A stretch of 63,518 nucleotides of DNA, filler included. It is 5 parts of 5 records of this genome, joined end to end, with 100 filler letters (N's around TTAATTAATTAA, not from the genome) between each part and the next. Parts side by side here need not be neighbours in the genome. Positions count along the whole stretch, not along the records: positions 54,800 to 63,518 come from SRR31156797_30054; 4 more parts are not named here. The stretch is one strand, 5' to 3'. Of this stretch, positions 1 to 63,518 are shown one piece after another. Under the pieces are notes generated by a model. That model saw nothing but the letters and a program-made list of their open reading frames with translations, searched no databases and was not told the DNA's origin. A program made the position numbers and the translations under genes. Within the stretch, counting starts at the first letter, position 1. The number at the start of each line of letters is the position of its first letter.

Positions 1-2
1 AG

Positions 3-728
3 ACCCTTGGAGGAGTATCAACACCTCTTATCGAAAGGAACACCACTATCCCTACCAAGAAGAGCCAGGTCTTCTCAACAGCAGCTGACAATCAGCCATC
101 TGTAGAGATCCATGTACTTCAGGGTGAGAGGGGTGTTGCATCAGGCAACAAGTCTCTCGGTAGGTTCACACTTGACGGTATTCCACCGGCACCAAGAGGA
201 CTTCCACAGATCGAGGTCACATTCGATATCGATGCTAATGGTATCCTCCATGTGAATGCAAAGGACATGGGGACCGGTAAGGAACAGTCTATATCCATCC
301 AGAAGCCAGGTGGTCTTACTGATGATGAGATCGACCAGATGGTCAAGGATGCAGAGATGCACGCTGAAGAGGACAAGCAGCGCAAGGAAGAGGTTGAGGT
401 CAAGAATACAGCTGAGTCCCTTGTAAACGCTGCTGAAAAGACACTCAAGGAAGCAGATGAGATTGCAACTGATGAGCAGAGGTCAAAGATTGAGGCAGCA
501 ATAGAAGCTCTTAAGACTGCTCTTGAAGGTGACGACATCGAGGACATCAAGGCTAAGACTGAAGAACTCCAGACCGCAGTCTATGATGTATCTGCTGCAA
601 TGTACCAGAAAGCTCAGGAAGAGGCTGCAGCCGCAGCATCTGCCGAGGGTACTGAAACTTCCGCTGGTTCAGACGAAGATGAGACTATCGTGGATGCAGA
701 CTACGAAGTAGTCGATGAAGACAAATAA
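3..728 (+). CDS. dnaK: Hsp70 chaperone DnaK, C-terminal part (5' truncated by window edge)
   Basis: Frame from nt 3 reads [32 protein letters not shown]...[24 protein letters not shown], ends ..[12 protein letters not shown]; followed by dnaJ. Confidence 0.97.
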
Positions 729-829
729 GTTAAACATGGATAAAATCAGTAGGGTACTTCGCTAAGGGGTATCTTGCTACCTTTAGTTTTTAATTCAATG
801 AATATCATATATTATCACAGGAATCATCC

Positions 830-1990
830 ATGTCCACGACACGCGATTATTACGAGATCTTAGGTTTATCCAAGGATGCCACAGAGTCCGAGCTAAAGAA
901 AGCTTACAGAAAGCTTGCAATGAAATATCACCCGGACAAGAACAAGGAAGATCACGCTGAAGAGAAGTTCAAGGAGATATCCGAGGCATATGCTGTACTT
1001 TCCGACGCTGAGAAGAGGGAACAGTATGACAGGTTCGGCCATGCAGGTATTGATGGTCGCTACAGCCAGGAGGACATCTTCAGAAATGCTGACTTCGGTG
1101 ATCTTGGAGATATACTCGGAGGTATATTCGGCGGTGGCTTTGGAGGTTTCGGAGGTTTCGGTGGTGGACAGAGAAGACAGGGTCCTATGAGAGGTTCTGA
1201 TCTTCGTTATGATCTTGGCATCACTCTTGAGCAGGCAGCAGATGGTTTTGAGACGACTCTTAATGTCCCAAGGGCTGAGAACTGTGAGTCCTGTGACGGT
1301 ACTGGTGCAAAGGCGGGTACAAGTCCAAAGACATGTCCTACCTGTCATGGTTCCGGTCAGGTAACACAGGCGCGCAATACTCCATTTGGGAGATTCATGT
1401 CAACAACTACCTGTAACGCCTGTCATGGGCGTGGTCAGACTATAGATACCCCATGCCCTGCATGTAAGGGTACAGGTAAGATGAAGAAGGTCCGCAAGAT
1501 CTCTGTCAAGGTACCAAAGGGTGCTGATAACGGTCTTCGTCTCAAGATAAGGGGTGAAGGTGAGGACGGAAGTCCGGGTGCACCATCCGGTGATCTCTAT
1601 GTTGTCATACATGTGGAGCCGCATGATAAGTTCCAGCGCATGGGTGACGATATCGTCTATGAGCACTCAATTTCCTTTGCCAGGGCTGCACTTGGCGGAG
1701 ATGAAATGGTACCGACACTTCATGGTAAGGTCAAGATGCAAATCAAACCCGGAACACAGACACATTCCATCCTGCGTTTAAAGGGTAAGGGTATGCCTCA
1801 TCTTCATGGACATGGACATGGTGATCAACTTGTGAAGATTATAGTAAGGACACCGACAAAGCTTAGCGGTGAGCAGAAAGAGCTTCTTCAAAAACTTCAG
1901 GGGCTTGAGCCAGGCCCTGATGTGAAGAATCCTAAAGGTGGCAAGGGTATCTTCGAAAAAGTAAAAGGCGCTTTTGAAACAGGGACGTAG
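830..1990 (+). CDS. dnaJ: Chaperone DnaJ
   Basis: J-domain with HPD, G/F-rich linker, four CxxCxGxG zinc-finger repeats. Confidence 0.97.
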
Positions 1991-2161
1991 TCGTTATCCT
2001 GTTTTTTCCTTCATTAATCTATTTTTTCATTTCTTTTTTTAGGCAGTTATTTATATTGCCGTGTCTTATTGTGTGGTAAGGTTTAAAAACCAATAGCCAT
2101 ATTATGCCGTTTTGTTTTAAGTATCACAAAAATACTGATTATGGCCCTGTGAAGGTATATT

Positions 2162-3496
2162 ATGAAAATCATAATAATAGGTGCTGGTGAAGTTGGTTAT
2201 CATATTGCTAAGGCGCTTTATCAGACAAATGATGTCGTTGTTGTAGACTCGAACGAAGATGCCTGCACCCGTGCGGACGAACTTGATGTGCATGTAATTC
2301 ATGGAAATGGTGCAAATGTCTCTATTTTGCATGGCGTTCTGGAATCTGCGGACCTTCTGGTGGCTGTGACAGGCTCTGATGAAGTAAATATAGTTGCCTG
2401 TATGGCTTCCAAACTTATTGTTAAAAATAAAGATAAATTAAAAACGGTAGCCAGGGTGAGCAACCCTGATTATATAGATGAACCCGTTGCAAAAAGACCC
2501 CAGATAGGAATAGACATTATGGTCTGTCCTGAATTATCCCTTGCTTCTGAGGTTGCACAGATTCTTGCAATTCCTTCGGCAATCGATGCCGAGTATTTTG
2601 CCGATGGTAAGGTAGAGATGATGGAATTTGTTGTTCCGGAACAACACTCACTTGTGGGCAAACATATGCAGGAGCTTCATCTTGCAAACTGCTGTATTGT
2701 CAGTGCTCTTTTCAGGGATGCAGAGGTCATTATCCCGCGTGGCGAAGATACCATTGAGGGCAATGATCATCTGGTAGTTATCGGAAAGCCTGCTGCAATG
2801 AAGGAAGTACGCGATCTTTTTGGTGAAAAGGCCGGAAAGAGGAGCAAAGTACTGATAATTGGCGGTGGTATTGTAGGTTTCTACCTCGCTAAAATGGTTG
2901 TAAAGACTGAATTCGACATGAAAATTATAGAATCGGACAGGGAAAGGTCCGAGCAAATTGCCGAAGAGCTTCCGGATGTACTTGTCCTGAACGGTGACGG
3001 TACTGATGTTAACCTTCTGAAAGAAGAAGGAGTCTCCGAAATGGATGTTGTTATATCGGTTACCAACAGTGATGAGAAGAACCTGCTCTGTTCACTGCTT
3101 GCCAAGCAGTTGGGAGTGAAGAAAGTCATAGCAAGATCGGATCGTTCCGAATACGTCTCCCTTTTTGAGATGGTTGGTGTTGATAGTGCCGTAAGTCCAA
3201 GACAGGCAACTGTCAATGAAGTTCTAAAACTTACGTTCGGGCAGGGTATTGAAACGGTCACTACGATTGAAGGTGAACAAGCCGAGATTATTGAATACAC
3301 AACATCTAAGAAGTCAAAGATAGTAGGCAAACCCCTTAAAAGTGTGAAGTTCCCTTCAGGCTCTATAGTCAGTATGGTTGTTCACAAGGGTAATACAATT
3401 GTTCCCCGTGGTGACTATGTTATTGAGGAAGGAGACAGGGTAGTAGTATTTGCCCTTCAGTCTGCAAATGCAGAAGTTGAGAAATTCTTCAAATAA
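2162..3496 (+). CDS. trkA: Trk potassium uptake NAD-binding subunit
   Basis: Two Rossmann/RCK units (IIGAGEVG, IIGGGIVG); adjacent to trkH. Confidence 0.93.
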   Translation: MKIIIIGAGEVGYHIAKALYQTNDVVVVDSNEDACTRADELDVHVIHGNGANVSILHGVLESADLLVAVTGSDEVNIVACMASKLIVKNKDKLKTVARVSNPDYIDEPVAKRPQIGIDIMVCPELSLASEVAQILAIPSAIDAEYFADGKVEMMEFVVPEQHSLVGKHMQELHLANCCIVSALFRDAEVIIPRGEDTIEGNDHLVVIGKPAAMKEVRDLFGEKAGKRSKVLIIGGGIVGFYLAKMVVKTEFDMKIIESDRERSEQIAEELPDVLVLNGDGTDVNLLKEEGVSEMDVVISVTNSDEKNLLCSLLAKQLGVKKVIARSDRSEYVSLFEMVGVDSAVSPRQATVNEVLKLTFGQGIETVTTIEGEQAEIIEYTTSKKSKIVGKPLKSVKFPSGSIVSMVVHKGNTIVPRGDYVIEEGDRVVVFALQSANAEVEKFFK

Positions 3497-3518
3497 CAAA
3501 CAACAGGGGGGATGGACA

Positions 3519-4952
3519 TTGAATTATGGTGTTATACTGCATGTTCTGGGAGGTCTTTTAAGGTTCCTTGGAGCCATAATGGTCATACCTTTGCTTGTTG
3601 CACTATATTATGGTGATCCTTTCTATCCTTTTTTGATACCAGTGATAATAACCGGCGGTCTTGGTGTCATTCTTTACAAACGTTTCAGTTCAGCTGATGA
3701 ATGGAAAATACGGGAAGGTTTTGCCATAGTTGCTTTTGGATGGCTTTGCGCTGCACTTTTCGGTTCTATTCCTTACATACTGGATGGTATCTCTCCGATC
3801 AATTCTATTTTTGAGTCAATGTCAGGTTTTACAACTACCGGAGCTACGGTTCTTGTTGACATAGAGATGCATTCAAAAAGTATATTGTTCTGGCGAGGTC
3901 TGACCCAGTGGATAGGTGGAATGGGTATTATCATGCTTTTCATTGCCATTCTTCCTAAACTGGGAGTTGCCGGAAGGCAGTTGTTCAGGGCAGAAGCCCC
4001 AGGTCCCACAGAGGACAAGCTTAAACCAAGGATCAGGGAAACAGCAAAGATCCTGTGGCTGGTTTATTTCTTTATCTCTATTGCAGAAGTAGTTGCCCTT
4101 TTGCTGGCAAAAATGTCACTTTATGATGCTATAACCCATACTTTTACCACCATGGCATGTGGTGGTTTTTCCCCTTATGGCCTGAGCATAGCAGCATTTA
4201 ACAGTCCCCTGGTCGAGGGAATAATTACTGTTTTTATGTTTGTTGCAGGAGCTAACTTTGCCCTGCATTACAGGACACTATATACCGATCGCTCAAGTCT
4301 GCTGAAGGATGACGAGTTTAAATTTTATTCTTTGGTTATAATTGTTGCAACGGTAATTCTGACTTTCAGTCTCTGGAAAGACATGGGTGAAAGTATCTTT
4401 AACTCTTTCAGGTACGCGATCTTCCATGTCGTTTCAATAACAACAACTACCGGTTTTGCAACAACTGACTTTAACCTGTGGACAGATTCTGCAAAAATAG
4501 TATTGCTTGCTGTTATGTTTATAGGCGGATGCGCTGGATCAACATCCGGCGGGGTTAAAGTTGTAAGAATTCTTCTGCTTATCAAGTACGCACAGCGTGC
4601 ATTGTTCAAATCTATCCATCCAAAGGCTGTAAAGCCAATTAAATTAAATAACAAAACAGTCCCTGCAGATGTAATGCAGGCAATTGTATCTTTTGTGGTT
4701 ATCTACCTTATGATATTTGCCATCTCTGCAAGCTTGCTGTCACTAATGGGGATGGATCTTATCAGTTCTATCACATCATCAATAGCCACACTCGGGAACA
4801 TAGGTCCTGGCTTTAGTCTTGTAGGGCCCATGGCAAACTTTGATGTGGTGCCTTTCCTTGGAAAACTTGTTCTCATTGCAAATATGTGGATTGGAAGGCT
4901 TGAGGTCTTTACAGTAATAGTATTGCTGACACCTGAATTCTGGAAGCGATGA
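3519..4952 (+). CDS. trkH: Trk potassium uptake membrane subunit (probable TTG start at 3519)
   Basis: Polytopic membrane protein with [40 protein letters not shown] motifs. Confidence 0.93.
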
Positions 4953-4964
4953 TTGTTGGTTGTT

Positions 4965-5807
4965 TCAAGGACTTTTTCTTGCAACTCCTAGTATGTAGCC
5001 AACATGCTTTCGTGTAGACTTTTTGTTGAACAGGATTCTTTTCCCTTTGTCCAGTCTTGAAAAACGTTCTCTGATCTTTTTGCTTAATATCATATATTTA
5101 AGCATTCTCAGGATTACAACGACTGTGCTCAGGATCCCTCCCATTGCAGTAATTGTATCCAGTGAATCTTTAATTCCTTCAAATGGCCTGTGCCTGTAGA
5201 TATTTATGTCTTTAAAGCCTGATTTTTCAAAATAGAACACCCAGTCTTCAGGCGTATGCATACTGAAGTTCAATCCTGTGAGTTCAGTGAAAATGGTTTC
5301 AGCCTCATCTATCTTTACTTTAAGGTGAGGTTCTATGTCATCATCCCTGTACATTTCGTTGATTCCCGCATAAGCTCCGGGTTTAAGAACTCGCATGAAT
5401 TCTCCGAAAGCTCTTTCCTTATCCAGGAATTGTGAAACAAATTCAGTGATCACTACATCAAAGGAATCTTTTCCGAAAGGCATGTTATAAGCATCAGCCA
5501 TAATGAATTCCGTCCTGTTTTCAACTCCCTCCTCAAAGCTGCGTATTCTTGCATTTCTAACTGGCATTCCTGCTATATCTATCCCGACAACAGAACATCC
5601 TGTTATCTTTGCAAGTAAACAGGCACTAAAACCGCTTCCACAACCTACCATGAGTACTTTGCTTGTCCTGTCTATATGGCATAGCTTTGCTAGCTCTTCG
5701 GTTGAACGTGGTCCTCCTATGTGGAAATACTGGACTCCCAGATAACTCATGAAGTCATAATAGTCCATTTCCTCAATTTCAGAAACAGCCATCTTCTTTT
5801 TTCCCAT
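4965..5807 (-). CDS. Class I SAM-dependent methyltransferase (likely start MGKKK at 5807)
   Basis: VLMVGCGSG motif I, GIDI, FDVV; GGAGG-like RBS before 5807. Confidence 0.8.
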   Translation of the reverse strand: MGKKKMAVSEIEEMDYYDFMSYLGVQYFHIGGPRSTEELAKLCHIDRTSKVLMVGCGSGFSACLLAKITGCSVVGIDIAGMPVRNARIRSFEEGVENRTEFIMADAYNMPFGKDSFDVVITEFVSQFLDKERAFGEFMRVLKPGAYAGINEMYRDDDIEPHLKVKIDEAETIFTELTGLNFSMHTPEDWVFYFEKSGFKDINIYRHRPFEGIKDSLDTITAMGGILSTVVVILRMLKYMILSKKIRERFSRLDKGKRILFNKKSTRKHVGYILGVARKSP

Positions 5808-5920
5808 GATGCCCTCCACAGAATATACTGATAGAATTATCTCTGTGGGGTATGTAAAAAAGATTGTGTAGAAGATGAAAAATAAAGGAAAAAAGAAAAT
5901 AGTGTAAAGTGACCGTTTGG

Positions 5921-7141
5921 TCACTTGTCGCGTTCAAAGTCAAGGTCATACTTGACAACATTTTTGAAAAGGACTCTCAGATCCCACAGAAGTTTCTTGT
6001 TTGCCTTGAAAAGAGCATACAGAAGATCCAGCAGGCTCATAGTTGAAAAGTTGACTCCTTCCAGTGAATGTGCCAAGGAGTTGATTTCCTTATCACTGAA
6101 ATCTGTGAATATGTCCTTTACTATCAGGCTGTTGTTTATTTCACGTCCAATGAACTCACGCCATCTGGTTTCATAGTCCTGAAGTCCTTTGGCCGAGACA
6201 TCGCCACTGGATATGGCCTCATATGCAACTTCACCAGCGATCTTTCCGGTTTCCATTGCATTGATGATACCTCCTCCTGTGACCGGATCTGACTGTCTGG
6301 CTGAGTCTCCTACAAGCATAAGTCCATCGGCTGTTGTCTTCTCGATGGTACCGCTTACTGGAACTCCTCCTACATCCATTTCGAGTATCTTTGCGTCAGG
6401 GTAGTTCTTTTCGACGAACTCGTTCAGGTAATCAATTGCATTTTTCTTGCCAGACTTGCTGCCAAGTATTCCAATACCTACGTTGGCAAGACCCCTGCCC
6501 TTTGGGAACAGCCATACGTATCCTGCCGGAGCTATATCATTCCCTATGTAAAAATAACAATAATCCTGATCGATACCTGTACCACTCATAAGGTACTGTG
6601 CACAGGTTTCTATGTCTGCAGGTTTTAGTGAGGTATCGATACCGGCCCATCTCCCGACCTTTGACTCGACACCATCAGCACCAATGACTATCTTTGCCCG
6701 GATGTCTTGTGTTTCTCCAAGGTGCATGACTTTGACACCCTTTACGAAACCGTCTTCTATTATCAGGTCAGTGGCTCTTGTCTTGACCATAACTTCCGCA
6801 CCCGCTTTTGCACTCTCATAGGCAAGTGCCCTGTCAAAGATCTTACGTTCAAGTACATATCCGACCTCTCCGCCGGCAATCTCCTCTGACATCTCCACCA
6901 TAGTGCCGTCAGGTGCGAATATGCGTGATCCTTTCACATCTGCACAGATCCAGCGGTGATCGGGCTCTATGTGCTTCCTCAGCCATATCTTGCTGACACC
7001 CTCTGCACACCTGACCGGATCTCCTATTTCCTGCCTCTTCTCGATAAGGAGTACATCCAGACCTTTTTCAGCTGCTGTCTTAGCTGCAATAGAACCACCG
7101 GGTCCTGCACCTACCACCACAACATCATACTCGCTCTTCAT
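5921..7141 (-). CDS. Digeranylgeranylglycerophospholipid reductase (archaeal geranylgeranyl reductase)
   Basis: [11 protein letters not shown] motif, [35 protein letters not shown]; overlaps ferredoxin stop. Confidence 0.9.
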
Positions 7142-7314
7142 TTTTTCACCTCAATAGCTCCAACAGGGCAGATCTTTGCACAAATTCCACAGGAGGTGCA
7201 TGCCTCACTGGCTTCTATCCAGGTTTCGACCAATTCAAGTGCTCCGGCAGGGCACACACTTACGCATGCGCCACAGTACCCGCATTTAAACTTGTTTACG
7301 TTGATGGTCACCAT
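7138..7314 (-). CDS. 2[4Fe-4S] ferredoxin, probable electron donor of the geranylgeranyl reductase
   Basis: [12 protein letters not shown] and [21 protein letters not shown]; coupled to the reductase. Confidence 0.9.
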
Positions 7315-7436
7315 TATCACCTATATTAATTGTATAATTTCTTCCTAATAGTTTTAAAGGAAATATACCTTTCTGCTTCTTAAATCAGGACTGCATAAAT
7401 CAGGAATGGCAATATAGCGCAGGGACTATAAGTTTT

Positions 7437-8069
7437 TTATGCACCTGATGAGCTAATTTTTGCTCTTGCCTTGCCCGTTTCCATGTCAAACCTTTCCATT
7501 ACGTATTCTCTGGAACTGCCATGTCCGTGAAGCATTATTTCCACAAGGTCATGCGGCTCATCGATATCAGTGCTCAAAAGGAAAGAATCATATACATGCG
7601 CCGAACAATTCCTGTCTTTTGCTATGTTACAGTGGTTAAGGAAACTGGATCCGTAATATTTAACATGGAAATTTGAAGGATCCTTTATAAAAACAATATT
7701 TGTCCCTCCACCTTTTCCCGGAATTATTATAATATCTTCAGGTCTTGCCATGATCCCTTTTATGTGTTCTGGCTTTACGAGGGGAAGATCTGCCATTATT
7801 ATCAGTATGGGCTCTTTTTCATGTATTAGGTACTCATTGATTGCTTCATTAAGGTCATGTTCATCTAATACAACATTTACCTGAAGGTCTTTTGGCACAC
7901 CGTTATCCGGCGTTGTCAGCACATCAATCTTCTCTATTCCTGCACCTTCCAGGCTGCTTACTACATCCCTTAGCATTAGCTCTACAAACTCTTCCCTCTC
8001 TTCAAGTGTCAGTGCAGGGGAAAGCCTTGATTTGGCGTTTTTCTTCTTGTATGGAATCAGTGCTTTCAT
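7437..8069 (-). CDS. cofC: 2-phospho-L-lactate guanylyltransferase (F420 biosynthesis)
   Basis: AKSRLS, MADLP, GGGTN, DIDEPHDL motifs; operon with cofG/cofH. Confidence 0.92.
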   Translation of the reverse strand: MKALIPYKKKNAKSRLSPALTLEEREEFVELMLRDVVSSLEGAGIEKIDVLTTPDNGVPKDLQVNVVLDEHDLNEAINEYLIHEKEPILIIMADLPLVKPEHIKGIMARPEDIIIIPGKGGGTNIVFIKDPSNFHVKYYGSSFLNHCNIAKDRNCSAHVYDSFLLSTDIDEPHDLVEIMLHGHGSSREYVMERFDMETGKARAKISSSGA

Positions 8070-8077
8070 CGCTTGCC

Positions 8078-9196
8078 TCAGGCTATTTTGACTTTGGTCT
8101 GTTCCTGGGTGCTATCAATAATAGGTTTATAGGTTGTGTTCCTCTGGACCGGAAGTCTTCCTGAAGAATTAATGAACCATTCAAGTTCCTGTACAGACAT
8201 GAACTGGCCAGTTGTTGAACCTGCAGAAGCTGATATTTTCTCTTCCATAAGGGTTCCTCCAAGATCATTGACTCCGCAATAAAGAGCTACTTGTGCCAGT
8301 TTCTTTCCAAGTTTTACCCAGCTTGCCTGAATATTTGCAATATGGGTATTAAGAATGATGCGCGAAAGCGCATAGAGTTGCAGATCCTGTATTCCCGGAG
8401 TTGCGTATTTTCCCTGACTGATCATCTCATCGCCTATCTTATTATTATAAGGCATGAATGTCAGGGGGACAAATTCCGTGAAACCGCCTGTCTTTTTCTG
8501 TATGTCCCTTATGAGCATGATGTGATCGATGCGCTCTTCTACGGTTTCAATATGCCCGTACATGATAGTTGCAGTTGTGTTTATTCCTGCCTGGTGTGCC
8601 TGGGTTATAACATCCACCCATTCATCTGTGCTTAGCTTGGTGGAGCAGATAATATTTCTGACCCTGTCAGACAGTATTTCTGCGGCAGTTCCTGGCATAG
8701 TGTCCAGGCCGGCTTCCTTGAGACGTAAAAGTGCCTCAGCAATAGTTATATTGCTTTTTTTTGCTGCATGGTATACTTCCATGGGTGAGAATGCATGGGT
8801 ATGGATATGTGGAAATTCAGCTTTAACAGACCTGATAATGCTGGTATAAAAATCGATGTCCACGTTTGGAAGTAAGCCTCCCTGTATGCAGACTTCTGTT
8901 GCTCCCTGATTTTGTGCTTCTCTTACTTTTTCAAGTATTTGTGCAACGTCCATTATGTATCCTGTGTCTGCCCTGAAAGCGCAAAAACCGCATGTTCCTG
9001 TGCAAATATTTGTGAAATTGATATTGCGGTTAACAATGTATGTTACCGTATCACCAACGGTTTCATAACGCAGCCTATCTGCAAGCTCAAAAAGCTTGAA
9101 CGGCGGTATTTCCAGCAGGAAGAGAGCATCTTCTTTTGTGGTATTACCTTCATAAGCACGTTCGATTATATCGTTGGGGATGGTAATGGAACTCAT
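8078..9196 (-). CDS. cofH: FO synthase subunit CofH (radical SAM)
   Basis: NINFTNICTGTCGFCAF, MPGTAAEIL, NIQASWVKLG, NDLGGTLMEE. Confidence 0.92.
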   Translation of the reverse strand: MSSITIPNDIIERAYEGNTTKEDALFLLEIPPFKLFELADRLRYETVGDTVTYIVNRNINFTNICTGTCGFCAFRADTGYIMDVAQILEKVREAQNQGATEVCIQGGLLPNVDIDFYTSIIRSVKAEFPHIHTHAFSPMEVYHAAKKSNITIAEALLRLKEAGLDTMPGTAAEILSDRVRNIICSTKLSTDEWVDVITQAHQAGINTTATIMYGHIETVEERIDHIMLIRDIQKKTGGFTEFVPLTFMPYNNKIGDEMISQGKYATPGIQDLQLYALSRIILNTHIANIQASWVKLGKKLAQVALYCGVNDLGGTLMEEKISASAGSTTGQFMSVQELEWFINSSGRLPVQRNTTYKPIIDSTQEQTKVKIA

Positions 9197-9242
9197 ATAT
9201 CACACCGATACTTATCTTTACTATTTAAATCGTGTGGCCCAT

Positions 9243-10235
9243 CTAAATATCTGCCTTCCGATATCCTTCTTCATCTGCAAGATCTTCTATCAGGCTCTTT
9301 AGCTTATCGCTGTACCATCCTTTTTTTATGTATTGCGGGTATATTGGCAACCTTTCTCTAAGGTTCACTTCACGTACCATTTGCTTTAGTTCTAAAACAC
9401 TGGGCCATTCCTTTTCCGGGTTGATCCAGTCAATGGTTGTAGGTGAGATTCCTCCAAGGTCACTGGCACCGCACTGTATCAATAGATAAGGGTCAATAAG
9501 ATTGGGTGCAACCTGGATAGCTACGTCATCAGGGAGTATTTCCCTTGCAATAAGGATTGACTGCATCATTTCCTCTTCACTGGGTGAAGCTACGTTTTCC
9601 ATTCCAGTGCCCGGTTTTGGAGTAAAGTTCTGCATGATAACTTCCTGGATGTGGCCGTATTGCTCATGTATCTCCGTTATGGCCAGCAGGGAATTAATCC
9701 TGTCATCAAGTGTTTCACCAATTCCAATAAGCAATCCTGTTGTAAAGGGGATCTCCAGATCGCCTGCGTAGCGTATGGTTTTCATCCTTGCGGAAGGAAT
9801 TTTCCCGGGAGAACCTTCATGAGCAGCCAGGTCTGCGGTTGTCTCCAGCATAAGACCCATGCTTGCATTTAAAGGCTTGAGCTTTTCCATTTCAGTGTAG
9901 TTTAGCACACCTGCATTGGTATGTGGTAAAAGACCCATGTCAATGGCAATTTTGCAGAGTTCGTAAATATAATCTATTGTACTGGAGTAGCCGATCTCTT
10001 CCAGCCATTCTTTGTATTGCGGCACTTCCTCTGCATATTCTCCAAAAGTAAAAAGGACTTCTGTGCATCCTGATTTTTTTCCTTGTTCAAGGATGGGTAT
10101 AATTTCATCTACCTTCATTAGCTTTGCTTCTGCATCTTCAGGATCACGCCTGAATGTACAGTATCCGCATTTGTTCCTGCAGATATTTGTTACCGGTACG
10201 AAGACGTTTTTACAGTATGTGACAAAATTATCCAT
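9243..10235 (-). CDS. cofG: FO synthase subunit CofG (radical SAM)
   Basis: VTNICRNKCGYCTF, LPHTNAG, NASMGLMLE, FTTGLLIGIGE, DLGGISP. Confidence 0.92.
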   Translation of the reverse strand: MDNFVTYCKNVFVPVTNICRNKCGYCTFRRDPEDAEAKLMKVDEIIPILEQGKKSGCTEVLFTFGEYAEEVPQYKEWLEEIGYSSTIDYIYELCKIAIDMGLLPHTNAGVLNYTEMEKLKPLNASMGLMLETTADLAAHEGSPGKIPSARMKTIRYAGDLEIPFTTGLLIGIGETLDDRINSLLAITEIHEQYGHIQEVIMQNFTPKPGTGMENVASPSEEEMMQSILIAREILPDDVAIQVAPNLIDPYLLIQCGASDLGGISPTTIDWINPEKEWPSVLELKQMVREVNLRERLPIYPQYIKKGWYSDKLKSLIEDLADEEGYRKADI

Positions 10236-10301
10236 TGTTAATTCCTTGATAAATCAGAAATTACATAAGCTTATTCACTTACGCTTTTTATATTGCCAGT
10301 T

Positions 10302-11591
10302 TTATGAATTTGTCAATATATCCTGCATGGAGTCTCTGACTCCAAGTGCAATACCTTCCACTTCTATTCCACCCTTACCTTTTGCTCCATCTCCTACTAC
10401 ATATAGGTTTGGTATGGGTGTCCTGTTCTTAAGATCGGCTCCTGAAGGGGACCTGTTTACAGGCCAGTCATTTGAATAGGACTGTATTAAAAGAACCTCG
10501 TATTCTTTTCCTGCAAAAATGTCCCTGAGATCCTCTAGTCCCATTTCTATTTCGTTGTCAAGGTCATCTATGTCTTTCCAGTGAACGCATTGATGTGCCA
10601 TAGTGAGGTGCTTTCCTTCGGGTGCCAGGCCGGGATCGATATTTGTCACTTCATTTATTCCGTTCACCCTCTTTGCATATGGTGTGAGTAATACTCCTCC
10701 ATGTCCTATCAGTGGTTTGTCTGATGACAGGCATATCTTAATGCCTGCGGAAGGTTTTAGTTCAGAAGCTTTGTGTGCATACTCTTTCATGCCAGACATC
10801 TTAGCTTCTTCTCCTATTAGTTTTAATGTAGCGGGATGTCCAATATCGCTTAGAACTATGTCTGCATCATGTTCTTCCCCGTTAACAATAACACCTGTTA
10901 CTTTTCCATCCTTTACCTTAAGGCCACTGACTTCAGAAGATGTGTGAATACTTCCTCCATTGGATTGTGTTATATTTGTCAGGCCATCTGTAATGGCTTT
11001 ACACCCTCCCATGGGGACGCCGGGTCCTCCGTAGTTGTAAAGGTTTTCTATGATTGCAAATCCTTCTTCCACAGGTATGTCACTACCTTTCAGACTTAGG
11101 GCCCAGCCAAAAAATGAGTCTGAAAGACGGTATGTCCAGTCCTGGTCAATATGTTCTCTGCACCACTGCTCAAAGGACACGCCTGCAGGGGGATTTTTTC
11201 TAGTACTTGCTACGTAGTAGATTAGTTTAATACGGTTTAAAATGGAGAATCGGGTCTTAAAATCCTGGAAAAGAATGTCCTTGTGTCCATATTTGTAGTC
11301 CGAATCCTTTTTAGTCCTGGGTACTCGTATCACTACATTGGTTTTTTTGCGTACTATTTCCACGTTAACGCCGACGTCCTCAAGGAGCTGTGCCAGCGGG
11401 CCTGTGGGTCCGTGGGGAAGCATGTGAAGTGCACCTGTGCTTAGCTGGAAACCTTTGTAAAGGACGTTTGTGAACCTGCCTCCGATAATTGGCAGGCGTT
11501 CAAATACTTCAACATCATATCCTGATTTTGAGAGTTTGGCTGCACTCAGAAGTCCGCCAAGTCCTGATCCGATTATAATTGCTTTTTTCAT
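10302..11591 (-). CDS. CrtI/phytoene-desaturase-like FAD oxidoreductase, probably lipid-modifying
   Basis: IIGSGLGGL...E...GGR FAD motif, LSTGALH, NLYVVGDG; position next to cofG. Confidence 0.75.
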   Translation of the reverse strand: MKKAIIIGSGLGGLLSAAKLSKSGYDVEVFERLPIIGGRFTNVLYKGFQLSTGALHMLPHGPTGPLAQLLEDVGVNVEIVRKKTNVVIRVPRTKKDSDYKYGHKDILFQDFKTRFSILNRIKLIYYVASTRKNPPAGVSFEQWCREHIDQDWTYRLSDSFFGWALSLKGSDIPVEEGFAIIENLYNYGGPGVPMGGCKAITDGLTNITQSNGGSIHTSSEVSGLKVKDGKVTGVIVNGEEHDADIVLSDIGHPATLKLIGEEAKMSGMKEYAHKASELKPSAGIKICLSSDKPLIGHGGVLLTPYAKRVNGINEVTNIDPGLAPEGKHLTMAHQCVHWKDIDDLDNEIEMGLEDLRDIFAGKEYEVLLIQSYSNDWPVNRSPSGADLKNRTPIPNLYVVGDGAKGKGGIEVEGIALGVRDSMQDILTNS

Positions 11592-11931
11592 ACTATGCCT
11601 CTATTGCTTTGACCGGACAGTAAGCGACGCATGTCCTGCAATCCACACAAGCAGCTGTCATATTTGCCTTTCCTCTTACTTCAATGGCATCAAATTTACA
11701 AAAGGCAGTGCATTGCCCGCACCCTACACATTTCTCATTTACTCTCATAGTACTATCACCGGATTTGATTGTATAAGGCTTCTAATAATAAAAAGCCTTA
11801 TTGTTCCTTTTTCAAGTTGTTTTTGAAATGTGTTTTTTTTGTACGATATTATTTGTCTTTGATTACACATATTGTTCATTGACTCAATCAAACAGAAATA
11901 TTTATTATTATCAACGTATAATTATATTATC

Positions 11932-12381
11932 ATGGATGAAGTTGACCTTTCAATTTTGGAGCATCTTTGTAGTAATTCAAGGATGCATAGTACAGAAATT
12001 GCAACTGATCTTGAACTTGCAACATCAACGGTGCACAAAAGAATAGAAAAAATGCGTGAAACAGGCGTTATCCGTGAATTTTCTGTTAAGGTAGACACTG
12101 CTGAAGTTGGCCTTAACGTCACCACATTTATAGGGATCAATATTGAGCAGAGTAAAAGGATCAACATAATAAACCGCTTGAAAGGTATTGATGATGTATT
12201 AGAGATCTATGAACTACTTGAGCCATATGATCTGCTTTTGAAAGTAAGGACTTTTGATATTCATTCACTCAAGGAAAATGTTCTTCAGACCATTGCGAAT
12301 ATAGATGGTATCAAGGACTCGCAAAGTATTCTGACAACAAAGTGTCACAAGGAAAGAAGCTGTACAATTCTTAAAAAATAA
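11932..12381 (+). CDS. Lrp/AsnC family transcriptional regulator (likely start MDEVD at 11932)
   Basis: MDEVDLSILEHL..NSR..TEIA..L....STVHKRIEKM...GVI HTH; RAM domain with YDLLLKV. Confidence 0.88.
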   Translation: MDEVDLSILEHLCSNSRMHSTEIATDLELATSTVHKRIEKMRETGVIREFSVKVDTAEVGLNVTTFIGINIEQSKRINIINRLKGIDDVLEIYELLEPYDLLLKVRTFDIHSLKENVLQTIANIDGIKDSQSILTTKCHKERSCTILKK

Positions 12382-12479
12382 CGATTTTGAGCACAGATGC
12401 ATATTATATAATGATTATTCATGAAAGATTCGCGGAACTTTTTTATAGTTATAAGTACGTTTAATTTCTAGGTGACCTT

Positions 12480-12899
12480 ATGAAGAAAGAAGTTATCCAG
12501 GTCGTCTCCAGGGACAATGGGGAATTGACATCAAAGCAAGTAAAGGCTGCGCCATATGAATTCACCATGGCTACAAGGGCTAAATGGGAGATGGTCATAT
12601 CAGATGAAGATGCAGAAATACGGGCTGGCGAGTTCAAAAAGGTTAATGTAAAAGAGATCCAGCTTGATCCTGACATGGTTGCGCTTCCATGTACGTTTAC
12701 TCATCATGCGGTTGTTTCACTCATCAAGGTTGGTGCAAAAGGAGGCGCAAAGCCGGTAGATAGTGAACGTACCATAAATTCGGCTTATGTGATAGGTCAG
12801 GAAAATGGTCGCATAAGGGAAGGTGATCTGCTTGCGGTACTCAACATTTTCCCAATAATGTTCACACGTGAGGCAATGACTCCACGTTCTCTTAGGTAA
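12480..12899 (+). CDS. Conserved archaeal protein, DUF22-like
   Basis: AGGTGA RBS; sequence resembles the DUF22 family from memory only. Confidence 0.55.
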   Translation: MKKEVIQVVSRDNGELTSKQVKAAPYEFTMATRAKWEMVISDEDAEIRAGEFKKVNVKEIQLDPDMVALPCTFTHHAVVSLIKVGAKGGAKPVDSERTINSAYVIGQENGRIREGDLLAVLNIFPIMFTREAMTPRSLR

Positions 12900-12911
12900 A
12901 GGAGGTATTTC

Positions 12912-13418
12912 ATGGAAACTTGTGCAATTTGTGGAGAACTTCAGGATTTTAAACATTTTGAGGGATATAGCATATGTACGACCTGTGCAGACCTAATGGA
13001 GGATGTCATGGGTGAATACTTCCTGCGTACTATATGGAAAAGTGAACCTAAGGCACATGGAGCCTATCTGAATTATCTTAATAATACTACAAAGTATATC
13101 TCTGATTATAAGAAACTGTCACAGAAGTCTGACAAACACATAAGGGACATAAGTGCCCGGGTTTCAGGTGTGCTTGAGAATGGCAAAGATAATCCTCCCA
13201 AGAAAAAGTACCTTGAACATATGCAGAAAGTAGTGAAATGGCTGGAAACCACCCCGCATTTCTATCATTATTATTTTAAGGATTACTATGTGTGTCCTAA
13301 TTGTGGTGCTTCTATCTTCGATAAATACACTCGTGCGGACTCCGGAGGTTGGATGGTTATCTCATGCTCCGAGTGCGATTCTGTCATAAAGAAGTATTTC
13401 TCTCCAAAGATGGTATGA
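12912..13418 (+). CDS. Hypothetical protein with two putative zinc ribbons
   Basis: GGAGGT RBS; CAIC/CTTC at N-terminus and CPNC/CSEC at C-terminus. Confidence 0.7.
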   Translation: METCAICGELQDFKHFEGYSICTTCADLMEDVMGEYFLRTIWKSEPKAHGAYLNYLNNTTKYISDYKKLSQKSDKHIRDISARVSGVLENGKDNPPKKKYLEHMQKVVKWLETTPHFYHYYFKDYYVCPNCGASIFDKYTRADSGGWMVISCSECDSVIKKYFSPKMV

Positions 13419-13695
13419 ATTATTAATTGTTTTTATGACAGTCCTTTTTTTTCTTTTCTTTCTTCTTCTCTATATATTTTTGCCTGGATTTCGGTTTAGC
13501 AGCCACGTAATTGAGACAATTTAAATATGATGAATTATTATCAATAAATAGCCGATACTATCTATTGAAAAATATATCAACAGATATGGTTTACCTATCC
13601 GCATTGGTTTAGATGCGTTTGTATTTGAAGCCTTACACGAAGGTGTTTTATACAAATAGTCTATCTACCCTTAATAACTTTCAGGAGAATAGTTT

Positions 13696-14088
13696 ATGTC
13701 AGGAATAATCGATATTAGTAACATAGCCAATAGTTACATACCGGTTGCAATAATTCTCATTGTGGCACTAGTGATGCCTCCTATAACAATGCTTATCATT
13801 AAATTGTTAAGTCCAAGGAGTAAAGCATCAGCAAAGTACACGACATATGAAGCTGGTTCCTTACCAATAGGCAATGCCAGAATACAGTTCAATGTCGAGT
13901 ACTATCTATATGCCATTGCTTTTGTTCTCTTTGATATTGAAGTCCTTTTCCTTTACCCATGGGCTACGATCTTCAAAGGACATAATATTGATTTTATAGC
14001 AACCGTTGAAATGTTAGTCTTTATTTTTGTTGTATTGTTTGGCTACGTTTATCTGATCAAGAAGGAGGCTCTTAAATGGATGAAATAG
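13696..14088 (+). CDS. fpoA: F420H2:phenazine oxidoreductase subunit A
   Basis: NuoA-like YEAG..., YYLYAIAFVLFDIEVLFLYPWA; first gene of complex-I-like operon in a methanogen. Confidence 0.92.
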   Translation: MSGIIDISNIANSYIPVAIILIVALVMPPITMLIIKLLSPRSKASAKYTTYEAGSLPIGNARIQFNVEYYLYAIAFVLFDIEVLFLYPWATIFKGHNIDFIATVEMLVFIFVVLFGYVYLIKKEALKWMK

Positions 14089-14636
14089 AGCAGACGGATG
14101 TCGAACAAAATGAGATGCTGGACGTTGGATATACTGACGTTCCAGGCACGATGCTTACAGACTCAAATGCGATCTGCGATTTTATTAAGAAAACAAAGGT
14201 CCAGGATGTTCTCAACTGGGGTCGTAAGAACTCTTTATGGTTCATGGTAAATGCAATGGGTTGTTGTGGTGTAGAGCTGCTTGCTACAGGTATGGCTCAC
14301 TATGATACTGATCGTTTCGGTATTATTCCACGTAACTCCCCAAGACACGCCGACGTACTGATCATCAGTGGTTACGTGACAAAGAAGTACCTTCCAGCTC
14401 TGAAAAGGGTATGGGATCAGATGCCTGCACCAAAGTGGGTAATATGCTTCGGTGACTGTGCTATCAGCGGTGGTCCTTTCTACGAATCATACAGTACTCA
14501 TCAGAATGTTGATGATATCTTCCCTGTAGATGTTTTTGTACCAGGATGTCCGCCAAGATGTGAAGCTCTTATTCAGGGATTTGTTGAGCTTCAGAAAAAG
14601 ATCGAAGCAAAGAAGGACAAAGGCACTGATTATTGA
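14076..14636 (+). CDS. fpoB: F420H2 dehydrogenase subunit B
   Basis: NuoB-like GCCGVE, SPRHAD, GDCAISGG, VPGCPP. Confidence 0.93.
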   Translation: MDEIEQTDVEQNEMLDVGYTDVPGTMLTDSNAICDFIKKTKVQDVLNWGRKNSLWFMVNAMGCCGVELLATGMAHYDTDRFGIIPRNSPRHADVLIISGYVTKKYLPALKRVWDQMPAPKWVICFGDCAISGGPFYESYSTHQNVDDIFPVDVFVPGCPPRCEALIQGFVELQKKIEAKKDKGTDY

Positions 14637-14645
14637 GGTGAATTG

Positions 14646-15122
14646 ATGGACGCTAATTCTATAATTTCTTCACTTACAGGCAAGTTCCCTGAAGACATCT
14701 ATGATGCAGATATCGAGTCTGACATAAGGACCGTTGCCAAAGTGAAGCCGGAAAATGTAGTGGAAGTATGCCGCTACCTCAAAGAAGACCTGTCTTTCGG
14801 ACACCTCTGCTGTGAATTCGGAGCAGACTATCCTGACAGGAACGAGATCGAAGTAATATATGTAATAGGTTCCTATGAACACCCGGTAATCCTTACCATG
14901 AAGGCTCTCCTTCCAAGGGATAATCCGGAGGTTGAATCCGTAGTGCCTGTTTACTGGAATGCTAATTGGTACGAAAGAGAAACGTACGAACTGTTTGGTG
15001 TGAAGTACCTTAACCATCCCGACCTTAAACCTCTTGTACTTCCGGAGGATATGCTCGGTGAGTGGCCTTTACGTAAGGACTACGATGGCTTCCCCAACAA
15101 TACAGCCAGGAATTTGGTGTGA
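14646..15122 (+). CDS. fpoC: F420H2 dehydrogenase subunit C
   Basis: NuoC-like ANWYERETYELFG, HPDL, WPLRKDY. Confidence 0.92.
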   Translation: MDANSIISSLTGKFPEDIYDADIESDIRTVAKVKPENVVEVCRYLKEDLSFGHLCCEFGADYPDRNEIEVIYVIGSYEHPVILTMKALLPRDNPEVESVVPVYWNANWYERETYELFGVKYLNHPDLKPLVLPEDMLGEWPLRKDYDGFPNNTARNLV

Positions 15123-15131
15123 GGGTTAAAT

Positions 15132-15564
15132 ATGGATAAAATAGTTGGACCTTCTGAAATGTTAGTGCACCTTGGCCCGCAACACCCCATGATGCCAGGA
15201 CCATTCAGATTGAATGCGAAACTGAGGGGTGAGACTGTTGTGGAGTCTGAAGTTGAGATGGGTTTTATTCACAAAGGTATCGAAAAGATCCTTGAAAGTA
15301 AAACATATCTTCAGGGCATAACCATTGTTGACAGGATATGCTACCTTGCAGCAATGACCAATGAGGAAGCTTATGTTGGTTGTGTTGAGAAGCTTGCAGG
15401 TATAGAAGTGCCTGAAAGAGCACAATACATCCGTGTAATAATGGAAGAGCTCTCAAGGTTACAGAGTCACATTCTCGGAATGGGTGAATATGCATCCTTT
15501 GTCGGTTTTGTGAGTATGTTCATGTATACCATCAGGGACAGGGAAGATGTGATGTCTCTTATTG
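15132..15564 (+). CDS. fpoD: F420H2 dehydrogenase subunit D (3' truncated at contig end)
   Basis: NuoD-like GPQHP, GFIHKGIEK, DRICY. Confidence 0.92.
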
Positions 15565-15664
15565 NNNNNNNNNNNNNNNNNNNNNNNNNNNNNNNNNNNN
15601 NNNNNNNNTTAATTAATTAANNNNNNNNNNNNNNNNNNNNNNNNNNNNNNNNNNNNNNNNNNNN
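15565..15664. other. Artificial contig linker (N-run, TTAATTAATTAA, N-run)
   Basis: 100-nt spacer with stops in all six frames; gene content switches from archaeal to Vibrio-like. Confidence 0.98.
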
Positions 15665-15853
15665 TTGACCTGAACTCGTTGATGAAGCTCTGAATTCTGC
15701 ATCTTGAGGTCACTTAGGTATCACTCGAAGATTAACAAGTAAGAACAATTATGACGATAAAAAATTTTTGTTTTTCTTTTCTATTATTTGCGCCTACCTT
15801 TCGCGTTAAACCAAAGCTACATAAGTAGCCGCTCATATTTACACGAGGTTGAT

Positions 15854-16219
15854 ATGTTTGAGACTGCATTTCGTCTAGGAAAAAAACGTTTTTACGATAC
15901 TAAGAAGTTTCCACGTGGATTCGCAAAATCCGGTGATTTTACCCTTTCAGAAGAAGATATCTTAACGCTATACGGTGAGACTTTATCGGGCCTTGAAGCG
16001 GGTGTTCTTCAACCGGAAAACGCTGAAGAACAACAGTTCTTGAAAGTACTAGAGAACCCTGAATTGGCAGCCAGCAAAATTGAAAAAGCTTGGTTGAAGT
16101 ATGTTCGCCTAGCTCGAGGCCGCAAGCGTTTTCACACGTTGAACGGCCGTAATAAACTTGATGTGTCAGATGACTACAGCGACACTGACGACGAACCTAG
16201 TCTGTCTGAAGAAAGCTAG
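15854..16219 (+). CDS. maoP: MaoP/YifE (DUF413) family protein
   Basis: KRFYDTKKFPRGFAKSGDFT...E..IL..YG; GAGG RBS before ATG 15854. Confidence 0.8.
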   Translation: MFETAFRLGKKRFYDTKKFPRGFAKSGDFTLSEEDILTLYGETLSGLEAGVLQPENAEEQQFLKVLENPELAASKIEKAWLKYVRLARGRKRFHTLNGRNKLDVSDDYSDTDDEPSLSEES

Positions 16220-16242
16220 TTCATTATTGCCAAGTAATTACA

Positions 16243-16266
16243 GCTACGGTGCCAATTGGCACCGTA
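16243..16266. terminator. Hairpin between convergent genes
   Basis: CTACGGTGCCAATTGGCACCGTAG palindrome. Confidence 0.55.
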
Positions 16267-16311
16267 GTATTAGCGTGATGTGACTAACAAATATGGATGA
16301 AAATTTTTCAG

Positions 16312-16563
16312 TCATTTAGACAGCATCGCGACTTTCTTGAGAAAACTCTCTTTCAAGTGCTCTTGGTCATATTCAAGGTGGTATGTGTTGTGAAATCCCA
16401 CTTTGAGTTCCACGCCATTCCCTCTTAAATACACGCTATAACCATCGTAGTCTGAAAAAGCTTCAACACCCTCGTAAATTTTGCCATGCTCGGTCGGCGT
16501 GCCATTTTCCATTATTGCCTCATAAGCATGTAAGATTTTGGTCGGATCAAGTTCGTTTTTCAT
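16312..16563 (-). CDS. Small conserved Vibrio protein (DUF3081-like)
   Basis: AAGGAG RBS before MKNELD; SDYDGY..YL, FHNTYH. Confidence 0.65.
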   Translation of the reverse strand: MKNELDPTKILHAYEAIMENGTPTEHGKIYEGVEAFSDYDGYSVYLRGNGVELKVGFHNTYHLEYDQEHLKESFLKKVAMLSK

Positions 16564-16856
16564 TTTCTTACTCCTTAACCTTACTAGGGTCAGCATAATG
16601 ATGTTAGTGCCCCCAACATCTTAGATACCTTCAGTATGGTTAACGAAGTCCAACATCGCCAATTCGCTCTGTGCAACCCATCATGATCTCACTTAATTTT
16701 AAATGAGAATTTTGTCACCTGTCTTTCATATCGTAAAAGTAGAAATACTAAAATATGCTTTTTCTAGCTGGAAAACTCTCTCAAAATCTAACGTTTCAAC
16801 TACTATTATTAAGAGTTGCTCAAACATTGATACAAAACAATGGCAGTTACACAAAA

Positions 16857-16879
16857 CTTATTTTATAATGCAAATTAAT
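16857..16879 (+). promoter_or_regulatory. Probable NagC operator overlapping a TATAAT -10 element upstream of nagB
   Basis: CTTATTTTATAATGCAAATTAAT resembles enteric nag operators; TATAAT at 16864-16869. Confidence 0.6.
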
Positions 16880-16975
16880 AAGACATCCTGTGGTTCTCAT
16901 AGTTTTTGTTACTTAAATCATTAACTGCGGTACCAAAGGGAAAGAAACATAAAATTCTAACATTAAGGGCGAAAC

Positions 16976-17776
16976 ATGAGACTTATTCCACTGAATAATA
17001 AAGCACAAGTAGGTAAGTGGGCTGCAGCACACATCGTTAAACGCATCAATGCGTTTCAACCGACAGCAGAACGTCCATTCGTTTTGGGACTACCTACTGG
17101 CAGTACGCCACTTGAAACCTACAAAGCACTTATCGAGCTTTATAATGCTGGCGAAGTAAGCTTTAAGCACGTAGTGACATTCAACATGGATGAGTATGTT
17201 GGTCTACCTGCGGATCACCCTGAATCGTACCGTACTTTTATGTACACAAATTTCTTTAATCACGTTGATATTCAAGAAGAAAACATCAACTTACTTGATG
17301 GTACTTCTGATGATCACGACGCGGTATGTCAGCGTTACGAAGAGAAGATCAAGTCTTACGGCAAAATCAACCTGTTTATGGGTGGCGTAGGTAATGATGG
17401 TCATATCGCATTTAACGAGCCTGCTTCATCACTTTCTTCACGCACTCGTATCAAAACATTGACTGAAGATACTCGTATGGCGAACTCTCGCTTCTTTGAT
17501 GGCGATATCAGCCAAGTACCTAAGTACGCACTGACTATCGGTGTGGGTACACTTCTTGATGCTGAAGAAGTTCTTATCCTTGCTACTGGCCATAACAAAG
17601 CACTTGCTGTAGAAGCTGCTGTTGAAGGTTGTGTTAACCACCTATGGACTGTGACTGCCATGCAACTTCATCCAAAAGCTATCATCATTTGTGACGACCC
17701 AGCGACTCAAGAGCTAAAAATGAAAACCGTTCGTTACTTTACAGAATTAGAAGCAGAGAACATCAAAGGTTTCTAA
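16976..17776 (+). CDS. nagB: Glucosamine-6-phosphate deaminase
   Basis: [26 protein letters not shown]; 266 aa. Confidence 0.97.
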
Positions 17777-17789
17777 TCTCGTCAAATAG

Positions 17790-17827
17790 AAAAACCCCTG
17801 AGCCATTTTATGACTCAGGGTTTTTTT
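17790..17827. terminator. Bidirectional rho-independent terminator
   Basis: AAAAACCCCTGAG...CTCAGGGTTTTTTT between convergent genes. Confidence 0.8.
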
Positions 17828-17847
17828 ATTGGATTCCGGCCGAGAAG

Positions 17848-19044
17848 TTAGTGCTTATCCATGGTGGTATTTGTAAAATCTAACGATGAGTCTTTTACTG
17901 GCTTTGCCGCAAAGCTGGATTGGTCATCACTTCTAATATTGCTTTCAAGCTGAGAAATTTGATCATCAATCTCTAACTCTGAAGCGAGTTCTTCAGGTGG
18001 ATTGGTCGCAATTTCGCTGTCATCCAACGCTTCACCTTTATTGGGAACCGGAATTCTACGCTTGTACAACTTGTTCAGTGCTCGAATGATTGAGTGTTTG
18101 TTCACTTTACCACTCGCAATTTTCTTTTGTAATGGTCGGGCAAGAGCCTGAAGACCAACAACAGAGTTAACCCCCATTTTACTGCCCACCTTATCACGCA
18201 GAACTCTTGCTTCTTCATAACCAAAGTAAGCGGACAAGTAGAGCCAAATGTAGGCGACAGAATTACCATTTTCGCCTCTATCAATCCATACTTCTGCAGC
18301 GCGAAACATCGATTCCGGATGACCTTTTTCCGCAGCACGCTCTAACCAATAGCATCCTTTTTCAAAGTTCGCAGGTACACCGACGCCCTTCAAATAGTTA
18401 AGACCGAGATGCATCATCCCCTTCAGGCTATTCAGTTTAGCGGCCTTGGAATACCAGTAGGTAGAATCTCCCGGAGAGGGGGACAAGTTATCGTGAGATA
18501 CGCACCAAGCGCCCATAAAGATGATTGAATCAATATGATCACTCTCAGCCGCCTCTTGTATGAAGCTAATGCCTTTCGCGACATTCACTTCAGTACTGTG
18601 GCCATAAACCAGAGATTTTCCTGTTTCAAACTTTGCAGATAAGTCGCCTTCTAAACCTCGAATAAACTGTTCCCAAAACCGACTCTTCGACCTGAGCACC
18701 ATATCATCACGCATACGGTTACAAATGCGCACGACGCCGTGCATACCCGTAATATTGTCAAGATAGGCTGCTTTTTCATACCAAAACAGTGCTTCGCGCA
18801 GTTTTTTCTTTTCGGCCTCTTTCGCTAGATAAAGAATCGTAGGGATATGACCAGACTCGGCTTGAAACAAACGCTCTCTGCGCTCTTCTTCACGCGAACG
18901 TTCCAGCGCCCTGCGATAGGCTTCTTCACGTTCTTTTTTCTCTAATTCCAAACGTTTTTTCCGGACTGATAACGAAATCATCCAGATAAAAATAAGAATG
19001 AAGGATAGGCCTAACACACCAATGGCCATACCGATAATATTCAT
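17848..19044 (-). CDS. Membrane-anchored Sel1/TPR repeat protein
   Basis: N-terminal TM helix; repeats such as FWYEKAA, YWYSKAA, LGLNYLKGVGV...YWLERAAEKGH. Confidence 0.85.
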   Translation of the reverse strand: MNIIGMAIGVLGLSFILIFIWMISLSVRKKRLELEKKEREEAYRRALERSREEERRERLFQAESGHIPTILYLAKEAEKKKLREALFWYEKAAYLDNITGMHGVVRICNRMRDDMVLRSKSRFWEQFIRGLEGDLSAKFETGKSLVYGHSTEVNVAKGISFIQEAAESDHIDSIIFMGAWCVSHDNLSPSPGDSTYWYSKAAKLNSLKGMMHLGLNYLKGVGVPANFEKGCYWLERAAEKGHPESMFRAAEVWIDRGENGNSVAYIWLYLSAYFGYEEARVLRDKVGSKMGVNSVVGLQALARPLQKKIASGKVNKHSIIRALNKLYKRRIPVPNKGEALDDSEIATNPPEELASELEIDDQISQLESNIRSDDQSSFAAKPVKDSSLDFTNTTMDKH

Positions 19045-19315
19045 ACGATCTCGTTCTAAAATATCCTAATGGATCCTATACACCTTATTTCGGCAGAATC
19101 ACAACTATTTAAAGTAAATAATTCACTTTAGGGATGAAAATGATTAACGATCGAGTACAGATCGTCTAAATACGCTGCTGACAGTGTACCGTATTATCAC
19201 ACGACTACACGTGTTTATAACGACCGAAAGAGTGAAGTGAGAATTTTTATTACATGTTTTTTGAACAGAAATCACACTCAATGAGGCTACAAATATGAAC
19301 CAAAGGTTAAAACCA

Positions 19316-19341
19316 ACAAAGGAGCGTAAACGCTCCTTTGT
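19316..19341 (-). terminator. Terminator after malM
   Basis: ACAAAGGAGCG-TAAA-CGCTCCTTTGT hairpin. Confidence 0.7.
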
Positions 19342-19359
19342 GTGAATTGATCGGGAAAA

Positions 19360-20190
19360 TTACTTCGCATTTACGGCTTTCACAAACGCTTCTTGAGCCC
19401 CTTCAACTCCCAAAGCTTTTGCTTCATCGAGTAAACTTAATGCCTTAGGAATATCACCCGCCTGGACAGCCTTTTCTATAGAGGCATGGTAATAGGACTG
19501 CGTTTCTGGCTGTATTTGTAATTTTTCTTGTACTGCCGTTTCTACATGTTTTTTACCTTGACTAACAGCCCCAGAAACTGAAGTGCTCTTAACTTCAACA
19601 TTAATCAAACCATTAGTTGATACAAAGTAACTTGGATCGGTAACAATCGGCAAAGGATCACCAGTTTGCTCCGCCCTTAGCTTAGCCGGGTGCGGTACTA
19701 CGACTTTTGCTCCTAAGTTGGTCGTATCAGCATAGACGATGAAATAGGGCGTTTTCTTAGCATCTACCGTCAATTGCTTCTCATAACGATTCTTTGCAAA
19801 AGCATCTGAAAATTTAACTTCAAATTCATTCGCACCTATTGTCTCGACAATAGCATAACTTGAGTCCAGTAAAGCGATAGTAGGTTTTAACACTTTCCCT
19901 TGAGCCATAACACTACGAATGGTGATATCAACCATACCTGAACGCTCATTAAACTTGAGACCTGAAAAATAACTTTTGTTTGATTCAAACCTCCAAACAG
20001 GAGAACTCGGGTTAATAGCAAACTCCAAGCTATCATTTAACTCCAAAGGTACCCAAGGTGCTGCAACCAAAGATTCACAGCACAACTCGGCTTGATTCAA
20101 TGTGCTATCCACGTTGTTTTGCAACGGGCTGGTCGAAGAGCAGCCAATTAGACCAATAACTCCGAGTAAAGAAAACCAAGATTTTTTCAT
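19360..20190 (-). CDS. malM: Maltose operon periplasmic protein MalM (lipoprotein)
   Basis: Lipobox LIGC; HPAKLRA...P..TDP, DIPKALSLLDEAKALG; downstream of maltoporin. Confidence 0.85.
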   Translation of the reverse strand: MKKSWFSLLGVIGLIGCSSTSPLQNNVDSTLNQAELCCESLVAAPWVPLELNDSLEFAINPSSPVWRFESNKSYFSGLKFNERSGMVDITIRSVMAQGKVLKPTIALLDSSYAIVETIGANEFEVKFSDAFAKNRYEKQLTVDAKKTPYFIVYADTTNLGAKVVVPHPAKLRAEQTGDPLPIVTDPSYFVSTNGLINVEVKSTSVSGAVSQGKKHVETAVQEKLQIQPETQSYYHASIEKAVQAGDIPKALSLLDEAKALGVEGAQEAFVKAVNAK

Positions 20191-20260
20191 TAATAAGTCC
20201 TCAATAGTGACGACAAAAGGCAGTCATAAGACTGCCTTTAGCTGTTGCATAATTAAAAGG

Positions 20261-21613
20261 TTAGAACCAAATTTCAGCTTCAATACCAAAACGTGTTTCA
20301 TCACTATCTGATGCACCTTTGCTCCACTTGTATGAGTCTTCACTTGAAGTCATGTAAGTTACGTAAGGTTTGATTTGCGGGCGGCCCCAGTAGTCAGCGT
20401 TAACTGTGAACACAGGAGCTAATGTAGCTGCATAGAAATCTGTATCAGCAGATTGACGTCCCCAGTCAGAGGCATTACCTATACTTTCTTGAGCATAAGT
20501 AAGTACTGCTTCCATACGGAAGTTGTCATTCACTTTATATGACGGTGTCAAACCTACGAATAAACGAGATAAACCACCTTGTGAACCCCAAACGTTACCT
20601 TTAGTATCATTCGATAGATCCCAGTAAGTGACTTCTGTACCTAACTGTAGATTTTCCGTTACATTAGCAACACCGTAAGAGGTAATGAAGATTGATTCGT
20701 CATCTTTGTCCCAATCACCATTCCACTGACCAAAGTTGACACCTTTAGTACCAGCAATACCTTTACCGTAAGTAATACCAGTTAATGACCAACCATCAAA
20801 GCCGTAGAAATCACGTGAGTAAGTAATTGCTAAGCCCAGACCATCTTTAGCTGAACTTGCTTCATCAACATTGGTACGAGACATGAGTTTAACATCGAAG
20901 TCAAAACGTCCGCCTAGAGCTTCTGTACCATAGTAATAGAAGTCAACTGACGTCATTGTTGTACTGCTATCATTGCTATCTAGCTTAGTGTTTTTACAGC
21001 TAGTCGCATAATCTTCGCCAGCCCCATTCGCTGTAACACATGAACCTTCACCTGCATCAGCTGAAACAACTGCAACACCCATATCGTTGTATTGGATACC
21101 ACCACCCACACCAGATGACTGTTTCCAGAATTCTTTTGTGATAATACCTGACTGACGATTTAGGTAACGTTTACCAGCCCAAATGCTTAGACCGTCAGTG
21201 AAATAAGAAAGATCACCAAGTTCAACATAAGCTTCTTTAAACTCTAGTTGACCTGTTTCTAAATGACCTTCGTTACCTGAAGACGAAGTATAGAAACCAC
21301 GTCCATTACCGCCTTCATTATTACCATATTCTGTTTTTAGTACGTATTTAGACCACGCACCGCTCTCATAGTTGTCGCCTCGTGTTACAGTGAATTCTAC
21401 TTGGTTAGGGTTACCTGAAAAAGCTGCGCCAGCTGCACGGTAATCACGACGATGATGCCAAGTTTCATCTGTATCTAAAGATTGACCTACGTTGTATAAC
21501 AGGTGACCGTAACCATTTACCTGCCAACCCTGATTTACTTTATCTTCAGCGAGAGCGGAACCCGCTGCTACTGTAGCAGCCACTGCAGCAGCAATTACAC
21601 TTACTTTTTTCAT
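20261..21613 (-). CDS. lamB: LamB-family carbohydrate porin (maltoporin)
   Basis: Signal peptide MKKVSVIAAAV, WAGKRY, YAATLAP, WGRPQI, C-terminal FGIEAEIWF. Confidence 0.85.
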   Translation of the reverse strand: MKKVSVIAAAVAATVAAGSALAEDKVNQGWQVNGYGHLLYNVGQSLDTDETWHHRRDYRAAGAAFSGNPNQVEFTVTRGDNYESGAWSKYVLKTEYGNNEGGNGRGFYTSSSGNEGHLETGQLEFKEAYVELGDLSYFTDGLSIWAGKRYLNRQSGIITKEFWKQSSGVGGGIQYNDMGVAVVSADAGEGSCVTANGAGEDYATSCKNTKLDSNDSSTTMTSVDFYYYGTEALGGRFDFDVKLMSRTNVDEASSAKDGLGLAITYSRDFYGFDGWSLTGITYGKGIAGTKGVNFGQWNGDWDKDDESIFITSYGVANVTENLQLGTEVTYWDLSNDTKGNVWGSQGGLSRLFVGLTPSYKVNDNFRMEAVLTYAQESIGNASDWGRQSADTDFYAATLAPVFTVNADYWGRPQIKPYVTYMTSSEDSYKWSKGASDSDETRFGIEAEIWF

Positions 21614-21796
21614 TATTAACTCCAAATAGGATTTTATTTTAATTTCCTTAATTCTCTTTCTATCTAGAGCCTGGAAAGGCAGAACTAGGCCATAATAAAA
21701 AGAGGTAAGACGGGACTAAGTCCCCAGTTGTTTCAACACGAATTAGATTAATGAAGTTAAGAAAGGGTGACTTCCTCCACCCTAACTTTATTTAGG

Positions 21797-21816
21797 GGGG
21801 ATGATTGGGGATGAGA
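21797..21816 (+). promoter_or_regulatory. Tandem MalT boxes in the lamB/glgX divergent region
   Basis: GGGGATGATT GGGGATGAGA versus MalT consensus GGGGA(T/G)GAGG. Confidence 0.65.
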
Positions 21817-22056
21817 AAATTTAAGGTATGGTGTTTTTGGCACACTGATCACGCATTTTAGGGGGAGTAGTGATCTAAAACTTCCAACTTCTTGGAATAC
21901 AAAATGCATTAGATCACTGTTTGGTGGAAAAGTAGACATAAAATTGTAATGAAATTACAAAATATATTTTATCGTACGATGCTTGACCTAATACCAGCAA
22001 AGTCTTTAACTAAAAGAGTGGGTAAAACTAAACTGACAATAAGAACGAAAAATACG

Positions 22057-24027
22057 ATGATAACAACAGCTTCTCGTCCGTACCCTTTAGGTGCAACACT
22101 TGATCCAAATGGATGCAACTTTTCTATCTACGCGCCAGCGAATGATGATTTGGTGCTTGCTTTTTTTAACTCTGACGGCAGCTATGAAACCCACCCTCTT
22201 GAAGGTGAATATGCTGGCATCAAACACACTTATGTTGAAGGAATCAAGTCAGGCCAAAGATACGGCTTTATCTCTCAACAGAACGATCATTTGCAATACA
22301 TCTCTGACCCCTACGCCAAAGCCTTAGACAAAGCACTCACTTATAAACCCCCATTTTCTGCTTCAGACAGCTTTCAATTGGCAAAATGTGTCGTTATCGA
22401 TAATGACTTTGATTGGCAAGACTCCAAACGGCTCCTACGTCCAAGAGATGAGATGGTGCTGTTTGAAACGCATGTCAAAGGCATAACAAAACTGAACTCC
22501 GATGTGGATAAAAACATTAGGGGGACATATCTCGGTTTAATCAGCAAACCAATGCTGAAGTTTTATCGCCAACAGCATATCAATACGTTACAACTTCTAC
22601 CCATCGCAGCCTGTATGCACGAGCCGCATCTATTAGATATGGATAAAGTGAACTACTGGGGCTACAACCCTTATGTATTCATGGCACCCGATCCTCGTTA
22701 TGCCGTAAAAGATGCGGTGACGGAGCTAAAAACCGTTGTGCGCGAGCTCCATAAAAACGGAATAGAAGTGATTTTAGACGTGGTGTACAACCACACCGCC
22801 GAAGGCGGGCAAGATGGGCCAGTGTTTAACTTAAAAGCGTTAGATCCTCAATACTACCTGCGTCATGGTTGCCATTACGCGAACTTCACTGGTTGCGGTA
22901 ACACCGTTGATCTCTCTTATCAGCCCTCGCTCAATCTGGTCATGGATACGCTGAGATATTGGGTAGAAGAGTTCCATATCGACGGTTTTCGTTTTGACTT
23001 AGCCGCCACACTTGGTCGCAATGGCGATGATTTTAACCGTGATGCGGCTTTTTTTAAGGCGGTCGCTCAAGACCCAGTGCTACGAGAAGTGAAGCTAATT
23101 GCTGAGCCTTGGGATATTGGTCCCAACGGTTATCAAGTTGGTAATTTCCCGTTTGGCTGGAACGAAACTAACGACAAACTGCGGGACATCAGCCGCAGCT
23201 TCTGGCGTGGCGACCAAGGCTACCTAAAAGAGTTTGCTACCCGAATCATGGGCTCGCGAGATTTATATAGCGCAGCTAACTGGCCGTATAAACTTACCGT
23301 CAATTACATCACTTACCATGATGGCTATACACTGCAAGACTTAGTGTCGTACAAGCACAAACATAACGAAGCCAACGGTGAACAAAACCGTGACGGTCAT
23401 GGTGACAACCGCTCAGACAATTATGGTCAAGAGGGGGAAACGGAAAATCTCGTCATTATCGCCACTCGCGAACGTCAGAAACGCAACTTTATGGCTACCC
23501 TACTGTTTTCGTTCGGTATACCTCATCTACTTACCGCTGATTTGCTGTCACATACCCAAAAAGGTAACAACAATGCCTACTGCCAAGACAATGACATCAG
23601 TTGGATAAATTGGAAGAGTTCCGAAAGAAAAGCGTTTTTTGCCGAGTGGCTAGCCGATATGGTTGCGGCGCGCCAAACCTATATGCTGCCTTTTATCCGT
23701 GCATTTAGTGGCGATGAACGCAATTTCAACCGTATTTTTTGGCGTCGAGTCGATGGCTCACTGATGGAGCATGACGATTGGAACCGAGTAAACTGTGTTG
23801 CTCTGCATATGGGTATTGGAAAAGATGAACAAGAGTTGTTGTACCTCATTAACCAAACCAATGCGCCAGCACGATTTAAGCTGCCAAATGATCGTAACCA
23901 AGACTGGAAAATCATTTGCGACACCAACCAGCGTCATACGCTACCAGGGCATGCTGAAGGGGAACTGCTCCAGCTTCCAAGCTCTATGACCATCTTGTAC
24001 TGGCAACCCAAAAAGAAAGGTAAGTGA
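22057..24027 (+). CDS. glgX: Glycogen debranching enzyme (GH13); likely start MITTAS at 22057
   Basis: PYPLGAT, NYWGYNP, DVVYNHT, DGFRFDLA, IAEPWD, YHDGYTL. Confidence 0.95.
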   Translation: MITTASRPYPLGATLDPNGCNFSIYAPANDDLVLAFFNSDGSYETHPLEGEYAGIKHTYVEGIKSGQRYGFISQQNDHLQYISDPYAKALDKALTYKPPFSASDSFQLAKCVVIDNDFDWQDSKRLLRPRDEMVLFETHVKGITKLNSDVDKNIRGTYLGLISKPMLKFYRQQHINTLQLLPIAACMHEPHLLDMDKVNYWGYNPYVFMAPDPRYAVKDAVTELKTVVRELHKNGIEVILDVVYNHTAEGGQDGPVFNLKALDPQYYLRHGCHYANFTGCGNTVDLSYQPSLNLVMDTLRYWVEEFHIDGFRFDLAATLGRNGDDFNRDAAFFKAVAQDPVLREVKLIAEPWDIGPNGYQVGNFPFGWNETNDKLRDISRSFWRGDQGYLKEFATRIMGSRDLYSAANWPYKLTVNYITYHDGYTLQDLVSYKHKHNEANGEQNRDGHGDNRSDNYGQEGETENLVIIATRERQKRNFMATLLFSFGIPHLLTADLLSHTQKGNNNAYCQDNDISWINWKSSERKAFFAEWLADMVAARQTYMLPFIRAFSGDERNFNRIFWRRVDGSLMEHDDWNRVNCVALHMGIGKDEQELLYLINQTNAPARFKLPNDRNQDWKIICDTNQRHTLPGHAEGELLQLPSSMTILYWQPKKKGK

Positions 24028-24061
24028 TTCGTTGATTCTCACAACTTATTCATTGACAGAT

Positions 24062-24089
24062 AAAAGGAGAGCAAACCGCTCTCCTTTTT
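24062..24089. terminator. Bidirectional terminator
   Basis: AAAAGGAGAGC-AAACC-GCTCTCCTTTTT. Confidence 0.8.
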
Positions 24090-24116
24090 CAATTTCTGCA
24101 CCTGTACCATTTTTAA

Positions 24117-24911
24117 TTAAGCAGCGTAGCCACCATTAATCGCTTTAGAGAACGTTCGTTCGACAACCTTCTGGTAAATATCGATCAATACAGGCGAGAT
24201 CTTCGAACAAAGCACAAACAACGCCTGCTGATACTCTTCACTTGACTCCTTGACTGATAAATAACGACTCAATTCATCAATACAATCATTAAGATCGGAG
24301 TGGTACTCGTCCAACACAGCATCGATTTTTTCCAACTTAACATGCAGTAAACTAGCCTGTTTAGCCAACATCTCTGGCTTCAGCCCCATGTTCATCGACA
24401 TAATGCATAAACGATACTGAGTTAGTGCTTCAATCCCTGACATCACTGTCTGCCACTGATCGTTGTAGTCACCTGTTAACTCCAACTTATTCGCTTTGTC
24501 CAAAGAGATAACCATTTGATTATCTATCTGAAAGATAAGTTGGCGGATCATTTTCCCGTGAGCGACTAAGTTGGTTGAAACCGAACGACTTTTGTAACTA
24601 CTCGTCAGTTGGAACAGCTTGTTACGCAACGAAATGCGTTCTATCGAATTGCCAACATAGCGATCACTACAAAGCTCAGTCGCAGCTTTAACAATAGACT
24701 GATCAAGCTGTTCAATTTCATTGGTCACATCTTGCTTGTGGAACAAATATTGATGTGTCAAAGAGCGGTGCTGACGAACCAATTCAATCATATTCATCAA
24801 ACTGGCTATCGAAGCTTTATGCTTAGGCAAACTGCGACTCGAACCGCTACTAACAACTGCCGACACATCGCCCAGTAGACTAAGAAAAAAATTATTGTTG
24901 AATGCTTCCAT
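24117..24911 (-). CDS. Stand-alone helical protein, possibly NIT (nitrate/nitrite-sensing) domain
   Basis: CAGGAG RBS before MEAF; VRQHRSLTHQYL, LVAHGKMIRQLI and IEALTQYR resemble NIT-domain motifs; no TM or output domain seen. Confidence 0.5.
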   Translation of the reverse strand: MEAFNNNFFLSLLGDVSAVVSSGSSRSLPKHKASIASLMNMIELVRQHRSLTHQYLFHKQDVTNEIEQLDQSIVKAATELCSDRYVGNSIERISLRNKLFQLTSSYKSRSVSTNLVAHGKMIRQLIFQIDNQMVISLDKANKLELTGDYNDQWQTVMSGIEALTQYRLCIMSMNMGLKPEMLAKQASLLHVKLEKIDAVLDEYHSDLNDCIDELSRYLSVKESSEEYQQALFVLCSKISPVLIDIYQKVVERTFSKAINGGYAA

Positions 24912-24948
24912 ATCTTTGAACTCCTGAATAGCTGACTTCAAGAGTAGT

Positions 24949-25053
24949 TGCATAAGCAATGCCAAATATTAACCTGTTGATTTAAAATAACTTATATAGA
25001 ACCCCACTAATGACACCGCACAAAAAGTGTGACATAACGCACTTTTTTGGTGA
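24949..25053 (-). promoter_or_regulatory. Sigma54 promoter, IHF site and two NtrC-like boxes
   Basis: Minus strand TTGGCATTGCTTATGCA (GG-N10-GC, 24949-24965); AATCAACAGGTTA IHF consensus (24970-24982); GCAC-N7-GTGA at 25018-25032 and 25039-25053. Confidence 0.75.
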
Positions 25054-25107
25054 TTTTTGTGATCAGGTTAAAACTAAATAATTAGCAATGACTCAACGCG
25101 AGAAACC

Positions 25108-25139
25108 AAACAGGAGCGAACATCGTCACTCCTGTTTGA
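25108..25139 (-). terminator. Terminator after tssM
   Basis: CAAACAGGAG-loop-CTCCTGTTTG hairpin. Confidence 0.65.
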
Positions 25140-25155
25140 TTATCATCTAAGTGGT

Positions 25156-28100
25156 TTAGTACAAACTTCTCGACAGTTTAAATGACTTAAACAAACGGCC
25201 CGTAAACGGATTGGCGTCCGATTCAGAGTGAATGCGATAAATCATATCGCCATCATCAACAGAGAACTTGTAGTCAACAGAAGTTGGGCTAGCCGCAATA
25301 ACATCGCTGGAGTCAAGCAATCGGAAAAATGCCCAAGGCCCCTGTATGTTAATACTGCGTGGCGAGATGTTCTGCTTAATGGGTACCAAAGTCACTTTGG
25401 AGATTGCCGAATCTCTCAAAGTATTAGGCCAAATAAATTCGACTCGCTCTCTAGAACCATGGCTATACGACAAGTACTGACCGTCGACGTTCAGAACACT
25501 ACGTCGCTTATTACTACTCAATCTCAAAGGCTCGACTGAAAAGTTAACATCCAAGATTCCTTTACGGTTAAAGAATGCCGAACGAATTTTTTCAGCTTGC
25601 TCAAACTGTTCAAGAACTCCGCGACTTATCAATGCGGTCGCTTCATCATCAAGGCCAATTTGAATGTTCTCTTCAACAAACAACTTAAGCTGATTGTTAT
25701 AAAAACTATTCAGACTGCCATTCGGACCGAAGAAGGCTTCAAAATCGTTCAGTGAAACATCTTTACGCGATTGATCACTAAATGGATAGCGATTAGCTAG
25801 CTTCTCTTGGAAAACACGATAAACGTCTTCATGCCATCTCACATCAAGGTGATGAATAGCAGCTTGTTTTACAACATACCAACTTTCATCAGCCAGCTTA
25901 TTGAACATCGCATCCAATGGGCTAGGCAATCCCGAGGAAATTCGTTTCAAGGTAAAGATGGGATCAGAATCCAGCAGCTTCATACGTGACTTAGTAACAT
26001 CAAGTGCGGCCATTCCTGAATCAGGAGCCCCCTGTATCGACTTCATGACATCTCTTAACTCTTCAACCGAAGTCAGTACTTCACTTAAGTACGCGGGTTT
26101 GCTTCCAACCGGTTCGATGATACTACTCAGCTCAAAGAATGGAACTTCAATCATAGATGCAACCTTGAACTTAGGCGTCTTAATCAGCTCTTCATTCGCA
26201 TCTTCTGCAACATTCAACCCTTCAATTAACTGGGTATGATCGTTCACCGTATGCAATAAACGAGCGATAGGGTCCATGTTTCCAGTCAAGGCATTCAATA
26301 CTGTCACCGCGTCGTCGATATCGCTCAAGTATTTAATATCCACATCGTTTAACGCTGACTGCCAGGTATTAATATAATCAGCAACGTACAGCTGGCGGAT
26401 CTTATCTTTCAGTTCTCGCTTATCGGCTTCACTGAAGTTGGCTGACTTCACTTGGCCTAGAACCCAACTGTCAATCAACGCAAGTTTAGACACAGATTCT
26501 GACTGAGGAAGGAAATAATCTTCAAAGCCTTGTTTAGTCAGGAACTGAGGAATATAGATTCCATTGGTATCCAATGACTTTTGCACAAACACAACGTCAA
26601 ATACTGGGCCAATCAAATTCCTTAAGTTCACTGACGGGCCGAGAACAGATTGAGCCTGAAGTTTGAGGTTTCTATACACACGCTGATCATTCGGCATATT
26701 GCCAAGTTCTGATTGTGCTTTAGCGATCACGTTATCGTACGGATGTAGAACTTTATCCGCCTGAGGCTGATTGCTCAAGCGCTCCCCAGTTAAATCCGTA
26801 TGCAGCATGGCATAATCTAAGTGTACCAATAGCTCTTCCTGCACCTCGCGATTACCGGTGAATTCTCTCTGCCAACGTTGCGAAAAGTAATCCATGACAT
26901 ATCGGTTCATACGACCGCTTTTATCAACCATCATCCGGTACACGCGAAGAACAGCGAGTTTTGCATCTTCGGTTTCGGCTTGTTGCAAATCGACGACTAA
27001 ATCGGCCATTAACTTGGGTAAGAAGCGATACTTCAAAAGGCTCAGATAAGTTTCTTCAACTTTTGGCCCAATCGTGTGCCCCTGGTAGAGTCCCATATCA
27101 GACACATATTGTGGCTTGTCGCGGAAGAAGCCAAATTCCAGTGTTGCCTCGCGAATTCGATTCAGAGAAAGCAGCATTTCTTTCTGTGAAGTCAGCTCTC
27201 TGTTGGTTGGATATTGCTCTTTAAAACGATTCACTTTGCTCAGTACGGCGTCAGTATGCTTCACATTCTGCTGGTAGTAATGATGCCAAGAACCGATGAG
27301 TAAAGCGCTCGCTAGACAGCCCGTAAATACCGTCAGCCCCATTAAACGCTTATTCGCTTTTGCCACTCTGCGGTTATCAGAGGCCAAGCCCGCTTCAGGG
27401 TAGATGTATTTAGCAAACAGGTTCTGAGTGAAGTAAGCCGTCGAGTTGCTCGCCTTTTGCGCTGAATTCACTTTATGTGATAAACCATATCGACGTGATG
27501 CGGCATCATCAAAAGCATTTGTCGGGACGCCCTGTTGATAAACCGATGTAAGATAAACACCACGAACTAATGGCGCAGTGGAGAACTGGTCACTCTTTAG
27601 CGATCGCTGCAAAAACTGAGACAGAATATCTTTCAAGCCTGAAAGTTGACGCGTAAAACTATAAATGGCTTTGCGGTCTTCAAGCGACATTGGCTCACTA
27701 ACCACATGAGGCATGTTAGCGTTAATGCGTTCTACAAATAGCGAATACTCTGCAACAAACTCGTCGAGCCACTTATCCACGCTATCGACAGAATCCAGGG
27801 TAAAAGTAAAGCCCAGAACTTCTTCTCGTTGGCTCTTGGTATAGTTCTTAAAGAAAGCCTCAAAACCGTAAAGCAAATCTAACTTAGTTAGGGTGATGTA
27901 AACGGGTAAGCGAGTCGATAGCGACTCCATGAGTTCGCGCAGTCGAGCGCGTATTAAATCGGCGTAAGCTAATCGTTCAGTAGAGGTTCCGATGGCCAGT
28001 TGGGAAATATCCACCGCTAAAACGATACCGTTTAATGGTCGACGATTTCTGGTTTTTTCCAGCCAGTTAACAAAGTGTAGCCACAACCTACGCTCTAATT

Positions 28101-28701
28101 GACTGTCACTCTCGTGATCTAAAGCCCCTTGTGATAACAACTCACCATCAGGGTCAATCAATACTGAATCATCACCGATCCACCAATCAAAAGAATAAGG
28201 GTTTTCACTCTTCTGCCCTGAAGCTCTCAACGCGGAAGAAAAACTAAAATTTTGTCCCGAGCGGTTAATAAGGCTTGTCTTACCCGCATTTTCTAAACCC
28301 AGCACCAAGTACCAAGGTAGCGAATAGAGGTAATTTTTGCTGTTCAAATTTTGCTTGAGGTTATCCATTACTTGGTTAAGTTCAGTTTCCTGACGCTTCT
28401 CATATACCAGAATGGGATCTAAACGAATTTGCTCTTCATTTTTCTGCTGAACTTGGAAACGACGGATCTTTTTCCATTGCCAAACTAGCCACACGGCTAG
28501 TGAACCCAACGTCAACAACCCGCTCGCTAATATACGAGAATATATTGGCGCTAACGGTTTGATATCAAACAGTTCCAACTTTGGACCTGCCCACCAAATA
28601 GCGACATTCAATAAAATAAAGCAACCAAAAAGTAAAATAGGAAGCGCAGTTAAAACCCCTGGCCTCAGTTTCCTTAATAGCCCTATGATAAAATTCCACA
28701 T
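25156..28701 (-). CDS. tssM: T6SS membrane complex subunit TssM (IcmF/VasK)
   Basis: N-terminal TMs, LPWYLVLGLENAGKTSLI, RRPLNGIV, RGVYLTS, GPWAFFRLLD; 1181 aa. Confidence 0.95.
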   Translation of the reverse strand: MWNFIIGLLRKLRPGVLTALPILLFGCFILLNVAIWWAGPKLELFDIKPLAPIYSRILASGLLTLGSLAVWLVWQWKKIRRFQVQQKNEEQIRLDPILVYEKRQETELNQVMDNLKQNLNSKNYLYSLPWYLVLGLENAGKTSLINRSGQNFSFSSALRASGQKSENPYSFDWWIGDDSVLIDPDGELLSQGALDHESDSQLERRLWLHFVNWLEKTRNRRPLNGIVLAVDISQLAIGTSTERLAYADLIRARLRELMESLSTRLPVYITLTKLDLLYGFEAFFKNYTKSQREEVLGFTFTLDSVDSVDKWLDEFVAEYSLFVERINANMPHVVSEPMSLEDRKAIYSFTRQLSGLKDILSQFLQRSLKSDQFSTAPLVRGVYLTSVYQQGVPTNAFDDAASRRYGLSHKVNSAQKASNSTAYFTQNLFAKYIYPEAGLASDNRRVAKANKRLMGLTVFTGCLASALLIGSWHHYYQQNVKHTDAVLSKVNRFKEQYPTNRELTSQKEMLLSLNRIREATLEFGFFRDKPQYVSDMGLYQGHTIGPKVEETYLSLLKYRFLPKLMADLVVDLQQAETEDAKLAVLRVYRMMVDKSGRMNRYVMDYFSQRWQREFTGNREVQEELLVHLDYAMLHTDLTGERLSNQPQADKVLHPYDNVIAKAQSELGNMPNDQRVYRNLKLQAQSVLGPSVNLRNLIGPVFDVVFVQKSLDTNGIYIPQFLTKQGFEDYFLPQSESVSKLALIDSWVLGQVKSANFSEADKRELKDKIRQLYVADYINTWQSALNDVDIKYLSDIDDAVTVLNALTGNMDPIARLLHTVNDHTQLIEGLNVAEDANEELIKTPKFKVASMIEVPFFELSSIIEPVGSKPAYLSEVLTSVEELRDVMKSIQGAPDSGMAALDVTKSRMKLLDSDPIFTLKRISSGLPSPLDAMFNKLADESWYVVKQAAIHHLDVRWHEDVYRVFQEKLANRYPFSDQSRKDVSLNDFEAFFGPNGSLNSFYNNQLKLFVEENIQIGLDDEATALISRGVLEQFEQAEKIRSAFFNRKGILDVNFSVEPLRLSSNKRRSVLNVDGQYLSYSHGSRERVEFIWPNTLRDSAISKVTLVPIKQNISPRSINIQGPWAFFRLLDSSDVIAASPTSVDYKFSVDDGDMIYRIHSESDANPFTGRLFKSFKLSRSLY

Positions 28702-28713
28702 GGATCGCGTCCT

Positions 28714-30108
28714 TTATTTGCTCTGACGTTGTGTTGTTTGTAATCGATGAATTAAATGCGGTTCCCAATCTGAAACCTGCATATTGGCTGCTTGTTGATA
28801 AAGCAATCGATACTGTTCTTGTGCTAATGCAGTGAGGTTATTGTCGTGCATAATATCTGCTGAAATTAAACGCCAATAAAACTGCTCTCGCGGCTCTTGT
28901 GCTAAAGCTAAACCGTCATTGAGCATCGACAATGCGTAAGCAATGCCTTTTTCCTCAACCGCTGTGAAAGCCTCGTTCTGTATCATCTGCCATTCGCCAT
29001 GCTGAGTATCAGCAGACTCAGTGCACTTCTCTAACCACTGCCTGACTTCATCACTAACAAATGGCTCACCGCCTTTAAACTTAAGTTCATTAAGCAAGGG
29101 GATTCTGCTTAGGAAATTGGCCGTTTCTTCTGCAATCACTGCACACCACTCTGGCTTTTCCATTCGCTCTGCGACGACATAACTCATCAACTGGCCATCA
29201 AACCAAAATGGGGCAAGAGTTAAACTCTGCTCTATTTGTTGCCAAAGTTGCAAAGTTGGCTGATTCAGTTGATCGCGATACTCTTTCAGGCGCTCATGGT
29301 TCATGCCCCGTAACATCGTCTCGCCATCCGCTTTGTGCTCTGGCGGCGACGAAATTGCCCCCCAGATAGCAAAACGTCGTAATCGAATAGAAAGCGAATC
29401 TCCTGACTCTTGTTCAAATATGCGTCCAGCAATATCGAGTAGCGTTTTTTTGGAGACCTGATTATCCGATTTTTGGCGAGCCTCAGTCACAGAAGACGCA
29501 TTTTGACTGTGGCTACTCACCATCTCTGCGGTTTCAGCTGGCTTAGGTTGTTCAGACACTTTCAGCCGATTTTCAACTAATTGGTGAAGTGCATCCGCTT
29601 CATCATTACAAACATCGAGTGCACGAGTGACTTGATGCCAATGATCCGTCGCTTCCCTTAACTCATGACCGAGGTCGGCATGCAGCAATGAAAAGTCCAG
29701 CTTATCTACCGCGAGTGAAAGTCGCTGCAACATTAAGCTTAAGAACTTCTTACGGCTGACTTTCCCTTTGTTTCCGGGAACAGGAAAACTCGTGTCCCAA
29801 TACAGTTCAATAAAGTCCGCCATCACAAAAAATGACAGCGTTAGACGTTCAGATGACACCTGAGAGTGCAAACACTGCATCAAGAAAACCAGTAATCGGA
29901 TATCTTTTGATTTCGTGCTGAGCAACTGCAAAGTGCTCGTTTCAACTTCACGCCATCTCACTTCGCCATGCGCTAGAGACCCCACTTTCATCATTTGTTG
30001 TTCAACAAAATCGAAAACGGGATCTTCAATAAGTTTTTCACCCGTCGGTGAATCTTGGGATATCGCCACCTTAATTTTGTGGCGATAATCTAACCGTTCA
30101 TTATCCAT
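28714..30108 (-). CDS. tssA: T6SS TssA (VasJ-type, ImpA N-domain)
   Basis: MMKVGSLAHGEVRW..VE...L....KDIRL; LRRFAIW; APFWFDGQ; WEP near C-terminus. Confidence 0.88.
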   Translation of the reverse strand: MDNERLDYRHKIKVAISQDSPTGEKLIEDPVFDFVEQQMMKVGSLAHGEVRWREVETSTLQLLSTKSKDIRLLVFLMQCLHSQVSSERLTLSFFVMADFIELYWDTSFPVPGNKGKVSRKKFLSLMLQRLSLAVDKLDFSLLHADLGHELREATDHWHQVTRALDVCNDEADALHQLVENRLKVSEQPKPAETAEMVSSHSQNASSVTEARQKSDNQVSKKTLLDIAGRIFEQESGDSLSIRLRRFAIWGAISSPPEHKADGETMLRGMNHERLKEYRDQLNQPTLQLWQQIEQSLTLAPFWFDGQLMSYVVAERMEKPEWCAVIAEETANFLSRIPLLNELKFKGGEPFVSDEVRQWLEKCTESADTQHGEWQMIQNEAFTAVEEKGIAYALSMLNDGLALAQEPREQFYWRLISADIMHDNNLTALAQEQYRLLYQQAANMQVSDWEPHLIHRLQTTQRQSK

Positions 30109-30111
30109 ACA

Positions 30112-30768
30112 TCACCACCCACACCGTTCACGCAATATTGGCAGGTGTTCACCCAAAGCGTCCGTATGAAATAACAGCCCATCTATCGCTGCTGAATTAG
30201 AGCGAATAATCACAAAAGGTTGTCGTGACATGCTCTTCATTAAGTCAATCGCAGGTATACCTCTCGCCGAAGATAACAACACACCAGTATCGTCACTGCG
30301 CCACATCTGCTGCGGGTGATTAGCAATCGCGACTCTGACCCTCGCATCTTCAATACTGGTTGGTAACGCCAACTCAATACGGCTTAAATTATCAATGCAA
30401 CTCATTAGCAGTACGGGTTTATCGCGTTCATCGGTATTGTCATTATCCGCTTTCAAAGCAATCCAAGCGTTACTGTTATCCCCTTCTCCATCCTCAACCG
30501 GAGAAATATGTGAAGCACCCAAAGCAGCCGCATCCATCGCCCGATTCCAAGCGAGTGGTCGAGTCTCTTTATGCGTTAACGCCTCACTAAGCTTCACACC
30601 AAAAGCGTTATCAAAACAGTTGAGGCGGTCAAGACGACCAACGATATTTGTACATTGTTGAGCTAGACCGATTTGCTGTTGACTAACTTCAGCATTCGAG
30701 TTCAATGAGACAAGGACGAGCAAACTTAGCCCCTTGCAACATAAGTTCGGCAGACTAAATTTCATCAT
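30112..30768 (-). CDS. vasI: T6SS-associated protein VasI/TagO
   Basis: Signal peptide, RLDRLNCFD, LMSCIDNLSR, RGIPAI, C-terminal CGW; between vasH and tssA. Confidence 0.85.
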   Translation of the reverse strand: MMKFSLPNLCCKGLSLLVLVSLNSNAEVSQQQIGLAQQCTNIVGRLDRLNCFDNAFGVKLSEALTHKETRPLAWNRAMDAAALGASHISPVEDGEGDNSNAWIALKADNDNTDERDKPVLLMSCIDNLSRIELALPTSIEDARVRVAIANHPQQMWRSDDTGVLLSSARGIPAIDLMKSMSRQPFVIIRSNSAAIDGLLFHTDALGEHLPILRERCGW

Positions 30769-32336
30769 TTGATATCCAGCTTATGGCATTTATAAGCCAG
30801 CGTTCGTTTAGGAACACTTAAGCTTTGTGCAGCTTTCGATCGGTCACCACCGTACAAATCTAGACGCTGCTGAATGATCTTCTTTTCATAATCATTAAGC
30901 GCGACTCTAAGATCACCAATGGTAGATAAATCATGCTGAAAGCCGTTGACTGTTGATTGAACATCGTCGTCATAGCCATCAAACTGATTGCGATTAACCG
31001 GTTGAAGGCTGCGAGTCACAATTCGAGACTTCAAACACTCTTCTTCTATCTGGTTGCCATCCAATGTTTGAGCACAACCAAATTCAATCAGGTGTTTAAG
31101 TTCCCTGATATTTCCAGGGAAAGCATGTTGTTTTAAACGATCCAGCGCCTTGTAGTGCATACCCCGAATATTCTTACCGTGAGCCTTGTTGTACAAATCA
31201 ATAAAATGCTGGCTCAGCTGCTCGATATCTTCACGACGCGAAGATAAGTTAGGCAGACTGATCGGGTATTGAAACAAGCGATAGTACAAGTCCTGACGGA
31301 AGTTCTTCAAACGAACCTGCTCAAGCAAATTAACGTGCGTTGCAGAAACTAATCGAAAGTCTGAAGACTGCTCTTCTTTACCACCGATCGGACGAAACGA
31401 ACGAGATTCTAAGACCCGCAACAATTTCGCCTGAAGCGCCAATGGCATATCACCAATTTCATCCAAGAACAGCGTCCCGCCATTGGCTTGCGCGATCAGC
31501 CCTTGTTTATCACTATCAGCACCAGAAAAAGCCCCTTTGCAGTAACCAAACAGTTCGCTTTCTAGTAAGTTGTCAGGAATCGCCGCACAGTTAATTGCAA
31601 TAAATGCTTCATGTTTACGTGGTGAGAAATCATGGATAGCTTGCGCGGCTAACTCTTTACCCGTACCCGTATCACCTTGCACGATGACGGATAAATGAGA
31701 TTCGGCCGCACTCACGATCTGTTTTCTCAATTTCTGCATCACGCTACTGCGTCCGATTAATTGATTCGCCAAAGTCGCCTCTTGAGTATGATGCAATGAA
31801 TCTCTTTCGATATCGTACAAAGACTCTTTAAGCAGTCGTCTGCTCTCCTCTTCTCTCTCAATCGAATTCAACAATTCCCATTGCTTAGTAAACACATCAA
31901 CGAATTTCGAAAACTCAGGCTGCTTAAAAACCTTGTTTACGGCACTATGATCGCCAACCAACAGCAACATATGTTTAGCATGGCCCCCACCAATTTTTAG
32001 CGGTTGAAGCCAAACACTGCCAAACATACCGACATCCGCGACAAGTTGTTTAAAGGTTCGGTTTGACTGCCAAAAAATCAGCTCCTCAGCCATTAAACAC
32101 ATCTTGTTTTCAGATTGGATAACATGAGCAAACGGAGCATCAAAATCGGTGACAGACCATGAATATCCGCTGCGATTATCGTGAGGGATCACTAAGCGAC
32201 CATCTGATGTTGGGATCAGAAACATCGCATTTAACAAGCCTAACTCATCGATGATATTGCGAAGAAACTTGTCCGCAAGGGACGAAGAGTTCTTCACGCC
32301 TATCAGCTCAGTAGCATAGGAAAGCCAGATACTCAT
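30765..32336 (-). CDS. vasH: Sigma54-dependent activator VasH
   Basis: GDTGTGKE, ESELFG..KGAFSGA, LFLDEIGD, FPGNIREL, C-terminal HTH; within T6SS cluster. Confidence 0.9.
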   Translation of the reverse strand: MSIWLSYATELIGVKNSSSLADKFLRNIIDELGLLNAMFLIPTSDGRLVIPHDNRSGYSWSVTDFDAPFAHVIQSENKMCLMAEELIFWQSNRTFKQLVADVGMFGSVWLQPLKIGGGHAKHMLLLVGDHSAVNKVFKQPEFSKFVDVFTKQWELLNSIEREEESRRLLKESLYDIERDSLHHTQEATLANQLIGRSSVMQKLRKQIVSAAESHLSVIVQGDTGTGKELAAQAIHDFSPRKHEAFIAINCAAIPDNLLESELFGYCKGAFSGADSDKQGLIAQANGGTLFLDEIGDMPLALQAKLLRVLESRSFRPIGGKEEQSSDFRLVSATHVNLLEQVRLKNFRQDLYYRLFQYPISLPNLSSRREDIEQLSQHFIDLYNKAHGKNIRGMHYKALDRLKQHAFPGNIRELKHLIEFGCAQTLDGNQIEEECLKSRIVTRSLQPVNRNQFDGYDDDVQSTVNGFQHDLSTIGDLRVALNDYEKKIIQQRLDLYGGDRSKAAQSLSVPKRTLAYKCHKLDIK

Positions 32337-32338
32337 AG

Positions 32339-33440
32339 TTAGCTTACCTCTCCCACAAACTCGCCATTTTGAGCATCAAGATACACTCGTTGAATCGGTT
32401 CTTGATTAGCAAGCTTGTTCAATAGGGCTAATGACACGGTTGGTAATAGCTGCCCTTCGATGATCGCTTCTAGCATCCGAGCACCATTTTCTGAATGTGT
32501 AGAACGATTTAATATTTCTTCCACCAAACGATCTTCAATGACGGCTTCAGCTCCATAGCGCTGCATAAACAGTCGCTCTAAACGAACTAACTTACCGCGG
32601 ATGACAAGTGCCAGTGTTTCATGACTTAATGGGAAGTAAGGAATGATTTCCATACGAGCTAACAGGGCGGGTTTGAAAAATGCGGCCAACTCTTTATACA
32701 GTGGCTCATCCAGCAGTTCTGGTTGTTCCGCATGATCAACGATCGTTTGGTAGCCAAGGTTAGAGGTAAAGAAAAACACCACATTTTTACAATCAATCAA
32801 GCGACCTTCACCATCAGCCAACTCGCCCTTATCGAACGCTTGGTAGAAAATGTTGAGCACCTCTGGATGCGCTTTTTCCACTTCATCAAGTAGTACCACC
32901 GAATACGGTGTTTTACGTATCGCCTCGGTCAGAACACCACCTTCACCATACCCCACGTAACCCGGAGGGGAACCGATTAGACGAGATACCGTATGCTTCT
33001 CTTGATACTCCGACATATTGATCGTGGTTAAGAACTGCTTACCGCCGTATAACTGCTCCGCTAGCTGCACGACGGTTTCTGTTTTACCAACCCCACTCGG
33101 GCCAACCAGTAAAAAGGCTCCTTTAGGTCGCCCTGGTCGACGTAAGTCTGCTCTCGCGGTCAACAGATAGCGGTGAATGCGTTCAATCGCATTGTCTTGC
33201 CCTTTGATTTCTTCACCCAAAATCGAACTAAGGTGAGTAATTTTATGCAGCTCATCACTGTCCATTTGATCAACCGGCACCCCCGTCCAGTCGGCGACTA
33301 CTTCGGCAATCTGTTGAGCGTCAACTTGGGCATACATTAATCGTTCATTGTGAGGAATGGCCTCTAACGCCTGATAATGACGATGAAGTTGTTCCATCAC
33401 ATCACTTGCCGTATCAGTATCAGTATCAGTATCAGTATCA
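32339..33440 (-). CDS. tssH: T6SS ATPase ClpV/TssH, C-terminal part (5' truncated)
   Basis: GPSGVGKTET, INMSEYQEKHTVSRLIGSPPGYVGYGEGG, LLDEVEKAH; frame open to contig end. Confidence 0.93.
33411..33440. repeat. Hexamer tandem repeat (GTATCA)x5 in clpV, encoding Thr-Asp repeats
   Basis: Five exact copies ending at the contig break. Confidence 0.9.
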
Positions 33441-33540
33441 NNNNNNNNNNNNNNNNNNNNNNNNNNNNNNNNNNNNNNNNNNNNTTAATTAATTAANNNN
33501 NNNNNNNNNNNNNNNNNNNNNNNNNNNNNNNNNNNNNNNN
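33441..33540. other. Artificial contig linker
   Basis: N-run/TTAATTAATTAA/N-run; sharp GC rise afterwards. Confidence 0.98.
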
Positions 33541-34479
33541 GACGGCGTCGTCGAGGCGCCGGAATACGAGACGCTCGGCACGCTCGGCTCCATGCAGTTG
33601 GTCGACGACCTGAAGGGCGTTGCCAAGGCCAACGAGCTGTGCAACCGCTACGGCCTCGATACCATCACGCTGGGCGGCACGCTGGCCTTCGCCAACGAAT
33701 GTTTCGAAAAAGGCGTTTTGACCCTGGCCGACACCGACGGCCTGGAACTGGGCATGGGACGACCGGATTCGAACATCGAAATGATCCGCCGCATCGCGCT
33801 TCAGGAAGGCGATCTCGGCAAGTTGCTGTCGATGGGCTCGCGTCATGCGGCTCGGGAAATCGGCAAGGGCGCCGAGGAATACACGGTCGAGGTCAAGGGC
33901 TTCGAGTTGGCCATGCACGATCCGCGTTTCAGTTGGGGCCAGGCGCTCAGCTACGCCACCGCCAACCGCGGCGCCTGCCACTTGGCGACCATCGCGCATG
34001 CTTACGAACTGGTCGTCACCTTCCCGGAAATCGGCCTCAACGAACCGGCCCAGGGGCGAGTACGCGAGGGCAAGGCGGAACTGGTCGCCAGCCTGCAGAA
34101 CTTCCAGAACATGCGCGACAGCCTGATCTTCTGCAATTTCGATCAGCTCAACAACGCCGCCAAGGCGACCACGTTCATCAACTGGTACAACCTGATCACC
34201 GGCAACGGCATGACGTTTGATAGCTTCATGCAGGCCGGCGAACGCGGCTTCCAGTTGAAACGCATGATCAACAATAGGCGCGGCATCACCCGCAAGGACG
34301 ACACCCTGCCGCCACGCATGCTGACGCTGAAAAAGGTCGGCACCGACATCGATTTCGACGTGCCGCCGGTCCATCAGTTGCTCAGCGACTATTACGACAT
34401 CCGCGGCTGGTCCGAGGAAGGCCGGCCGACCGGCGAGACGGTCAAGAAAAACGGCCTGTCGGATTTCGCGACCGCCTGA
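33541..34479 (+). CDS. Aldehyde:ferredoxin oxidoreductase family, C-terminal part (5' truncated)
   Basis: PEYETL, CNRYGLDTI, HDPR, NRGACH, DDTLPPR, YYDIRGWSEEGRP. Confidence 0.9.
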   Translation, partial: DGVVEAPEYETLGTLGSMQLVDDLKGVAKANELCNRYGLDTITLGGTLAFANECFEKGVLTLADTDGLELGMGRPDSNIEMIRRIALQEGDLGKLLSMGSRHAAREIGKGAEEYTVEVKGFELAMHDPRFSWGQALSYATANRGACHLATIAHAYELVVTFPEIGLNEPAQGRVREGKAELVASLQNFQNMRDSLIFCNFDQLNNAAKATTFINWYNLITGNGMTFDSFMQAGERGFQLKRMINNRRGITRKDDTLPPRMLTLKKVGTDIDFDVPPVHQLLSDYYDIRGWSEEGRPTGETVKKNGLSDFATA

Positions 34480-34506
34480 TCGCGCCGGCAGTTATAGCCG
34501 CCGAAG

Positions 34507-34543
34507 AAAACGGGCGCCGGTTTTCCGGCGCCCTTTTTCGTTT
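34507..34543 (+). terminator. Hairpin/terminator, copy 1 of a duplicated sequence
   Basis: AAAACGGGCGCCGG-TTTT-CCGGCGCCCTTTTT. Confidence 0.8.
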
Positions 34544-34703
34544 GAACGCTGAATTTCGGTCCGACCACGTCCCCCCCAGGTTGTCTGGTTTTCGGTTCTG
34601 TCAACCTTCCACGTGAACGCAAATCACACTACACTCATCGAGTGTATGGCCGGTCGTCGACCCTGCAGGCTATTTGTCCGCTGTGCCAGCAAGGGGGAAG
34701 ACC

Positions 34704-36491
34704 ATGCGTATTGGCTTTAGGAAGACCCTGACAACAGTCAAGTCGTTGATTCGGGAATGGTGGGGCTCGCCATCAAAAAGACTAGGCATTGCGCTTATTC
34801 TGTCTGTCTTCTTGACGACTGAATCAAATGCACAAAGTGAAGCCGAAATTAAGAAATTGGCGGATGCCATTGCCCTTATGGAGGGGGAAATACTAGCCGG
34901 CGGCGATCCGATCAGGCAATCAAGGGTCATGACGCACTACCATAAGCGGTTTGACGAATCGTACGACAGTATTTGGGTCCATATCCTCGAAAATAACATC
35001 AACGACGTAATACCGACCGGGTTGTTTATCTTGGCGGATAGAATGACCACCGCCAGTAGTGAAAAAGCCCTGTTTTGGTATGCGGTCGCGCAAATCCGGG
35101 CCCGATACGATGGATTGCGTTGCGCCGATAAAACAGCAGCACAGGGGGTCCTGTACTTACCAGAAATCGCAAAACGCGTTAGTCGATTGGCAAAAAATCA
35201 ACCCGAAATGTTTTCGAAACAGGGGAAACGTGCTCTCCAATGGCGCGAGCTGTTTTTGGGACGATTGGAGCCCAGTTGGATTTGCATACACGGAATAAAG
35301 GCGTTTTCCGGCGCTTCACCGGAAAACTACACGGACACAAGAGAATGGCCTAAGTTGCAAGCTGAACTACTGGCGACATATGACGAGTATTTCGACAAAT
35401 TGGCGATGTCGGACGAAGACCCTATCCCGTGGGTCGCGCAGCGTCCCGCAGTGACACAGGTCGCGATTTCAAGCCGTTTTACGGGGATCGGATGGTTGTA
35501 TGCCGGGACCTTGGTTTTTGTGATGAACGAGATGGGTCCGGGAAAATATGGAACGTTGATGAAATGGTCGCCTGGATCGGAAGTCGAGAAGATTCATGAC
35601 TTACCGACGATGAACTGGTGTGCCGGAAACGGGCAAATCAGTTTTGAAATGCAGAGCGTCGAAGATCACGCAAACAACAAATTCTTCTCGGAATTCTTAT
35701 CCTTAAGATACGGAGAGTCGGGCAGAGCGGTACTCGACGCCGAGAGAGAATTTGTGTGGGCATCACAGGCCGTCGGATCTTCTGGAATGTACTCTCAAAG
35801 AAATACTCGGTTGGTTCAAAGCCCTTTCGATTGCCGTTGGGAGTACCCGGACCAATTGGTGAGTCGCTATTTCGAAACTGCGGACGAGTTTGGGGGAAGT
35901 ACGGTCATGCCTCTTCGGCCGGGAGATGGGTATCTTGTAATGGCTTTTGGCGAGGGGGAGGATAAACAGACCGAAGAAAACGGGATCGCCTATTTCCCGA
36001 ATCAAAATGCCGAACCCATCGTTTTCCCGATCAAGAACCGCGGAATAGAACGGCAATGCATCCGCTACTTTGACTATGCGAAAGCCTATTCCATCTCGGT
36101 TTGTGCCCCCGACCGTCCCCAACTTGCCGAGTTTAAGGATCGGGGATGTGTGCCGAGTTGGTGGTTCGATCCCGAAACACGCAAACTGGAGGAGGTTTGC
36201 ACGAAGGTCAACGCGGTCGATGAGAGTTACGCGGTGGTTACACCCTCCCGAGTTTCGCCACTGAAGATCGTATATTCGCGTGAAACCGCTAGGGGTCGAA
36301 AAATCGGAGGAATCTATAGCCAAGGCGCAGAAGGCAAGGCTACCAAAATCTATGAAGGTTGGTTGGAGGAGTATGCCGTTTCTCCGGATGGATGCCGTAT
36401 TGCAGTTTTAAAAAGGCCGGTTGAAAGAAACGAGGTCGTAAGATCAAAACGAGCGATCGACGTTATCGATCTATGTGGCGGAACCCTCTAA
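34704..36491 (+). CDS. Secreted hypothetical protein with lower GC than its neighbours
   Basis: GGGGG RBS before MRIGF; signal-like LGIALILSVFLTTESNA; C-terminal VSPDGCRIAV propeller-like motif. Confidence 0.7.
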   Translation: MRIGFRKTLTTVKSLIREWWGSPSKRLGIALILSVFLTTESNAQSEAEIKKLADAIALMEGEILAGGDPIRQSRVMTHYHKRFDESYDSIWVHILENNINDVIPTGLFILADRMTTASSEKALFWYAVAQIRARYDGLRCADKTAAQGVLYLPEIAKRVSRLAKNQPEMFSKQGKRALQWRELFLGRLEPSWICIHGIKAFSGASPENYTDTREWPKLQAELLATYDEYFDKLAMSDEDPIPWVAQRPAVTQVAISSRFTGIGWLYAGTLVFVMNEMGPGKYGTLMKWSPGSEVEKIHDLPTMNWCAGNGQISFEMQSVEDHANNKFFSEFLSLRYGESGRAVLDAEREFVWASQAVGSSGMYSQRNTRLVQSPFDCRWEYPDQLVSRYFETADEFGGSTVMPLRPGDGYLVMAFGEGEDKQTEENGIAYFPNQNAEPIVFPIKNRGIERQCIRYFDYAKAYSISVCAPDRPQLAEFKDRGCVPSWWFDPETRKLEEVCTKVNAVDESYAVVTPSRVSPLKIVYSRETARGRKIGGIYSQGAEGKATKIYEGWLEEYAVSPDGCRIAVLKRPVERNEVVRSKRAIDVIDLCGGTL

Positions 36492-36542
36492 CATCGCCTT
36501 GCCGCTTCTGCCGGGCGAGAGGGATACTCTATCGTGGACGGC

Positions 36543-36583
36543 AAAACGGGCGCCGGATATCCGGCGCCCGTTTGCGTTTCGAA
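36543..36583. terminator. Bidirectional hairpin, copy 2
   Basis: AAAACGGGCGCCGG-ATAT-CCGGCGCCCGTTT. Confidence 0.8.
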
Positions 36584-36597
36584 TGGGGTGATCGGGC

Positions 36598-37362
36598 TTA
36601 CTTGAAATACTGCCCGCCGTTGACCTCGATGATCTGGCCGTGGATGTAGCCGGAGGCCTTTTTCGACGCCAGGAACAGATAGGCGCCGACGCAGTCTTCC
36701 GGCGTGCCCAGCTTTTTCGACGGGATGTTCTGGCGGATCGCTTCCAGGCGTTCCGGCGTGTTGAAGCGCTCGTGGAAGGGGGTCAGGATGACGCCGGGCG
36801 ACACCACGTTGACGCGCACGCCCTCGGCGGCCAGTTCCAGCGCCATCGTCCGCGACCAGGTATGGACGAAGGCCTTCGATGAAACGTAAAGGCCGGCCCC
36901 CGGCGCGCCGCCGGTATGGGCGCCGATGGACCCGGTGTTGATGATCGCACCGGCGTCGCTTTTTTTCAGGTAGGGCAGGGCGGCGCGGCACGCCGTCACC
37001 ACCGAACGCACGTTCAGGTCCAGCACCTTGTCGTAAAGGTCGTCGCTGGTTTCTTCCAGACGGGCCCGTTCATAGAGGCTGCCGGCGTTATTCACCAGCA
37101 CATCGAGGCCGCCGAAGGCATCGACCGTTTCCTTGACGATGCGCTCGACCTCGGCCGTTTTCATGACGTCGCCCATCACCAGGATGGCTTCGCCGCCGGC
37201 GTCCTTGATTTCCGCAACCACCGCTTCGGCCTTGTCGCGGTTGGCGTTGCCATGCACGGCCACACGCGCTCCGCATTCGGCGAAACCCTTGGCGACGGCG
37301 ACGCCGATGCCGGTGGATGAACCGGTCACCAGGACGGCTTTGCCTTTCAAATCATCGAACAT
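36598..37362 (-). CDS. SDR family oxidoreductase
   Basis: TGSSTGIG, NNAG, YVSSK catalytic motif. Confidence 0.92.
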   Translation of the reverse strand: MFDDLKGKAVLVTGSSTGIGVAVAKGFAECGARVAVHGNANRDKAEAVVAEIKDAGGEAILVMGDVMKTAEVERIVKETVDAFGGLDVLVNNAGSLYERARLEETSDDLYDKVLDLNVRSVVTACRAALPYLKKSDAGAIINTGSIGAHTGGAPGAGLYVSSKAFVHTWSRTMALELAAEGVRVNVVSPGVILTPFHERFNTPERLEAIRQNIPSKKLGTPEDCVGAYLFLASKKASGYIHGQIIEVNGGQYFK

Positions 37363-37413
37363 GTCTTCTCCTTTTTATTGGTCCGTGGACCGGCAGGGAT
37401 CAGGTTCCGCCGA

Positions 37414-38196
37414 TCAGTTTCCTTTGAAATCGGGGGCGCGCTTGTCTTTCCAGGCGGCGCGGCCTTCTTCGGCATCGTCGGTATAGCCGGTCATGGCGCC
37501 GGCCAGGGCCTCCAGCGCCGCGCCCGTGTCCTGGCCCATGCCGGCGGCTACCAATTGTTTTGCCGTCTGTACGGAAACCGGTGCGTTGGACGCGATCTTT
37601 TCCGCCAGTTCCTTGGCCCGGGCGTCCAAATCGTCGCTCGGTGCGCTTTCGTTGATCAGGCCCCAGGCGGCGGCGGTGGCGGCGTCGATGCGGTTTCCGG
37701 TCAGTACCATCTGCTTGGCCCGGGCCTCGCCGATGATGGCGGGCAGGCGCTGGGTGCCGGCCCAACCGGGCACGGTGGCGATGGTCACCTCGGGCAGGGC
37801 GAAGGAGGCCGTGTCGGCGGCAATCCGCAGGTCGCACGAAAGCGCCAGTTCCAGGCCGCCGCCAAACGCGATGCCGCGCACAACGGCGATCGAAGGCTGC
37901 CGCAATGTCGCCAGCCGGCCGAAGATCTGATGGCCGCGGCGGATCCAGGTATGCCACATGCCAAGCGGCTTCAGTTCGGCCCAGGCATTGATGTCGGCGC
38001 CGGCGCAGAAGGCTTTTTCCCCGGCGGCGCGCAAAACGACGACGCGCACGTCGCGGTCGGTATCGATTTCCGCCATCAGCGATTCCAGGATGTCGAGCAT
38101 CTCGGTATCGAGCGCGTTCAGCTTGTCGGGGCGGTTCAGCGTGATCGTGGCGACGTGGCCGTCCACCTGATAGAGGATCTTTTTGGTCTCACTCAT
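37414..38196 (-). CDS. Enoyl-CoA hydratase/isomerase family
   Basis: LNRPDKLNAL, FCAGADI, FGGGLELAL.CD, FALPE. Confidence 0.93.
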   Translation of the reverse strand: MSETKKILYQVDGHVATITLNRPDKLNALDTEMLDILESLMAEIDTDRDVRVVVLRAAGEKAFCAGADINAWAELKPLGMWHTWIRRGHQIFGRLATLRQPSIAVVRGIAFGGGLELALSCDLRIAADTASFALPEVTIATVPGWAGTQRLPAIIGEARAKQMVLTGNRIDAATAAAWGLINESAPSDDLDARAKELAEKIASNAPVSVQTAKQLVAAGMGQDTGAALEALAGAMTGYTDDAEEGRAAWKDKRAPDFKGN

Positions 38197-38200
38197 GGGC

Positions 38201-39814
38201 TTAGCCTTTCGCTGTTCGGAAACGCGGAGCCTGGCGATCCGGCGGCACCAGTTTCATCGGCGCCGGATCGAACAGGCGGGCGTCCATTTCCTTCAAATCG
38301 GGGCTGACCGACAGTGTCGCCGGGGCCTGGCCCAGGACGTCGCGTTTCAGATCGACCCCCGGCGCGATTTCGGTCACCACTAGGCCGTCCTGCGTCAGCT
38401 TGATGACGCAGCGTTCGGTCACGTAGGTGATGTCCTGGCCCTGAAGTTTTCCCCGGTTGCCACTGAAGGTGACGTGCTCGACCTCCTCGACGAACTTCGG
38501 GAATTTGCCTTCGTTGGCGATGACCAATTTGCCGCCATCGATCTCCAGCTTCAGCCCGGCGGCGGTGAAATAGCCGCTGAAGACCAGCTTTCGGCCGCGT
38601 GACGTGATGTCGATGAAACCGCCGACGCCGGCCGTCACATGCGGTTTGGCCGACAGCCGCGAGACGTTGACGTTGCCGGCCGTGTCGACCTCCAGGAACG
38701 ACAGCAGGCCGCAATCCTCGCCGCCGCTTTGGAAATAGGTGAACTGGGTCGGCGACGGGATGATCGCCTGGGCGTTGGCGGCGCAACCGAAGGCGAAACC
38801 GTCCAGCGGCACGCCGCCGACGGCGCCCTGTTCGATCACCCAGGTCACCGCTTCCGGCTGGCCTTCCTCGATCAGGATCTGCGGCACCAGGGCGGATATC
38901 CCGAAGCCCAGATTGACCGCATCGCCCATCATCAACTCCATGGCGGCGCGGCGCGCGATCACCTTGTCGGTGGAAAAAGGCACCGGCGGGAAGCTCTCGA
39001 ACGGGCGTCGCACCTCGCCGGAGATGGCCGGGTCGTAAGGCGTTTCCGTGGTCTGCCATTGATCGGGGTCGATGACGATGAAATCGACCAGGGTCGAGGG
39101 CACATAGACCCGCTGCGGCGGGATCGAGCCGGCCGTTGTGATCCGCTTGACCTGAGCAATCACAAAGCCGCCGTTGTTGCGGGCCGCCAATGCGACATCG
39201 AGCACGCCCAGATAGCCGCCCTCGTGCTCCATCGAAATGTTGCCGTTTTCGTCCGCCGTGGTGCCGCGGATGATGGCGACGTCGGGCGGGATGTTCGGCA
39301 GATAAAGCCATTCATCGCCGGCAAATTGCTGCAAATGCACAATGTCTTCTTGGGCGGCCGCGTTCATCTTGGCGCCGTGGCGGCGCGGATCGACGAAGGT
39401 ATCGAGCCCGACCTGGGTCAGCACGCCGGCGCGTTTACCCGCGGCGTTGCGGACCATGTCGAACATGATGCCGCTGGGCAGGTTGTAGGCGGCGACCTCG
39501 TCGTTGCCGATCATCTGCCAGATTTTCGGCGACGGGCGCGATGACGGTCCGCTCGGATACGAGCCTGCGATGACCCGGCTGATCAGGCCCGGCTTGGCGA
39601 CACGGTCGATGCCGTCGACCCCGTACATGTCGCCGGCGGCGATCGGCAGGAACAGGTCCAGGTTCTTGGGCCGTCCGGTTTTCTCGAATGCCTCGCCGAT
39701 GGCGCCCAGGGTGAAATCCGGGCAGCCCAGCGCGCTCGACGAACTGACCGCGACCGTGGCGCCGTCGGGAATAAGATCCACGACCTCGGCGATGGGCAGG
39801 ATTTTCGATGACAT
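38201..39814 (-). CDS. Family I fused acyl-CoA:acetate/3-ketoacid CoA transferase (YdiF-like)
   Basis: VGLDTFVDPR, RGTTADENGN, VNLGFGI, IEQG catalytic Glu, GGFIDI, YVTERCV. Confidence 0.9.
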   Translation of the reverse strand: MSSKILPIAEVVDLIPDGATVAVSSSSALGCPDFTLGAIGEAFEKTGRPKNLDLFLPIAAGDMYGVDGIDRVAKPGLISRVIAGSYPSGPSSRPSPKIWQMIGNDEVAAYNLPSGIMFDMVRNAAGKRAGVLTQVGLDTFVDPRRHGAKMNAAAQEDIVHLQQFAGDEWLYLPNIPPDVAIIRGTTADENGNISMEHEGGYLGVLDVALAARNNGGFVIAQVKRITTAGSIPPQRVYVPSTLVDFIVIDPDQWQTTETPYDPAISGEVRRPFESFPPVPFSTDKVIARRAAMELMMGDAVNLGFGISALVPQILIEEGQPEAVTWVIEQGAVGGVPLDGFAFGCAANAQAIIPSPTQFTYFQSGGEDCGLLSFLEVDTAGNVNVSRLSAKPHVTAGVGGFIDITSRGRKLVFSGYFTAAGLKLEIDGGKLVIANEGKFPKFVEEVEHVTFSGNRGKLQGQDITYVTERCVIKLTQDGLVVTEIAPGVDLKRDVLGQAPATLSVSPDLKEMDARLFDPAPMKLVPPDRQAPRFRTAKG

Positions 39815-40070
39815 CGTCCCTAAGCCTCCTTCTGTTTGGGAGGTTGCACAATCAATGAGCCTTCAGACCGGCACGATCGGTGCCGGGGCTCGCTCCTCCT
39901 GGAATTGGCCCATTATTATCACGCGAATCGTTCCAATCAAACGCCTTCGCGGATAGCGTAAAAAAGACCTTGTCAAACAGGCGGGTGATTGACGGGCCGG
40001 GGTTGCATCCCTACGTTCAGGACGCGTTTTCACGCAGCGGGCCAAATCAAAATCGAGGGGGAAAGTGCCC

Positions 40071-41108
40071 ATGACCAAACACCGGATGGGAATCGTCGGC
40101 CTTGGCATGGCCGTCACGCCGCACGCCAAAAGCCTGATCGACCTGGCCGACCGGGTCGAGGTGGCCGGCGCCTATAACCGTTCCGAGGCGCGCCGCACGG
40201 CTTTTTCCGAAAAATTTCCCGATTTCCCGACGATCGACGATCTCGATTCGATCATTTCGGATTCGACGATCGATTGCGTTTTGGTCTTAACGACGCCCGA
40301 CAACCACCTCGAAACGGTGAAACGCTGCGCCGCCGCCGGCAAGCATGTGCTGCTCGAAAAGCCCCTGGAAATCAGCACCGAACGGTCCGTCGAGATGATC
40401 GCCGCCTGCCGCAAGGCCGGCGTTACGCTGGGCATCGTGCTGCAGCACCGCCACCGGGCCCCGGGCGTACGCCTGCGCCAGATTCTCGATGCCGGCAAAC
40501 TCGGCCGCCTGATCGGCGCTTCAGTGTTCATTCCCTGCTGGCGTCCGCAGAAAGGCTATTACGATCAGCCGGGGCGTGGCGTCAAATCGCGCGACGGCGG
40601 CGGTGTCCTGATCACCCAGGGCATTCATACGCTGGATGTTTTCCTGTCGCTGGCGGCCCGGCCGATCGAGGTGACCGGCTTTGCCGCGACCAGCCGGATC
40701 CATGATATCGACGTCGAGGACGTGGTCGGCGCCGCCGTTACCTACGAGGACGGCGCCATCGGCGTCGTCGACGCCACGACGGTTGCCTATCCCGGGTTCC
40801 CCGAACGCATGCAGTTCTACGGCGAAAACGGCTCGGCCCTTATTTCCGGCACCGAACTTAAGGTCGCCTATCACGACGGCAGCGAAGAGGTCATCCCGGC
40901 CGATCCGGCGGTTGGCGGCACCGGTGCCGATCCGATGGATTTTCCGCACGACCACCATCGCGAAGTCCTGCGCGACTTCTTGGATGCGCTGGACGAAAGC
41001 CGCGATCCCATCGTCACCGGCGAGGAAGCCTTGAAGACGCACCGCTTTACCGACGCCATCCTGCAATCGGCGGAACAGGGACGGCCGGTCAAGGTGCGCC
41101 ACGACTAG
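40071..41108 (+). CDS. Gfo/Idh/MocA oxidoreductase
   Basis: IVGLG, GKHVLLEKP, GGGVLITQGIHTLD. Confidence 0.92.
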   Translation: MTKHRMGIVGLGMAVTPHAKSLIDLADRVEVAGAYNRSEARRTAFSEKFPDFPTIDDLDSIISDSTIDCVLVLTTPDNHLETVKRCAAAGKHVLLEKPLEISTERSVEMIAACRKAGVTLGIVLQHRHRAPGVRLRQILDAGKLGRLIGASVFIPCWRPQKGYYDQPGRGVKSRDGGGVLITQGIHTLDVFLSLAARPIEVTGFAATSRIHDIDVEDVVGAAVTYEDGAIGVVDATTVAYPGFPERMQFYGENGSALISGTELKVAYHDGSEEVIPADPAVGGTGADPMDFPHDHHREVLRDFLDALDESRDPIVTGEEALKTHRFTDAILQSAEQGRPVKVRHD

Positions 41109-41141
41109 GCGCGTCAAACGAAATTCAGGGGAGGAAAGTCC

Positions 41142-42095
41142 ATGTTGTATCGACGTCTCGGAGGCACCGATCTCGATGTCTCGGCAATTTGTTTCGGCCC
41201 CATGCGCTCAGCCACCAAGGACCCGGCCGACGACGCCAAATCGAAGGCCGGTGAAGACGCCATGCGCGCCGCCATCGATGCCGGCGTCAACTTCATCCAT
41301 TCCAGCTATGAATACCGCACCCGCTGGATGATGGAACGGGTCCTGCGCGATCATCCGAAACGCCACGACCTGCACCACGTCATCAAGGTGCCGGTGCCCG
41401 ATTTCAAGGACGAAGGCCGTTTCGACGCCGCCAAGTTCCGCCTGCGGATCGAGGAAGCATTGAAGGAATTACACGCCGAACGCATCGACGTGCTTCAATG
41501 GATGTGGCGCTCGGACCCCAACGAGGACGATCTGCGTGTCCCGATGCTGCCGGGCCTGATGGACGACCTGATGGAAAGCTTCGGGCGCCTGCGCGACGAG
41601 GGCAAGGCCGGCTATATGATGCCGTTCCCCTATACCGTCGATTGCGCCCGCGCCGCCATGGAAACCGGGAATTTCGCCGGCATGATCGCCTATTACAATC
41701 CGATCGAGATGGAAATGGCCGAGCTGTTCGACGACTTCGAACAACGCAACATGGGCTTCCTGTCGATCCGGCCGCTCTATCAGGGAATCCTCACCGACCG
41801 GCGGTCGGGACAGGCCGACCTGGCCGAGGACGACCGCTTCCGCGATCCCAAATATGCAGGCGATTTTGCGAAAAGGGCCAAGGTCGCCGAAGCCTTCGCC
41901 GCTGAAATCGGCGAGTCCATGACCGGTTTTGCGCTGCGTTTCGCGCTTGCATCGCCGGTGGTGGCCAGCCTCATTGTCGGTCTCAATTCGCCCGAGCAGG
42001 TCGAAGGTACCGTTGCCGCCATCGAGGCACCGTTGCCGTCGCCGCGCATCGTCTCGCGGGCGTTCGAACTTTGGAAAACCGGCTTCGGGGTCTAA
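41142..42095 (+). CDS. Aldo/keto reductase family
   Basis: YRRLGGTDLDVSAICFG, AIDAGVNFI, RPLYQGILT, ALRFAL..PVV...IVG. Confidence 0.85.
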   Translation: MLYRRLGGTDLDVSAICFGPMRSATKDPADDAKSKAGEDAMRAAIDAGVNFIHSSYEYRTRWMMERVLRDHPKRHDLHHVIKVPVPDFKDEGRFDAAKFRLRIEEALKELHAERIDVLQWMWRSDPNEDDLRVPMLPGLMDDLMESFGRLRDEGKAGYMMPFPYTVDCARAAMETGNFAGMIAYYNPIEMEMAELFDDFEQRNMGFLSIRPLYQGILTDRRSGQADLAEDDRFRDPKYAGDFAKRAKVAEAFAAEIGESMTGFALRFALASPVVASLIVGLNSPEQVEGTVAAIEAPLPSPRIVSRAFELWKTGFGV

Positions 42096-42158
42096 AGGAT
42101 TTCCGCCCGACAGGAACAACAGAAACCAAAAAGAACAACGGAACAAGGAGAAACAGCC

Positions 42159-43106
42159 ATGGTTGCCATCATGCTGGTGCCCGACATGCAGGACGAGGTG
42201 AAGGCCGCGCTGAAAGGCAAGTTCGAGGTCTTCGATATGACCGGGTACGACAGTCCGGCCGATATTCCCGGCCTCGATCCGGCGCAGATCCGCGGTACCG
42301 TCACCCGCGGCGAAAGCCACTTCGGCGAAGAGCTGATGAGCCAGCTTCCGAATCTCGAGATTTCGGCCAACTTCGGTGTCGGGTATGACGGCATCGATGT
42401 ACAGGCGGCAAAAAAGCGCGGCGTCATCGTCACCAATACGCCGGACGTTCTGACCGACGAAACCGCCAATACGTCGTTGATGCTGACCCTGGCCGTCACC
42501 CGGCAGTTGCCGGTGTTGCACGATCTGGTCCGTTCCGGCGGCTGGCCGAAGGTGGAAAAGGAGCGCCTGACCCACAGCATCGTTCAAAAGAAGGTCGGCG
42601 TGCTGGGATTGGGACGCATCGGCCGCGGCATCGCCGCTCGCCTGACCGCCTGCGGCGCGGTCGTGTCCTACAGCGATCCGGTGAAACAGGATGTACCCTA
42701 CGACTATTACCCGGATCCGGTTTCCCTGGCGAAAGCCTGCGATATCTTCGTCGTCGCCTGCTTGGGTGGAGCCGCGACCTATCGCATCGTCAACGCCGAG
42801 GTGCTCGAGGCGATCGGGCCGGACGGTTTCTTCGTCAACGCGGCGCGCGGTTCCATCGTCGACGAGGCGGCCCTGGTTGCGGCGCTCAAGGCCGGCAAGA
42901 TCGCGGGCGCCGGTCTCGACGTGTTCGAGAACGAGCCGCATGTGCCGGAAGACCTTTGGACCATGGAAAACGTCGTGCTGACGCCGCATTGCGGCAGCGG
43001 CACCTTCGAAACGCGGGGCCGCATGGCGGACCTCGCGGTGGCCAACCTGGAAGCCCACTTTGCCGGCAAGCCGCCGCTGACGCTGGTCCCTGAATTGGCG
43101 GAATAG
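42159..43106 (+). CDS. D-2-hydroxyacid dehydrogenase
   Basis: GVGYDGID, TNTPDVLT, GLGRIG, VNAARG, GLDVFENEP, LTPH. Confidence 0.93.
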   Translation: MVAIMLVPDMQDEVKAALKGKFEVFDMTGYDSPADIPGLDPAQIRGTVTRGESHFGEELMSQLPNLEISANFGVGYDGIDVQAAKKRGVIVTNTPDVLTDETANTSLMLTLAVTRQLPVLHDLVRSGGWPKVEKERLTHSIVQKKVGVLGLGRIGRGIAARLTACGAVVSYSDPVKQDVPYDYYPDPVSLAKACDIFVVACLGGAATYRIVNAEVLEAIGPDGFFVNAARGSIVDEAALVAALKAGKIAGAGLDVFENEPHVPEDLWTMENVVLTPHCGSGTFETRGRMADLAVANLEAHFAGKPPLTLVPELAE

Positions 43107-43109
43107 GGA

Positions 43110-43209
43110 NNNNNNNNNNNNNNNNNNNNNNNNNNNNNNNNNNNNNNNNNNNNTTAATTAATTAANNNNNNNNNNNNNNNNNNNNNNNNNNNNNNNNNNN
43201 NNNNNNNNN
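43110..43209. other. Artificial contig linker
   Basis: N-run/TTAATTAATTAA/N-run. Confidence 0.98.
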
Positions 43210-43503
43210 AGGGAAAAGATCGCCATGATCCCCAAGGAACTGGCAGCCAAGAAAAAAGACCTGCTCAACAAGTACAGCATCAACATCGATTTTAAGCCCG
43301 TGGCGGCCATGGCCCTTTCAACCCCTTGCGTGAAGGTTTCCACAAGGCTTTTGTCCGGCCGGAAACAAAAAAACCTGCCGCTGACTTATAATCCGGTGAC
43401 CAAAAACATGGATCCGGTTGTGTGCCGGTCATGCGGCATCAGCACCTATCACTTTGGATGTTCTTCGCATATGCATATCAACTGCCCGGCCTGCATGGGT
43501 TGA
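43210..43503 (+). CDS. C-terminus of a hypothetical protein with a Cys-rich tail (5' truncated)
   Basis: Frame open from contig start; CRSC...C...H..CPAC. Confidence 0.55.
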   Translation, partial: REKIAMIPKELAAKKKDLLNKYSINIDFKPVAAMALSTPCVKVSTRLLSGRKQKNLPLTYNPVTKNMDPVVCRSCGISTYHFGCSSHMHINCPACMG

Positions 43504-43520
43504 ATCCGGGGCAATAGGGG

Positions 43521-44738
43521 TCATAAGGTGTACGGTTTCAACTGCAGCAGCTTTTTGTCCTGGGTCGCCACAATATGATAAAACCGGTCCTGGGGTACGT
43601 AAATGTACGGGACGTCTTCTTCCCTGCGATAAAGAAAGTGGGCGAGGATCATCCGGTTTACGGCCCTGTGGCCCACGATAATAATGCTCTGTGAATCCCG
43701 GCTCAAATAGAGGGCTTTTTTGATCCCCATGTCCACGCGGTATTTCATGGAAACGTACCCTTCGCCGTCGGGATAAATATAATTGTATTTGTCTTTTTTC
43801 CTCGCCAGGGAAACATGGGGCATCTGGTCCCGGATCTCTTCATAGGTCATGCACTCACAGATGCCGCTGTCGATTTCATTGAAGTCTTTCAGCTGGATGA
43901 TGGTGCATTTTTCCTGCAACGCTTTGATGGGGACGGCCGTCTGTATGGTTCTCCTTTTCTCACTGGTAAAAATAACCGGTATTTTTTTTCTCTGGAAATA
44001 TGAGGCCAGGCCCCGGGCCTGGGCAATCCCGTTTTCCGTAAGACCCGAATCTCCGCCGATGCGGTTTTCCAGGTTGAAACGGGTCTCGCCGTGGCGGAGC
44101 AGGAAGAGGTTCTTGACCGTATCCGTCACCAGAAAATCCCGGATACGGTCCCAGTAGGGGATTTTATCGGTAATCTCTTCCGCCAGGATCTTGTTGTTCA
44201 GGGAATCCAATTTGACGTAATTCCGTTCCGATTCAAGGGGTGCGTACAGGATCCGGTAATATTCAATCCTTTGACGAAAGCTTTTAATGGCTTCCTCTTT
44301 TGCCAGGTGGCTGAATTCCGGCGAAGCCACCTTCCTCTGAATTCCGGCCTTGAGGATCTTTTCATCTCCATTGATACACTCGATAAAAAGAATGGGATGG
44401 TCCGTAATGTACCCGGTGATTTTTTCTCTGCGCTTCAGGCTTACGTTGGTGGCATCCAGGATGGCCACATATCCCGTTCTTCCCAGGTAGTCCGCGGCAC
44501 GGTCCATGTTGGTGATGGCGATTTTTTCCCGCAGCTCAACCCCTTGTCGGTTGTCGGGGTCGTAGAAGTCAGGCCTTGAACTCTCTACGCCGGTGAGCCG
44601 CCGCCTGAGATCGCCGTTATTGAAAATGCCGGTTTTGACGCCGTATTTGGTCAGGTTTTCCTTCAACTTGTTGGCGATGGTCGATTTTCCCCTGGCGGGG
44701 AGACCCACCATGACGATGTAGAGCTTGTTGTTATGCAC
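43521..44738 (-). CDS. Bifunctional 6-phosphofructo-2-kinase/fructose-2,6-bisphosphatase homologue
   Basis: Kinase: MVGLPARGKS, IFNNGDLRR, ILDATN, FIEC, FRQRIEYY. His-phosphatase: LRHGE..FN...RIGGDSGL, RTIQTA, NEIDSGICECMTYEEI, RKKDKYNYIYPDGEGY, GHRAV. Confidence 0.9.
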   Translation of the reverse strand: MHNNKLYIVMVGLPARGKSTIANKLKENLTKYGVKTGIFNNGDLRRRLTGVESSRPDFYDPDNRQGVELREKIAITNMDRAADYLGRTGYVAILDATNVSLKRREKITGYITDHPILFIECINGDEKILKAGIQRKVASPEFSHLAKEEAIKSFRQRIEYYRILYAPLESERNYVKLDSLNNKILAEEITDKIPYWDRIRDFLVTDTVKNLFLLRHGETRFNLENRIGGDSGLTENGIAQARGLASYFQRKKIPVIFTSEKRRTIQTAVPIKALQEKCTIIQLKDFNEIDSGICECMTYEEIRDQMPHVSLARKKDKYNYIYPDGEGYVSMKYRVDMGIKKALYLSRDSQSIIIVGHRAVNRMILAHFLYRREEDVPYIYVPQDRFYHIVATQDKKLLQLKPYTL

Positions 44739-44862
44739 GGTTCATGCACTCCGAAATGTAAGGGATTGCCCTTGATCTTTCCAAAAGAACATCTATAATA
44801 AAAACGTATACTGTAAGCAACCCCATTTGATTGATATGGTATTTCATTTAAGGAGGTAAGGC

Positions 44863-45567
44863 ATGGCACAAACATCTGTCTCGAGGCCGAGATCGGAAAT
44901 CCTGGTAAATGATTTTGTCAGGAGCGTATACAACTGGATGGGCATCGGGCTCTGCCTGACGGCGGTGGTGGCCCTATATGTTTCCGGTAACGAGGCCCTC
45001 ACCCGGCTCATCTTCGGGAATTCCCTTGTTTTCATTCTACTGATTGTGGCGGAGCTGGGTCTCGTCTTCGCCATTTCCGGCATGGTCCACAAAATGAGCG
45101 CCGGGACAGCCACATTCCTCTTTGTTCTCTATTCGGCCCTGAACGGCGTCACCCTCTCCTTCATCTTTCTAGCCTATACCCAGACATCCATCGTCAGCAC
45201 CTTTTTCGTCTGCGCGGGAACCTTTGTGGCGTGCAGTATTTACGGCTGGATTACCAAAAGGGACCTGACCTCCATGGGCGGGTTCCTCATGATGGGTCTG
45301 ATCGGAATCATCATCGCATCCCTGGTGAACATGTTTTTCAGGAGCCCCGGCATGAGCATGGTCATCAGTTACATCGGGGTCATTGTTTTCGTGGGGCTCA
45401 CCGCCTACGATACACAGAAACTCAAAAACATGGCCTTGACGCAGCCCGTGGACGCGGACGGCTCGGTGGTCAGGAAAGGTGCGATCCTGGGGGCCTTATC
45501 CCTCTATCTCGATTTCATCAACCTGTTCCTCATGCTGCTTCGAATTTTCGGTCAGGGCCGGGATTAA
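44863..45567 (+). CDS. Bax inhibitor-1/YccA family membrane protein
   Basis: VYNWM..GL, YSALNG.TLS.I, TKRDLT, LTAYDTQKLK, ALSLYLDFINLF. Confidence 0.93.
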   Translation: MAQTSVSRPRSEILVNDFVRSVYNWMGIGLCLTAVVALYVSGNEALTRLIFGNSLVFILLIVAELGLVFAISGMVHKMSAGTATFLFVLYSALNGVTLSFIFLAYTQTSIVSTFFVCAGTFVACSIYGWITKRDLTSMGGFLMMGLIGIIIASLVNMFFRSPGMSMVISYIGVIVFVGLTAYDTQKLKNMALTQPVDADGSVVRKGAILGALSLYLDFINLFLMLLRIFGQGRD

Positions 45568-45600
45568 CCTCCTGAGACTCCATCGGTTTTCCTTACATTT

Positions 45601-45646
45601 AAGAATCCCCCTGATCGAACGGCGCATCTTTCAGGGGGATTTTCTT
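45601..45646 (+). terminator. Probable terminator
   Basis: AATCCCCCTGA...TCAGGGGGATTTTCTTTT. Confidence 0.6.
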
Positions 45647-45662
45647 TTGGGGGGCAAGAAAA

Positions 45663-46610
45663 ATGACGGAACCTTCCTACATGAAGCTGTATGAAAAGGG
45701 TGACCTGCAGGCCCGGGTTCAAAAGGCCCTGACCATTCTGGAAGACTGCCGCCTCTGTCCCCGCGCTTGCGGGGTAAACCGTTTAACGGGGGAGATGGGG
45801 TACTGTAAAACCGGACGATACGCAAGGGTTGCCAGCTTTAACCCCCATTTCGGGGAAGAGGCGCCCCTGGTGGGAAGGAACGGTTCCGGGACGATCTTTC
45901 TGAGTTCCTGCAATCTACTCTGCACCTTCTGCCAGAACCACTCCATCAGTCATCTCAACGAAGGGGCTGAAACCGATCCGGACCGGATGGCGGCCATGAT
46001 GCTCCAGCTCTCCCGAAAGGGGTGCGGCAATATCAATTTCGTCACCCCAACCCATGTGGTTCCTCAAATCCTGGAAGCCCTTGTTCCGGCCATTGAAGGG
46101 GGTCTTTGCATCCCTCTGGTATATAATGCCGGGGGATACGAATCCGTTGAAACCCTGGCCCTTCTGGATGGGATTTTCGATATCTATATGCCCGATTTCA
46201 AATTCTGGGACAATACCATGGCAGAGCGGTTCTGTAATGTGCCCGATTACCGTGAAAGGGCCATTGCCGGGATTCGGGAGATGCACCGCCAGGTGGGGGA
46301 CCTGTATGTGGGAGCCGATGGCTTCGCGGTCCGCGGGCTTCTGGTAAGACATCTGGTCATGCCGAACCGGGTGGCCGGAACGGAGAAGATCCTCTTTTTT
46401 CTGGCAAATGACATATCCGTAAATACATACCTCAACCTGATGGATCAATACCGCCCCTGCGGTGCCGCCGCTTCCCAAGCCTTGGTGGACCGGATGATAA
46501 CGGCCGGGGAATTCCAGCAGGCCTTGGACTGGGCGGAAGAAGCGGGGTTAAAACGGTTGGATCAAAGGCGGCTCCCCGAAAGAATTTTCCGGATGGTGCT
46601 GGGAGAGTGA
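45663..46610 (+). CDS. Radical SAM protein, PflX-like
   Basis: CRLCPRACGVNR, HFGEE, GSGTIF, CNLLCTFCQN, DIYMPDFK, LVRHLVMP. Confidence 0.88.
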   Translation: MTEPSYMKLYEKGDLQARVQKALTILEDCRLCPRACGVNRLTGEMGYCKTGRYARVASFNPHFGEEAPLVGRNGSGTIFLSSCNLLCTFCQNHSISHLNEGAETDPDRMAAMMLQLSRKGCGNINFVTPTHVVPQILEALVPAIEGGLCIPLVYNAGGYESVETLALLDGIFDIYMPDFKFWDNTMAERFCNVPDYRERAIAGIREMHRQVGDLYVGADGFAVRGLLVRHLVMPNRVAGTEKILFFLANDISVNTYLNLMDQYRPCGAAASQALVDRMITAGEFQQALDWAEEAGLKRLDQRRLPERIFRMVLGE

Positions 46611-47266
46611 TGGGAGGGGCGAAGACATTTGTAATCGGGGACATCCATGGCCAGCTCGGGATGCTCGAAAACCTGATGGCAAAGATTCCCTGGCGGCCGG
46701 ACAGGGACGGACTGGTCTTTTTGGGGGATTATGTGGACCGGGGGCCTGATTCCAGAGGTGTTGTGGCGTATATTCTGTCTCTGACCCGCAATTATTCCCG
46801 GATCGGCTGCGTGCTGGGAAATCACGAGGGGATGCTCTTGGATTACCTGAAAGGTGTTCAAAGGGACCTCTACCTGGCCAACGGCGGGCTCTCCACCCTG
46901 AGGGAATATACACATGCCGGACGTCCCGGCCATGTATGGGACCCGCCTGAAATTCCGGAAGAACACCGGACTTTTTACGAATCCCTTCAATCTTATGAAG
47001 AGATTGAAGACTATTATCTGGTTCACGCCGGATTCAGACCGGGCATACCCGTGGCCCAACAGTCAAAGACCGATATGATGTGGATCCGGGAACCCTTTAT
47101 TTCATCAACCCATGATTTCGGGAAAAAGGTCGTTTTCGGTCATACGCCTTTTATGGAACCGCTTGTTATGAAAAACAAAATCGGCATCGACACCGGCGCC
47201 GCATTCGGCAGGCGGCTTTGTTGCGTGGAACTCCCTTCCGAACGATTCTATTTTGCGGGTGCGTGA
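46607..47266 (+). CDS. PPP/ApaH-like metallophosphoesterase
   Basis: GDIHG, GDYVDRG, GNHE, VHAG, FGHTP, IDTG. Confidence 0.92.
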   Translation: MMGGAKTFVIGDIHGQLGMLENLMAKIPWRPDRDGLVFLGDYVDRGPDSRGVVAYILSLTRNYSRIGCVLGNHEGMLLDYLKGVQRDLYLANGGLSTLREYTHAGRPGHVWDPPEIPEEHRTFYESLQSYEEIEDYYLVHAGFRPGIPVAQQSKTDMMWIREPFISSTHDFGKKVVFGHTPFMEPLVMKNKIGIDTGAAFGRRLCCVELPSERFYFAGA

Positions 47267-47351
47267 ACAATGATGAGGGGATTTTAAGAACGGATCACGG
47301 TTCACGGTTGAAAGAGCGTGAACCGCAAAGGTTTATCCAAAAACAGACAAA

Positions 47352-48386
47352 TCAAGAAACGTCCCCGCCGATAAACCGCTCAGCCAGCTCCACGTCTTCT
47401 TTGTTGCCGATATAAAGCGGTACCCGCTGGTGAAGCTCTTTCGGATCGATTTCAAGGATCGGCCCATGGCCGTCGCTGGCATATCCGCCTGCTTCTTTGG
47501 CCACCAGGGCAAGGGGGTTGGCCTCCACCATCAATCTCAGTTTTCCCGTCGGTTTCTTGGGGTCCTTCCGGTCGGCGGGATACATGAAAATCCCCCCCTT
47601 TAACAGATTTCGATGAAAATCCGCCACCAGGCTGCCCACATACCGGGAGGAATAGGGGCGGTTTGTTTCCCTGTCAATGGATTTGAAATGATCAATGAGC
47701 GCCTTGGTATTCTCGTCCCAATAGGCATAATTCCCCTCATTGACGCTATAGGTTTTTGATTTTGCAGGGATTTGAATATTCTCATGGGACAGGAGGAACT
47801 CTCCGACGCTGGGATAGAGCGTAAAGCCGTGTACGCCTGTGCCGTTTCCCGTGGTGTACACCATCATGGTGCTGGAACCGTATATGAAATAACCTGCCGC
47901 CACCTGTTCGAGCCCCGGCTGCAGCACATCATTTAAAAGGCAGTCGATATCCGTTTCATTGCTTTTCTTTTTGTAAATGCCGAAGATGGTACCGATACTC
48001 ACATTCACATCGATATTGCTGCTTCCGTCAAGGGGGTCAAACAGGATAATATAGTTCCCCTTGGGATATCGGGAAGGGATATCGATGAGATCCGCGTTCT
48101 CCTCCGAACCCATACAGCAGAGCTGGCCGATGTGCTGCATCCGTTCGATGACCACCTGATTTGAAAAAATATCCAGCTTCTGCACCTGTTCATTCTGCAC
48201 GTTTATTTTTCCGGTGGCGCCCAGAATATCCGCAAGGCCCGCCTTGTTCACTTCCCTGGAAATAACCTTTGCCGCAACGATCAATTCATTTAGAAGGGTT
48301 GTGAAAGCACCCGTGGCTTCAGGGTTTTTTCGTTGCTGACTCAAAAGATGCTGTGTAATGGTCGTGCCGACGCCTCTATTGCTCAT
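47352..48386 (-). CDS. fbp: Class I fructose-1,6-bisphosphatase
   Basis: SEE, FDPLDGSSNIDVNVSIGTIF, RYVGSLVADFHRNLLKGGIFMYP, GKLRL; AAGGAG RBS before MSNR. Confidence 0.96.
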   Translation of the reverse strand: MSNRGVGTTITQHLLSQQRKNPEATGAFTTLLNELIVAAKVISREVNKAGLADILGATGKINVQNEQVQKLDIFSNQVVIERMQHIGQLCCMGSEENADLIDIPSRYPKGNYIILFDPLDGSSNIDVNVSIGTIFGIYKKKSNETDIDCLLNDVLQPGLEQVAAGYFIYGSSTMMVYTTGNGTGVHGFTLYPSVGEFLLSHENIQIPAKSKTYSVNEGNYAYWDENTKALIDHFKSIDRETNRPYSSRYVGSLVADFHRNLLKGGIFMYPADRKDPKKPTGKLRLMVEANPLALVAKEAGGYASDGHGPILEIDPKELHQRVPLYIGNKEDVELAERFIGGDVS

Positions 48387-48494
48387 TTTTCCATCTCCTT
48401 TCCGGTATAAATTGATGTTCAATATTTTAGAAACGGATCGAGGGATCCATTCATCGTCCTCTTTCGGGTGTAAGGTTGTTGTCGACCCATCAGC

Positions 48495-49574
48495 CTATAC
48501 GGCCTTGTTGCGATATTCAAGTCTGTAAATCTCCGCCAGGGTCAAGAACACCGTGATGATCAGGGGGCCGTAGACAATGCCCAGAATCCCGAAAACTTTG
48601 ATGCCCCCGATAATGCCGATGAATACCAGGAGTGCATTCATCTGCATCCCCTGTCCGATCAGCCGGGGCTTAACCAGGTACTCTATGACGGAGCTGTAGG
48701 AAAGATTGTAAATCAGATATCCCAGTCCGAGCCCGCTTTTCCCATTTAAAAAAAGAATGATGGTGGTGGGAATAAAAACGGCCGAAGCCCCGATAATGGG
48801 CAGAAACGCCATGAAGCAGATGACCGTTCCCCAAAGGAAAGGTGAATCCAGCCCGAAGAAGTAAAACCCCAGTCCACCCAGGATCCCCTGAACAATCCCG
48901 GAAAGGCCGTTTCCCACCACAATGGCCCGACCCATTTCATGAAATTTATGGGCCAGCTTTTCCAGGTGATCCTCCGGTACGGGGAGGAGTTGGAAAAAAT
49001 ACTGCTTCAATCTGGCACCGTCCTTGAAAAGATAGTACATGGTGAGCGCCATCAGGAAAAACTGAATCAGGAAATTGAGTAGATTTGAAGCGATGGATCT
49101 GACCTGGTCGTACAGGAATAAACCGACGTTTTTCCCGATGGAAGAGGCCAGATCCTCTATGGTATCCGACGTAATTTCAAGCCCGGTCATGTCATTTAAT
49201 CTTTTTATGCGCTTGCTCCAGACAGGGTCATCTTTGACGAACTGTTTTATCTTACTCAAGGACACCCGATCGCTGCTCTTGCTGTATAATTCGTAAGCCT
49301 CGTTGGAGAGGGTGCCGATGAACCAGCTCATGGGGATAATCAAGGTGATCATGATGAAAACGGTAACACAAAGGGACGCCAATATCTCCCGATTTCTGAA
49401 AAGTGCCTTAACCCTTGCATACAAGGGATAGAAAACGCTGACAATGAGCATGGCCAGAATGATAGCCGATAAAAAGGCCCAGAAAAGCTTAAGGATCAAC
49501 AGCAGCGAGCAGGAGAGGAATATGAGAAAGAACCTCGCACCCTGCTGTTTATCCATACCCGTGGGATCTACCAT
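48495..49574 (-). CDS. AI-2E family transporter (PerM/YdiK-like)
   Basis: Polytopic; YYLFKDG, QGILGG.GF, LVKPRLIG, GGIKVFGILGIVYGP. Confidence 0.88.
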   Translation of the reverse strand: MVDPTGMDKQQGARFFLIFLSCSLLLILKLFWAFLSAIILAMLIVSVFYPLYARVKALFRNREILASLCVTVFIMITLIIPMSWFIGTLSNEAYELYSKSSDRVSLSKIKQFVKDDPVWSKRIKRLNDMTGLEITSDTIEDLASSIGKNVGLFLYDQVRSIASNLLNFLIQFFLMALTMYYLFKDGARLKQYFFQLLPVPEDHLEKLAHKFHEMGRAIVVGNGLSGIVQGILGGLGFYFFGLDSPFLWGTVICFMAFLPIIGASAVFIPTTIILFLNGKSGLGLGYLIYNLSYSSVIEYLVKPRLIGQGMQMNALLVFIGIIGGIKVFGILGIVYGPLIITVFLTLAEIYRLEYRNKAV

Positions 49575-49608
49575 TGATAATTACCGCTCACCTTGAGGAG
49601 AGATTGTT

Positions 49609-50418
49609 TTATGATTTAATCCTGATTTTTTTCCTCATTTTTTCCGTATCCAGATTGAATAACGCATCCAGCAATGCGGGGTGAAATGAACCCGGGCCCT
49701 TGGATTGGGATGCCGCTTCTTCACCCGCCAGGCCGAAGGCGGCCAGGGCCGTGGCCGTGGCCTCAAGGCTATTCCCATCCACGGCCAGAAACGCGCCGAT
49801 GAGGGCGGTGGCGGTACAGCCGGTTCCCGTGACATTCCCCATCTGTTCGTGTCCGTTAAAGACCCTGAGAAGGTGTTGCCCGTCGGTGACCAGATCAACG
49901 GGGCCGGTTATGGCAAGGGTGGTGCCCAATTTTTGGGACAGGGCCACGGCAGCCCCTTCGGCTTCGTCCACCCCATGTACCGCATCAACGCCTTTTGTTT
50001 GGGAATCTTCCCCCGCCAGGGAAAGCACTTCAGAGGCATTTCCGCGAATCACGCTGATGGAAAGCGCGTCGGTGAGTTTCATGGCCGTGGTGGTCCGAAA
50101 TGCGGTTGCCCCGGCACCCACCGGATCCAGAACAATGGGGGTTCCCAGGGCGTTGGCCTTTTTCCCGGCCATGAGCATGACGTCCACCCAAGGGGGCGTC
50201 AGGGTGCCGATATTGAGCACCAGGGCGCCGGCAAAGGAGACCATCTCTTCCACTTCTTCCGGTGCATGGGCCATCACCGGGGAAGCGCCGAAGGCCAAAA
50301 GGGCATTTGCCGTGAAATTCATCACCACAAAGTTGGTAATATTATGGATCAAAGGTTTTTGAGTCCTGAGTGCTGTAAGGTTTAAAGCCGCTTTTTGCGC
50401 TAGTTTTTCGTCAAACAT
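49609..50418 (-). CDS. thiM: Hydroxyethylthiazole kinase
   Basis: PLIHNITNFV, GASPVMA, LNIGTL, LDPVGAGA, IRGNASE, TGTGC. Confidence 0.95.
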   Translation of the reverse strand: MFDEKLAQKAALNLTALRTQKPLIHNITNFVVMNFTANALLAFGASPVMAHAPEEVEEMVSFAGALVLNIGTLTPPWVDVMLMAGKKANALGTPIVLDPVGAGATAFRTTTAMKLTDALSISVIRGNASEVLSLAGEDSQTKGVDAVHGVDEAEGAAVALSQKLGTTLAITGPVDLVTDGQHLLRVFNGHEQMGNVTGTGCTATALIGAFLAVDGNSLEATATALAAFGLAGEEAASQSKGPGSFHPALLDALFNLDTEKMRKKIRIKS

Positions 50419-51454
50419 GTTTTTCCTTTATTGTTGCAAAGTGGTCCCAACCGGCCAAGGCCACCCGTCGGGAATTGCCGTTGGTTCCCACTATTTCTAT
50501 TCCGCCCTTGTTGGCGGTGATGGTTCCGATTTGTGTAACCGGGATACGGCTTACGCCGGAAACAGCGTTACGGATACCGGCCACGTGTTCAGGGTCGCAG
50601 GTGATCATCAATTCGTAATCATCACTTTCCTTTAAGACATAATCCAGGGGATCACGACCCGATGCTTCGGCAAATTGTCGGAGGGCCTGACTGACGGGCA
50701 GGCTCTTCTCATTAAGGACGGCTCCGACGCCGCTTTCGTCACAGATATGACCGAGGTCACCCAAAAGACCGTCACTGGTATCGATCATGGCACCGGCGAG
50801 GCCCGTTAAAGCCACGGCATGTCCTTCAACGGCGCGATGGGTCGGGCGCTGGTAAGCTTCCACCAGGGGGCTCTCCATCAGACTCTTGCCGGGTTCGGTC
50901 AGCAGTAGCGTTGCAAGTCCCGCTGCCGCCTGGCCGGGATATCCGGTCACCAGAATCACGTCTCCCGGTTTTGCGGTGGAACGGCGCACCATTTTGCCCG
51001 TTTCAACCTCTCCGATCAGGGTGATGTCGATAAAATTGGTATCAATGGATTTTGTCACATTACCACCGATGACAAAAGCCTGGAAAGGATTTAATTCCCT
51101 CAGAAATCCGCGATAAATGGCGATCACGTCTTTAAGCAGTGTATCGGAACGAAGCCCCAGGGAAATAAGGGCGTAGCACGGTTTTCCGCCCATGGCGCCC
51201 ACATCGCTGATGTTCAGGGTCATGGCCCGTCGTCCTATGTCATGGGCGGAGATAAATAGCGGCAGGTAATGCCGGTTTTCCACCATGGCGTCACAGGTTA
51301 CCAGCAGGTCATATCCCGGGCGGGGTTGAAAGGCGGCGCAGTCGTCACCTATGCCTAAGGTGTTTTTCGGGAGTTCAACACCTTCATCCCGAATAATCTC
51401 ATGAATCCGTTCAATGAGACCGAATTCTCCAACCTGGGCCAGTGTTCGGATCAT
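50411..51454 (-). CDS. thiL: Thiamine-monophosphate kinase
   Basis: GEFGLI, GIGDDCA, NISDVGAMGG, IDTSDGL, DDYEL, GWDHF. Confidence 0.93.
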   Translation of the reverse strand: MIRTLAQVGEFGLIERIHEIIRDEGVELPKNTLGIGDDCAAFQPRPGYDLLVTCDAMVENRHYLPLFISAHDIGRRAMTLNISDVGAMGGKPCYALISLGLRSDTLLKDVIAIYRGFLRELNPFQAFVIGGNVTKSIDTNFIDITLIGEVETGKMVRRSTAKPGDVILVTGYPGQAAAGLATLLLTEPGKSLMESPLVEAYQRPTHRAVEGHAVALTGLAGAMIDTSDGLLGDLGHICDESGVGAVLNEKSLPVSQALRQFAEASGRDPLDYVLKESDDYELMITCDPEHVAGIRNAVSGVSRIPVTQIGTITANKGGIEIVGTNGNSRRVALAGWDHFATIKEKHV

Positions 51455-51755
51455 GTTAGGTTCTCACTTCAGGTAAAGCATTATCGTAACCGGCATTACA
51501 GGGTTGCCGGGCGACTTTTTCCGGATACTTTCGGTAACAATGGAGAAGCGTAAGGCAAGAGATTATTTCAATGGCGTGGAGGATGTCAAGCATTGGTGGC
51601 GGCCGGGGATGTTTTTACGTCCGGAATGTCTGAATCTCTTTTCGGCAAAGTGCCCGGTTTTGCGGAACGGACTGTTGGTTTTATAGGAATTGGAGGTCGC
51701 TGAAAAAAAATACTTGACATCGAAAAACTAAAGATGATAAGCCATTACGAAATAT

Positions 51756-51859
51756 GTTAGATATGTAAAACTTAATGGCTGCGGCGAAGAAAAACAGGTA
51801 GTGCTTTTTACCGGGACAGGACTCATTTTTTGCCGCAAAAGTTAGGTAGATAAAACTTA
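51756..51859 (+). promoter_or_regulatory. Two near-identical 19-bp operator-like sites downstream of a TTGACA
   Basis: GTTAGATATGTAAAACTTA (51756-51774) and GTTAGGTAGATAAAACTTA (51841-51859); TTGACA at 51714. Confidence 0.55.
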
Positions 51860-51877
51860 GATAGGGAAAGGAAGCCG

Positions 51878-52168
51878 ATGACATCGAAAGAACCAGCCTC
51901 TCTGAAAGCCATTGACCGAAGCATGCAGGAGTTGCATGCGGTCATTGATTCTCACCGCAGTCTAATGGTGTCCATTTTTAGGCAAGAGAAAACCGGTATG
52001 CCGAACGAAAATCCCCCCTGTTCCCCGCGATCCGGGGAGGCGGCGCTCAAAGACGTCATTCGGGAGGCCATAGATGTCTTGGAGGAAAGCCGGAAGGCGT
52101 TTAAATCCAAAAAGCTTGAGGCTTTGCGTAAGAAGCTTACCAATGCCTTGATTGATACGAATTCATAA
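51878..52168 (+). CDS. Small hypothetical protein
   Basis: AAGGA RBS; ends 2 nt before next ORF; helical AIDVLEESRKAFKSKKLEALRKKL. Confidence 0.7.
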   Translation: MTSKEPASLKAIDRSMQELHAVIDSHRSLMVSIFRQEKTGMPNENPPCSPRSGEAALKDVIREAIDVLEESRKAFKSKKLEALRKKLTNALIDTNS

Positions 52169-52170
52169 GG

Positions 52171-53457
52171 ATGGGGGAGGGTCTGCTGATGGCAAAAAAG
52201 AGGGTTTTAAAGCCGAAAATGGCGCAAAAGGGAAGGCATTTCAATCAGTCCAATAATTTATCCCAACCGGGATCCGAGCACTTTTCCGCGCTGAAGTTCT
52301 GGGAAATTGACCAATTTTTCAAATGCCCGGTGGTGGGGATCTGCCTCACCCTTTCGGAACAGAAGCAGGTGCTCAAAAAGGCGGGGGTTTCTCCCAAGGG
52401 AAAGAGCCCTTTTGAAATCCATGAGATTCTGGTTGGCTGTTCGGAAAAGGAGAACCGCGTGTCCAAACAGGTGGATCGGCTGGTGAACCGGAAGTTCAAG
52501 GGGGAGATTGCGCCCCTTCGGGAGTTGAATGAAAAGGTCTTCATGGGGCACTGGGCGTCATGTTTTTATGGGGGCTATTTTGCCGGTGTTTTCTGGGCCG
52601 CCGCCATAAGATCCGACCTGTCCGCCGAAGCCAGGGGGCGAATTTTCGGGGACGTCCACATGTCCATGCACGGAAATGTGGAACAGAGCGCCCGCTTCAA
52701 GCGGCAGTTGACGTTTTATCGGGAAGAGGCCGCTAAAATGGGCGCCAAGGCCCGGGAGGCGGCCCGATCCAGGAAAACCCTGCAGAAGGAGAATGCAAAA
52801 TTGCGAAAAAATCAAGAAGATTTGCGCGTTCGACTGGCCGCCGGAGAAAATGAGATTATCCGAATGACCGAAGCGCTTTCAAGCCTGAAAGCAGCAGGGG
52901 CAACCGACGTACTTGAACGGAAAATCAGATGTCTGAGCGAGGATCTGGCGGAGCTTATGAAAGCGGGGAAAGAAAAGGATACGCTGTTGGCGGATTTCGA
53001 GAAGAAAAACCGACGGCTTTCCCAGGCACTTGTGGAACAAAAGGCGGCCGGTGCATCCCTTCAAAAAAAGGCGGGAATGCTGATTCAAGAGGCAGCCGGG
53101 CGTAACCGGTGCGACGAGACCTGCCCTTCCTACGATCTCTGTCAAAGGCGGGTTTTGATGGTTGGCGGACTCACCAAAATGGAATCCCTTTACAGACAAG
53201 TAATTGAGGGCAATAACGGCATATTTGAATACCATGACGGCTATATGCAAAAAGGCGCAAAGAATCTTGAAAGCCGGGTCAGGCGGGCGGATATGGTGCT
53301 CTGCCCGGTGAACTGCAACAGCCATGCGGCTTGTGCCCTGGTAAAAAAACTGGGGAAAAAACATAAGAAACCGGTTCGCCTGTTGGCCAGTTCCAGCTTG
53401 AGCGCCGTTGGGGAGGCCGTATCGGGGAGAGGGGGCGTCTATGTATCGGACAACTGA
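52171..53457 (+). CDS. DUF2325 domain protein with central coiled coil
   Basis: CPVVGICL, GVFWA, IFGDVHMSMH; C-terminal VLMVGG...HDG...ADMVLCPVNCNSH.AC..VKK. Confidence 0.82.
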   Translation: MGEGLLMAKKRVLKPKMAQKGRHFNQSNNLSQPGSEHFSALKFWEIDQFFKCPVVGICLTLSEQKQVLKKAGVSPKGKSPFEIHEILVGCSEKENRVSKQVDRLVNRKFKGEIAPLRELNEKVFMGHWASCFYGGYFAGVFWAAAIRSDLSAEARGRIFGDVHMSMHGNVEQSARFKRQLTFYREEAAKMGAKAREAARSRKTLQKENAKLRKNQEDLRVRLAAGENEIIRMTEALSSLKAAGATDVLERKIRCLSEDLAELMKAGKEKDTLLADFEKKNRRLSQALVEQKAAGASLQKKAGMLIQEAAGRNRCDETCPSYDLCQRRVLMVGGLTKMESLYRQVIEGNNGIFEYHDGYMQKGAKNLESRVRRADMVLCPVNCNSHAACALVKKLGKKHKKPVRLLASSSLSAVGEAVSGRGGVYVSDN

Positions 53458-53568
53458 AGTATCCCGGAGTCTGGGGTGGGGGATATTTATTTCGTGTCTT
53501 GCAGCCATGGCCTCCCTCTTTCTGTTCGGTTCAATGCTTTAACGATTAAGTGAAAGGAGTAAACGATT

Positions 53569-54354
53569 TTGATGGAAGCGGATTTGAATGCAACTGCACA
53601 TTTGGGAAATGAGCTTCACCGGTTTTTGAGACGGAAGATCGAGGTGGAAGGCGTTTGGGATTACGAAGTGGCTGATATGCTCAATGTCAAGCAGGGTCAT
53701 ATCGGTGCGTTGAGACGCCGTTTGGGGATTGATCGGACAAAAGGTTTCTTTTGCCGTTTTGACCGGAAGTACGGTCCCGGCGCCGTGTCGCGGTTCAGAA
53801 AAATGATCGAGAATCCGGAAAAATCCCTGGCGGATGTGGGGGCCTATTTCGGTTTTTCAAGGGAGTATGCCCGGCAGGTGTACGGGAAGATCTACGGGTG
53901 TTCCTATGGGGAAAACCACGGGAGGATGAAAACCCTTGAAAAAAAGCGTCGCACGAAAACGAAACAGCCGGAAACCCTTGTGAAAGTTCGGAATAAGATG
54001 ATGTCCCTGGGGTTCCATCCGAAGATCGAAAATCGGGGGCGGGCTTCCAGGATTTTGGTTAACGGTTACAAGCTCGGCCTGAAATTCAGCAGAAACCCCA
54101 GAATGATTGGCGAAAAACAATATTTTAATATTAATCAGAAAAATTGCTTTAAAAAAGAGCACTGTGACTTTTTTATCTGTCTCCTGAAACGGGAATGCGA
54201 TGAAACCCATTTTATCATTCCGAGGACGGCCATGCCCAAATGCAGCATTGCCCTTTCTCCCCAGTTTGATAAGGCAAAAAGCAAGTATTCACAGTTCAAG
54301 GAGGCGTGGCATTTGCTGGAAAAAGGCGCCCGGACACAAGTCGGATCTTCATGA
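53569..54354 (+). CDS. Hypothetical HTH protein with nuclease-like C-terminal domain
   Basis: AAGGAG RBS; SLADVGAYFGFSREYARQ HTH; DFFICLL..., HFIIP, KY..FKEAWHLL. Confidence 0.6.
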   Translation: MMEADLNATAHLGNELHRFLRRKIEVEGVWDYEVADMLNVKQGHIGALRRRLGIDRTKGFFCRFDRKYGPGAVSRFRKMIENPEKSLADVGAYFGFSREYARQVYGKIYGCSYGENHGRMKTLEKKRRTKTKQPETLVKVRNKMMSLGFHPKIENRGRASRILVNGYKLGLKFSRNPRMIGEKQYFNINQKNCFKKEHCDFFICLLKRECDETHFIIPRTAMPKCSIALSPQFDKAKSKYSQFKEAWHLLEKGARTQVGSS

Positions 54355-54699
54355 AAAATTCGGAATCAGGAGGGACTAGAGATGAAGAGATATTCAGGGC
54401 AGGCCCCGTTCTCATGCTTTTGGTCGGCCAAAAGAAGGGCGGAATTCAGATCAAGAGGTTTTGGAATGATCAATATGGGTTCCAGGGTGAAAACCGAAAA
54501 CCCTGTTAGCAGTGAAATCGATCGAATTATTTTTGAAAGATTGATCCGTGATGAAAGCAAAGATTCCTGAAGAAAACTTTCACAACGCTTTGATTGATCA
54601 GATTAGACGTCTTGATGATATAAAAGCCGTCTCCCCGGAGGGATTCATATGAGCCGTAATTTTCAAGTACAATGCAAAAAAAGCAACGGGAACCTGCAT

Positions 54700-54799
54700 N
54701 NNNNNNNNNNNNNNNNNNNNNNNNNNNNNNNNNNNNNNNNNNNTTAATTAATTAANNNNNNNNNNNNNNNNNNNNNNNNNNNNNNNNNNNNNNNNNNNN
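54700..54799. other. Artificial contig linker
   Basis: N-run/TTAATTAATTAA/N-run. Confidence 0.98.
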
Positions 54800-54830
54800 A
54801 TCAGCCATCAGCCATGAGCCATCAGCCATA
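54800..54830. repeat. Heptamer tandem repeat (ATCAGCC-like) x4 at contig start
   Basis: ATCAGCC ATCAGCC ATGAGCC ATCAGCC. Confidence 0.85.
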
Positions 54831-56372
54831 TCACATAACCCCATACAGCTGTTTTCTTTCCAAACAGGTTTCTAATCCCTCCTTATGGTTTCCACTTTGC
54901 ATATGGGCATCTTCATCAAGACCCAAGACAATTCTTTTCTCGTTCATAACGTTTCTTGCCGCGGACAGCAACTCGTAAAAACCAGACGAATCGGCTCTCC
55001 GCATGGCCAGCAGGGCAATGTCAATGACCGGGTCATCGGTCAGACCGGATTCGTCCGACATGACCTTACGAAGCCTGCCGGGTATCCCATCAATAAAAAC
55101 ATCCGGTACGACCCCACGCCCCTGGATACGATTGCCCTCAGGCGTGTAGTACCTGGCGATGGTAATCTTTATTCCATACCCATCTCCGATTCCTTCAACC
55201 GCCTGTATGGAGCCTTTCCCGAAAGATGTATTTCCCAAAACAACGGCCCTATTGTTTTCCTGCAGGGCGCTTGCCACAATCTCAGCCGCACTGGTGCTCC
55301 CTTCATTGATCAGTACCACGACCGGATACGAACGTCTGACGGCATTGGGGCCGGCCCTAAATTCCCGGGTGTTGCGCCTTATGCGACCGTTGACGGAGAC
55401 GATATTCCCCTTTTCGAGAAAAAGGTCGGATACCCGAATGGCCTGGCTCAGCAATCCACCGGGATTATCGCGCAAATCAAGAATCAAACCTCGCAAAGGC
55501 CTGCTTTCCTCATCCAGTCCGGCCAGCGCCGTTTCAAGATCCGCCGCCGTATTTTCATCGAAGCTGCCGATCCACGCGTACCCGAAGCCGGAGTGCAACT
55601 TCCGCGCATGAACACTCTTGTTGGGAATGACTTCACGGACCATTTCGTAATCAATGGGTTTTTCGGCATTTTTTCGAGAAACGGTTAGGGTCACCTTTTC
55701 CCCGTCATGGCCACGCGCCTTCCTGACAGCATCCCTGACATTCTTAACTTTGACGCCATTCACACGATGAATTCGGTCTCCGGCCACAATGCCGACTCCA
55801 TGGGCCGGACTCCCTTTGATGGAAAACACGGTGGTTACGAAGCCATCTTTCATTGTAACGACAATCCCGATGCCCGTGAATTTTCCTTGTGAATCGGTTT
55901 TTACCTTTTGCAGATCATCAGGCGAGAGCAGGGCGCATTGAGGATCCAAATGTGCAAGCATGCCTTTAATGGCGGAATCAACAAAATCATGGGATGAAAA
56001 CCCCGGAAAACTCCGTGAAGCACGGCTGAAAAGAGATCTGAAATTTGATTTAACATCTTCCATATCATGGCTGCTTTTGAGATTGAAACCCAATAGGTCT
56101 TTTCCACTCAAAGAGCCGTCGGCTTCAATAAGATCTCTTGAACCAAGACCCGCCTGAATACCATCAATGGACCCGGCAATGAGTTTCTCAGCCGGTATGG
56201 GGTCCACATATTCTTTAAAAATAATTTCAGCAGCCCTGTCGAAGCGATCCAGGTTATGGTTTGTTTCAAAGTTTACGCGTGTTTCAACCGTTTGACAGCT
56301 GAAAACCGACAGAACAAGCAAAACAATCAGAGGCATACGGGGCCAGGCTTTCCTTATGATTTGAAATTCCAT
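54831..56372 (-). CDS. S41 C-terminal processing protease with PDZ domain (lipoprotein-like N-terminus)
   Basis: GIGI, GSPA, LILDLRDNPGG, STSAAEI, SFGKGSIQ, ARYYTP.G..IQGRGVVPD. Confidence 0.93.
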   Translation of the reverse strand: MEFQIIRKAWPRMPLIVLLVLSVFSCQTVETRVNFETNHNLDRFDRAAEIIFKEYVDPIPAEKLIAGSIDGIQAGLGSRDLIEADGSLSGKDLLGFNLKSSHDMEDVKSNFRSLFSRASRSFPGFSSHDFVDSAIKGMLAHLDPQCALLSPDDLQKVKTDSQGKFTGIGIVVTMKDGFVTTVFSIKGSPAHGVGIVAGDRIHRVNGVKVKNVRDAVRKARGHDGEKVTLTVSRKNAEKPIDYEMVREVIPNKSVHARKLHSGFGYAWIGSFDENTAADLETALAGLDEESRPLRGLILDLRDNPGGLLSQAIRVSDLFLEKGNIVSVNGRIRRNTREFRAGPNAVRRSYPVVVLINEGSTSAAEIVASALQENNRAVVLGNTSFGKGSIQAVEGIGDGYGIKITIARYYTPEGNRIQGRGVVPDVFIDGIPGRLRKVMSDESGLTDDPVIDIALLAMRRADSSGFYELLSAARNVMNEKRIVLGLDEDAHMQSGNHKEGLETCLERKQLYGVM

Positions 56373-56396
56373 GGGTGATCCGGTGAGGAACCACCC

Positions 56397-56768
56397 ATGA
56401 ACAACTCATTCTTGAAGCAATTCTCACAGAATATCAAGTTCAATTTTTTTTGTTTCGATCGGGTCATCATTCGGGGCTACATCCTGCCCCTGTTTTTTCC
56501 AGCAGGCATCGTAAGGTTTCTCAGGGCTGTCGGTTTCAAAGGGTTGTCAAATGGCGTTATGCGAATTCTGAGCGATCAACTGAATGCGCACATTCAAAAG
56601 GTAGCTCGAAAGCATGATATCCCCATACACTGGTGGCCCTACGAAGGGGGCGGCACTGACAGTGCAAAATCCAAGTTTGTGGAACAAAAATACGCAGGCA
56701 GCTCACTTCAAAATCCGGAAAACCCTATGACAGAATCTATGACTGCAAAAAAGCCGTCTCTGAGGTGA
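56397..56768 (+). pseudogene. N-terminal fragment of a probable transposase-like protein
   Basis: CFDRVIIRGY motif recalled from the start of much longer multi-copy hypothetical proteins; reading drifts after KYAG; family not verified. Confidence 0.45.
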
Positions 56769-57008
56769 ACTAAATCACACATTCACTATCCTGCGCCGAA
56801 TACTTCCCCACCGTATCCCACATCCATCATGCGCCTTCGCCAACGCCACCAACTCCTCAATCCCCGCCATCAACCACCGCCGATACCCCTCCTGATCTCC
56901 ATACCCATTCCACAAATGATTATTCCGCGGCACCATGATCTTCTCATGCGCCGTCTCCACCACCCCTTCATCCTAATCATCCCGCTGTTCTGTCCCTTCC
57001 CTTGACCC

Positions 57009-57037
57009 TTGACAGATGAAACCCCAACGGTTACAAT
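57009..57037 (+). promoter_or_regulatory. Sigma70 promoter with overlapping operator palindrome for higBA
   Basis: TTGACA-17 nt-TACAAT, 6 nt before ATG 57044; TGAAACC-N5-GGTTACA inverted repeat in the spacer. Confidence 0.8.
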
Positions 57038-57043
57038 CAAACC

Positions 57044-57207
57044 ATGATAAAGACCTTTGTTCACAAGGGCTTGGAGGCTTTTTTCTTTGAAGGTACAAAG
57101 GCAATAGAAAAGGCCATTGGGCGGTAAAGGTTTCAGGGAGCTGGCGTATAACTTTCAGATTTCGTGAGGGTGCTGCCTTCGCTGTCGATTACGAAGACTA
57201 CCATTAA
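57044..57207 (+). pseudogene. higB: HigB (RelE-family) toxin with internal deletion and frameshift
   Basis: MIKTFVHKGLEAFF..GT joined out of frame to KGNRKGHWAVKVSGSWRITFRF...VDYEDYH*; only 164 nt; not in the ORF track. Confidence 0.85.
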
Positions 57208-57217
57208 GGAGAAAGCA

Positions 57218-57541
57218 ATGAATAAAAGAAAGAGGCCCCCGACCCATCCGGGAGGAATATTGAAGCGGCTATACCTGGCCCCAATGGAAATAACGGTATC
57301 AGAGTTATCGAAAAGAATAGGTGTCTCCAGGAAAACGGTATCCAAACTCGTAAACGAAAGGGGTTCCTTTACACCGGATATGGCGCTCAGATTGTCTCGT
57401 GCTTTCAACACAACACCGGATTTGTGGCTCAACTTGCAGAAAAACTATGACCTATGGCAGACTGGACGGAAGTCCATGGACTGGCAGAGGATCGCACCGT
57501 TTCCTGCGCGAGAAATGGCGAACTCACTTCCTCCTGGATAG
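57218..57541 (+). CDS. higA: HigA antitoxin (Xre HTH)
   Basis: AAGGAG RBS; PPTHPGGIL, GVSRKTVS, TPDMALRLS, WLNLQ..YDL. Confidence 0.92.
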   Translation: MNKRKRPPTHPGGILKRLYLAPMEITVSELSKRIGVSRKTVSKLVNERGSFTPDMALRLSRAFNTTPDLWLNLQKNYDLWQTGRKSMDWQRIAPFPAREMANSLPPG

Positions 57542-57597
57542 CTCCTGCGGATTTATCCGCCTCTGGAGGATTTTCGCAGATTATTCGAACCCGCAAA

Positions 57598-57651
57598 CAC
57601 GGAGACCACAGAGTTTTATATTTTCTTCCCAGTGTCCTCTGCGTCTCCGTG
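57598..57651. repeat. Intergenic hairpin repeat with CACAGAG/CTCTGCG-type arms
   Basis: CACGGAGACCACAGAG...CTCTGCGTCTCCGTG. Confidence 0.75.
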
Positions 57652-57719
57652 GTAAATCAACCAACCCTGCTTTCCTCAATGCTCTCGGTAAAAAAGGGGG
57701 GACATATACCGAATAACCA

Positions 57720-57755
57720 CAATAAGTAAAGCCCTAATACAATAAGCAAAGCCCC
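57720..57755 (+). repeat. Two truncated copies of the cassette-boundary motif
   Basis: CAATAAGTAAAGCC (57720) and CAATAAGCAAAGCC (57740). Confidence 0.7.
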
Positions 57756-57789
57756 ATATGACCTTGACGGATACTGTAATATACTAGAG

Positions 57790-57903
57790 GAAGTAACGGC
57801 GATTGGCATTCAGCCCGGTACCCATGTGTTGAGAATCATCACGGCAAGAGACATGAATAAGACGCAAAGAGACATGTACAACAGGAGAGGAGGCAAACCA
57901 TGA
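57790..57903 (+). pseudogene. BrnT-family toxin C-terminal remnant
   Basis: ...VLRIITARDMNKTQRDMY...* with ATGA overlap onto the antitoxin start; N-terminal half missing; left boundary approximate. Confidence 0.7.
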
Positions 57904-58182
57904 AAGATTCGAAAAAGCTGTCGGATGTCCCTCCCATGAACGATCACGAATTGGAAGCCTTCTGGGATAAAAACCAGCCGGAAGACTATGAAGGCTGGGA
58001 AGAAGGAACGCTGACATTCACGCGGCCGCCAAAGAAGTTAATCCAATTGCGAATGGAACCCAGGGATATCAGAATCATTGACCGCGAATCCAAACGCTCA
58101 GGCATCGACAGATGCTCAACTGGTACGTTCGTGGGTAAAAGAGAAAATCAGCCATATAGAAGGTAAGGAAAGTCATGGGTAG
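57900..58182 (+). pseudogene. BrnA/CopG-type antitoxin with 1-nt frameshift
   Basis: EAFWD, KKLIQLRM...GIDR; dropping one base near 58113 restores AQLVRSWVKEKI (RHH helix). Confidence 0.72.
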
Positions 58183-58267
58183 TCATTCATTCCCCACAGG
58201 TACCAAATTCGTTCAACTGTTCTTCTGAGAGCGCCAGTCCAGCATCTTTCGTCTCTTCTCTGCCTAC

Positions 58268-58315
58268 CTCTGCCTGCCCTGTGAAACCCGGGTCTTTGTT
58301 TCACCGGGGCGCGAG
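58268..58315. repeat. Small hairpin element inserted in a CTCTGCGCGAG repeat arm
   Basis: CTCTGC[CTGCCCTGTGAAA...TTTCACCGGGGC]GCGAG; inverted counterpart at 63013-63074. Confidence 0.75.
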
Positions 58316-58395
58316 CCTAAATATGGAGAAAAGGCGTGCTTTGGGTTGCATAGTGGTGCTATGTGGCCGAAGGCGTAACGCTGCAGGCGGGAAAG

Positions 58396-58422
58396 CAACA
58401 AGTAAAGCCTGACCCCGTATTT
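58396..58422 (+). repeat. 27-bp boundary repeat, copy A
   Basis: CAACAAGTAAAGCCTGACCCCGTATTT; 26/27 identical to 60287-60313. Confidence 0.9.
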
Positions 58423-58452
58423 TCTTCTATTGGATACCAAGGAGGTGACAAA

Positions 58453-58557
58453 ATGACATACTTTGGAATTGCCTTGATAATTCTGGGAGCTTTTGCTTTA
58501 ACAGGCATTATTTATGTTCAGCTTGACCGAAAACACCTCAAAACGAAGGAGAACTGA
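58453..58557 (+). CDS. 34-aa single-TM small protein
   Basis: AAGGAGGTG RBS; MTYFGIALIILGAFALTGIIYVQLDRKHLKTKEN. Confidence 0.65.
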   Translation: MTYFGIALIILGAFALTGIIYVQLDRKHLKTKEN

Positions 58558-58626
58558 CTTCCGACCGCAGACTTCAACCTTCCCGTCCAGGCCCCCATTC
58601 GCCCTTTTTGCACATCAATTACCACA

Positions 58627-58682
58627 AGACACAGAGAACACAGAGTTTTTTATTTCTTTTTTCTCTGTGACCTCTGTGTCTC
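58627..58682. repeat. Intergenic hairpin repeat with 9-nt periodic arms
   Basis: AGACACAGAGAACACAGAG...CTCTGTGACCTCTGTGTCT. Confidence 0.8.
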
Positions 58683-58933
58683 TGATGAGTACCGGGGTGA
58701 AACGGTGGTTTTAGCAATCGGCCAAGTATCTGAAATACGCGTTCCGGTCCATCCCTAATGTCAAGAGCATGCTCACGCGGCTCATCAATCGGAATCATCG
58801 TCGCTGACATGGCAAAAATAATAGAGATCACAACTATTTATCGCTTTTCCGATTTGATAAAAATTCTCGTAAGTTCAAACTGATTTCACGGAATTGATTG
58901 TTGTGACAGGGGGCGCCTGGGAGTAATACGAGC

Positions 58934-60211
58934 CTACAGCCCCTCCCGCAAAGCTGGCCTGGCCCTTTCACCCCCATGCACCAGCTTAATTTGCCCAGGC
59001 TTTTCCGGCATACCATTTACCCACTCCAGCAATCCGTTCCGATCGGCATGGGCCGAGTAGCCGGGCATCAAATGAATGCCGGCCCTGATTCGAAGCTTTT
59101 CTCCCTTCATCACCACATATCCGTCCGGCTTCCGATACCAGGCCAGGATATCCCGCCCCGGCGTTCCCCGTACCTGATATCCCACAAAAAGCATTTCATT
59201 TTCAGGCTTCTCAATCCCTTCAATAATATGATTCACGATCCTTCCACCGGTACACATGCCGCTGCCCGCCAGAATGACCATGGGGCCGCCCGTTCGCAGC
59301 AAATCCATATGATCTGAATGCCGCGGCACCGCATAAAGGCCCTCAAAGTCAATGGGATGGTCACCCCGCGACAAATGCCCGCGGGCTTCCCGGTCCCAGT
59401 AAGCGGAAAGATTCGCATAAACATCCGTAATCTCAATACCTAAGGGAGAATCCAGGAACACCGGAACTCGGAATTCGCTTTCGCTAAACAGCCGGTCCAT
59501 CTCATAAAGCAGTTCCTGAGTCCGGCCCAGAGCAAAGGCCGGAATCAAAACCCTGCCCTGATCCGCCAGTGCTTTTTTCAGCACCCGCCCCAAACGGTGC
59601 CCGCGACCCATCCGGTCCCCATGCACCCGATTCCCATAGGTGGATTCCATGACCAGAATGTCGCACCCTTCCGGCACATCCGGATCACACAAAAGGGGTG
59701 TATGTTTTGCCCCCAGGTCCCCTGAAAACACCACCCGCCCATTACCTGGAATATCGAACTGAATCCAGCAGGATCCCAGAATATGACCCGCCCGGCCCAG
59801 CGTGAATTGAAGTCCCCGGTCCAGATCAAAAGGCGCACCATATTCAAATCCCCAGGAAATCCGGTCAATGACTTCCAAAAGCCCCATGAACTCCCGTTCC
59901 GTAAAGTGTGAAAAAGCTGACGCATCCTTCAGCATCGGTTCCAGAAGCGCCTTGGTAGCATGAGTGGTCAGAATCTCGCCCCTGAAACCCTTTTGTACCA
60001 GCTCCGGCACCCGGCCGATATGATCCATATGAGCATGGGTCAAAAACAGAAAATCAACGTTTCCCGGATCAATCGGCCAGGCCTCCATGGGCAGCAACCT
60101 GTCATTCCCCTGCGCCAGCCCACAGTCCACCAGAATATTCAACTCCCTGGCCTGAAGCAGGTGACAGGACCCCGTCACCGTTGTTTCACCGCCCAGATGA
60201 ACCATCTTCAT
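58934..60211 (-). CDS. MBL-fold beta-CASP hydrolase (putative RNase)
   Basis: VTGSCH, DCG, THAHMDHIG, AGHILGS, FSGDLG, ESTYG, PAFALGRTQE, GSGMCTGGRI, SAHAD, LVHG. Confidence 0.92.
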   Translation of the reverse strand: MKMVHLGGETTVTGSCHLLQARELNILVDCGLAQGNDRLLPMEAWPIDPGNVDFLFLTHAHMDHIGRVPELVQKGFRGEILTTHATKALLEPMLKDASAFSHFTEREFMGLLEVIDRISWGFEYGAPFDLDRGLQFTLGRAGHILGSCWIQFDIPGNGRVVFSGDLGAKHTPLLCDPDVPEGCDILVMESTYGNRVHGDRMGRGHRLGRVLKKALADQGRVLIPAFALGRTQELLYEMDRLFSESEFRVPVFLDSPLGIEITDVYANLSAYWDREARGHLSRGDHPIDFEGLYAVPRHSDHMDLLRTGGPMVILAGSGMCTGGRIVNHIIEGIEKPENEMLFVGYQVRGTPGRDILAWYRKPDGYVVMKGEKLRIRAGIHLMPGYSAHADRNGLLEWVNGMPEKPGQIKLVHGGERARPALREGL

Positions 60212-60286
60212 ATCACGCGCCCCCAAAAATGACCCAAAACGGAAATCTTTAATCCACCACCTTCATGCCCTTCATGCTCAAAACGA

Positions 60287-60313
60287 CAACAAGCAAAGCC
60301 TGACCCCGTATTT
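60287..60313 (+). repeat. 27-bp boundary repeat, copy B
   Basis: CAACAAGCAAAGCCTGACCCCGTATTT, followed by TTGACC...TAACAT promoter-like sequence. Confidence 0.9.
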
Positions 60314-60384
60314 CTCTTGACCATGGCAGAAAAACGATTAACATAGTTTAACAATTTATTTGTTTAATTGTTTAAGGAGAAGAT

Positions 60385-60663
60385 ATGCCCGCAATCATGA
60401 AAATAAGTCCTCAGGGGCAGATTCGTATACCCAAAAAGATCATGATGACGCTTGGGATCGGGAAAGGCGATTATGTTGAAGTGGATATTGTAGAAAGGCA
60501 GATCGTCCTGAAACCGAGAAAACTCATTGATCCCTCCCAAGGCTGGTACTGGTCCCGGGAATGGCAGAAAATGGAAGCCGAGGTCGATGGGGAAATGGAT
60601 AAGGACCAACTCTCACCCACATTCGAATCCGCTGAAAACGGACTGAAATGGCTGAAGAAGTAA
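60385..60663 (+). CDS. AbrB/MazE/SpoVT-family antitoxin
   Basis: AAGGAG RBS; KISPQGQIRIPKKI..LGI.KGDYV, IVLKP, QGWYWSREWQ. Confidence 0.88.
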   Translation: MPAIMKISPQGQIRIPKKIMMTLGIGKGDYVEVDIVERQIVLKPRKLIDPSQGWYWSREWQKMEAEVDGEMDKDQLSPTFESAENGLKWLKK

Positions 60664-60932
60664 AGTCCTACCGGTTCAGCAGGCGATTTAAGAAAGGCTA
60701 TCAAAGGCTGCCCAAAGAGATTCAAGAGGCCTTTGATCAGAAGCTGCCGGTTTTTCTGAGAGATATGTCGCGCCCTTCCCTTCGGGTAAAGCCCTTGCAG
60801 GGAACTAAAGGTCGCTGGGAAGGATCCATCACCATGAAATACCGGTTTACTTTCGAATTCTCTCAAGACACCCTGATCTTCAGGGCCAAAGGAGGAGCAG
60901 ATGGAACAGATCAGAGTAAATTTAACCCTTGA
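60648..60932 (+). pseudogene. RelE/ParE-superfamily toxin, C-terminus apparently replaced
   Basis: FSRRFKKGYQRLP, PSLRVK.LQG, WEGSITMKYRFTF; after IFRA it runs into the next gene's RBS instead of the usual (I/V)G.HD ending. Confidence 0.65.
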
Positions 60933-61143
60933 ACGGGAGACATGGGAAAGGTTTGGCCAACTGGTACCCAATCGCCAAAAAAGCCGGGCTGTCAATGAAT
61001 TATTGAAGCGCGAAGTCCTAAAAATGATACGGGAAAGTGAAGAAAAGGCGTTGCGTCTGGCATTTGCCGAGGCTGCAACCGACAAGGCACGGGAGACCGC
61101 CATCAACGACTGGAAACCATTAGACACAGAGGGATGGAGTTGA
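60901..61143 (+). CDS. RHH-type antitoxin partner of MazF/PemK
   Basis: AAGGAGG RBS; RVNLTL...VPNRQKSRAVNELL, acidic DW..LD.EGW tail. Confidence 0.78.
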   Translation: MEQIRVNLTLERETWERFGQLVPNRQKSRAVNELLKREVLKMIRESEEKALRLAFAEAATDKARETAINDWKPLDTEGWS

Positions 61144-61144
61144 A

Positions 61145-61491
61145 ATGAATCAGGGAGACATCTATCTTGTGAATCTGGACCCCACTGTACAAACCGAAAT
61201 CGGCAAGACCAGGCCGGAACTCATCATTTCGATAAATGCCATGAATCACAGCTCGCCCAGGTTGATTGTTGCTCCCATCACCTCCTCAACCGGCAAAGTA
61301 TATCCCTTTGAAATATTCATTCTCCGTGGTACAGGCGGGCTCGACAGGGATTCTAAGGTCATGCTCGACCAACTGAGAAGCCTAAAAAAAAACCGGTGAA
61401 AAAATTAGGCACACTTAACAATCAAACCCTGTCAAAGGCCTGCGCCATAGCCCGTCGGCTTATCTGGGTGGAACCTAAAAGATGCAATTAA
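61145..61491 (+). pseudogene. mazF: MazF/PemK toxin split by a frameshift at an A9 tract
   Basis: GDIYLVNLDP...EIGKTRP, VAPITS, DQLRS; -1 frame continues VKKLGTL...ARRLI to TAA 61491. Confidence 0.85.
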
Positions 61492-61509
61492 CGGAAGGAG
61501 GATTAACCC

Positions 61510-61632
61510 ATGGTCGGATTCGTGATCATCATGGCTACCGTAGCCTCAATGGCCATCGGCGCGGCCGTTTATTTTAAATATCCCCTTTCACCTTTGAGCT
61601 TCCTTCCATTAACGACAATAAGGAAAGCCTGA
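61510..61632 (+). CDS. 40-aa single-TM small protein whose stop lies in the boundary repeat
   Basis: AAGGAGG RBS; MVGFVIIMATVASMAIGAAVYFKY...RKA*. Confidence 0.5.
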   Translation: MVGFVIIMATVASMAIGAAVYFKYPLSPLSFLPLTTIRKA

Positions 61633-61641
61633 CCCTCCATT
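61611..61641 (+). repeat. Boundary repeat, copy C
   Basis: AACGACAATAAGGAAAGCCTGACCCTCCATT versus AACGACAACAAGCAAAGCCTGACCCCGTATT at copy B. Confidence 0.8.
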
Positions 61642-61645
61642 CCGT

Positions 61646-62995
61646 TTATCTTTTTATGGGCCAAAGCCCCGACTCCACCAGCGCCATCAACACCACAAAA
61701 TAGACCTGGTTCGCCGGAATCTGAAAATTAAAATCAAAAAACCCGTGAAAGGCCAGTGAACAAATCCCCGCCAGCGCCCCCACACTCACCAGCAGCCGAA
61801 ACCGCCCCACATCAAACCCCACCTTCCGTATGCGCCGAACCGCCCGAACAATAAAAAAGAAGAGCCCGAACACCAGGACCACCGCGCCTGCCCACCCCGT
61901 CTCAATGAGCAGCTGCAGGTAATCGTTGTGGGCATAATACGAACGTCGCCCCTCTCCCCGGTCCACATACACCAGCTCCACGACGGGATAATTTCCCAGG
62001 CCCACACCTGCGGGATAATCCTTCGCCATTTCCCATGAAGGCCCCCAGGTCTGCAGTCGGCCACCGTCAACACTTTCCATATCCATAAACCGATCAAGGA
62101 TCTTGTCAAACCCCACACTGGTTCCATATACGGTCACCAGCCCCACAAGTGCCAGAATCGCAAGCCGAAACCCCCAACGAAACCGTCCACTGGCCATGCG
62201 AAGCACACCCAAAAATGCGGCCATTCCCAGAAAACATCCCAGAACACCGGCCCGCGACCGTGAAAACAAAAGCGCCAGCACCATCAGCACCACCAGAATA
62301 AACCCCACCAGCTGCCGGCCCACATGCTCTTCAGCCATAAAGGCTTTAATTCCTTGCCCTTCTTCCCACTTTCCCTGGGCAAAAGTGACGCCCAACGCCA
62401 AGGGCCATACCATTTCCATAAATCCGGCAAAATGGTTTCGGTTGATGTACGTCCCCCGGGCACAACCTGCAGCACTGGCTGATTGCTCCGCCCACCAGAC
62501 CCCCAGATCCGGAAACAGGACCTGCAACAAGCCGTAAGCCATCTCAAAAATACCCAGCCCCATGAGCACCATCACCATTCTTTTGAAGGTTTTCCGATCC
62601 CGTCCAAAACTCACACACATCCAGAAAAAAAGTCCCAGACAAATCACAAATCCCCACCGGACAACAGCACGATATGCCGAATAGACCAAGGCATCCCCAG
62701 TCATGTCAATCCCAAGAATCTTACCCGCATCCTCCAGGAACTGCGCCCGGACCGGACTGATCCCTTCCAACAACCCCTGCGGCAATGGCACCACCTGCAA
62801 CAGCGACAACAACAGAAAAAAACCTAAAATCCCGGAAACCCACGGCCCCGGCCGCCACGTAAGCCCGCCCTGCCACATGCAAACCCCAAACCCCAGAATC
62901 ATCAGCAGCGCATAAAACGACATAATCCAGGGTTGCGCCGCACCAAACAGAAGCGCCACCGTCCCGATAACCAAATAAACAATTCCTTTGACCAT
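61646..62995 (-). CDS. O-antigen ligase / Wzy_C family membrane protein
   Basis: GTYINRNHFAG, SRSRAG, GVGLGNY, AHNDYLQLLIETG, HGFFDFNFQIPAN. Confidence 0.9.
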   Translation of the reverse strand: MVKGIVYLVIGTVALLFGAAQPWIMSFYALLMILGFGVCMWQGGLTWRPGPWVSGILGFFLLLSLLQVVPLPQGLLEGISPVRAQFLEDAGKILGIDMTGDALVYSAYRAVVRWGFVICLGLFFWMCVSFGRDRKTFKRMVMVLMGLGIFEMAYGLLQVLFPDLGVWWAEQSASAAGCARGTYINRNHFAGFMEMVWPLALGVTFAQGKWEEGQGIKAFMAEEHVGRQLVGFILVVLMVLALLFSRSRAGVLGCFLGMAAFLGVLRMASGRFRWGFRLAILALVGLVTVYGTSVGFDKILDRFMDMESVDGGRLQTWGPSWEMAKDYPAGVGLGNYPVVELVYVDRGEGRRSYYAHNDYLQLLIETGWAGAVVLVFGLFFFIVRAVRRIRKVGFDVGRFRLLVSVGALAGICSLAFHGFFDFNFQIPANQVYFVVLMALVESGLWPIKR

Positions 62996-63012
62996 TTGTC
63001 ACCCTTATAAAA

Positions 63013-63127
63013 CTCGCGCCCCAGTGAAATCCGCTTCGCTCATCACTGACGTGAATTTCACGGGGCAAGCAGAGACGCTAAGAAAAAAAGAATTCATTTT
63101 CTCTGCGCCTTTGCGACTCTGCGCGAG
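63013..63127. repeat. Composite hairpin: CGCAGAG-type repeat with nested GTGAAAT...ATTTCAC element
   Basis: CTCGCGC[CCCAGTGAAAT...ATTTCACGGGGCAAGC]AGAGACGCTAAG ... CTTTGCGACTCTGCGCGAG. Confidence 0.8.
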
Positions 63128-63516
63128 AATAACAGTCCCCAAACAACGGTTCCGCACAACACCCCACACAAATTCGCAAAAATATCCACCGGATTAAAGG
63201 TCCGGTAAGGCAAATAGTATTGCAAAAACTCAATCCCCACCCCCAAAACCGGCACAGAAACCAGCAACATGAACTTCTTCAGGCGGGACATCCCCCTGCC
63301 GGCACCGATGGCTAAAAGTATCATCACCCCAAAACCCGCAAAATGAAACACCTTATCCAGGCCAACGGACGCCACCACGACGGTTTCCGCTTTGGACCCG
63401 TGCGGCACAATCCCTGCGATAACCACTCCCACAACAGAAAGTGCCATCAAACGCCTTGACCATATAACGGTTTTATGACTCGCCAAATACATGAATAACC
63501 TAAAACCTCGCGCCAA
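63094..63516 (-). CDS. VanZ-family membrane protein (start uncertain)
   Basis: DKVFHFAGF, IEFLQYYLPYRTF...DIFAN..G. Confidence 0.85.
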   Translation of the reverse strand: MARGFRLFMYLASHKTVIWSRRLMALSVVGVVIAGIVPHGSKAETVVVASVGLDKVFHFAGFGVMILLAIGAGRGMSRLKKFMLLVSVPVLGVGIEFLQYYLPYRTFNPVDIFANLCGVLCGTVVWGLLFSRRVAKAQRK

Positions 63517-63518
63517 GA

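Follow-up and report, generated by a model that had tools for sequence, protein, structure and literature searches.

Fructose-2,6-bisphosphate (Fru-2,6-P2) is usually taught as a signal found only in eukaryotes. The locus described here raises the question of whether a bacterium may make and use it as well. In the window (the whole stretch of DNA analysed, 63,518 nucleotides with filler, five contig pieces joined), a gene resembling the eukaryotic bifunctional 6-phosphofructo-2-kinase/fructose-2,6-bisphosphatase (PFK-2/FBPase-2, or PFKFB) lies near a gene for class I fructose-1,6-bisphosphatase (fbp). The host is a bacterium of the sediment sulfate-reducer type, and it carries an intact, stripped-down copy of PFK-2/FBPase-2. 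An earlier note on this DNA had read the proximity of the two genes as a candidate circuit in which Fru-2,6-P2 controls gluconeogenesis. The first gene and its domains are the following.

43521..44738, minus strand: PFKFB homologue, core-only PFK-2/FBPase-2 (405-aa ORF, Pfam domains, structure alignment)
44160..44735, minus strand: 6-phosphofructo-2-kinase domain, residues 2-193 (Pfam PF01591 and alignment with 3bif)
43551..44108, minus strand: fructose-2,6-bisphosphatase (His_Phos_1) domain, residues 211-396 (Pfam PF00300 and structure alignment)

The ORF begins with GTG, at a position where relatives have ATG. The HMM search proposed for 6PF2K and His_Phos_1 matched both domains far above their gathering scores. 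PF01591 covers residues 2-193 (E 7.7e-41; 140 bits for a cut-off of 27), and PF00300 covers residues 211-396 (E 7.7e-35; 121 bits for a cut-off of 21.7). The kinase is N-terminal and the phosphatase C-terminal in a single chain, which is the eukaryotic order; thus the description of a 405-aa protein with both PFKFB domains holds, and all the motifs that had been listed (GLPARGKS, LDATN, RHG, NEIDSG, R..DKY, and GH) are present in the translation. Among solved structures, PFKFB1-4 from human and rat come closest, with E values of 5.6e-67 to 8.9e-62, and one continuous alignment with PFKFB structures spans residues about 2-388 (~380 residues).

The animal enzymes (1k6m, 1bif/2bif/3bif, 2axn, 5hr5, 5htk) show the same domain pair and order, are 34-38% identical to the window protein over about 380 residues, and share with it the Walker A motif, the site for Fru-6-P, the RHG/Glu/His triad, and the residues binding the C-6 phosphate. 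Unlike them, the window protein has no N- or C-terminal regulatory extension: its residues align with the structures from position 2-5 onward, and about 20 residues follow the core. Representatives of the bacterial clade are 404-410 aa long, and the eukaryote-like ones are mostly longer, up to 1093 aa. Animal PFKFB proteins are controlled through phosphorylation by PKA, AMPK, and Akt. As the extensions are missing, control of this type cannot apply to the window protein.

To characterize conservation, 32 positions were mapped via the 3bif alignment in 167 homologues of the Desulfobacterota clade, with residue roles that we assume from the literature on the rat testis and liver enzymes. All mapped kinase and bisphosphatase residues but two are near-invariant. 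The kinase catalytic set is present in the window protein as Walker A K18/S19, Walker B D95, and K136 (the Lys172 equivalent). In the clade, K18, R45, R46, R70, D95, R104, K136, R157, and Y161 are retained in 167/167 homologues, R103 and S19 in 166/167 each, and T97 in 155/167. The Fru-6-P site of the rat testis enzyme (Arg79, Arg102, Thr130, Arg136, Arg193, Tyr197) corresponds to R46, R70, T97, R103, R157, and Y161. On the phosphatase side, R215, H216, N222, R263, E288, R313, K317, Y328, and R362 occur in all 167 homologues, and H357 in 166. We take H216, E288, and H357 to be the triad His256/Glu325/His390, R215 and R263 to be Arg255 and Arg305, and R313, K317, and Y328 to be the C-6 phosphate binders Arg350, Lys354, and Tyr365; R263 is presumably also the position occupied by Ser in the low-phosphatase isoform PFKFB3. 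The two exceptions, both clade-specific, are I321, replacing Arg, and R358, replacing Gln. At residue 321 (rat testis Arg358), the clade has I98, V46, A8, and T6, so that at least 158 of the 167 homologues lack Arg, and at residue 358 (rat testis Gln391) the counts are R146/Q21. The loss of Arg at the former together with the prevalence of Arg at the latter means that the kinetics or specificity of the clade enzyme may differ from those of animal PFKFB.

Taken together, these data support the assignment of the window protein as a full two-domain PFK-2/FBPase-2 with apparently intact catalytic and substrate-binding residues. That the gene encodes a working bifunctional enzyme, comprised of the catalytic core only and free of the animal regulatory tails, seems to us an evenly balanced proposition. 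The N-terminal P-loop domain would convert fructose-6-phosphate and ATP to Fru-2,6-P2, and the C-terminal histidine-phosphatase domain would revert it through a phospho-His216 intermediate. As both activities would reside in a core-only enzyme, the level of Fru-2,6-P2 would be set by metabolite levels and not by protein phosphorylation. The compound would act at the node of fructose-6-P and fructose-1,6-P2, most likely by competitive inhibition of class I FBPase, with a possible further effect on a phosphofructokinase (PFK) or on pyruvate kinase. A futile cycle would thereby be prevented when the cell changes from gluconeogenesis or the storage of polyglucose to the glycolytic consumption of reserves, or back. 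We infer both activities, the occurrence of the metabolite in these cells, and its target. Storage of polyglucose and use of the EMP pathway are described for sulfate reducers in a passage of PMC4287179.

Alternatively, the protein could be a PFKFB-fold kinase/phosphatase pair acting on another sugar phosphate, or one of broad specificity, with no Fru-2,6-P2 signal in these bacteria. The protein passes no NCBIfam model, the top one being alpha-ribazole phosphatase (88 bits against a cut-off of 163), and for many members the sources give no more than the label "broad specificity phosphatase PhoE/predicted kinase" or the label "histidine phosphatase family protein". The clade-wide changes at the substrate-site residues 321 and 358 point the same way, as do the long stem branch in the trees described below and the outcome of our literature search, in which no assayed bacterial PFK-2/FBPase-2 and no measured activity were found. 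However, a switch to another substrate would probably have eroded the residues binding Fru-6-P and the C-6 phosphate, while all six of the former, along with R313, K317, and Y328, are present in 155-167 of the 167 homologues. The Arg lost at 321 is the counterpart of a residue linked to substrate inhibition and not to catalysis. Moreover, the recurring neighbours fbp, pfk, and manA all make or use Fru-6-P. We consider this alternative rather unlikely.

Bacterial homologues of PFKFB were known before. A review by Michels and Rigden from 2006 is said to mention one in Desulfovibrio desulfuricans. The same homologue was noted by Rider et al. (2004), as cited in a passage of PMC9721465, and NCBI already names some members accordingly, in agreement with the remark in the earlier note that the gene alone is not unprecedented. 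The Desulfovibrio-type members (L056, L251-L259; 45-47% identity) and the window protein fall into one clade, with support 100. Their loci have tyrS, GGDEF, and ilvB as neighbours and no fbp within 8 kb; by contrast, the Desulfatiglandales branch, to which the window protein belongs, has PFKFB as a near-core gene placed in a block with fbp.

The gene is widespread within one order, whereas its distribution across the phylum is patchy. It was found in 119 of 201 genomes of Desulfatiglandales, with intact reading frames, and in 51 of the 401 genomes of the phylum sample. In two unrooted trees, the Desulfobacterota clade is monophyletic with support 100 and lies outside a cluster containing all seven named eukaryotes, with a long stem branch of 0.85 and 1.39 substitutions per site, respectively. 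A marine-metagenome clade (P0135, P0200, P0206, P0208, P0216) takes an intermediate position between eukaryotes and the Desulfobacterota clade, and a Myxococcota pair (P0178, P0221) is weakly nested among eukaryotes. Proteins of both groups are also core-only, about 400 aa long, and have the same residues conserved (7/7 or 6/7 at most mapped sites), but they keep Arg or Lys at position 321, unlike the Desulfobacterota clade. Besides this separate deep branch, it is the I/V/A/T at the Arg358 equivalent and the frequent Arg at Gln391 that set the Desulfobacterota clade apart from animal PFKFB. One member of the marine-metagenome clade is filed as WP_286964763.1 under Methylobacterium sp.

The trees thus make the term "eukaryote-style", applied to this gene earlier, misleading as to origin. 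They are also relevant to the idea that the gene was recently acquired from a eukaryote, or that it is a contaminant of assembly or binning or a decaying relic without function. The literature on the family is overwhelmingly eukaryotic, and the window is joined from contigs of a metagenome bin, one piece having a foreign G+C content. Nevertheless, neither tree places a eukaryotic sequence as sister to the clade, the gene shares its contig piece with typical bacterial genes, and its locus is syntenic with 23 other bacterial loci, some of them from assemblies whose contigs measure 1.2 to 8.2 Mb. This synteny, the spread of the gene in the order, the intact frames, and the near-invariant catalytic residues contradict such explanations, and we regard them as very improbable. 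On the other hand, the position of the Desulfobacterota and marine prokaryote clades outside the eukaryote cluster is compatible with a fused PFK-2/FBPase-2 that arose in bacteria, or was exchanged with them, before the radiation of extant eukaryotes. Fru-2,6-P2 signalling could then be native to a bacterial lineage that is both large and old, and gate the futile cycle of FBPase and PFK while polyglucose is stored and used, in much of Desulfatiglandales, in Syntrophales-type and Desulfomonilia-type genomes, and in some Desulfovibrio-type ones. We put this forward as a tentative scenario with a modest chance of being correct; if true, a textbook "eukaryote-only" regulator has a prokaryotic history.

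We then considered the relation of the gene to fbp, which is on the same real contig piece (43210-54699). The relevant features are listed below.

44739..44862, no strand: divergent intergenic region of 124 nt between PFKFB and the BaxI gene (alignment with relatives)
44863..45567, plus strand: membrane protein of the Bax1-I/YccA family, whose gene opens the opposite-strand array (PF01027, E 1.5e-64)
45663..46610, plus strand: radical SAM protein (Pfam match weak and under the cut-off)
46607..47266, plus strand: PPP/ApaH/PrpA-type metallophosphoesterase (scores under all NCBIfam cut-offs)
47352..48386, minus strand: class I fructose-1,6-bisphosphatase (fbp), 344 aa from ATG (NCBIfam, Pfam, structure match)
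48495..51454, minus strand: AI-2E family transporter, ThiM, and ThiL (block shared with fbp and PFKFB in relatives)

The fbp ORF extends to a TTG at 48422 (47352-48422, minus strand). Its product matches the NCBIfam model NF006778, class 1 fructose-bisphosphatase, with 480 bits (cut-off 368) and has both FBPase domains, PF00316 and PF18913. From the start of PFKFB at 44738 to the stop of fbp at 47352 the gap is 2613 nt, and both genes are on the minus strand, which bears out the class I fbp noted about 2.6 kb away. The PPP-type phosphatase said to lie between them is the plus-strand metallophosphoesterase; its gene has a 4-nt overlap with the end of the radical SAM gene and converges on fbp. 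The radical SAM gene is absent from the equivalent position in several close relatives.

PFKFB and fbp do not form an operon. As three plus-strand genes lie between them, the two minus-strand genes are not co-transcribed; fbp ends the same-strand array thiL-thiM-AI-2E-fbp, and PFKFB has a separate conserved divergent promoter region. The core of this region is conserved in 9/9 aligned relatives, and it carries a sigma-70-like site TTGATC-16-TATAAT for the plus-strand operon and a GGAG ribosome-binding site preceding the PFKFB start. The promoter scan yielded 7 sites against 5.1 expected and by itself is no evidence. A comparison of the regions upstream of PFKFB and fbp revealed no common word of 8 bases or more.

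Linkage to fbp depends on the distance of the relatives. It is present in 23 of 27 informative close loci (>=61% identity) and missing in the other four, while none of the 16 informative loci of more distant homologues (60% identity or less) have it. Among genomes evenly drawn from the phylum, fbp is within 8 kb of the PFKFB gene in 6 of 51 carriers. The expected conservation of linkage is hence seen in close relatives and fails beyond them, and the larger conserved block is thiL-thiM-AI-2E-fbp / PPP-(rSAM)-BaxI / PFKFB. The proximity of fbp is a lineage-specific inherited gene order in one bacterial order, Desulfatiglandales, and gives the circuit weak support.

Class I FBPase is encoded in 50 of 51 genomes with PFKFB and in 166 of 350 without it (Fisher p 6e-14, uncorrected for relatedness). 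The respective figures for PF00365 PFK are 51/51 and 305/350, with 2-4 PFK matches in each of five relatives. All these co-occurrence figures are confounded by shared ancestry.

The nearest solved relative of the window FBPase is the E. coli enzyme (2gq1, E 4.7e-98); 2qvr, listed with it, is presumably the E. coli FBPase complex with Fru-2,6-P2. At the cavity positions 45, 46, and 186 (pig numbering), the window FBPase has Ser, Arg, and Leu, and that of E. coli has His, Arg, and Tyr, so that two of the three are in the mammalian state. The use of the central cavity, positions 45 and 186, as a criterion for synergy with Fru-2,6-P2 reportedly comes from Gao, Shen and Honzatko (2014). The mammalian-type state is general in FBPases of the phylum, and the two positions do not differ with the presence of PFKFB (45 FBPases from genomes with the gene, 95 from those without): position 45 is S, A, or G in 43/45 versus 78/95, and position 186 is Leu in 40/45 versus 81/95. 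For the circuit proposed from fbp proximity, this leaves in favour the linkage in close loci and the co-occurrence with FBPase; against it are the lack of an operon, the absence of linkage in distant loci, and cavity residues that do not track the gene.

The same observations could mean that the enzyme makes and breaks Fru-2,6-P2 while its target is mainly a PFK (ATP- or PPi-type) or pyruvate kinase, or that it buffers Fru-6-P, the adjacency of fbp being inherited order in Desulfatiglandales. The linkage is limited to this one order, the block includes the unrelated thiL, thiM, AI-2E, and BaxI genes, and the FBPase cavity residues are indifferent to PFKFB. Some other neighbourhoods look more operon-like than that of fbp: an ATP-PFK gene lies 160 nt upstream of PFKFB on the same strand in one locus (L229), and a pyruvate kinase gene is immediately upstream on the same strand in two (L063 and L054, the latter with GAPDH also nearby). 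Pyruvate kinase of kinetoplastids is activated by Fru-2,6-P2. To our knowledge, however, bacterial PFKs of the single-domain type do not have the duplicated half from which the Fru-2,6-P2 site of the eukaryotic enzyme is formed, which counts against a PFK target. Activation of plant PPi-PFK by Fru-2,6-P2 is described in a passage of PMC12965863. Still, the co-occurrence with class I FBPase is far tighter than that with PFK, and competitive binding of Fru-2,6-P2 is to be expected at the active site of every class I FBPase, as the compound is described in a passage of PMC5639204 as a competitive active-site inhibitor of these enzymes. A target other than FBPase appears to us rather unlikely, and inhibition of class I FBPase stays the preferred reading.

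Against the circuit, most neighbourhoods in the phylum sample have no link to sugar metabolism and include tyrS, GGDEF, ilvB, mazG, aroB, amino-acid ABC transport genes, or a response-regulator-TPR/omptin-like set. In its favour, the gene has repeatedly come to lie next to differing enzymes that act at one metabolic node. In addition to the fbp, pfk, and pyruvate kinase loci above, the PFKFB gene adjoins manA in two loci (L228 and L231), PPDK in one (L238), and the glycogen phosphorylase gene glgP in another (L047).

The PFKFB gene, a homologue of PFK-2/FBPase-2, and the domains of its product are as follows:

43521-44738, minus strand: PFKFB open reading frame, GTG start, 405 aa
Residues 2-193 of the product: 6-phosphofructo-2-kinase (Pfam PF01591, E 7.7e-41)
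Residues 211-396 of the product: histidine phosphatase branch 1 (Pfam PF00300, E 7.7e-35)

This kinase-then-phosphatase order is that of the eukaryotic PFKFB enzymes. Among all solved structures, the 12 that match best are PFKFB1-4 of human, rat, and bovine origin (E 5.6e-67 to 8.9e-62), each forming a single continuous alignment over residues ∼2-388, and this match settles the fold. The Pfam and structure alignments thus bear out the earlier description of a 405-aa protein with two PFKFB domains in the eukaryotic order, and the motifs quoted in the earlier note (GLPARGKS and LDATN in the kinase; RHG, NEIDSG, R..DKY, and GH in the phosphatase) are all present in the translation of 43521-44738. 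The N- and C-terminal extensions are absent, so the regulation has to be unlike the phosphorylation control seen in the animal isoforms.

To relate the residues of the window protein to the rat testis numbering, we used the alignment with 3bif, whose chain index gives the His256, Glu325, and His390 of the literature; the roles of the residues are those described in structural and mutagenesis studies. Counts were made in 167 homologues from the Desulfobacterota clade (118 proteins with a length of 390 aa or more and 49 full-length matches from 51 loci, two sets that may overlap), with 7 other short prokaryote-like proteins and 102 eukaryote-like representatives for comparison. On the kinase side, K18, R45, R46, R70, D95, R104, K136, R157, and Y161 are found in all 167 members, and S19 (166/167), R103 (166/167), and T97 (155/167) are slightly below that. 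On the phosphatase side, R215, H216, N222, R263, E288, R313, K317, Y328, and R362 are invariant, and H357 is kept in 166 of the 167. The conserved catalytic sites predict that both the kinase and the phosphatase activities are live, and the window enzyme would probably both make and destroy Fru-2,6-P2. Two positions of the bisphosphatase site have changed. Residue 321 (window 43776-43778), equivalent to Arg358, is Ile in 98, Val in 46, Ala in 8, and Thr in 6 clade members, unlike in the marine-metagenome clade described below and in eukaryotes, which keep the Arg; residue 358 (window 43665-43667), equivalent to Gln391, has become Arg in 146 of the 167, the remaining 21 having Gln. The paired changes may represent a relocation of charge, and may remove substrate inhibition, a property linked to Arg358.

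A word-index search yielded 2214 relatives of the window protein. The best 120 of these are bacterial, from records of Desulfatiglandales, NaphS2, Desulfobacteraceae, and Desulfococcus, and some of them are named 6-phosphofructo-2-kinase/fructose-2,6-bisphosphatase by NCBI. The gene is present in 119 of 201 genomes from the order to which the closest complete relative belongs, with most misses in small assemblies, and in 51 of 401 genomes of an even sample of the phylum Desulfobacterota; none of 14 well-known control genomes passed the 6PF2K cut-off. In a library clustered at 50% identity, the Desulfobacterota clade is reduced to four full-length representatives, while other full-length matches are at most 40% identical and mostly longer.

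Two trees, one by FastTree with 121 rows and one by IQ-TREE (LG+C20, short search) with 71 rows, agree in topology. The Desulfobacterota clade forms one side of a branch with support 100 and has a long stem (0.85 and 1.39 in the two trees). Next to it, in both trees, are the protein P0137 and a marine-metagenome clade of ∼400-aa proteins, and beyond the latter lies a large cluster (support 99 in FastTree, SH-aLRT 92) containing all seven source-named eukaryote rows, that is, Capsaspora, Dermamoeba, Pygsuia, Nutomonas, Syssomonas, Andalucia, and duck, with a Myxococcota pair (P0178 and P0221) weakly nested among them. As the trees are unrooted, 10 or 11 rows are of odd composition, and most rows are nameless, the conclusion is limited to recent events: the gene was not acquired recently from any of the eukaryote lineages sampled. 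Given the long stem of the clade and the odd composition, placement by outgroups such as other histidine phosphatases and P-loop kinases would be unreliable. Overall, this is a genuine PFK-2/FBPase-2, intact and core-only, and it belongs to a deep bacterial clade.

Core-only PFKFB-like proteins are also seen in at least two further prokaryotic groups, the marine-metagenome clade (proteins P0135, P0200, P0206, P0208, and P0216, listed with P0142 and P0137, on contigs of up to 75 kb, with one member of the group filed under Methylobacterium sp.) and the Myxococcota clade, which sits among eukaryotes. P0124, which belongs to the Desulfobacterota clade, comes from a record of a Nanobdellota archaeon MAG. 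One genome of the phylum sample (locus L260, genome and contig G298:C51) has only a distant match, at 34-36% identity, inside a 779-aa open frame; this could represent either an extended form resembling the eukaryotic proteins in a bacterial assembly or contamination.

The window consists of five contig pieces divided by four joints, each made of 44 N, 12 letters, and 44 N, and the gene order across the joints means nothing. One piece, 43210-54699, holds PFKFB as well as fbp, and their linkage is therefore real. The joints and the genes next to PFKFB are:

15565-15664, 33441-33540, 43110-43209, 54700-54799: artificial spacers
44863-45567, plus strand: Bax1-I/YccA-like membrane protein
45663-46610, plus strand: radical SAM protein
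46607-47266, plus strand: PPP/ApaH/PrpA-like metallophosphoesterase, with a 4-nt overlap with the radical SAM stop
47352-48422, minus strand: fbp open reading frame (344 aa from the ATG at 48386 chosen in the earlier note)

The window FBPase scores 480 bits with the NCBIfam class 1 fructose-bisphosphatase equivalog, passing the cut-off of 368, and its nearest solved structure is the E. coli FBPase (E 4.7e-98). Hence a class I fbp does lie ∼2.6 kb from PFKFB on the same strand, as had been proposed, the exact gap being 2613 nt, with a PPP-type phosphatase gene indeed in between at 46607-47266 (plus strand). PFKFB is divergent from, and fbp convergent with, the array of three plus-strand genes. 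As these three genes lie between them, PFKFB and fbp share no transcript unless one runs antisense through all three; fbp is the final gene of a same-strand run of thiL, thiM, an AI-2E transporter gene, and fbp.

All nine aligned relatives share a conserved core of the 124-nt intergenic region between PFKFB and the Bax1-I-like gene; within it are sigma-70-like hexamers for the plus-strand array and, ahead of the PFKFB start, a GGAG. This start is ATG in seven of eight aligned relatives, compared with GTG in the window. The scan for promoters and terminators in 43000-48700 was not above chance (7 vs. 5.1 and 7 vs. 7.7 in shuffles, respectively), and we used the promoter scan only to name hexamers whose conservation comes from the alignment. 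A cis element common to the PFKFB and fbp upstream regions was rejected, as the two have no common word of 8 or more bases (shuffles average 0.5). The nucleotide similarity of the relatives ends directly after the PFKFB stop. A 92-aa Cys-rich ORF with CxxC pairs (43225-43503, plus strand), convergent with PFKFB, lies at the very start of its contig piece; it has no match in Pfam or NCBIfam and no tblastn match in 63 related loci.

These 63 loci come from species-representative genomes, and 43 of them are informative about linkage, having at least 5.6 kb on the fbp side (20 are not). The linkage to fbp reported in the earlier note holds for close relatives: fbp is found 1.6-5.8 kb away, in the same arrangement, in 23 of the 27 informative loci at 61% identity or more, the other four being L010, L015, L026, and L059. 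It does not extend further, with 0 of 16 informative loci at 60% identity or less and, in the even phylum sample, fbp within 8 kb in only 6 of the 51 carriers, all six among the 12 loci of at least 61% identity. Moreover, thiL, thiM, the AI-2E gene, fbp, the PPP gene, and the Bax1-I-like gene move together as one block in the relatives, and two loci (L213 and L219) keep the Bax1-I-like and radical SAM genes without fbp. The simplest reading is that the adjacency to fbp is a gene order inherited within Desulfatiglandales, and it is weak evidence for a regulatory circuit. That the neighbouring FBPase would be the main target of Fru-2,6-P2 seems to us somewhat doubtful. Five of the closest relatives (L001-L004 and L007) lack the radical SAM gene, and the gap between PFKFB and fbp is correspondingly shorter there, at ∼1.6-1.7 kb.

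Gao, Shen & Honzatko reportedly found in 2014 that Leu186, with a small residue at position 45 (pig numbering), marks FBPases that have a central cavity and AMP/Fru-2,6-P2 synergy; the E. coli enzyme has His and Tyr at positions 45 and 186. The window FBPase has Ser55, Arg56, and Leu202 at pig positions 45, 46, and 186. Using 140 of the 150 listed FBPase N-domains of the phylum sample (loci L070-L209), we found a small residue at position 45 in 43 of 45 domains from carriers vs. 78 of 95 from non-carriers, and Leu186 in 40 of 45 vs. 81 of 95. Carriers and non-carriers being alike, we rejected the idea that this signature marks co-evolution with PFKFB; it is a trait of the phylum, and no partner of PFKFB. 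Class I FBPases of the phylum have Ser, Ala, or Gly at position 45 in 121 of 140 and Leu at 186 in 121 of 140, a state that eukaryotic enzymes showing AMP/Fru-2,6-P2 synergy typically have, unlike the His and Tyr of E. coli.

The presence of the two classical target enzymes can be compared over the same sample. A class I FBPase family match (E ≤ 1e-20) is found in 50 of 51 carriers vs. 166 of 350 non-carriers (Fisher p 6e-14), or in 45 of 51 vs. 104 of 350 if only strong matches are counted; PFK (PF00365) is found in 51 of 51 vs. 305 of 350. All of these figures ignore shared ancestry. The genomes of relatives have 2-4 PFK-family genes, one being a PRK06830-type ATP-PFK above the cut-off, and together with the FBPase genes this means that both directions of the node exist. 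For D. gigas, polyglucose storage and EMP genes are reported (PMC4287179).

Outside Desulfatiglandales, most neighbourhoods of the gene have no connection with sugars; the FBPase/PFK metabolic node is represented in several independent ones. In locus L229, an ATP-PFK gene (6690-7847) lies 160 nt upstream of PFKFB (∼8001-9212) on the same strand, and in L063 and L054 a pyruvate kinase gene (8263-9687 and 7951-9375, respectively) is directly upstream on the same strand, with PFKFB at 9989-11218 and, in L054, GAPDH nearby. These arrangements look more operon-like than that of fbp in the window. Further neighbours from the same node are manA in L228 and L231, PPDK in L238, and glycogen phosphorylase in L047. 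We see an even chance that Fru-2,6-P2 from the window enzyme acts on the FBPase/PFK node. Among homologues at 56-63% identity, genes for response-regulator-TPR and omptin-like proteins follow PFKFB in convergent orientation (L218, L224-L226, L035, L040-L043, L047, and L062), and several of these loci also carry genes for a ∼450-aa unannotated protein and a PAS histidine kinase.

Fru-2,6-P2 is taught as a eukaryotic invention, and, to our knowledge, reviews mention a single bacterial exception, treated as a curiosity. The PFKFB enzyme is a near-core, strongly constrained gene across an order of abundant sediment bacteria, and almost all carriers also have PFK and class I FBPase. Should these bacteria really make the metabolite, they would have an unrecognised small-molecule switch at the central node of glycolysis and gluconeogenesis, and the question of where the eukaryotic regulator came from would become answerable; otherwise, a conserved PFKFB fold would serve another substrate. 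Strain NaphS2 carries the gene (locus L005), and strains of Desulfatiglans, Syntrophus, and Desulfovibrio are in culture. As cultured carriers exist, the claim is testable by standard enzyme assays and LC-MS. PFK-2/FBPase-2 as a kind of enzyme is already known, and the Desulfovibrio precedent named in the earlier note is right, the D. desulfuricans homologue being noted by Rider et al. (2004), as cited in PMC9721465. A 2025 glycolysis review, in the text we could consult, discusses PFK-2/FBPase-2 for mammals and plants alone. Our literature search, which covers subscription papers thinly and so does not prove absence, found no assay of a bacterial PFK-2/FBPase-2, no measurement of Fru-2,6-P2 in Desulfobacterota beyond the statement on the Desulfovibrio precedent, and no account of the fbp block.

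The piece 33541-43109, which ends just below the PFKFB gene, has a G+C content of ∼62%, compared with 40-53% elsewhere in the window. A genomic island beside PFKFB was rejected, as this stretch is a contig piece of its own. Its genes code for an SDR, a CoA-transferase, a GFO/IDH/MocA oxidoreductase, an aldo-keto reductase, and a D-2-hydroxyacid dehydrogenase, and the contig may come from a different organism in the bin. Type VI secretion genes are found at 25156-33400, encoding TssM/IcmF, TssA/VasJ-ImpA, VasI, and a sigma-54 activator, together with a ClpV-like AAA protein that is truncated where its contig piece ends and of which the C-terminal half remains.

Follow-up and report, generated by a model that had tools for sequence, protein, structure and literature searches.

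The locus analysed here raises the question of why one short motif recurs in a single orientation at the borders of small toxin-antitoxin (TA) modules beside a surface-polysaccharide gene, and whether that motif is a place at which DNA segments are joined. The sequence studied, referred to below as the window, is a 63518-nt stretch of heterogeneous DNA, in which the contig carrying the region starts near position 54800 and extends past the window end; because of this heterogeneity, the clustering of repeat copies in the window carries less weight than it seems to. The region itself is a TA patchwork wedged between genes for an S41 peptidase, a beta-CASP metallo-beta-lactamase-fold protein (MBL) and a Wzy ligase (Table 1), and the strand assignments of the original prediction hold: the TA genes lie on the plus strand, and the MBL, ligase and VanZ genes on the minus strand. 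Comparison with related genomes shows that the motif makes up the outermost ~30 nt of a TIRtron's terminal inverted repeat (TIR), whose outer end is GGGGTCAG. In relatives, the TIRtron of this family consists of a Y1 HUH gene of the TIRYT type (RAYT-like), carrying a DnaA_C-type helix-turn-helix (HTH) and located between ~31-bp inverted repeats beginning GGGGTCAGGC. The TIRtron class is known already; the present family is little studied and is common in sulfate-reducing Desulfobacteraceae.

A search of the window for CAAYAAGNAAAGCC with at most one mismatch returned five matches, all on the plus strand (57720, 57740, 58396, 60287 and 61616), where the original prediction had placed them; the shuffled expectation is 0.26, and none of 100 shuffles reached five. 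The reported pair matching at 26 of 27 nt was likewise recovered (58396-58422 and 60287-60313, 96% identical). TGACCC follows three of these five copies and is missing from those at 57720 and 57740. The conserved unit is longer than the motif first described, reading AATAAC[GC]ACAATAAGGAAAGCCTGACCCC across relatives, and copies 4 and 5 carry an extra 5′ extension of short repeated words, giving units of ~60256-60307 and 61582-61635. The reverse complement of ...CTGACCCC is GGGGTCAG, which fits the consensus GGGGWSAS in window copies 3 and 4 and in nearly all copies of relatives. A sixth, inverted copy had gone unnoticed: it coincides with the beginning of the S41 peptidase ORF or precedes it by a short distance, its outer end points toward that gene, and it is in frame within the longest S41 ORF (IIRKAW). 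Conversely, the looser CTGTCCC variant that had been reported near 56990 proved not to be a copy but sequence ~15 nt upstream of the higB/higA promoter, a sigma-70-like TTGACA-17-TACAAT at 57009-57037 (11/12 match). Regarding the other surroundings, copy 3 lies 36 nt upstream of the start of a small transmembrane (TM) gene with a strong ribosome-binding site (RBS), copy 4 is followed by a promoter-like TTGACC/TAACAT site at 60317-60344, and the outer end of copy 5 falls 10 nt before the stop of the opposite-strand Wzy ligase gene. Folding of the window's solo units is no more stable than that of shuffled sequences (z -1.2 to +0.9), and inverted doublets do not occur in the window.

Table 1. 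Repeat copies, small modules and resident genes of the region (window coordinates)
Feature	Coordinates	Strand	Remarks
S41 (Ctp-type) peptidase gene	54831..56372	-	Left resident neighbour
TIR copy 6	56333..56357	-	Inverted relative to the other five; TGA replaced by TGG
Decayed higB (remnants 57044-57124, 57127-57207) and intact HigA-type HTH antitoxin (57218-57541)	57044..57541	+	
Hairpin of another repeat family, unrelated to the TIRs (ACAGAG-type words)	57598..57651	+	Downstream of higA; -11.6 kcal/mol, z -4.5
TIR copy 1 (AATAACCACAATAAGTAAAGCC)	57712..57733	+	Outer TGACCCC end absent
TIR copy 2	57740..57757	+	Partial tandem repeat of copy 1, 20-nt period; outer end shortened (AAAGCC-CCCA)
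Remnant ORF and 88-aa ORF (originally brnT-brnA)	57781..58166	+	No Pfam family at E<=1
TIR copy 3	58396..58416	+	Outer end intact, ...GCCTGACCCC
Small hydrophobic (TM) ORF, 34 aa	58453..58557	+	AAGGAGGTG RBS; ~91% conserved in a contig of run X2 (record 11)
Second ACAGAG-type hairpin repeat copy	58625..58684	+	Downstream of small TM gene; -15.7 kcal/mol, z -5.3
beta-CASP MBL-fold RNase-like gene	58934..60226	-	Conserved resident; Pfam beta-CASP MBL 1.6e-32
TIR copy 4 with 5′ word-repeat extension (CCTTCATGC x2)	60256..60307	+	Outer end at 60307
AbrB/MazE antitoxin (60385-60663) and 3′-truncated RelE/ParE-like gene (from 60648)	60308..60886	+	579-nt segment
RHH gene (60901-61143), frameshifted PemK/MazF (61145-61399) and start of small TM ORF (from 61510)	60887..61581	+	
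TIR copy 5 (CCCCTTTCACCTTTGA... extension and TIR)	61582..61635	+	54-nt unit; aligns to L028/L029 units
Wzy_C O-antigen ligase/polymerase-family gene	61646..62995	-	Right resident neighbour; Pfam 2e-20

In the window, six solo copies, some of their sequence decayed, thus lie where small and mostly decayed TA modules meet. Among the gene labels of the original prediction, those of the MBL and the ligase stand, as do HigA (HTH_3, Pfam 2.2e-10), AbrB/MazE (5.4e-10) and VanZ (2e-10); matches to the higB remnant (0.085) and the RelE/ParE-like gene (0.075) are weak, and brnT and brnA are not supported. PemK, in the last module, matches its Pfam family at 2.3e-22. This discrete module recurs at ~96% identity and with the same left end in three other runs (records 16, 24 and 30), in which the PemK/MazF copies carry an additional GGAC after 61383. 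The ACAGAG-type hairpin at 58625..58684 is covered at high depth in other metagenomes.

The identity of the repeat is defined by its association with a transposase gene in relatives. A contig scan for the motif located more than 134 loci, mostly in metagenome-assembled genomes (MAGs) of Desulfobacteraceae, with conservation ending right after CCCC. In four other genomes, inverted motif copies flank genes for Y1 enzymes, and the original guess of a RAYT-type (Y1 HUH) enzyme was right in kind. At locus L024, inverted copies at 282-301(-) and 1284-1303(+) surround an ORF of 317 aa (347-1300), whose end (...ITTIRKA-TGA) lies within the motif, the right repeat overlapping the stop and the codons just before it. 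L006 and L214 share this arrangement, the L214 unit being complete, and inverted copies also surround a truncated enzyme gene at L049/L050; moreover, a cluster of five copies in genome G001 lies ~115 nt upstream of a 346-aa homologue. These enzymes, of 317-346 aa with an HTH and with ends that are 31-bp perfect inverted repeats, match Y1_Tnp (Pfam E 7e-16 at L132, 3.5e-15 at L024, 7.7e-16 at L006 and 4e-17 at L214) and Bac_DnaA_C (1.8e-7 at L132, 2.7e-4 at L024 and 7.8e-6 at L006), and the translated sequence shows HIH and RYIHLNP motifs. A PDB sequence search with the enzyme returned DnaA domain IV only (E 0.0094). The best NCBIfam match is REP_Tyr_transpos (72 and 68 bits, E 3.5e-20 and 1e-18, short of the 80-bit cut-off), and transpos_IS200 scores 19-22 bits (E 1.5e-3 and 1.1e-4). 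The window itself contains no detectable enzyme gene (tblastn, E>=0.055), as first noted.

These features agree with those given for TIRtrons (Di Nocera, De Gregorio & Rocco 2013, PMC3733652; Quentin et al. 2018, PMC6006769): a ~320-aa Y1 HUH enzyme whose C-terminus bears a DnaA_C-like HTH (in the class, Bac_DnaA_C, HTH_23 or HTH_28), TIRs sharing GGGGWSAS at the outer end (PMC3733652, PMC6006769), which can overlap the 3′ end of the gene (PMC3733652), and a moderately abundant repeat family whose members are single, dimeric or grouped (PMC3733652). TIRYT enzymes correspond to TnpA_REP of subclass 2.1.2, which carries Bac_DnaA_C (Quentin et al. 2018, PMC6006769), and read against the DnaA-box consensus given in PMC6006769, the 9-nt sub-terminal repeats match a DnaA box at 7/9 positions. 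The family differs from the published cases in two respects: the main text and supplement portions of PMC3733652 and PMC6006769 consulted name no Desulfobacteraceae example, and their pertinent passages do not mention uniformly oriented arrays in which solo TIRs separate TA modules. With REP/REPIN-RAYT systems (Nunvar 2010; Bertels & Rainey 2011), the family shares a related Y1 enzyme, a gene between inverted repeats, dispersed intergenic repeats and a REPIN-like long doublet hairpin, whereas its single copy is non-palindromic and lacks a GTAG/CGTC tag, its copy number is modest (0-75), and its enzyme is longer, carries an HTH and has two to three homologues in some genomes. A REP assignment was rejected, since solo units lack the 20-40-nt imperfect palindrome and the GTAG/CGTC tag; neither tag occurs at either repeat end in the window copies or in relatives. 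According to PMC6006769, some E. coli strains have a TA operon in place of a REPtron locus. Doublets resemble bacterial MITEs in being non-coding pairs of TIRs around a 6-50-nt spacer, but no target-site duplication was seen and the cognate enzyme is a Y1 HUH rather than a DDE transposase. IS200/IS605 elements are Y1 HUH systems with same-orientation sub-terminal hairpins, without TIRs, and with a TnpA of ~130-150 aa lacking an HTH. They and their PATE derivatives share with the present family the Y1 HUH chemistry, the lack of an obvious target duplication and a fixed short adjacent sequence; identity with them is ruled out by the 317-346-aa HTH enzymes, the 31-bp inverted-repeat ends and the weak transpos_IS200 scores.

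Across 161 genomes of the bacterial family, the exact 17-mer occurs in 40 (two matches in total for the reversed control) and an enzyme homologue in 33, with some genomes carrying two or three homologues. Both are present in 21 genomes, the enzyme only in 12, the motif only in 19 and neither in 109, corresponding to a Fisher odds ratio of 10 (p 7.5e-8, kinship ignored). The richest genome (G160) holds 75 copies without an enzyme homologue, and MAG incompleteness may account for the 19 of 40 motif-bearing genomes in this situation. Repeats that have spread without the gene occur as tight palindromic doublets, as short tandem clusters or as solos. Loci L001-L077 comprise 44 doublet members (22 doublets), 41 solos and 7 tandem members. 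The tight doublets are located between housekeeping genes and have no coding capacity; that of L130 forms a 29-bp stem (-34.4 kcal/mol, z -15.3). In G001, 41 copies occupy 23 places, and adjacent sites alternate in strand. Inspection by eye revealed no direct repeats flanking ~10 doublets. Short duplications that take in the terminus and 4-8 nt of flank occur often.

At L029, L215 and L024, solo copies again mark the module borders of TA arrays that adjoin polysaccharide genes, and several arrays are uniformly oriented: 5/5 copies in the window, 5/5 in L029, 6/6 in L215 and 3/3 in L070. The arrays adjoin Wzy-type polysaccharide genes in both the window and G054 (L215). In G054, the orthologue of the beta-CASP MBL gene abuts a TIRtron; in G116, ~3 kb separate it from a TIRYT gene; and in G024, its neighbour is a Wzy_C gene. 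TA families occur in 12/118 ORFs within 300 nt of a copy versus 3/133 ORFs at least 1 kb away (p 0.014, kinship ignored, and several sites may share one locus), and 15/41 solo copies versus 0/44 doublet members lie in TA loci. Nevertheless, 106/118 copy-adjacent ORFs (~90%) belong to no TA family and are mostly housekeeping genes, and since copies elsewhere are mostly found beside ordinary genes, the claim of integron-like cassettes receives only partial support. Among relatives of the AbrB/RelE module, the motif or a trace of it is present in 2/4 aligned, and a strict or loose motif is adjacent in 1/11 further loci; nine loci with HigA-module relatives have no motif apart from one loose 9-mer. 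The TA cassettes do not include the motif as an integral component.

Evidence on joining comes from the module borders. In contigs from two other metagenomes (X3 and X5), position 60307, the last C of the motif, is joined directly to 60887, omitting the 579-nt AbrB/RelE′ segment; the short side of these junctions measures 21-26 nt, matched at 85% likeness. One seam thus falls exactly on the last base of the repeat. The window relE is cut at the 60887 joint, and that of relatives runs on as ...FRTIGTHDILN. A further seam lies at 61581, where similarity to the X2 contig ends and the 54-nt unit of copy 5 begins. At L214, a Phd-ParE module stops 8 nt short of the TIR GGGG and has copies of a ~97-nt left end on both sides. 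The original claim of a recombination or insertion site is partly supported, by 60307|60887 and by the solo copies at TA-array seams elsewhere, but not by the cassette relatives, which mostly lack the motif, nor by the doublets, which make up half of the copies; either the enzyme or ordinary recombination may make the junctions.

The best explanation, which we hold with a little more confidence than doubt, is that the motif is a TIRtron repeat and that an enzyme acting in trans assembles TA modules at repeat ends; the identity of the repeat, its enzyme link in relatives, the uniformly oriented arrays at TA borders of several genomes and the one seam on the last base of the repeat are documented above. 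A TIRYT enzyme would bind the 9-nt sub-terminal repeats through its HTH and nick a single DNA strand at the GGGG/CCCC terminus. Breakage and strand transfer at this point, aided by ordinary recombination between copies, would then allow segments to be gained, lost or swapped at repeat ends, where TA modules could accumulate through such exchanges. Known Y1 enzymes recognise hairpins, and the absence of a hairpin from the single copy counts against this mechanism. No published mechanism for TIRYT enzymes was found in the literature searched. The fuller proposal that solo TIRs and a trans-acting TIRYT enzyme form an integron-like, HUH-run accretion platform, which joins DNA exactly at the GGGG/CCCC terminus, leaves or regenerates a repeat at each event and builds uniformly oriented arrays of TA and small genes beside surface-polysaccharide loci in several Desulfobacteraceae genera, appears unlikely.

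Possible, though on balance doubtful, is that the repeat is a passive TIRtron-derived mini-element surviving best in dispensable, spacer-rich DNA, of which TA islands are an example, while modules are shuffled by homologous or illegitimate recombination, sometimes via the 30-55-nt repeats. The preponderance of non-TA neighbours and the scarcity of the motif among TA-module relatives speak for it, as does the second, unrelated repeat family at module ends. Furthermore, the 54-nt unit at 61582 takes the place of the 3′ portion of a small ORF whose X2 counterpart runs on with another sequence, giving the repeat the appearance of an insertion; a crossover anywhere within a shared repeat would also yield 60307|60887, the same pattern as a cut at the repeat end. 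However, independent random insertions would not be expected to produce uniform orientation in four arrays, the breakpoint inside relE, without a repeat on the window side, matches the last base of the repeat elsewhere, and the frequent duplications across the terminus are likewise at odds with passive survival. Selection as a protein-binding site or RNA element before TA promoters (operator, UP-like or insulator) is very improbable: copies are often found, gene-oriented, 9-60 nt ahead of sigma-70-like promoters or with an RBS 10-30 nt downstream (window 58396 and 60287, L207, L215), yet others face gene 3′ ends (L029, window copy 5), 121/161 genomes lack the motif, the repeat has no Rfam match at E<=1, and the identical sequence forms both ends of transposase genes and perfect 29-bp-stem doublets between convergent genes. 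Hardly any credence can be given to an integron-like or other site-specific-recombinase array (attC-type or Xer/dif-type). Integron arrays and CALINs do contain same-orientation repeats between compact cassettes with many TA pairs, and the window resembles them in its small, often promoter-poor, TA-rich modules. Here, by contrast, Phage_integrase, and with it IntI, is missing from the 15 local ORFs and 48 further window ORFs of at least 90 aa, as the original prediction held; the single copy forms no imperfect palindrome and shows no evident attC-like structure, inspection revealed neither RYYYAAC/GTTRRRY cores nor an 11-6-11 Xer layout, and the repeat flanks Y1 genes.

Genomes encode numerous TIRYT enzymes, for which no activity or role is known. 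The present family provides defined substrates, in the form of a 31-bp end with 9-nt sub-terminal repeats, together with natural products that need explanation: doublets, tandem clusters whose flanks are duplicated, and solos at TA seams. Should the terminus not be the joining point, the repeats would still be a useful annotation, accounting for broken contigs and spurious small ORFs in MAGs of Desulfobacteraceae (e.g., the tail of the window ORF 61510-61632). If the terminus is the joining point, the family would represent a second, integron-unrelated route to stacking small defence and addiction modules in flexible loci.

The motif CAAYAAGNAAAGCC represents the outer part of a terminal inverted repeat (TIR), and the five + strand copies reported in the original prediction are all present, two of them matching at 26/27 nt as claimed. 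The shuffled-window mean is 0.26 copies, and 0/100 shuffles attain five. A sixth copy is inverted; if the upstream ATG is used, it would encode the charged start of the S41 signal peptide. The supposed CTGTCCC variant ahead of higBA proves to be no motif copy and precedes a sigma-70-like promoter. Rfam at E<=1 over 54000-63518 returned 0 matches, and candidates for a sigma-54 promoter, attC cores and an Xer 11-6-11 layout were examined by eye and dropped. These features, together with counts from relatives, are summarized in the table.

Features of the window, one-orientation arrays of solo copies, and distribution of motif and enzyme among relatives
Feature	Location or set	Observation
Motif copies 1 to 5 (+)	57720, 57740, 58396, 60287, 61616	CAAYAAGNAAAGCC, at most one mismatch
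Motif copy 6 (inverted)	56333-56357	At start of S41 peptidase ORF
Inverted copy, reading frame (-)	56333-56372	In frame within longest S41 peptidase ORF (MEFQIIRKAWPRMPLIV...)
Sigma-70-like promoter	57009-57037	11/12; CTGTCCC word near 56990
Second repeat family, hairpins of ACAGAG/ACGGAG words	57598-57651, 58625-58684	3' of higA and 3' of the small TM gene, respectively
123-aa ORF (+)	56397-56768	N-terminal fifth of a 538-aa protein family of wide occurrence
Archaeal-type genes	5-13 kb	CofC/CofH/GGR/DUF22
Vibrio-like block	15-33 kb	DUF413, DUF3081, MalM, LamB, T6SS IcmF/VasJ/VasI
60-65% GC block	36-43 kb	
One-orientation solo array	Window	5/5
One-orientation solo array	L029	5/5, among AbiE, AbrB/RelE-like, WapI-like, HigAB-like genes
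One-orientation solo array	L215	6/6, downstream of Wzz/Wzy operon, between HicAB, PemK, Phd-ParE, RHH-ParE pairs
One-orientation solo array	L070	3/3
Motif and enzyme homologue	G001's family	21/161 genomes
Motif, no homologue	G001's family	19/161 genomes
Enzyme homologue, no motif	G001's family	12/161 genomes
Neither	G001's family	109/161 genomes

A scan for CAAYAAGNAAAGCCTGRCCC with one genome per species yielded at least 134 stretches, which among the matches listed come mostly from MAGs labelled Desulfobacteraceae, Desulfobacula, Desulfotignum or Desulfobacterium. The 26/151 sorted matches that lie within long ORFs of unrelated bacteria (CoA-transferase-like NRNKKSLTL etc.) are chance coding matches and were removed before all counts; the single match on viral contigs was rejected as a chance coding match of the VEANKESLAP kind, and motif strings in the full-text literature belong, among the matches listed, to apparently unrelated primers or constructs. 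The conserved unit is AATAAC[GC]ACAATAAGGAAAGCCTGACCCC, with similarity ending directly after CCCC (158 distinct contexts, among the matches listed). Many copies form perfect inverted doublets with their CCCC ends facing outward, and one folded doublet gives a 29-bp stem (-34.4 kcal/mol, z -15), a hairpin that is absent from folded solo copies. The substrates of known Y1 enzymes are hairpins, and the solo copies described here, having none, differ from them in this respect. Short tandem duplications taking in the final 5-20 nt of the repeat and the next 4-8 nt of flank occur in L132-L151 (G001), L014, L036, L086, L095, L142, L207 and L215, often with 5'-shortened copies; in L133, for instance, the repeat plus AAATAC is present as three units. 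One MAG carries the motif as part of a ~110-nt unit found nearly unchanged at over 20 sites, many of them at the ends of contigs (L007, L020, L035, L038-L042, L046, L053, L063, L076 and other loci).

The repeat is associated with a Y1 enzyme gene. In G001, the single complete chromosome covered, the exact 17-mer occurs 41 times (18 +, 23 -) in 23 places, compared with 0 for the reversed control; no replichore strand bias is evident by eye, and neighbouring sites do not share a common strand. One five-copy cluster precedes, by ~115 nt, a 346-aa ORF matching Pfam Y1_Tnp and Bac_DnaA_C, and tblastn with this protein detects motif-adjacent homologues in the loci L024, L006 and L049/L050, and a fragment in L070. 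The L024 gene (347-1300) is placed between 31-bp perfect inverted repeats, and the motif itself forms its final codons (...ITTIRKA-stop); L214 holds the same kind of repeat-flanked unit with a variant of the repeat. The original guess of a RAYT-type enzyme was therefore right in kind, since the motif flanks Y1 genes in relatives. The best NCBIfam match is REP_Tyr_transpos, at 72 and 68 bits for a cut-off of 80 bits, with transpos_IS200 far lower, and a PDB sequence search matched DnaA domain IV alone, with no solved Y1 relative. Across the 161 family genomes, 40 contain the exact 17-mer, in up to 75 copies (2 matches in all for the reversed control), and 33 contain an enzyme homologue (E<=1e-50). 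Motif and enzyme co-occur with an odds ratio of 10 (p 7.5e-8), a figure that ignores phylogeny and includes incomplete MAGs; the richest genome, G160, has 75 exact copies and no homologue at E<=1e-50.

The names TIRtron, for a Y1 gene flanked by TIRs, and TIRYT, for its enzyme, come from Di Nocera et al. 2013 (PMC3733652); the TIRs share GGGGWSAS, may overlap the 3' end of the gene, and occur single, dimeric or grouped (PMC3733652). Most TIRYTs belong to TnpA_REP subclass 2.1, within which group 2.1.2 bears a Bac_DnaA_C-like C-terminus (Quentin et al. 2018, PMC6006769). The outer end found here, GGGGTCAG, fits the published GGGGWSAS. PMC3733652 and PMC6006769 name no Desulfobacteraceae case in the text and supplements covered, and within the literature searched the term TIRYT is used by Di Nocera 2013 and Quentin 2018 alone. 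The repeat and its enzyme are a further member of this known, barely studied kind.

Doublets and solo copies occupy different surroundings. Loci L001-L077 contain 44 doublet members, 7 tandem members, 41 non-coding solos and 17 coding-like matches. Doublets have ordinary genes on either side (gyrB, transketolase, S16, L28 and relA are examples of neighbours), and none of the 44 members is in a toxin-antitoxin (TA) locus, against 15/41 solos (p 3.5e-6, the sites not being independent). TA-type Pfam families likewise account for 12/118 ORFs within 300 nt of a copy versus 3/133 of those 1 kb or more distant within the same loci (p 0.014). In L215, a TTGACA...TATAAT-like promoter lies after several of the copies. 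Motif clustering within the window itself tells little, because the window is heterogeneous and the contig carrying the finding, of 60.7 kb and from metagenome run X1, begins near 54800; the whole stretch was found only in run X1, its likely source. The mixture of blocks gives the window the look of contigs joined together, possibly from more than one organism.

Pfam supports the labels HigA (HTH_3), AbrB/MazE, PemK, beta-CASP MBL, Wzy_C and VanZ in the original prediction, with 0 families for brnT and brnA and weak matches only for the higB remnant (E 0.085) and the RelE/ParE-like gene (E 0.075). The PemK/MazF gene is frameshifted in the window, and contigs from runs X2, X3 and X5 have four extra bases after 61383. 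The core of the second, hairpin-forming repeat occurs at high depth in the two other metagenomes compared. The 538-aa family has no Pfam or NCBIfam match and lies mostly on ~2-kb contigs, with 47 contigs for one member; an insertion-sequence gene not yet catalogued is a possible identity, the window's copy being cut short near 56693. A TIRYT-gene remnant at 56358-57720 was rejected: when four TIRYT proteins were compared by tblastn, the lowest E was 0.055 and fell on the HigA HTH. The DNA before copy 6 bears a faint nucleotide likeness, not significant, to the last codons of TIRYT genes.

The prediction had read the motif copies as the boundaries of a cassette array, now a minority reading, since the repeat is absent from most relatives of the modules. 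AbrB/RelE-module relatives occur in 9/161 genomes; of the four aligned, one (L207) carries the motif ahead of the promoter, L203 shows a trace (GGGGTCTGACCCC) in the same position, and L204 and L206 have neither. HigA-module relatives occur in 9 genomes, none with the motif. The AbrB/RelE relatives thus lack it in part and the HigA relatives entirely, so the repeat is no part of the modules. Seams were compared on contigs from X2, X3 and X5, whose uncovered parts were not counted as evidence. The X3 (marine sediment) and X5 (hydrothermal vent) contigs carry 60887-61469 at ~96% identity, joined directly to 60282-60307, the motif to its last C, as read from metagenome contigs with short sides of 21-26 nt and likeness set at 85%. 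This junction omits the 579 nt holding AbrB and RelE', and the motif is preceded by a word-repeat extension as in the window. In the module relatives, relE runs on as ...FRTIGTHDILN and the window departs at 60886-60889; relE is therefore cut at the 60307/60887 seam. An X2 contig carries 60887-61581 with different flanks on both sides, similarity stopping exactly at the start of the 54-nt unit (61582-61635), and in a second the small TM-gene module (58428-58620) is linked to the beginning of a repeat unit like 61582-61635. The pattern expected from joins at the terminus would equally arise by crossover within a shared repeat.

The data show what the repeat is, that it is linked to the enzyme gene, that solo copies form arrays and that one seam is exact. 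In the mechanism we propose for events at the terminus, the HTH would bind 9-nt sub-terminal repeats (CAATAAC[CG]A / CAATAAGGA), and the Y1 domain would then cut at the terminus. By our reading, these 9-nt repeats agree at 7/9 positions with the DnaA-box consensus given in PMC6006769. Short duplications that take in the terminus and 4-8 nt of flank are frequent, a hint that events recur at this point.

The MBL gene reaches a best identity of 63% among the 161 family genomes and 61-63% among 30 metagenome loci. Its orthologue adjoins a Wzy_C gene in G024 and VanZ in G054 (Pfam), and the TA segment of 1.4 kb that separates Wzy from MBL in the window is therefore consistent with an insertion; tblastn at 1e-5 for S41 and VanZ synteny gave no matches in 8 MBL loci. 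In G054 (L214 4822-6640, G054:C93), the stop of the MBL orthologue abuts a left TIR and the first ~12 TIRYT codons, followed by a Phd-ParE module and then a complete TIRtron. The ~97-nt left end of the TIRtron (TIR, leader, first ~12 codons) is thus duplicated in L214, its copies bracketing Phd-ParE with 2 differences by our count. A TIRYT gene lies within 1-3 kb of the MBL orthologue in two family genomes, at L217 (G116:C13) and L214 (G054:C93), and this proximity suggests that the element has long been resident at the MBL locus.
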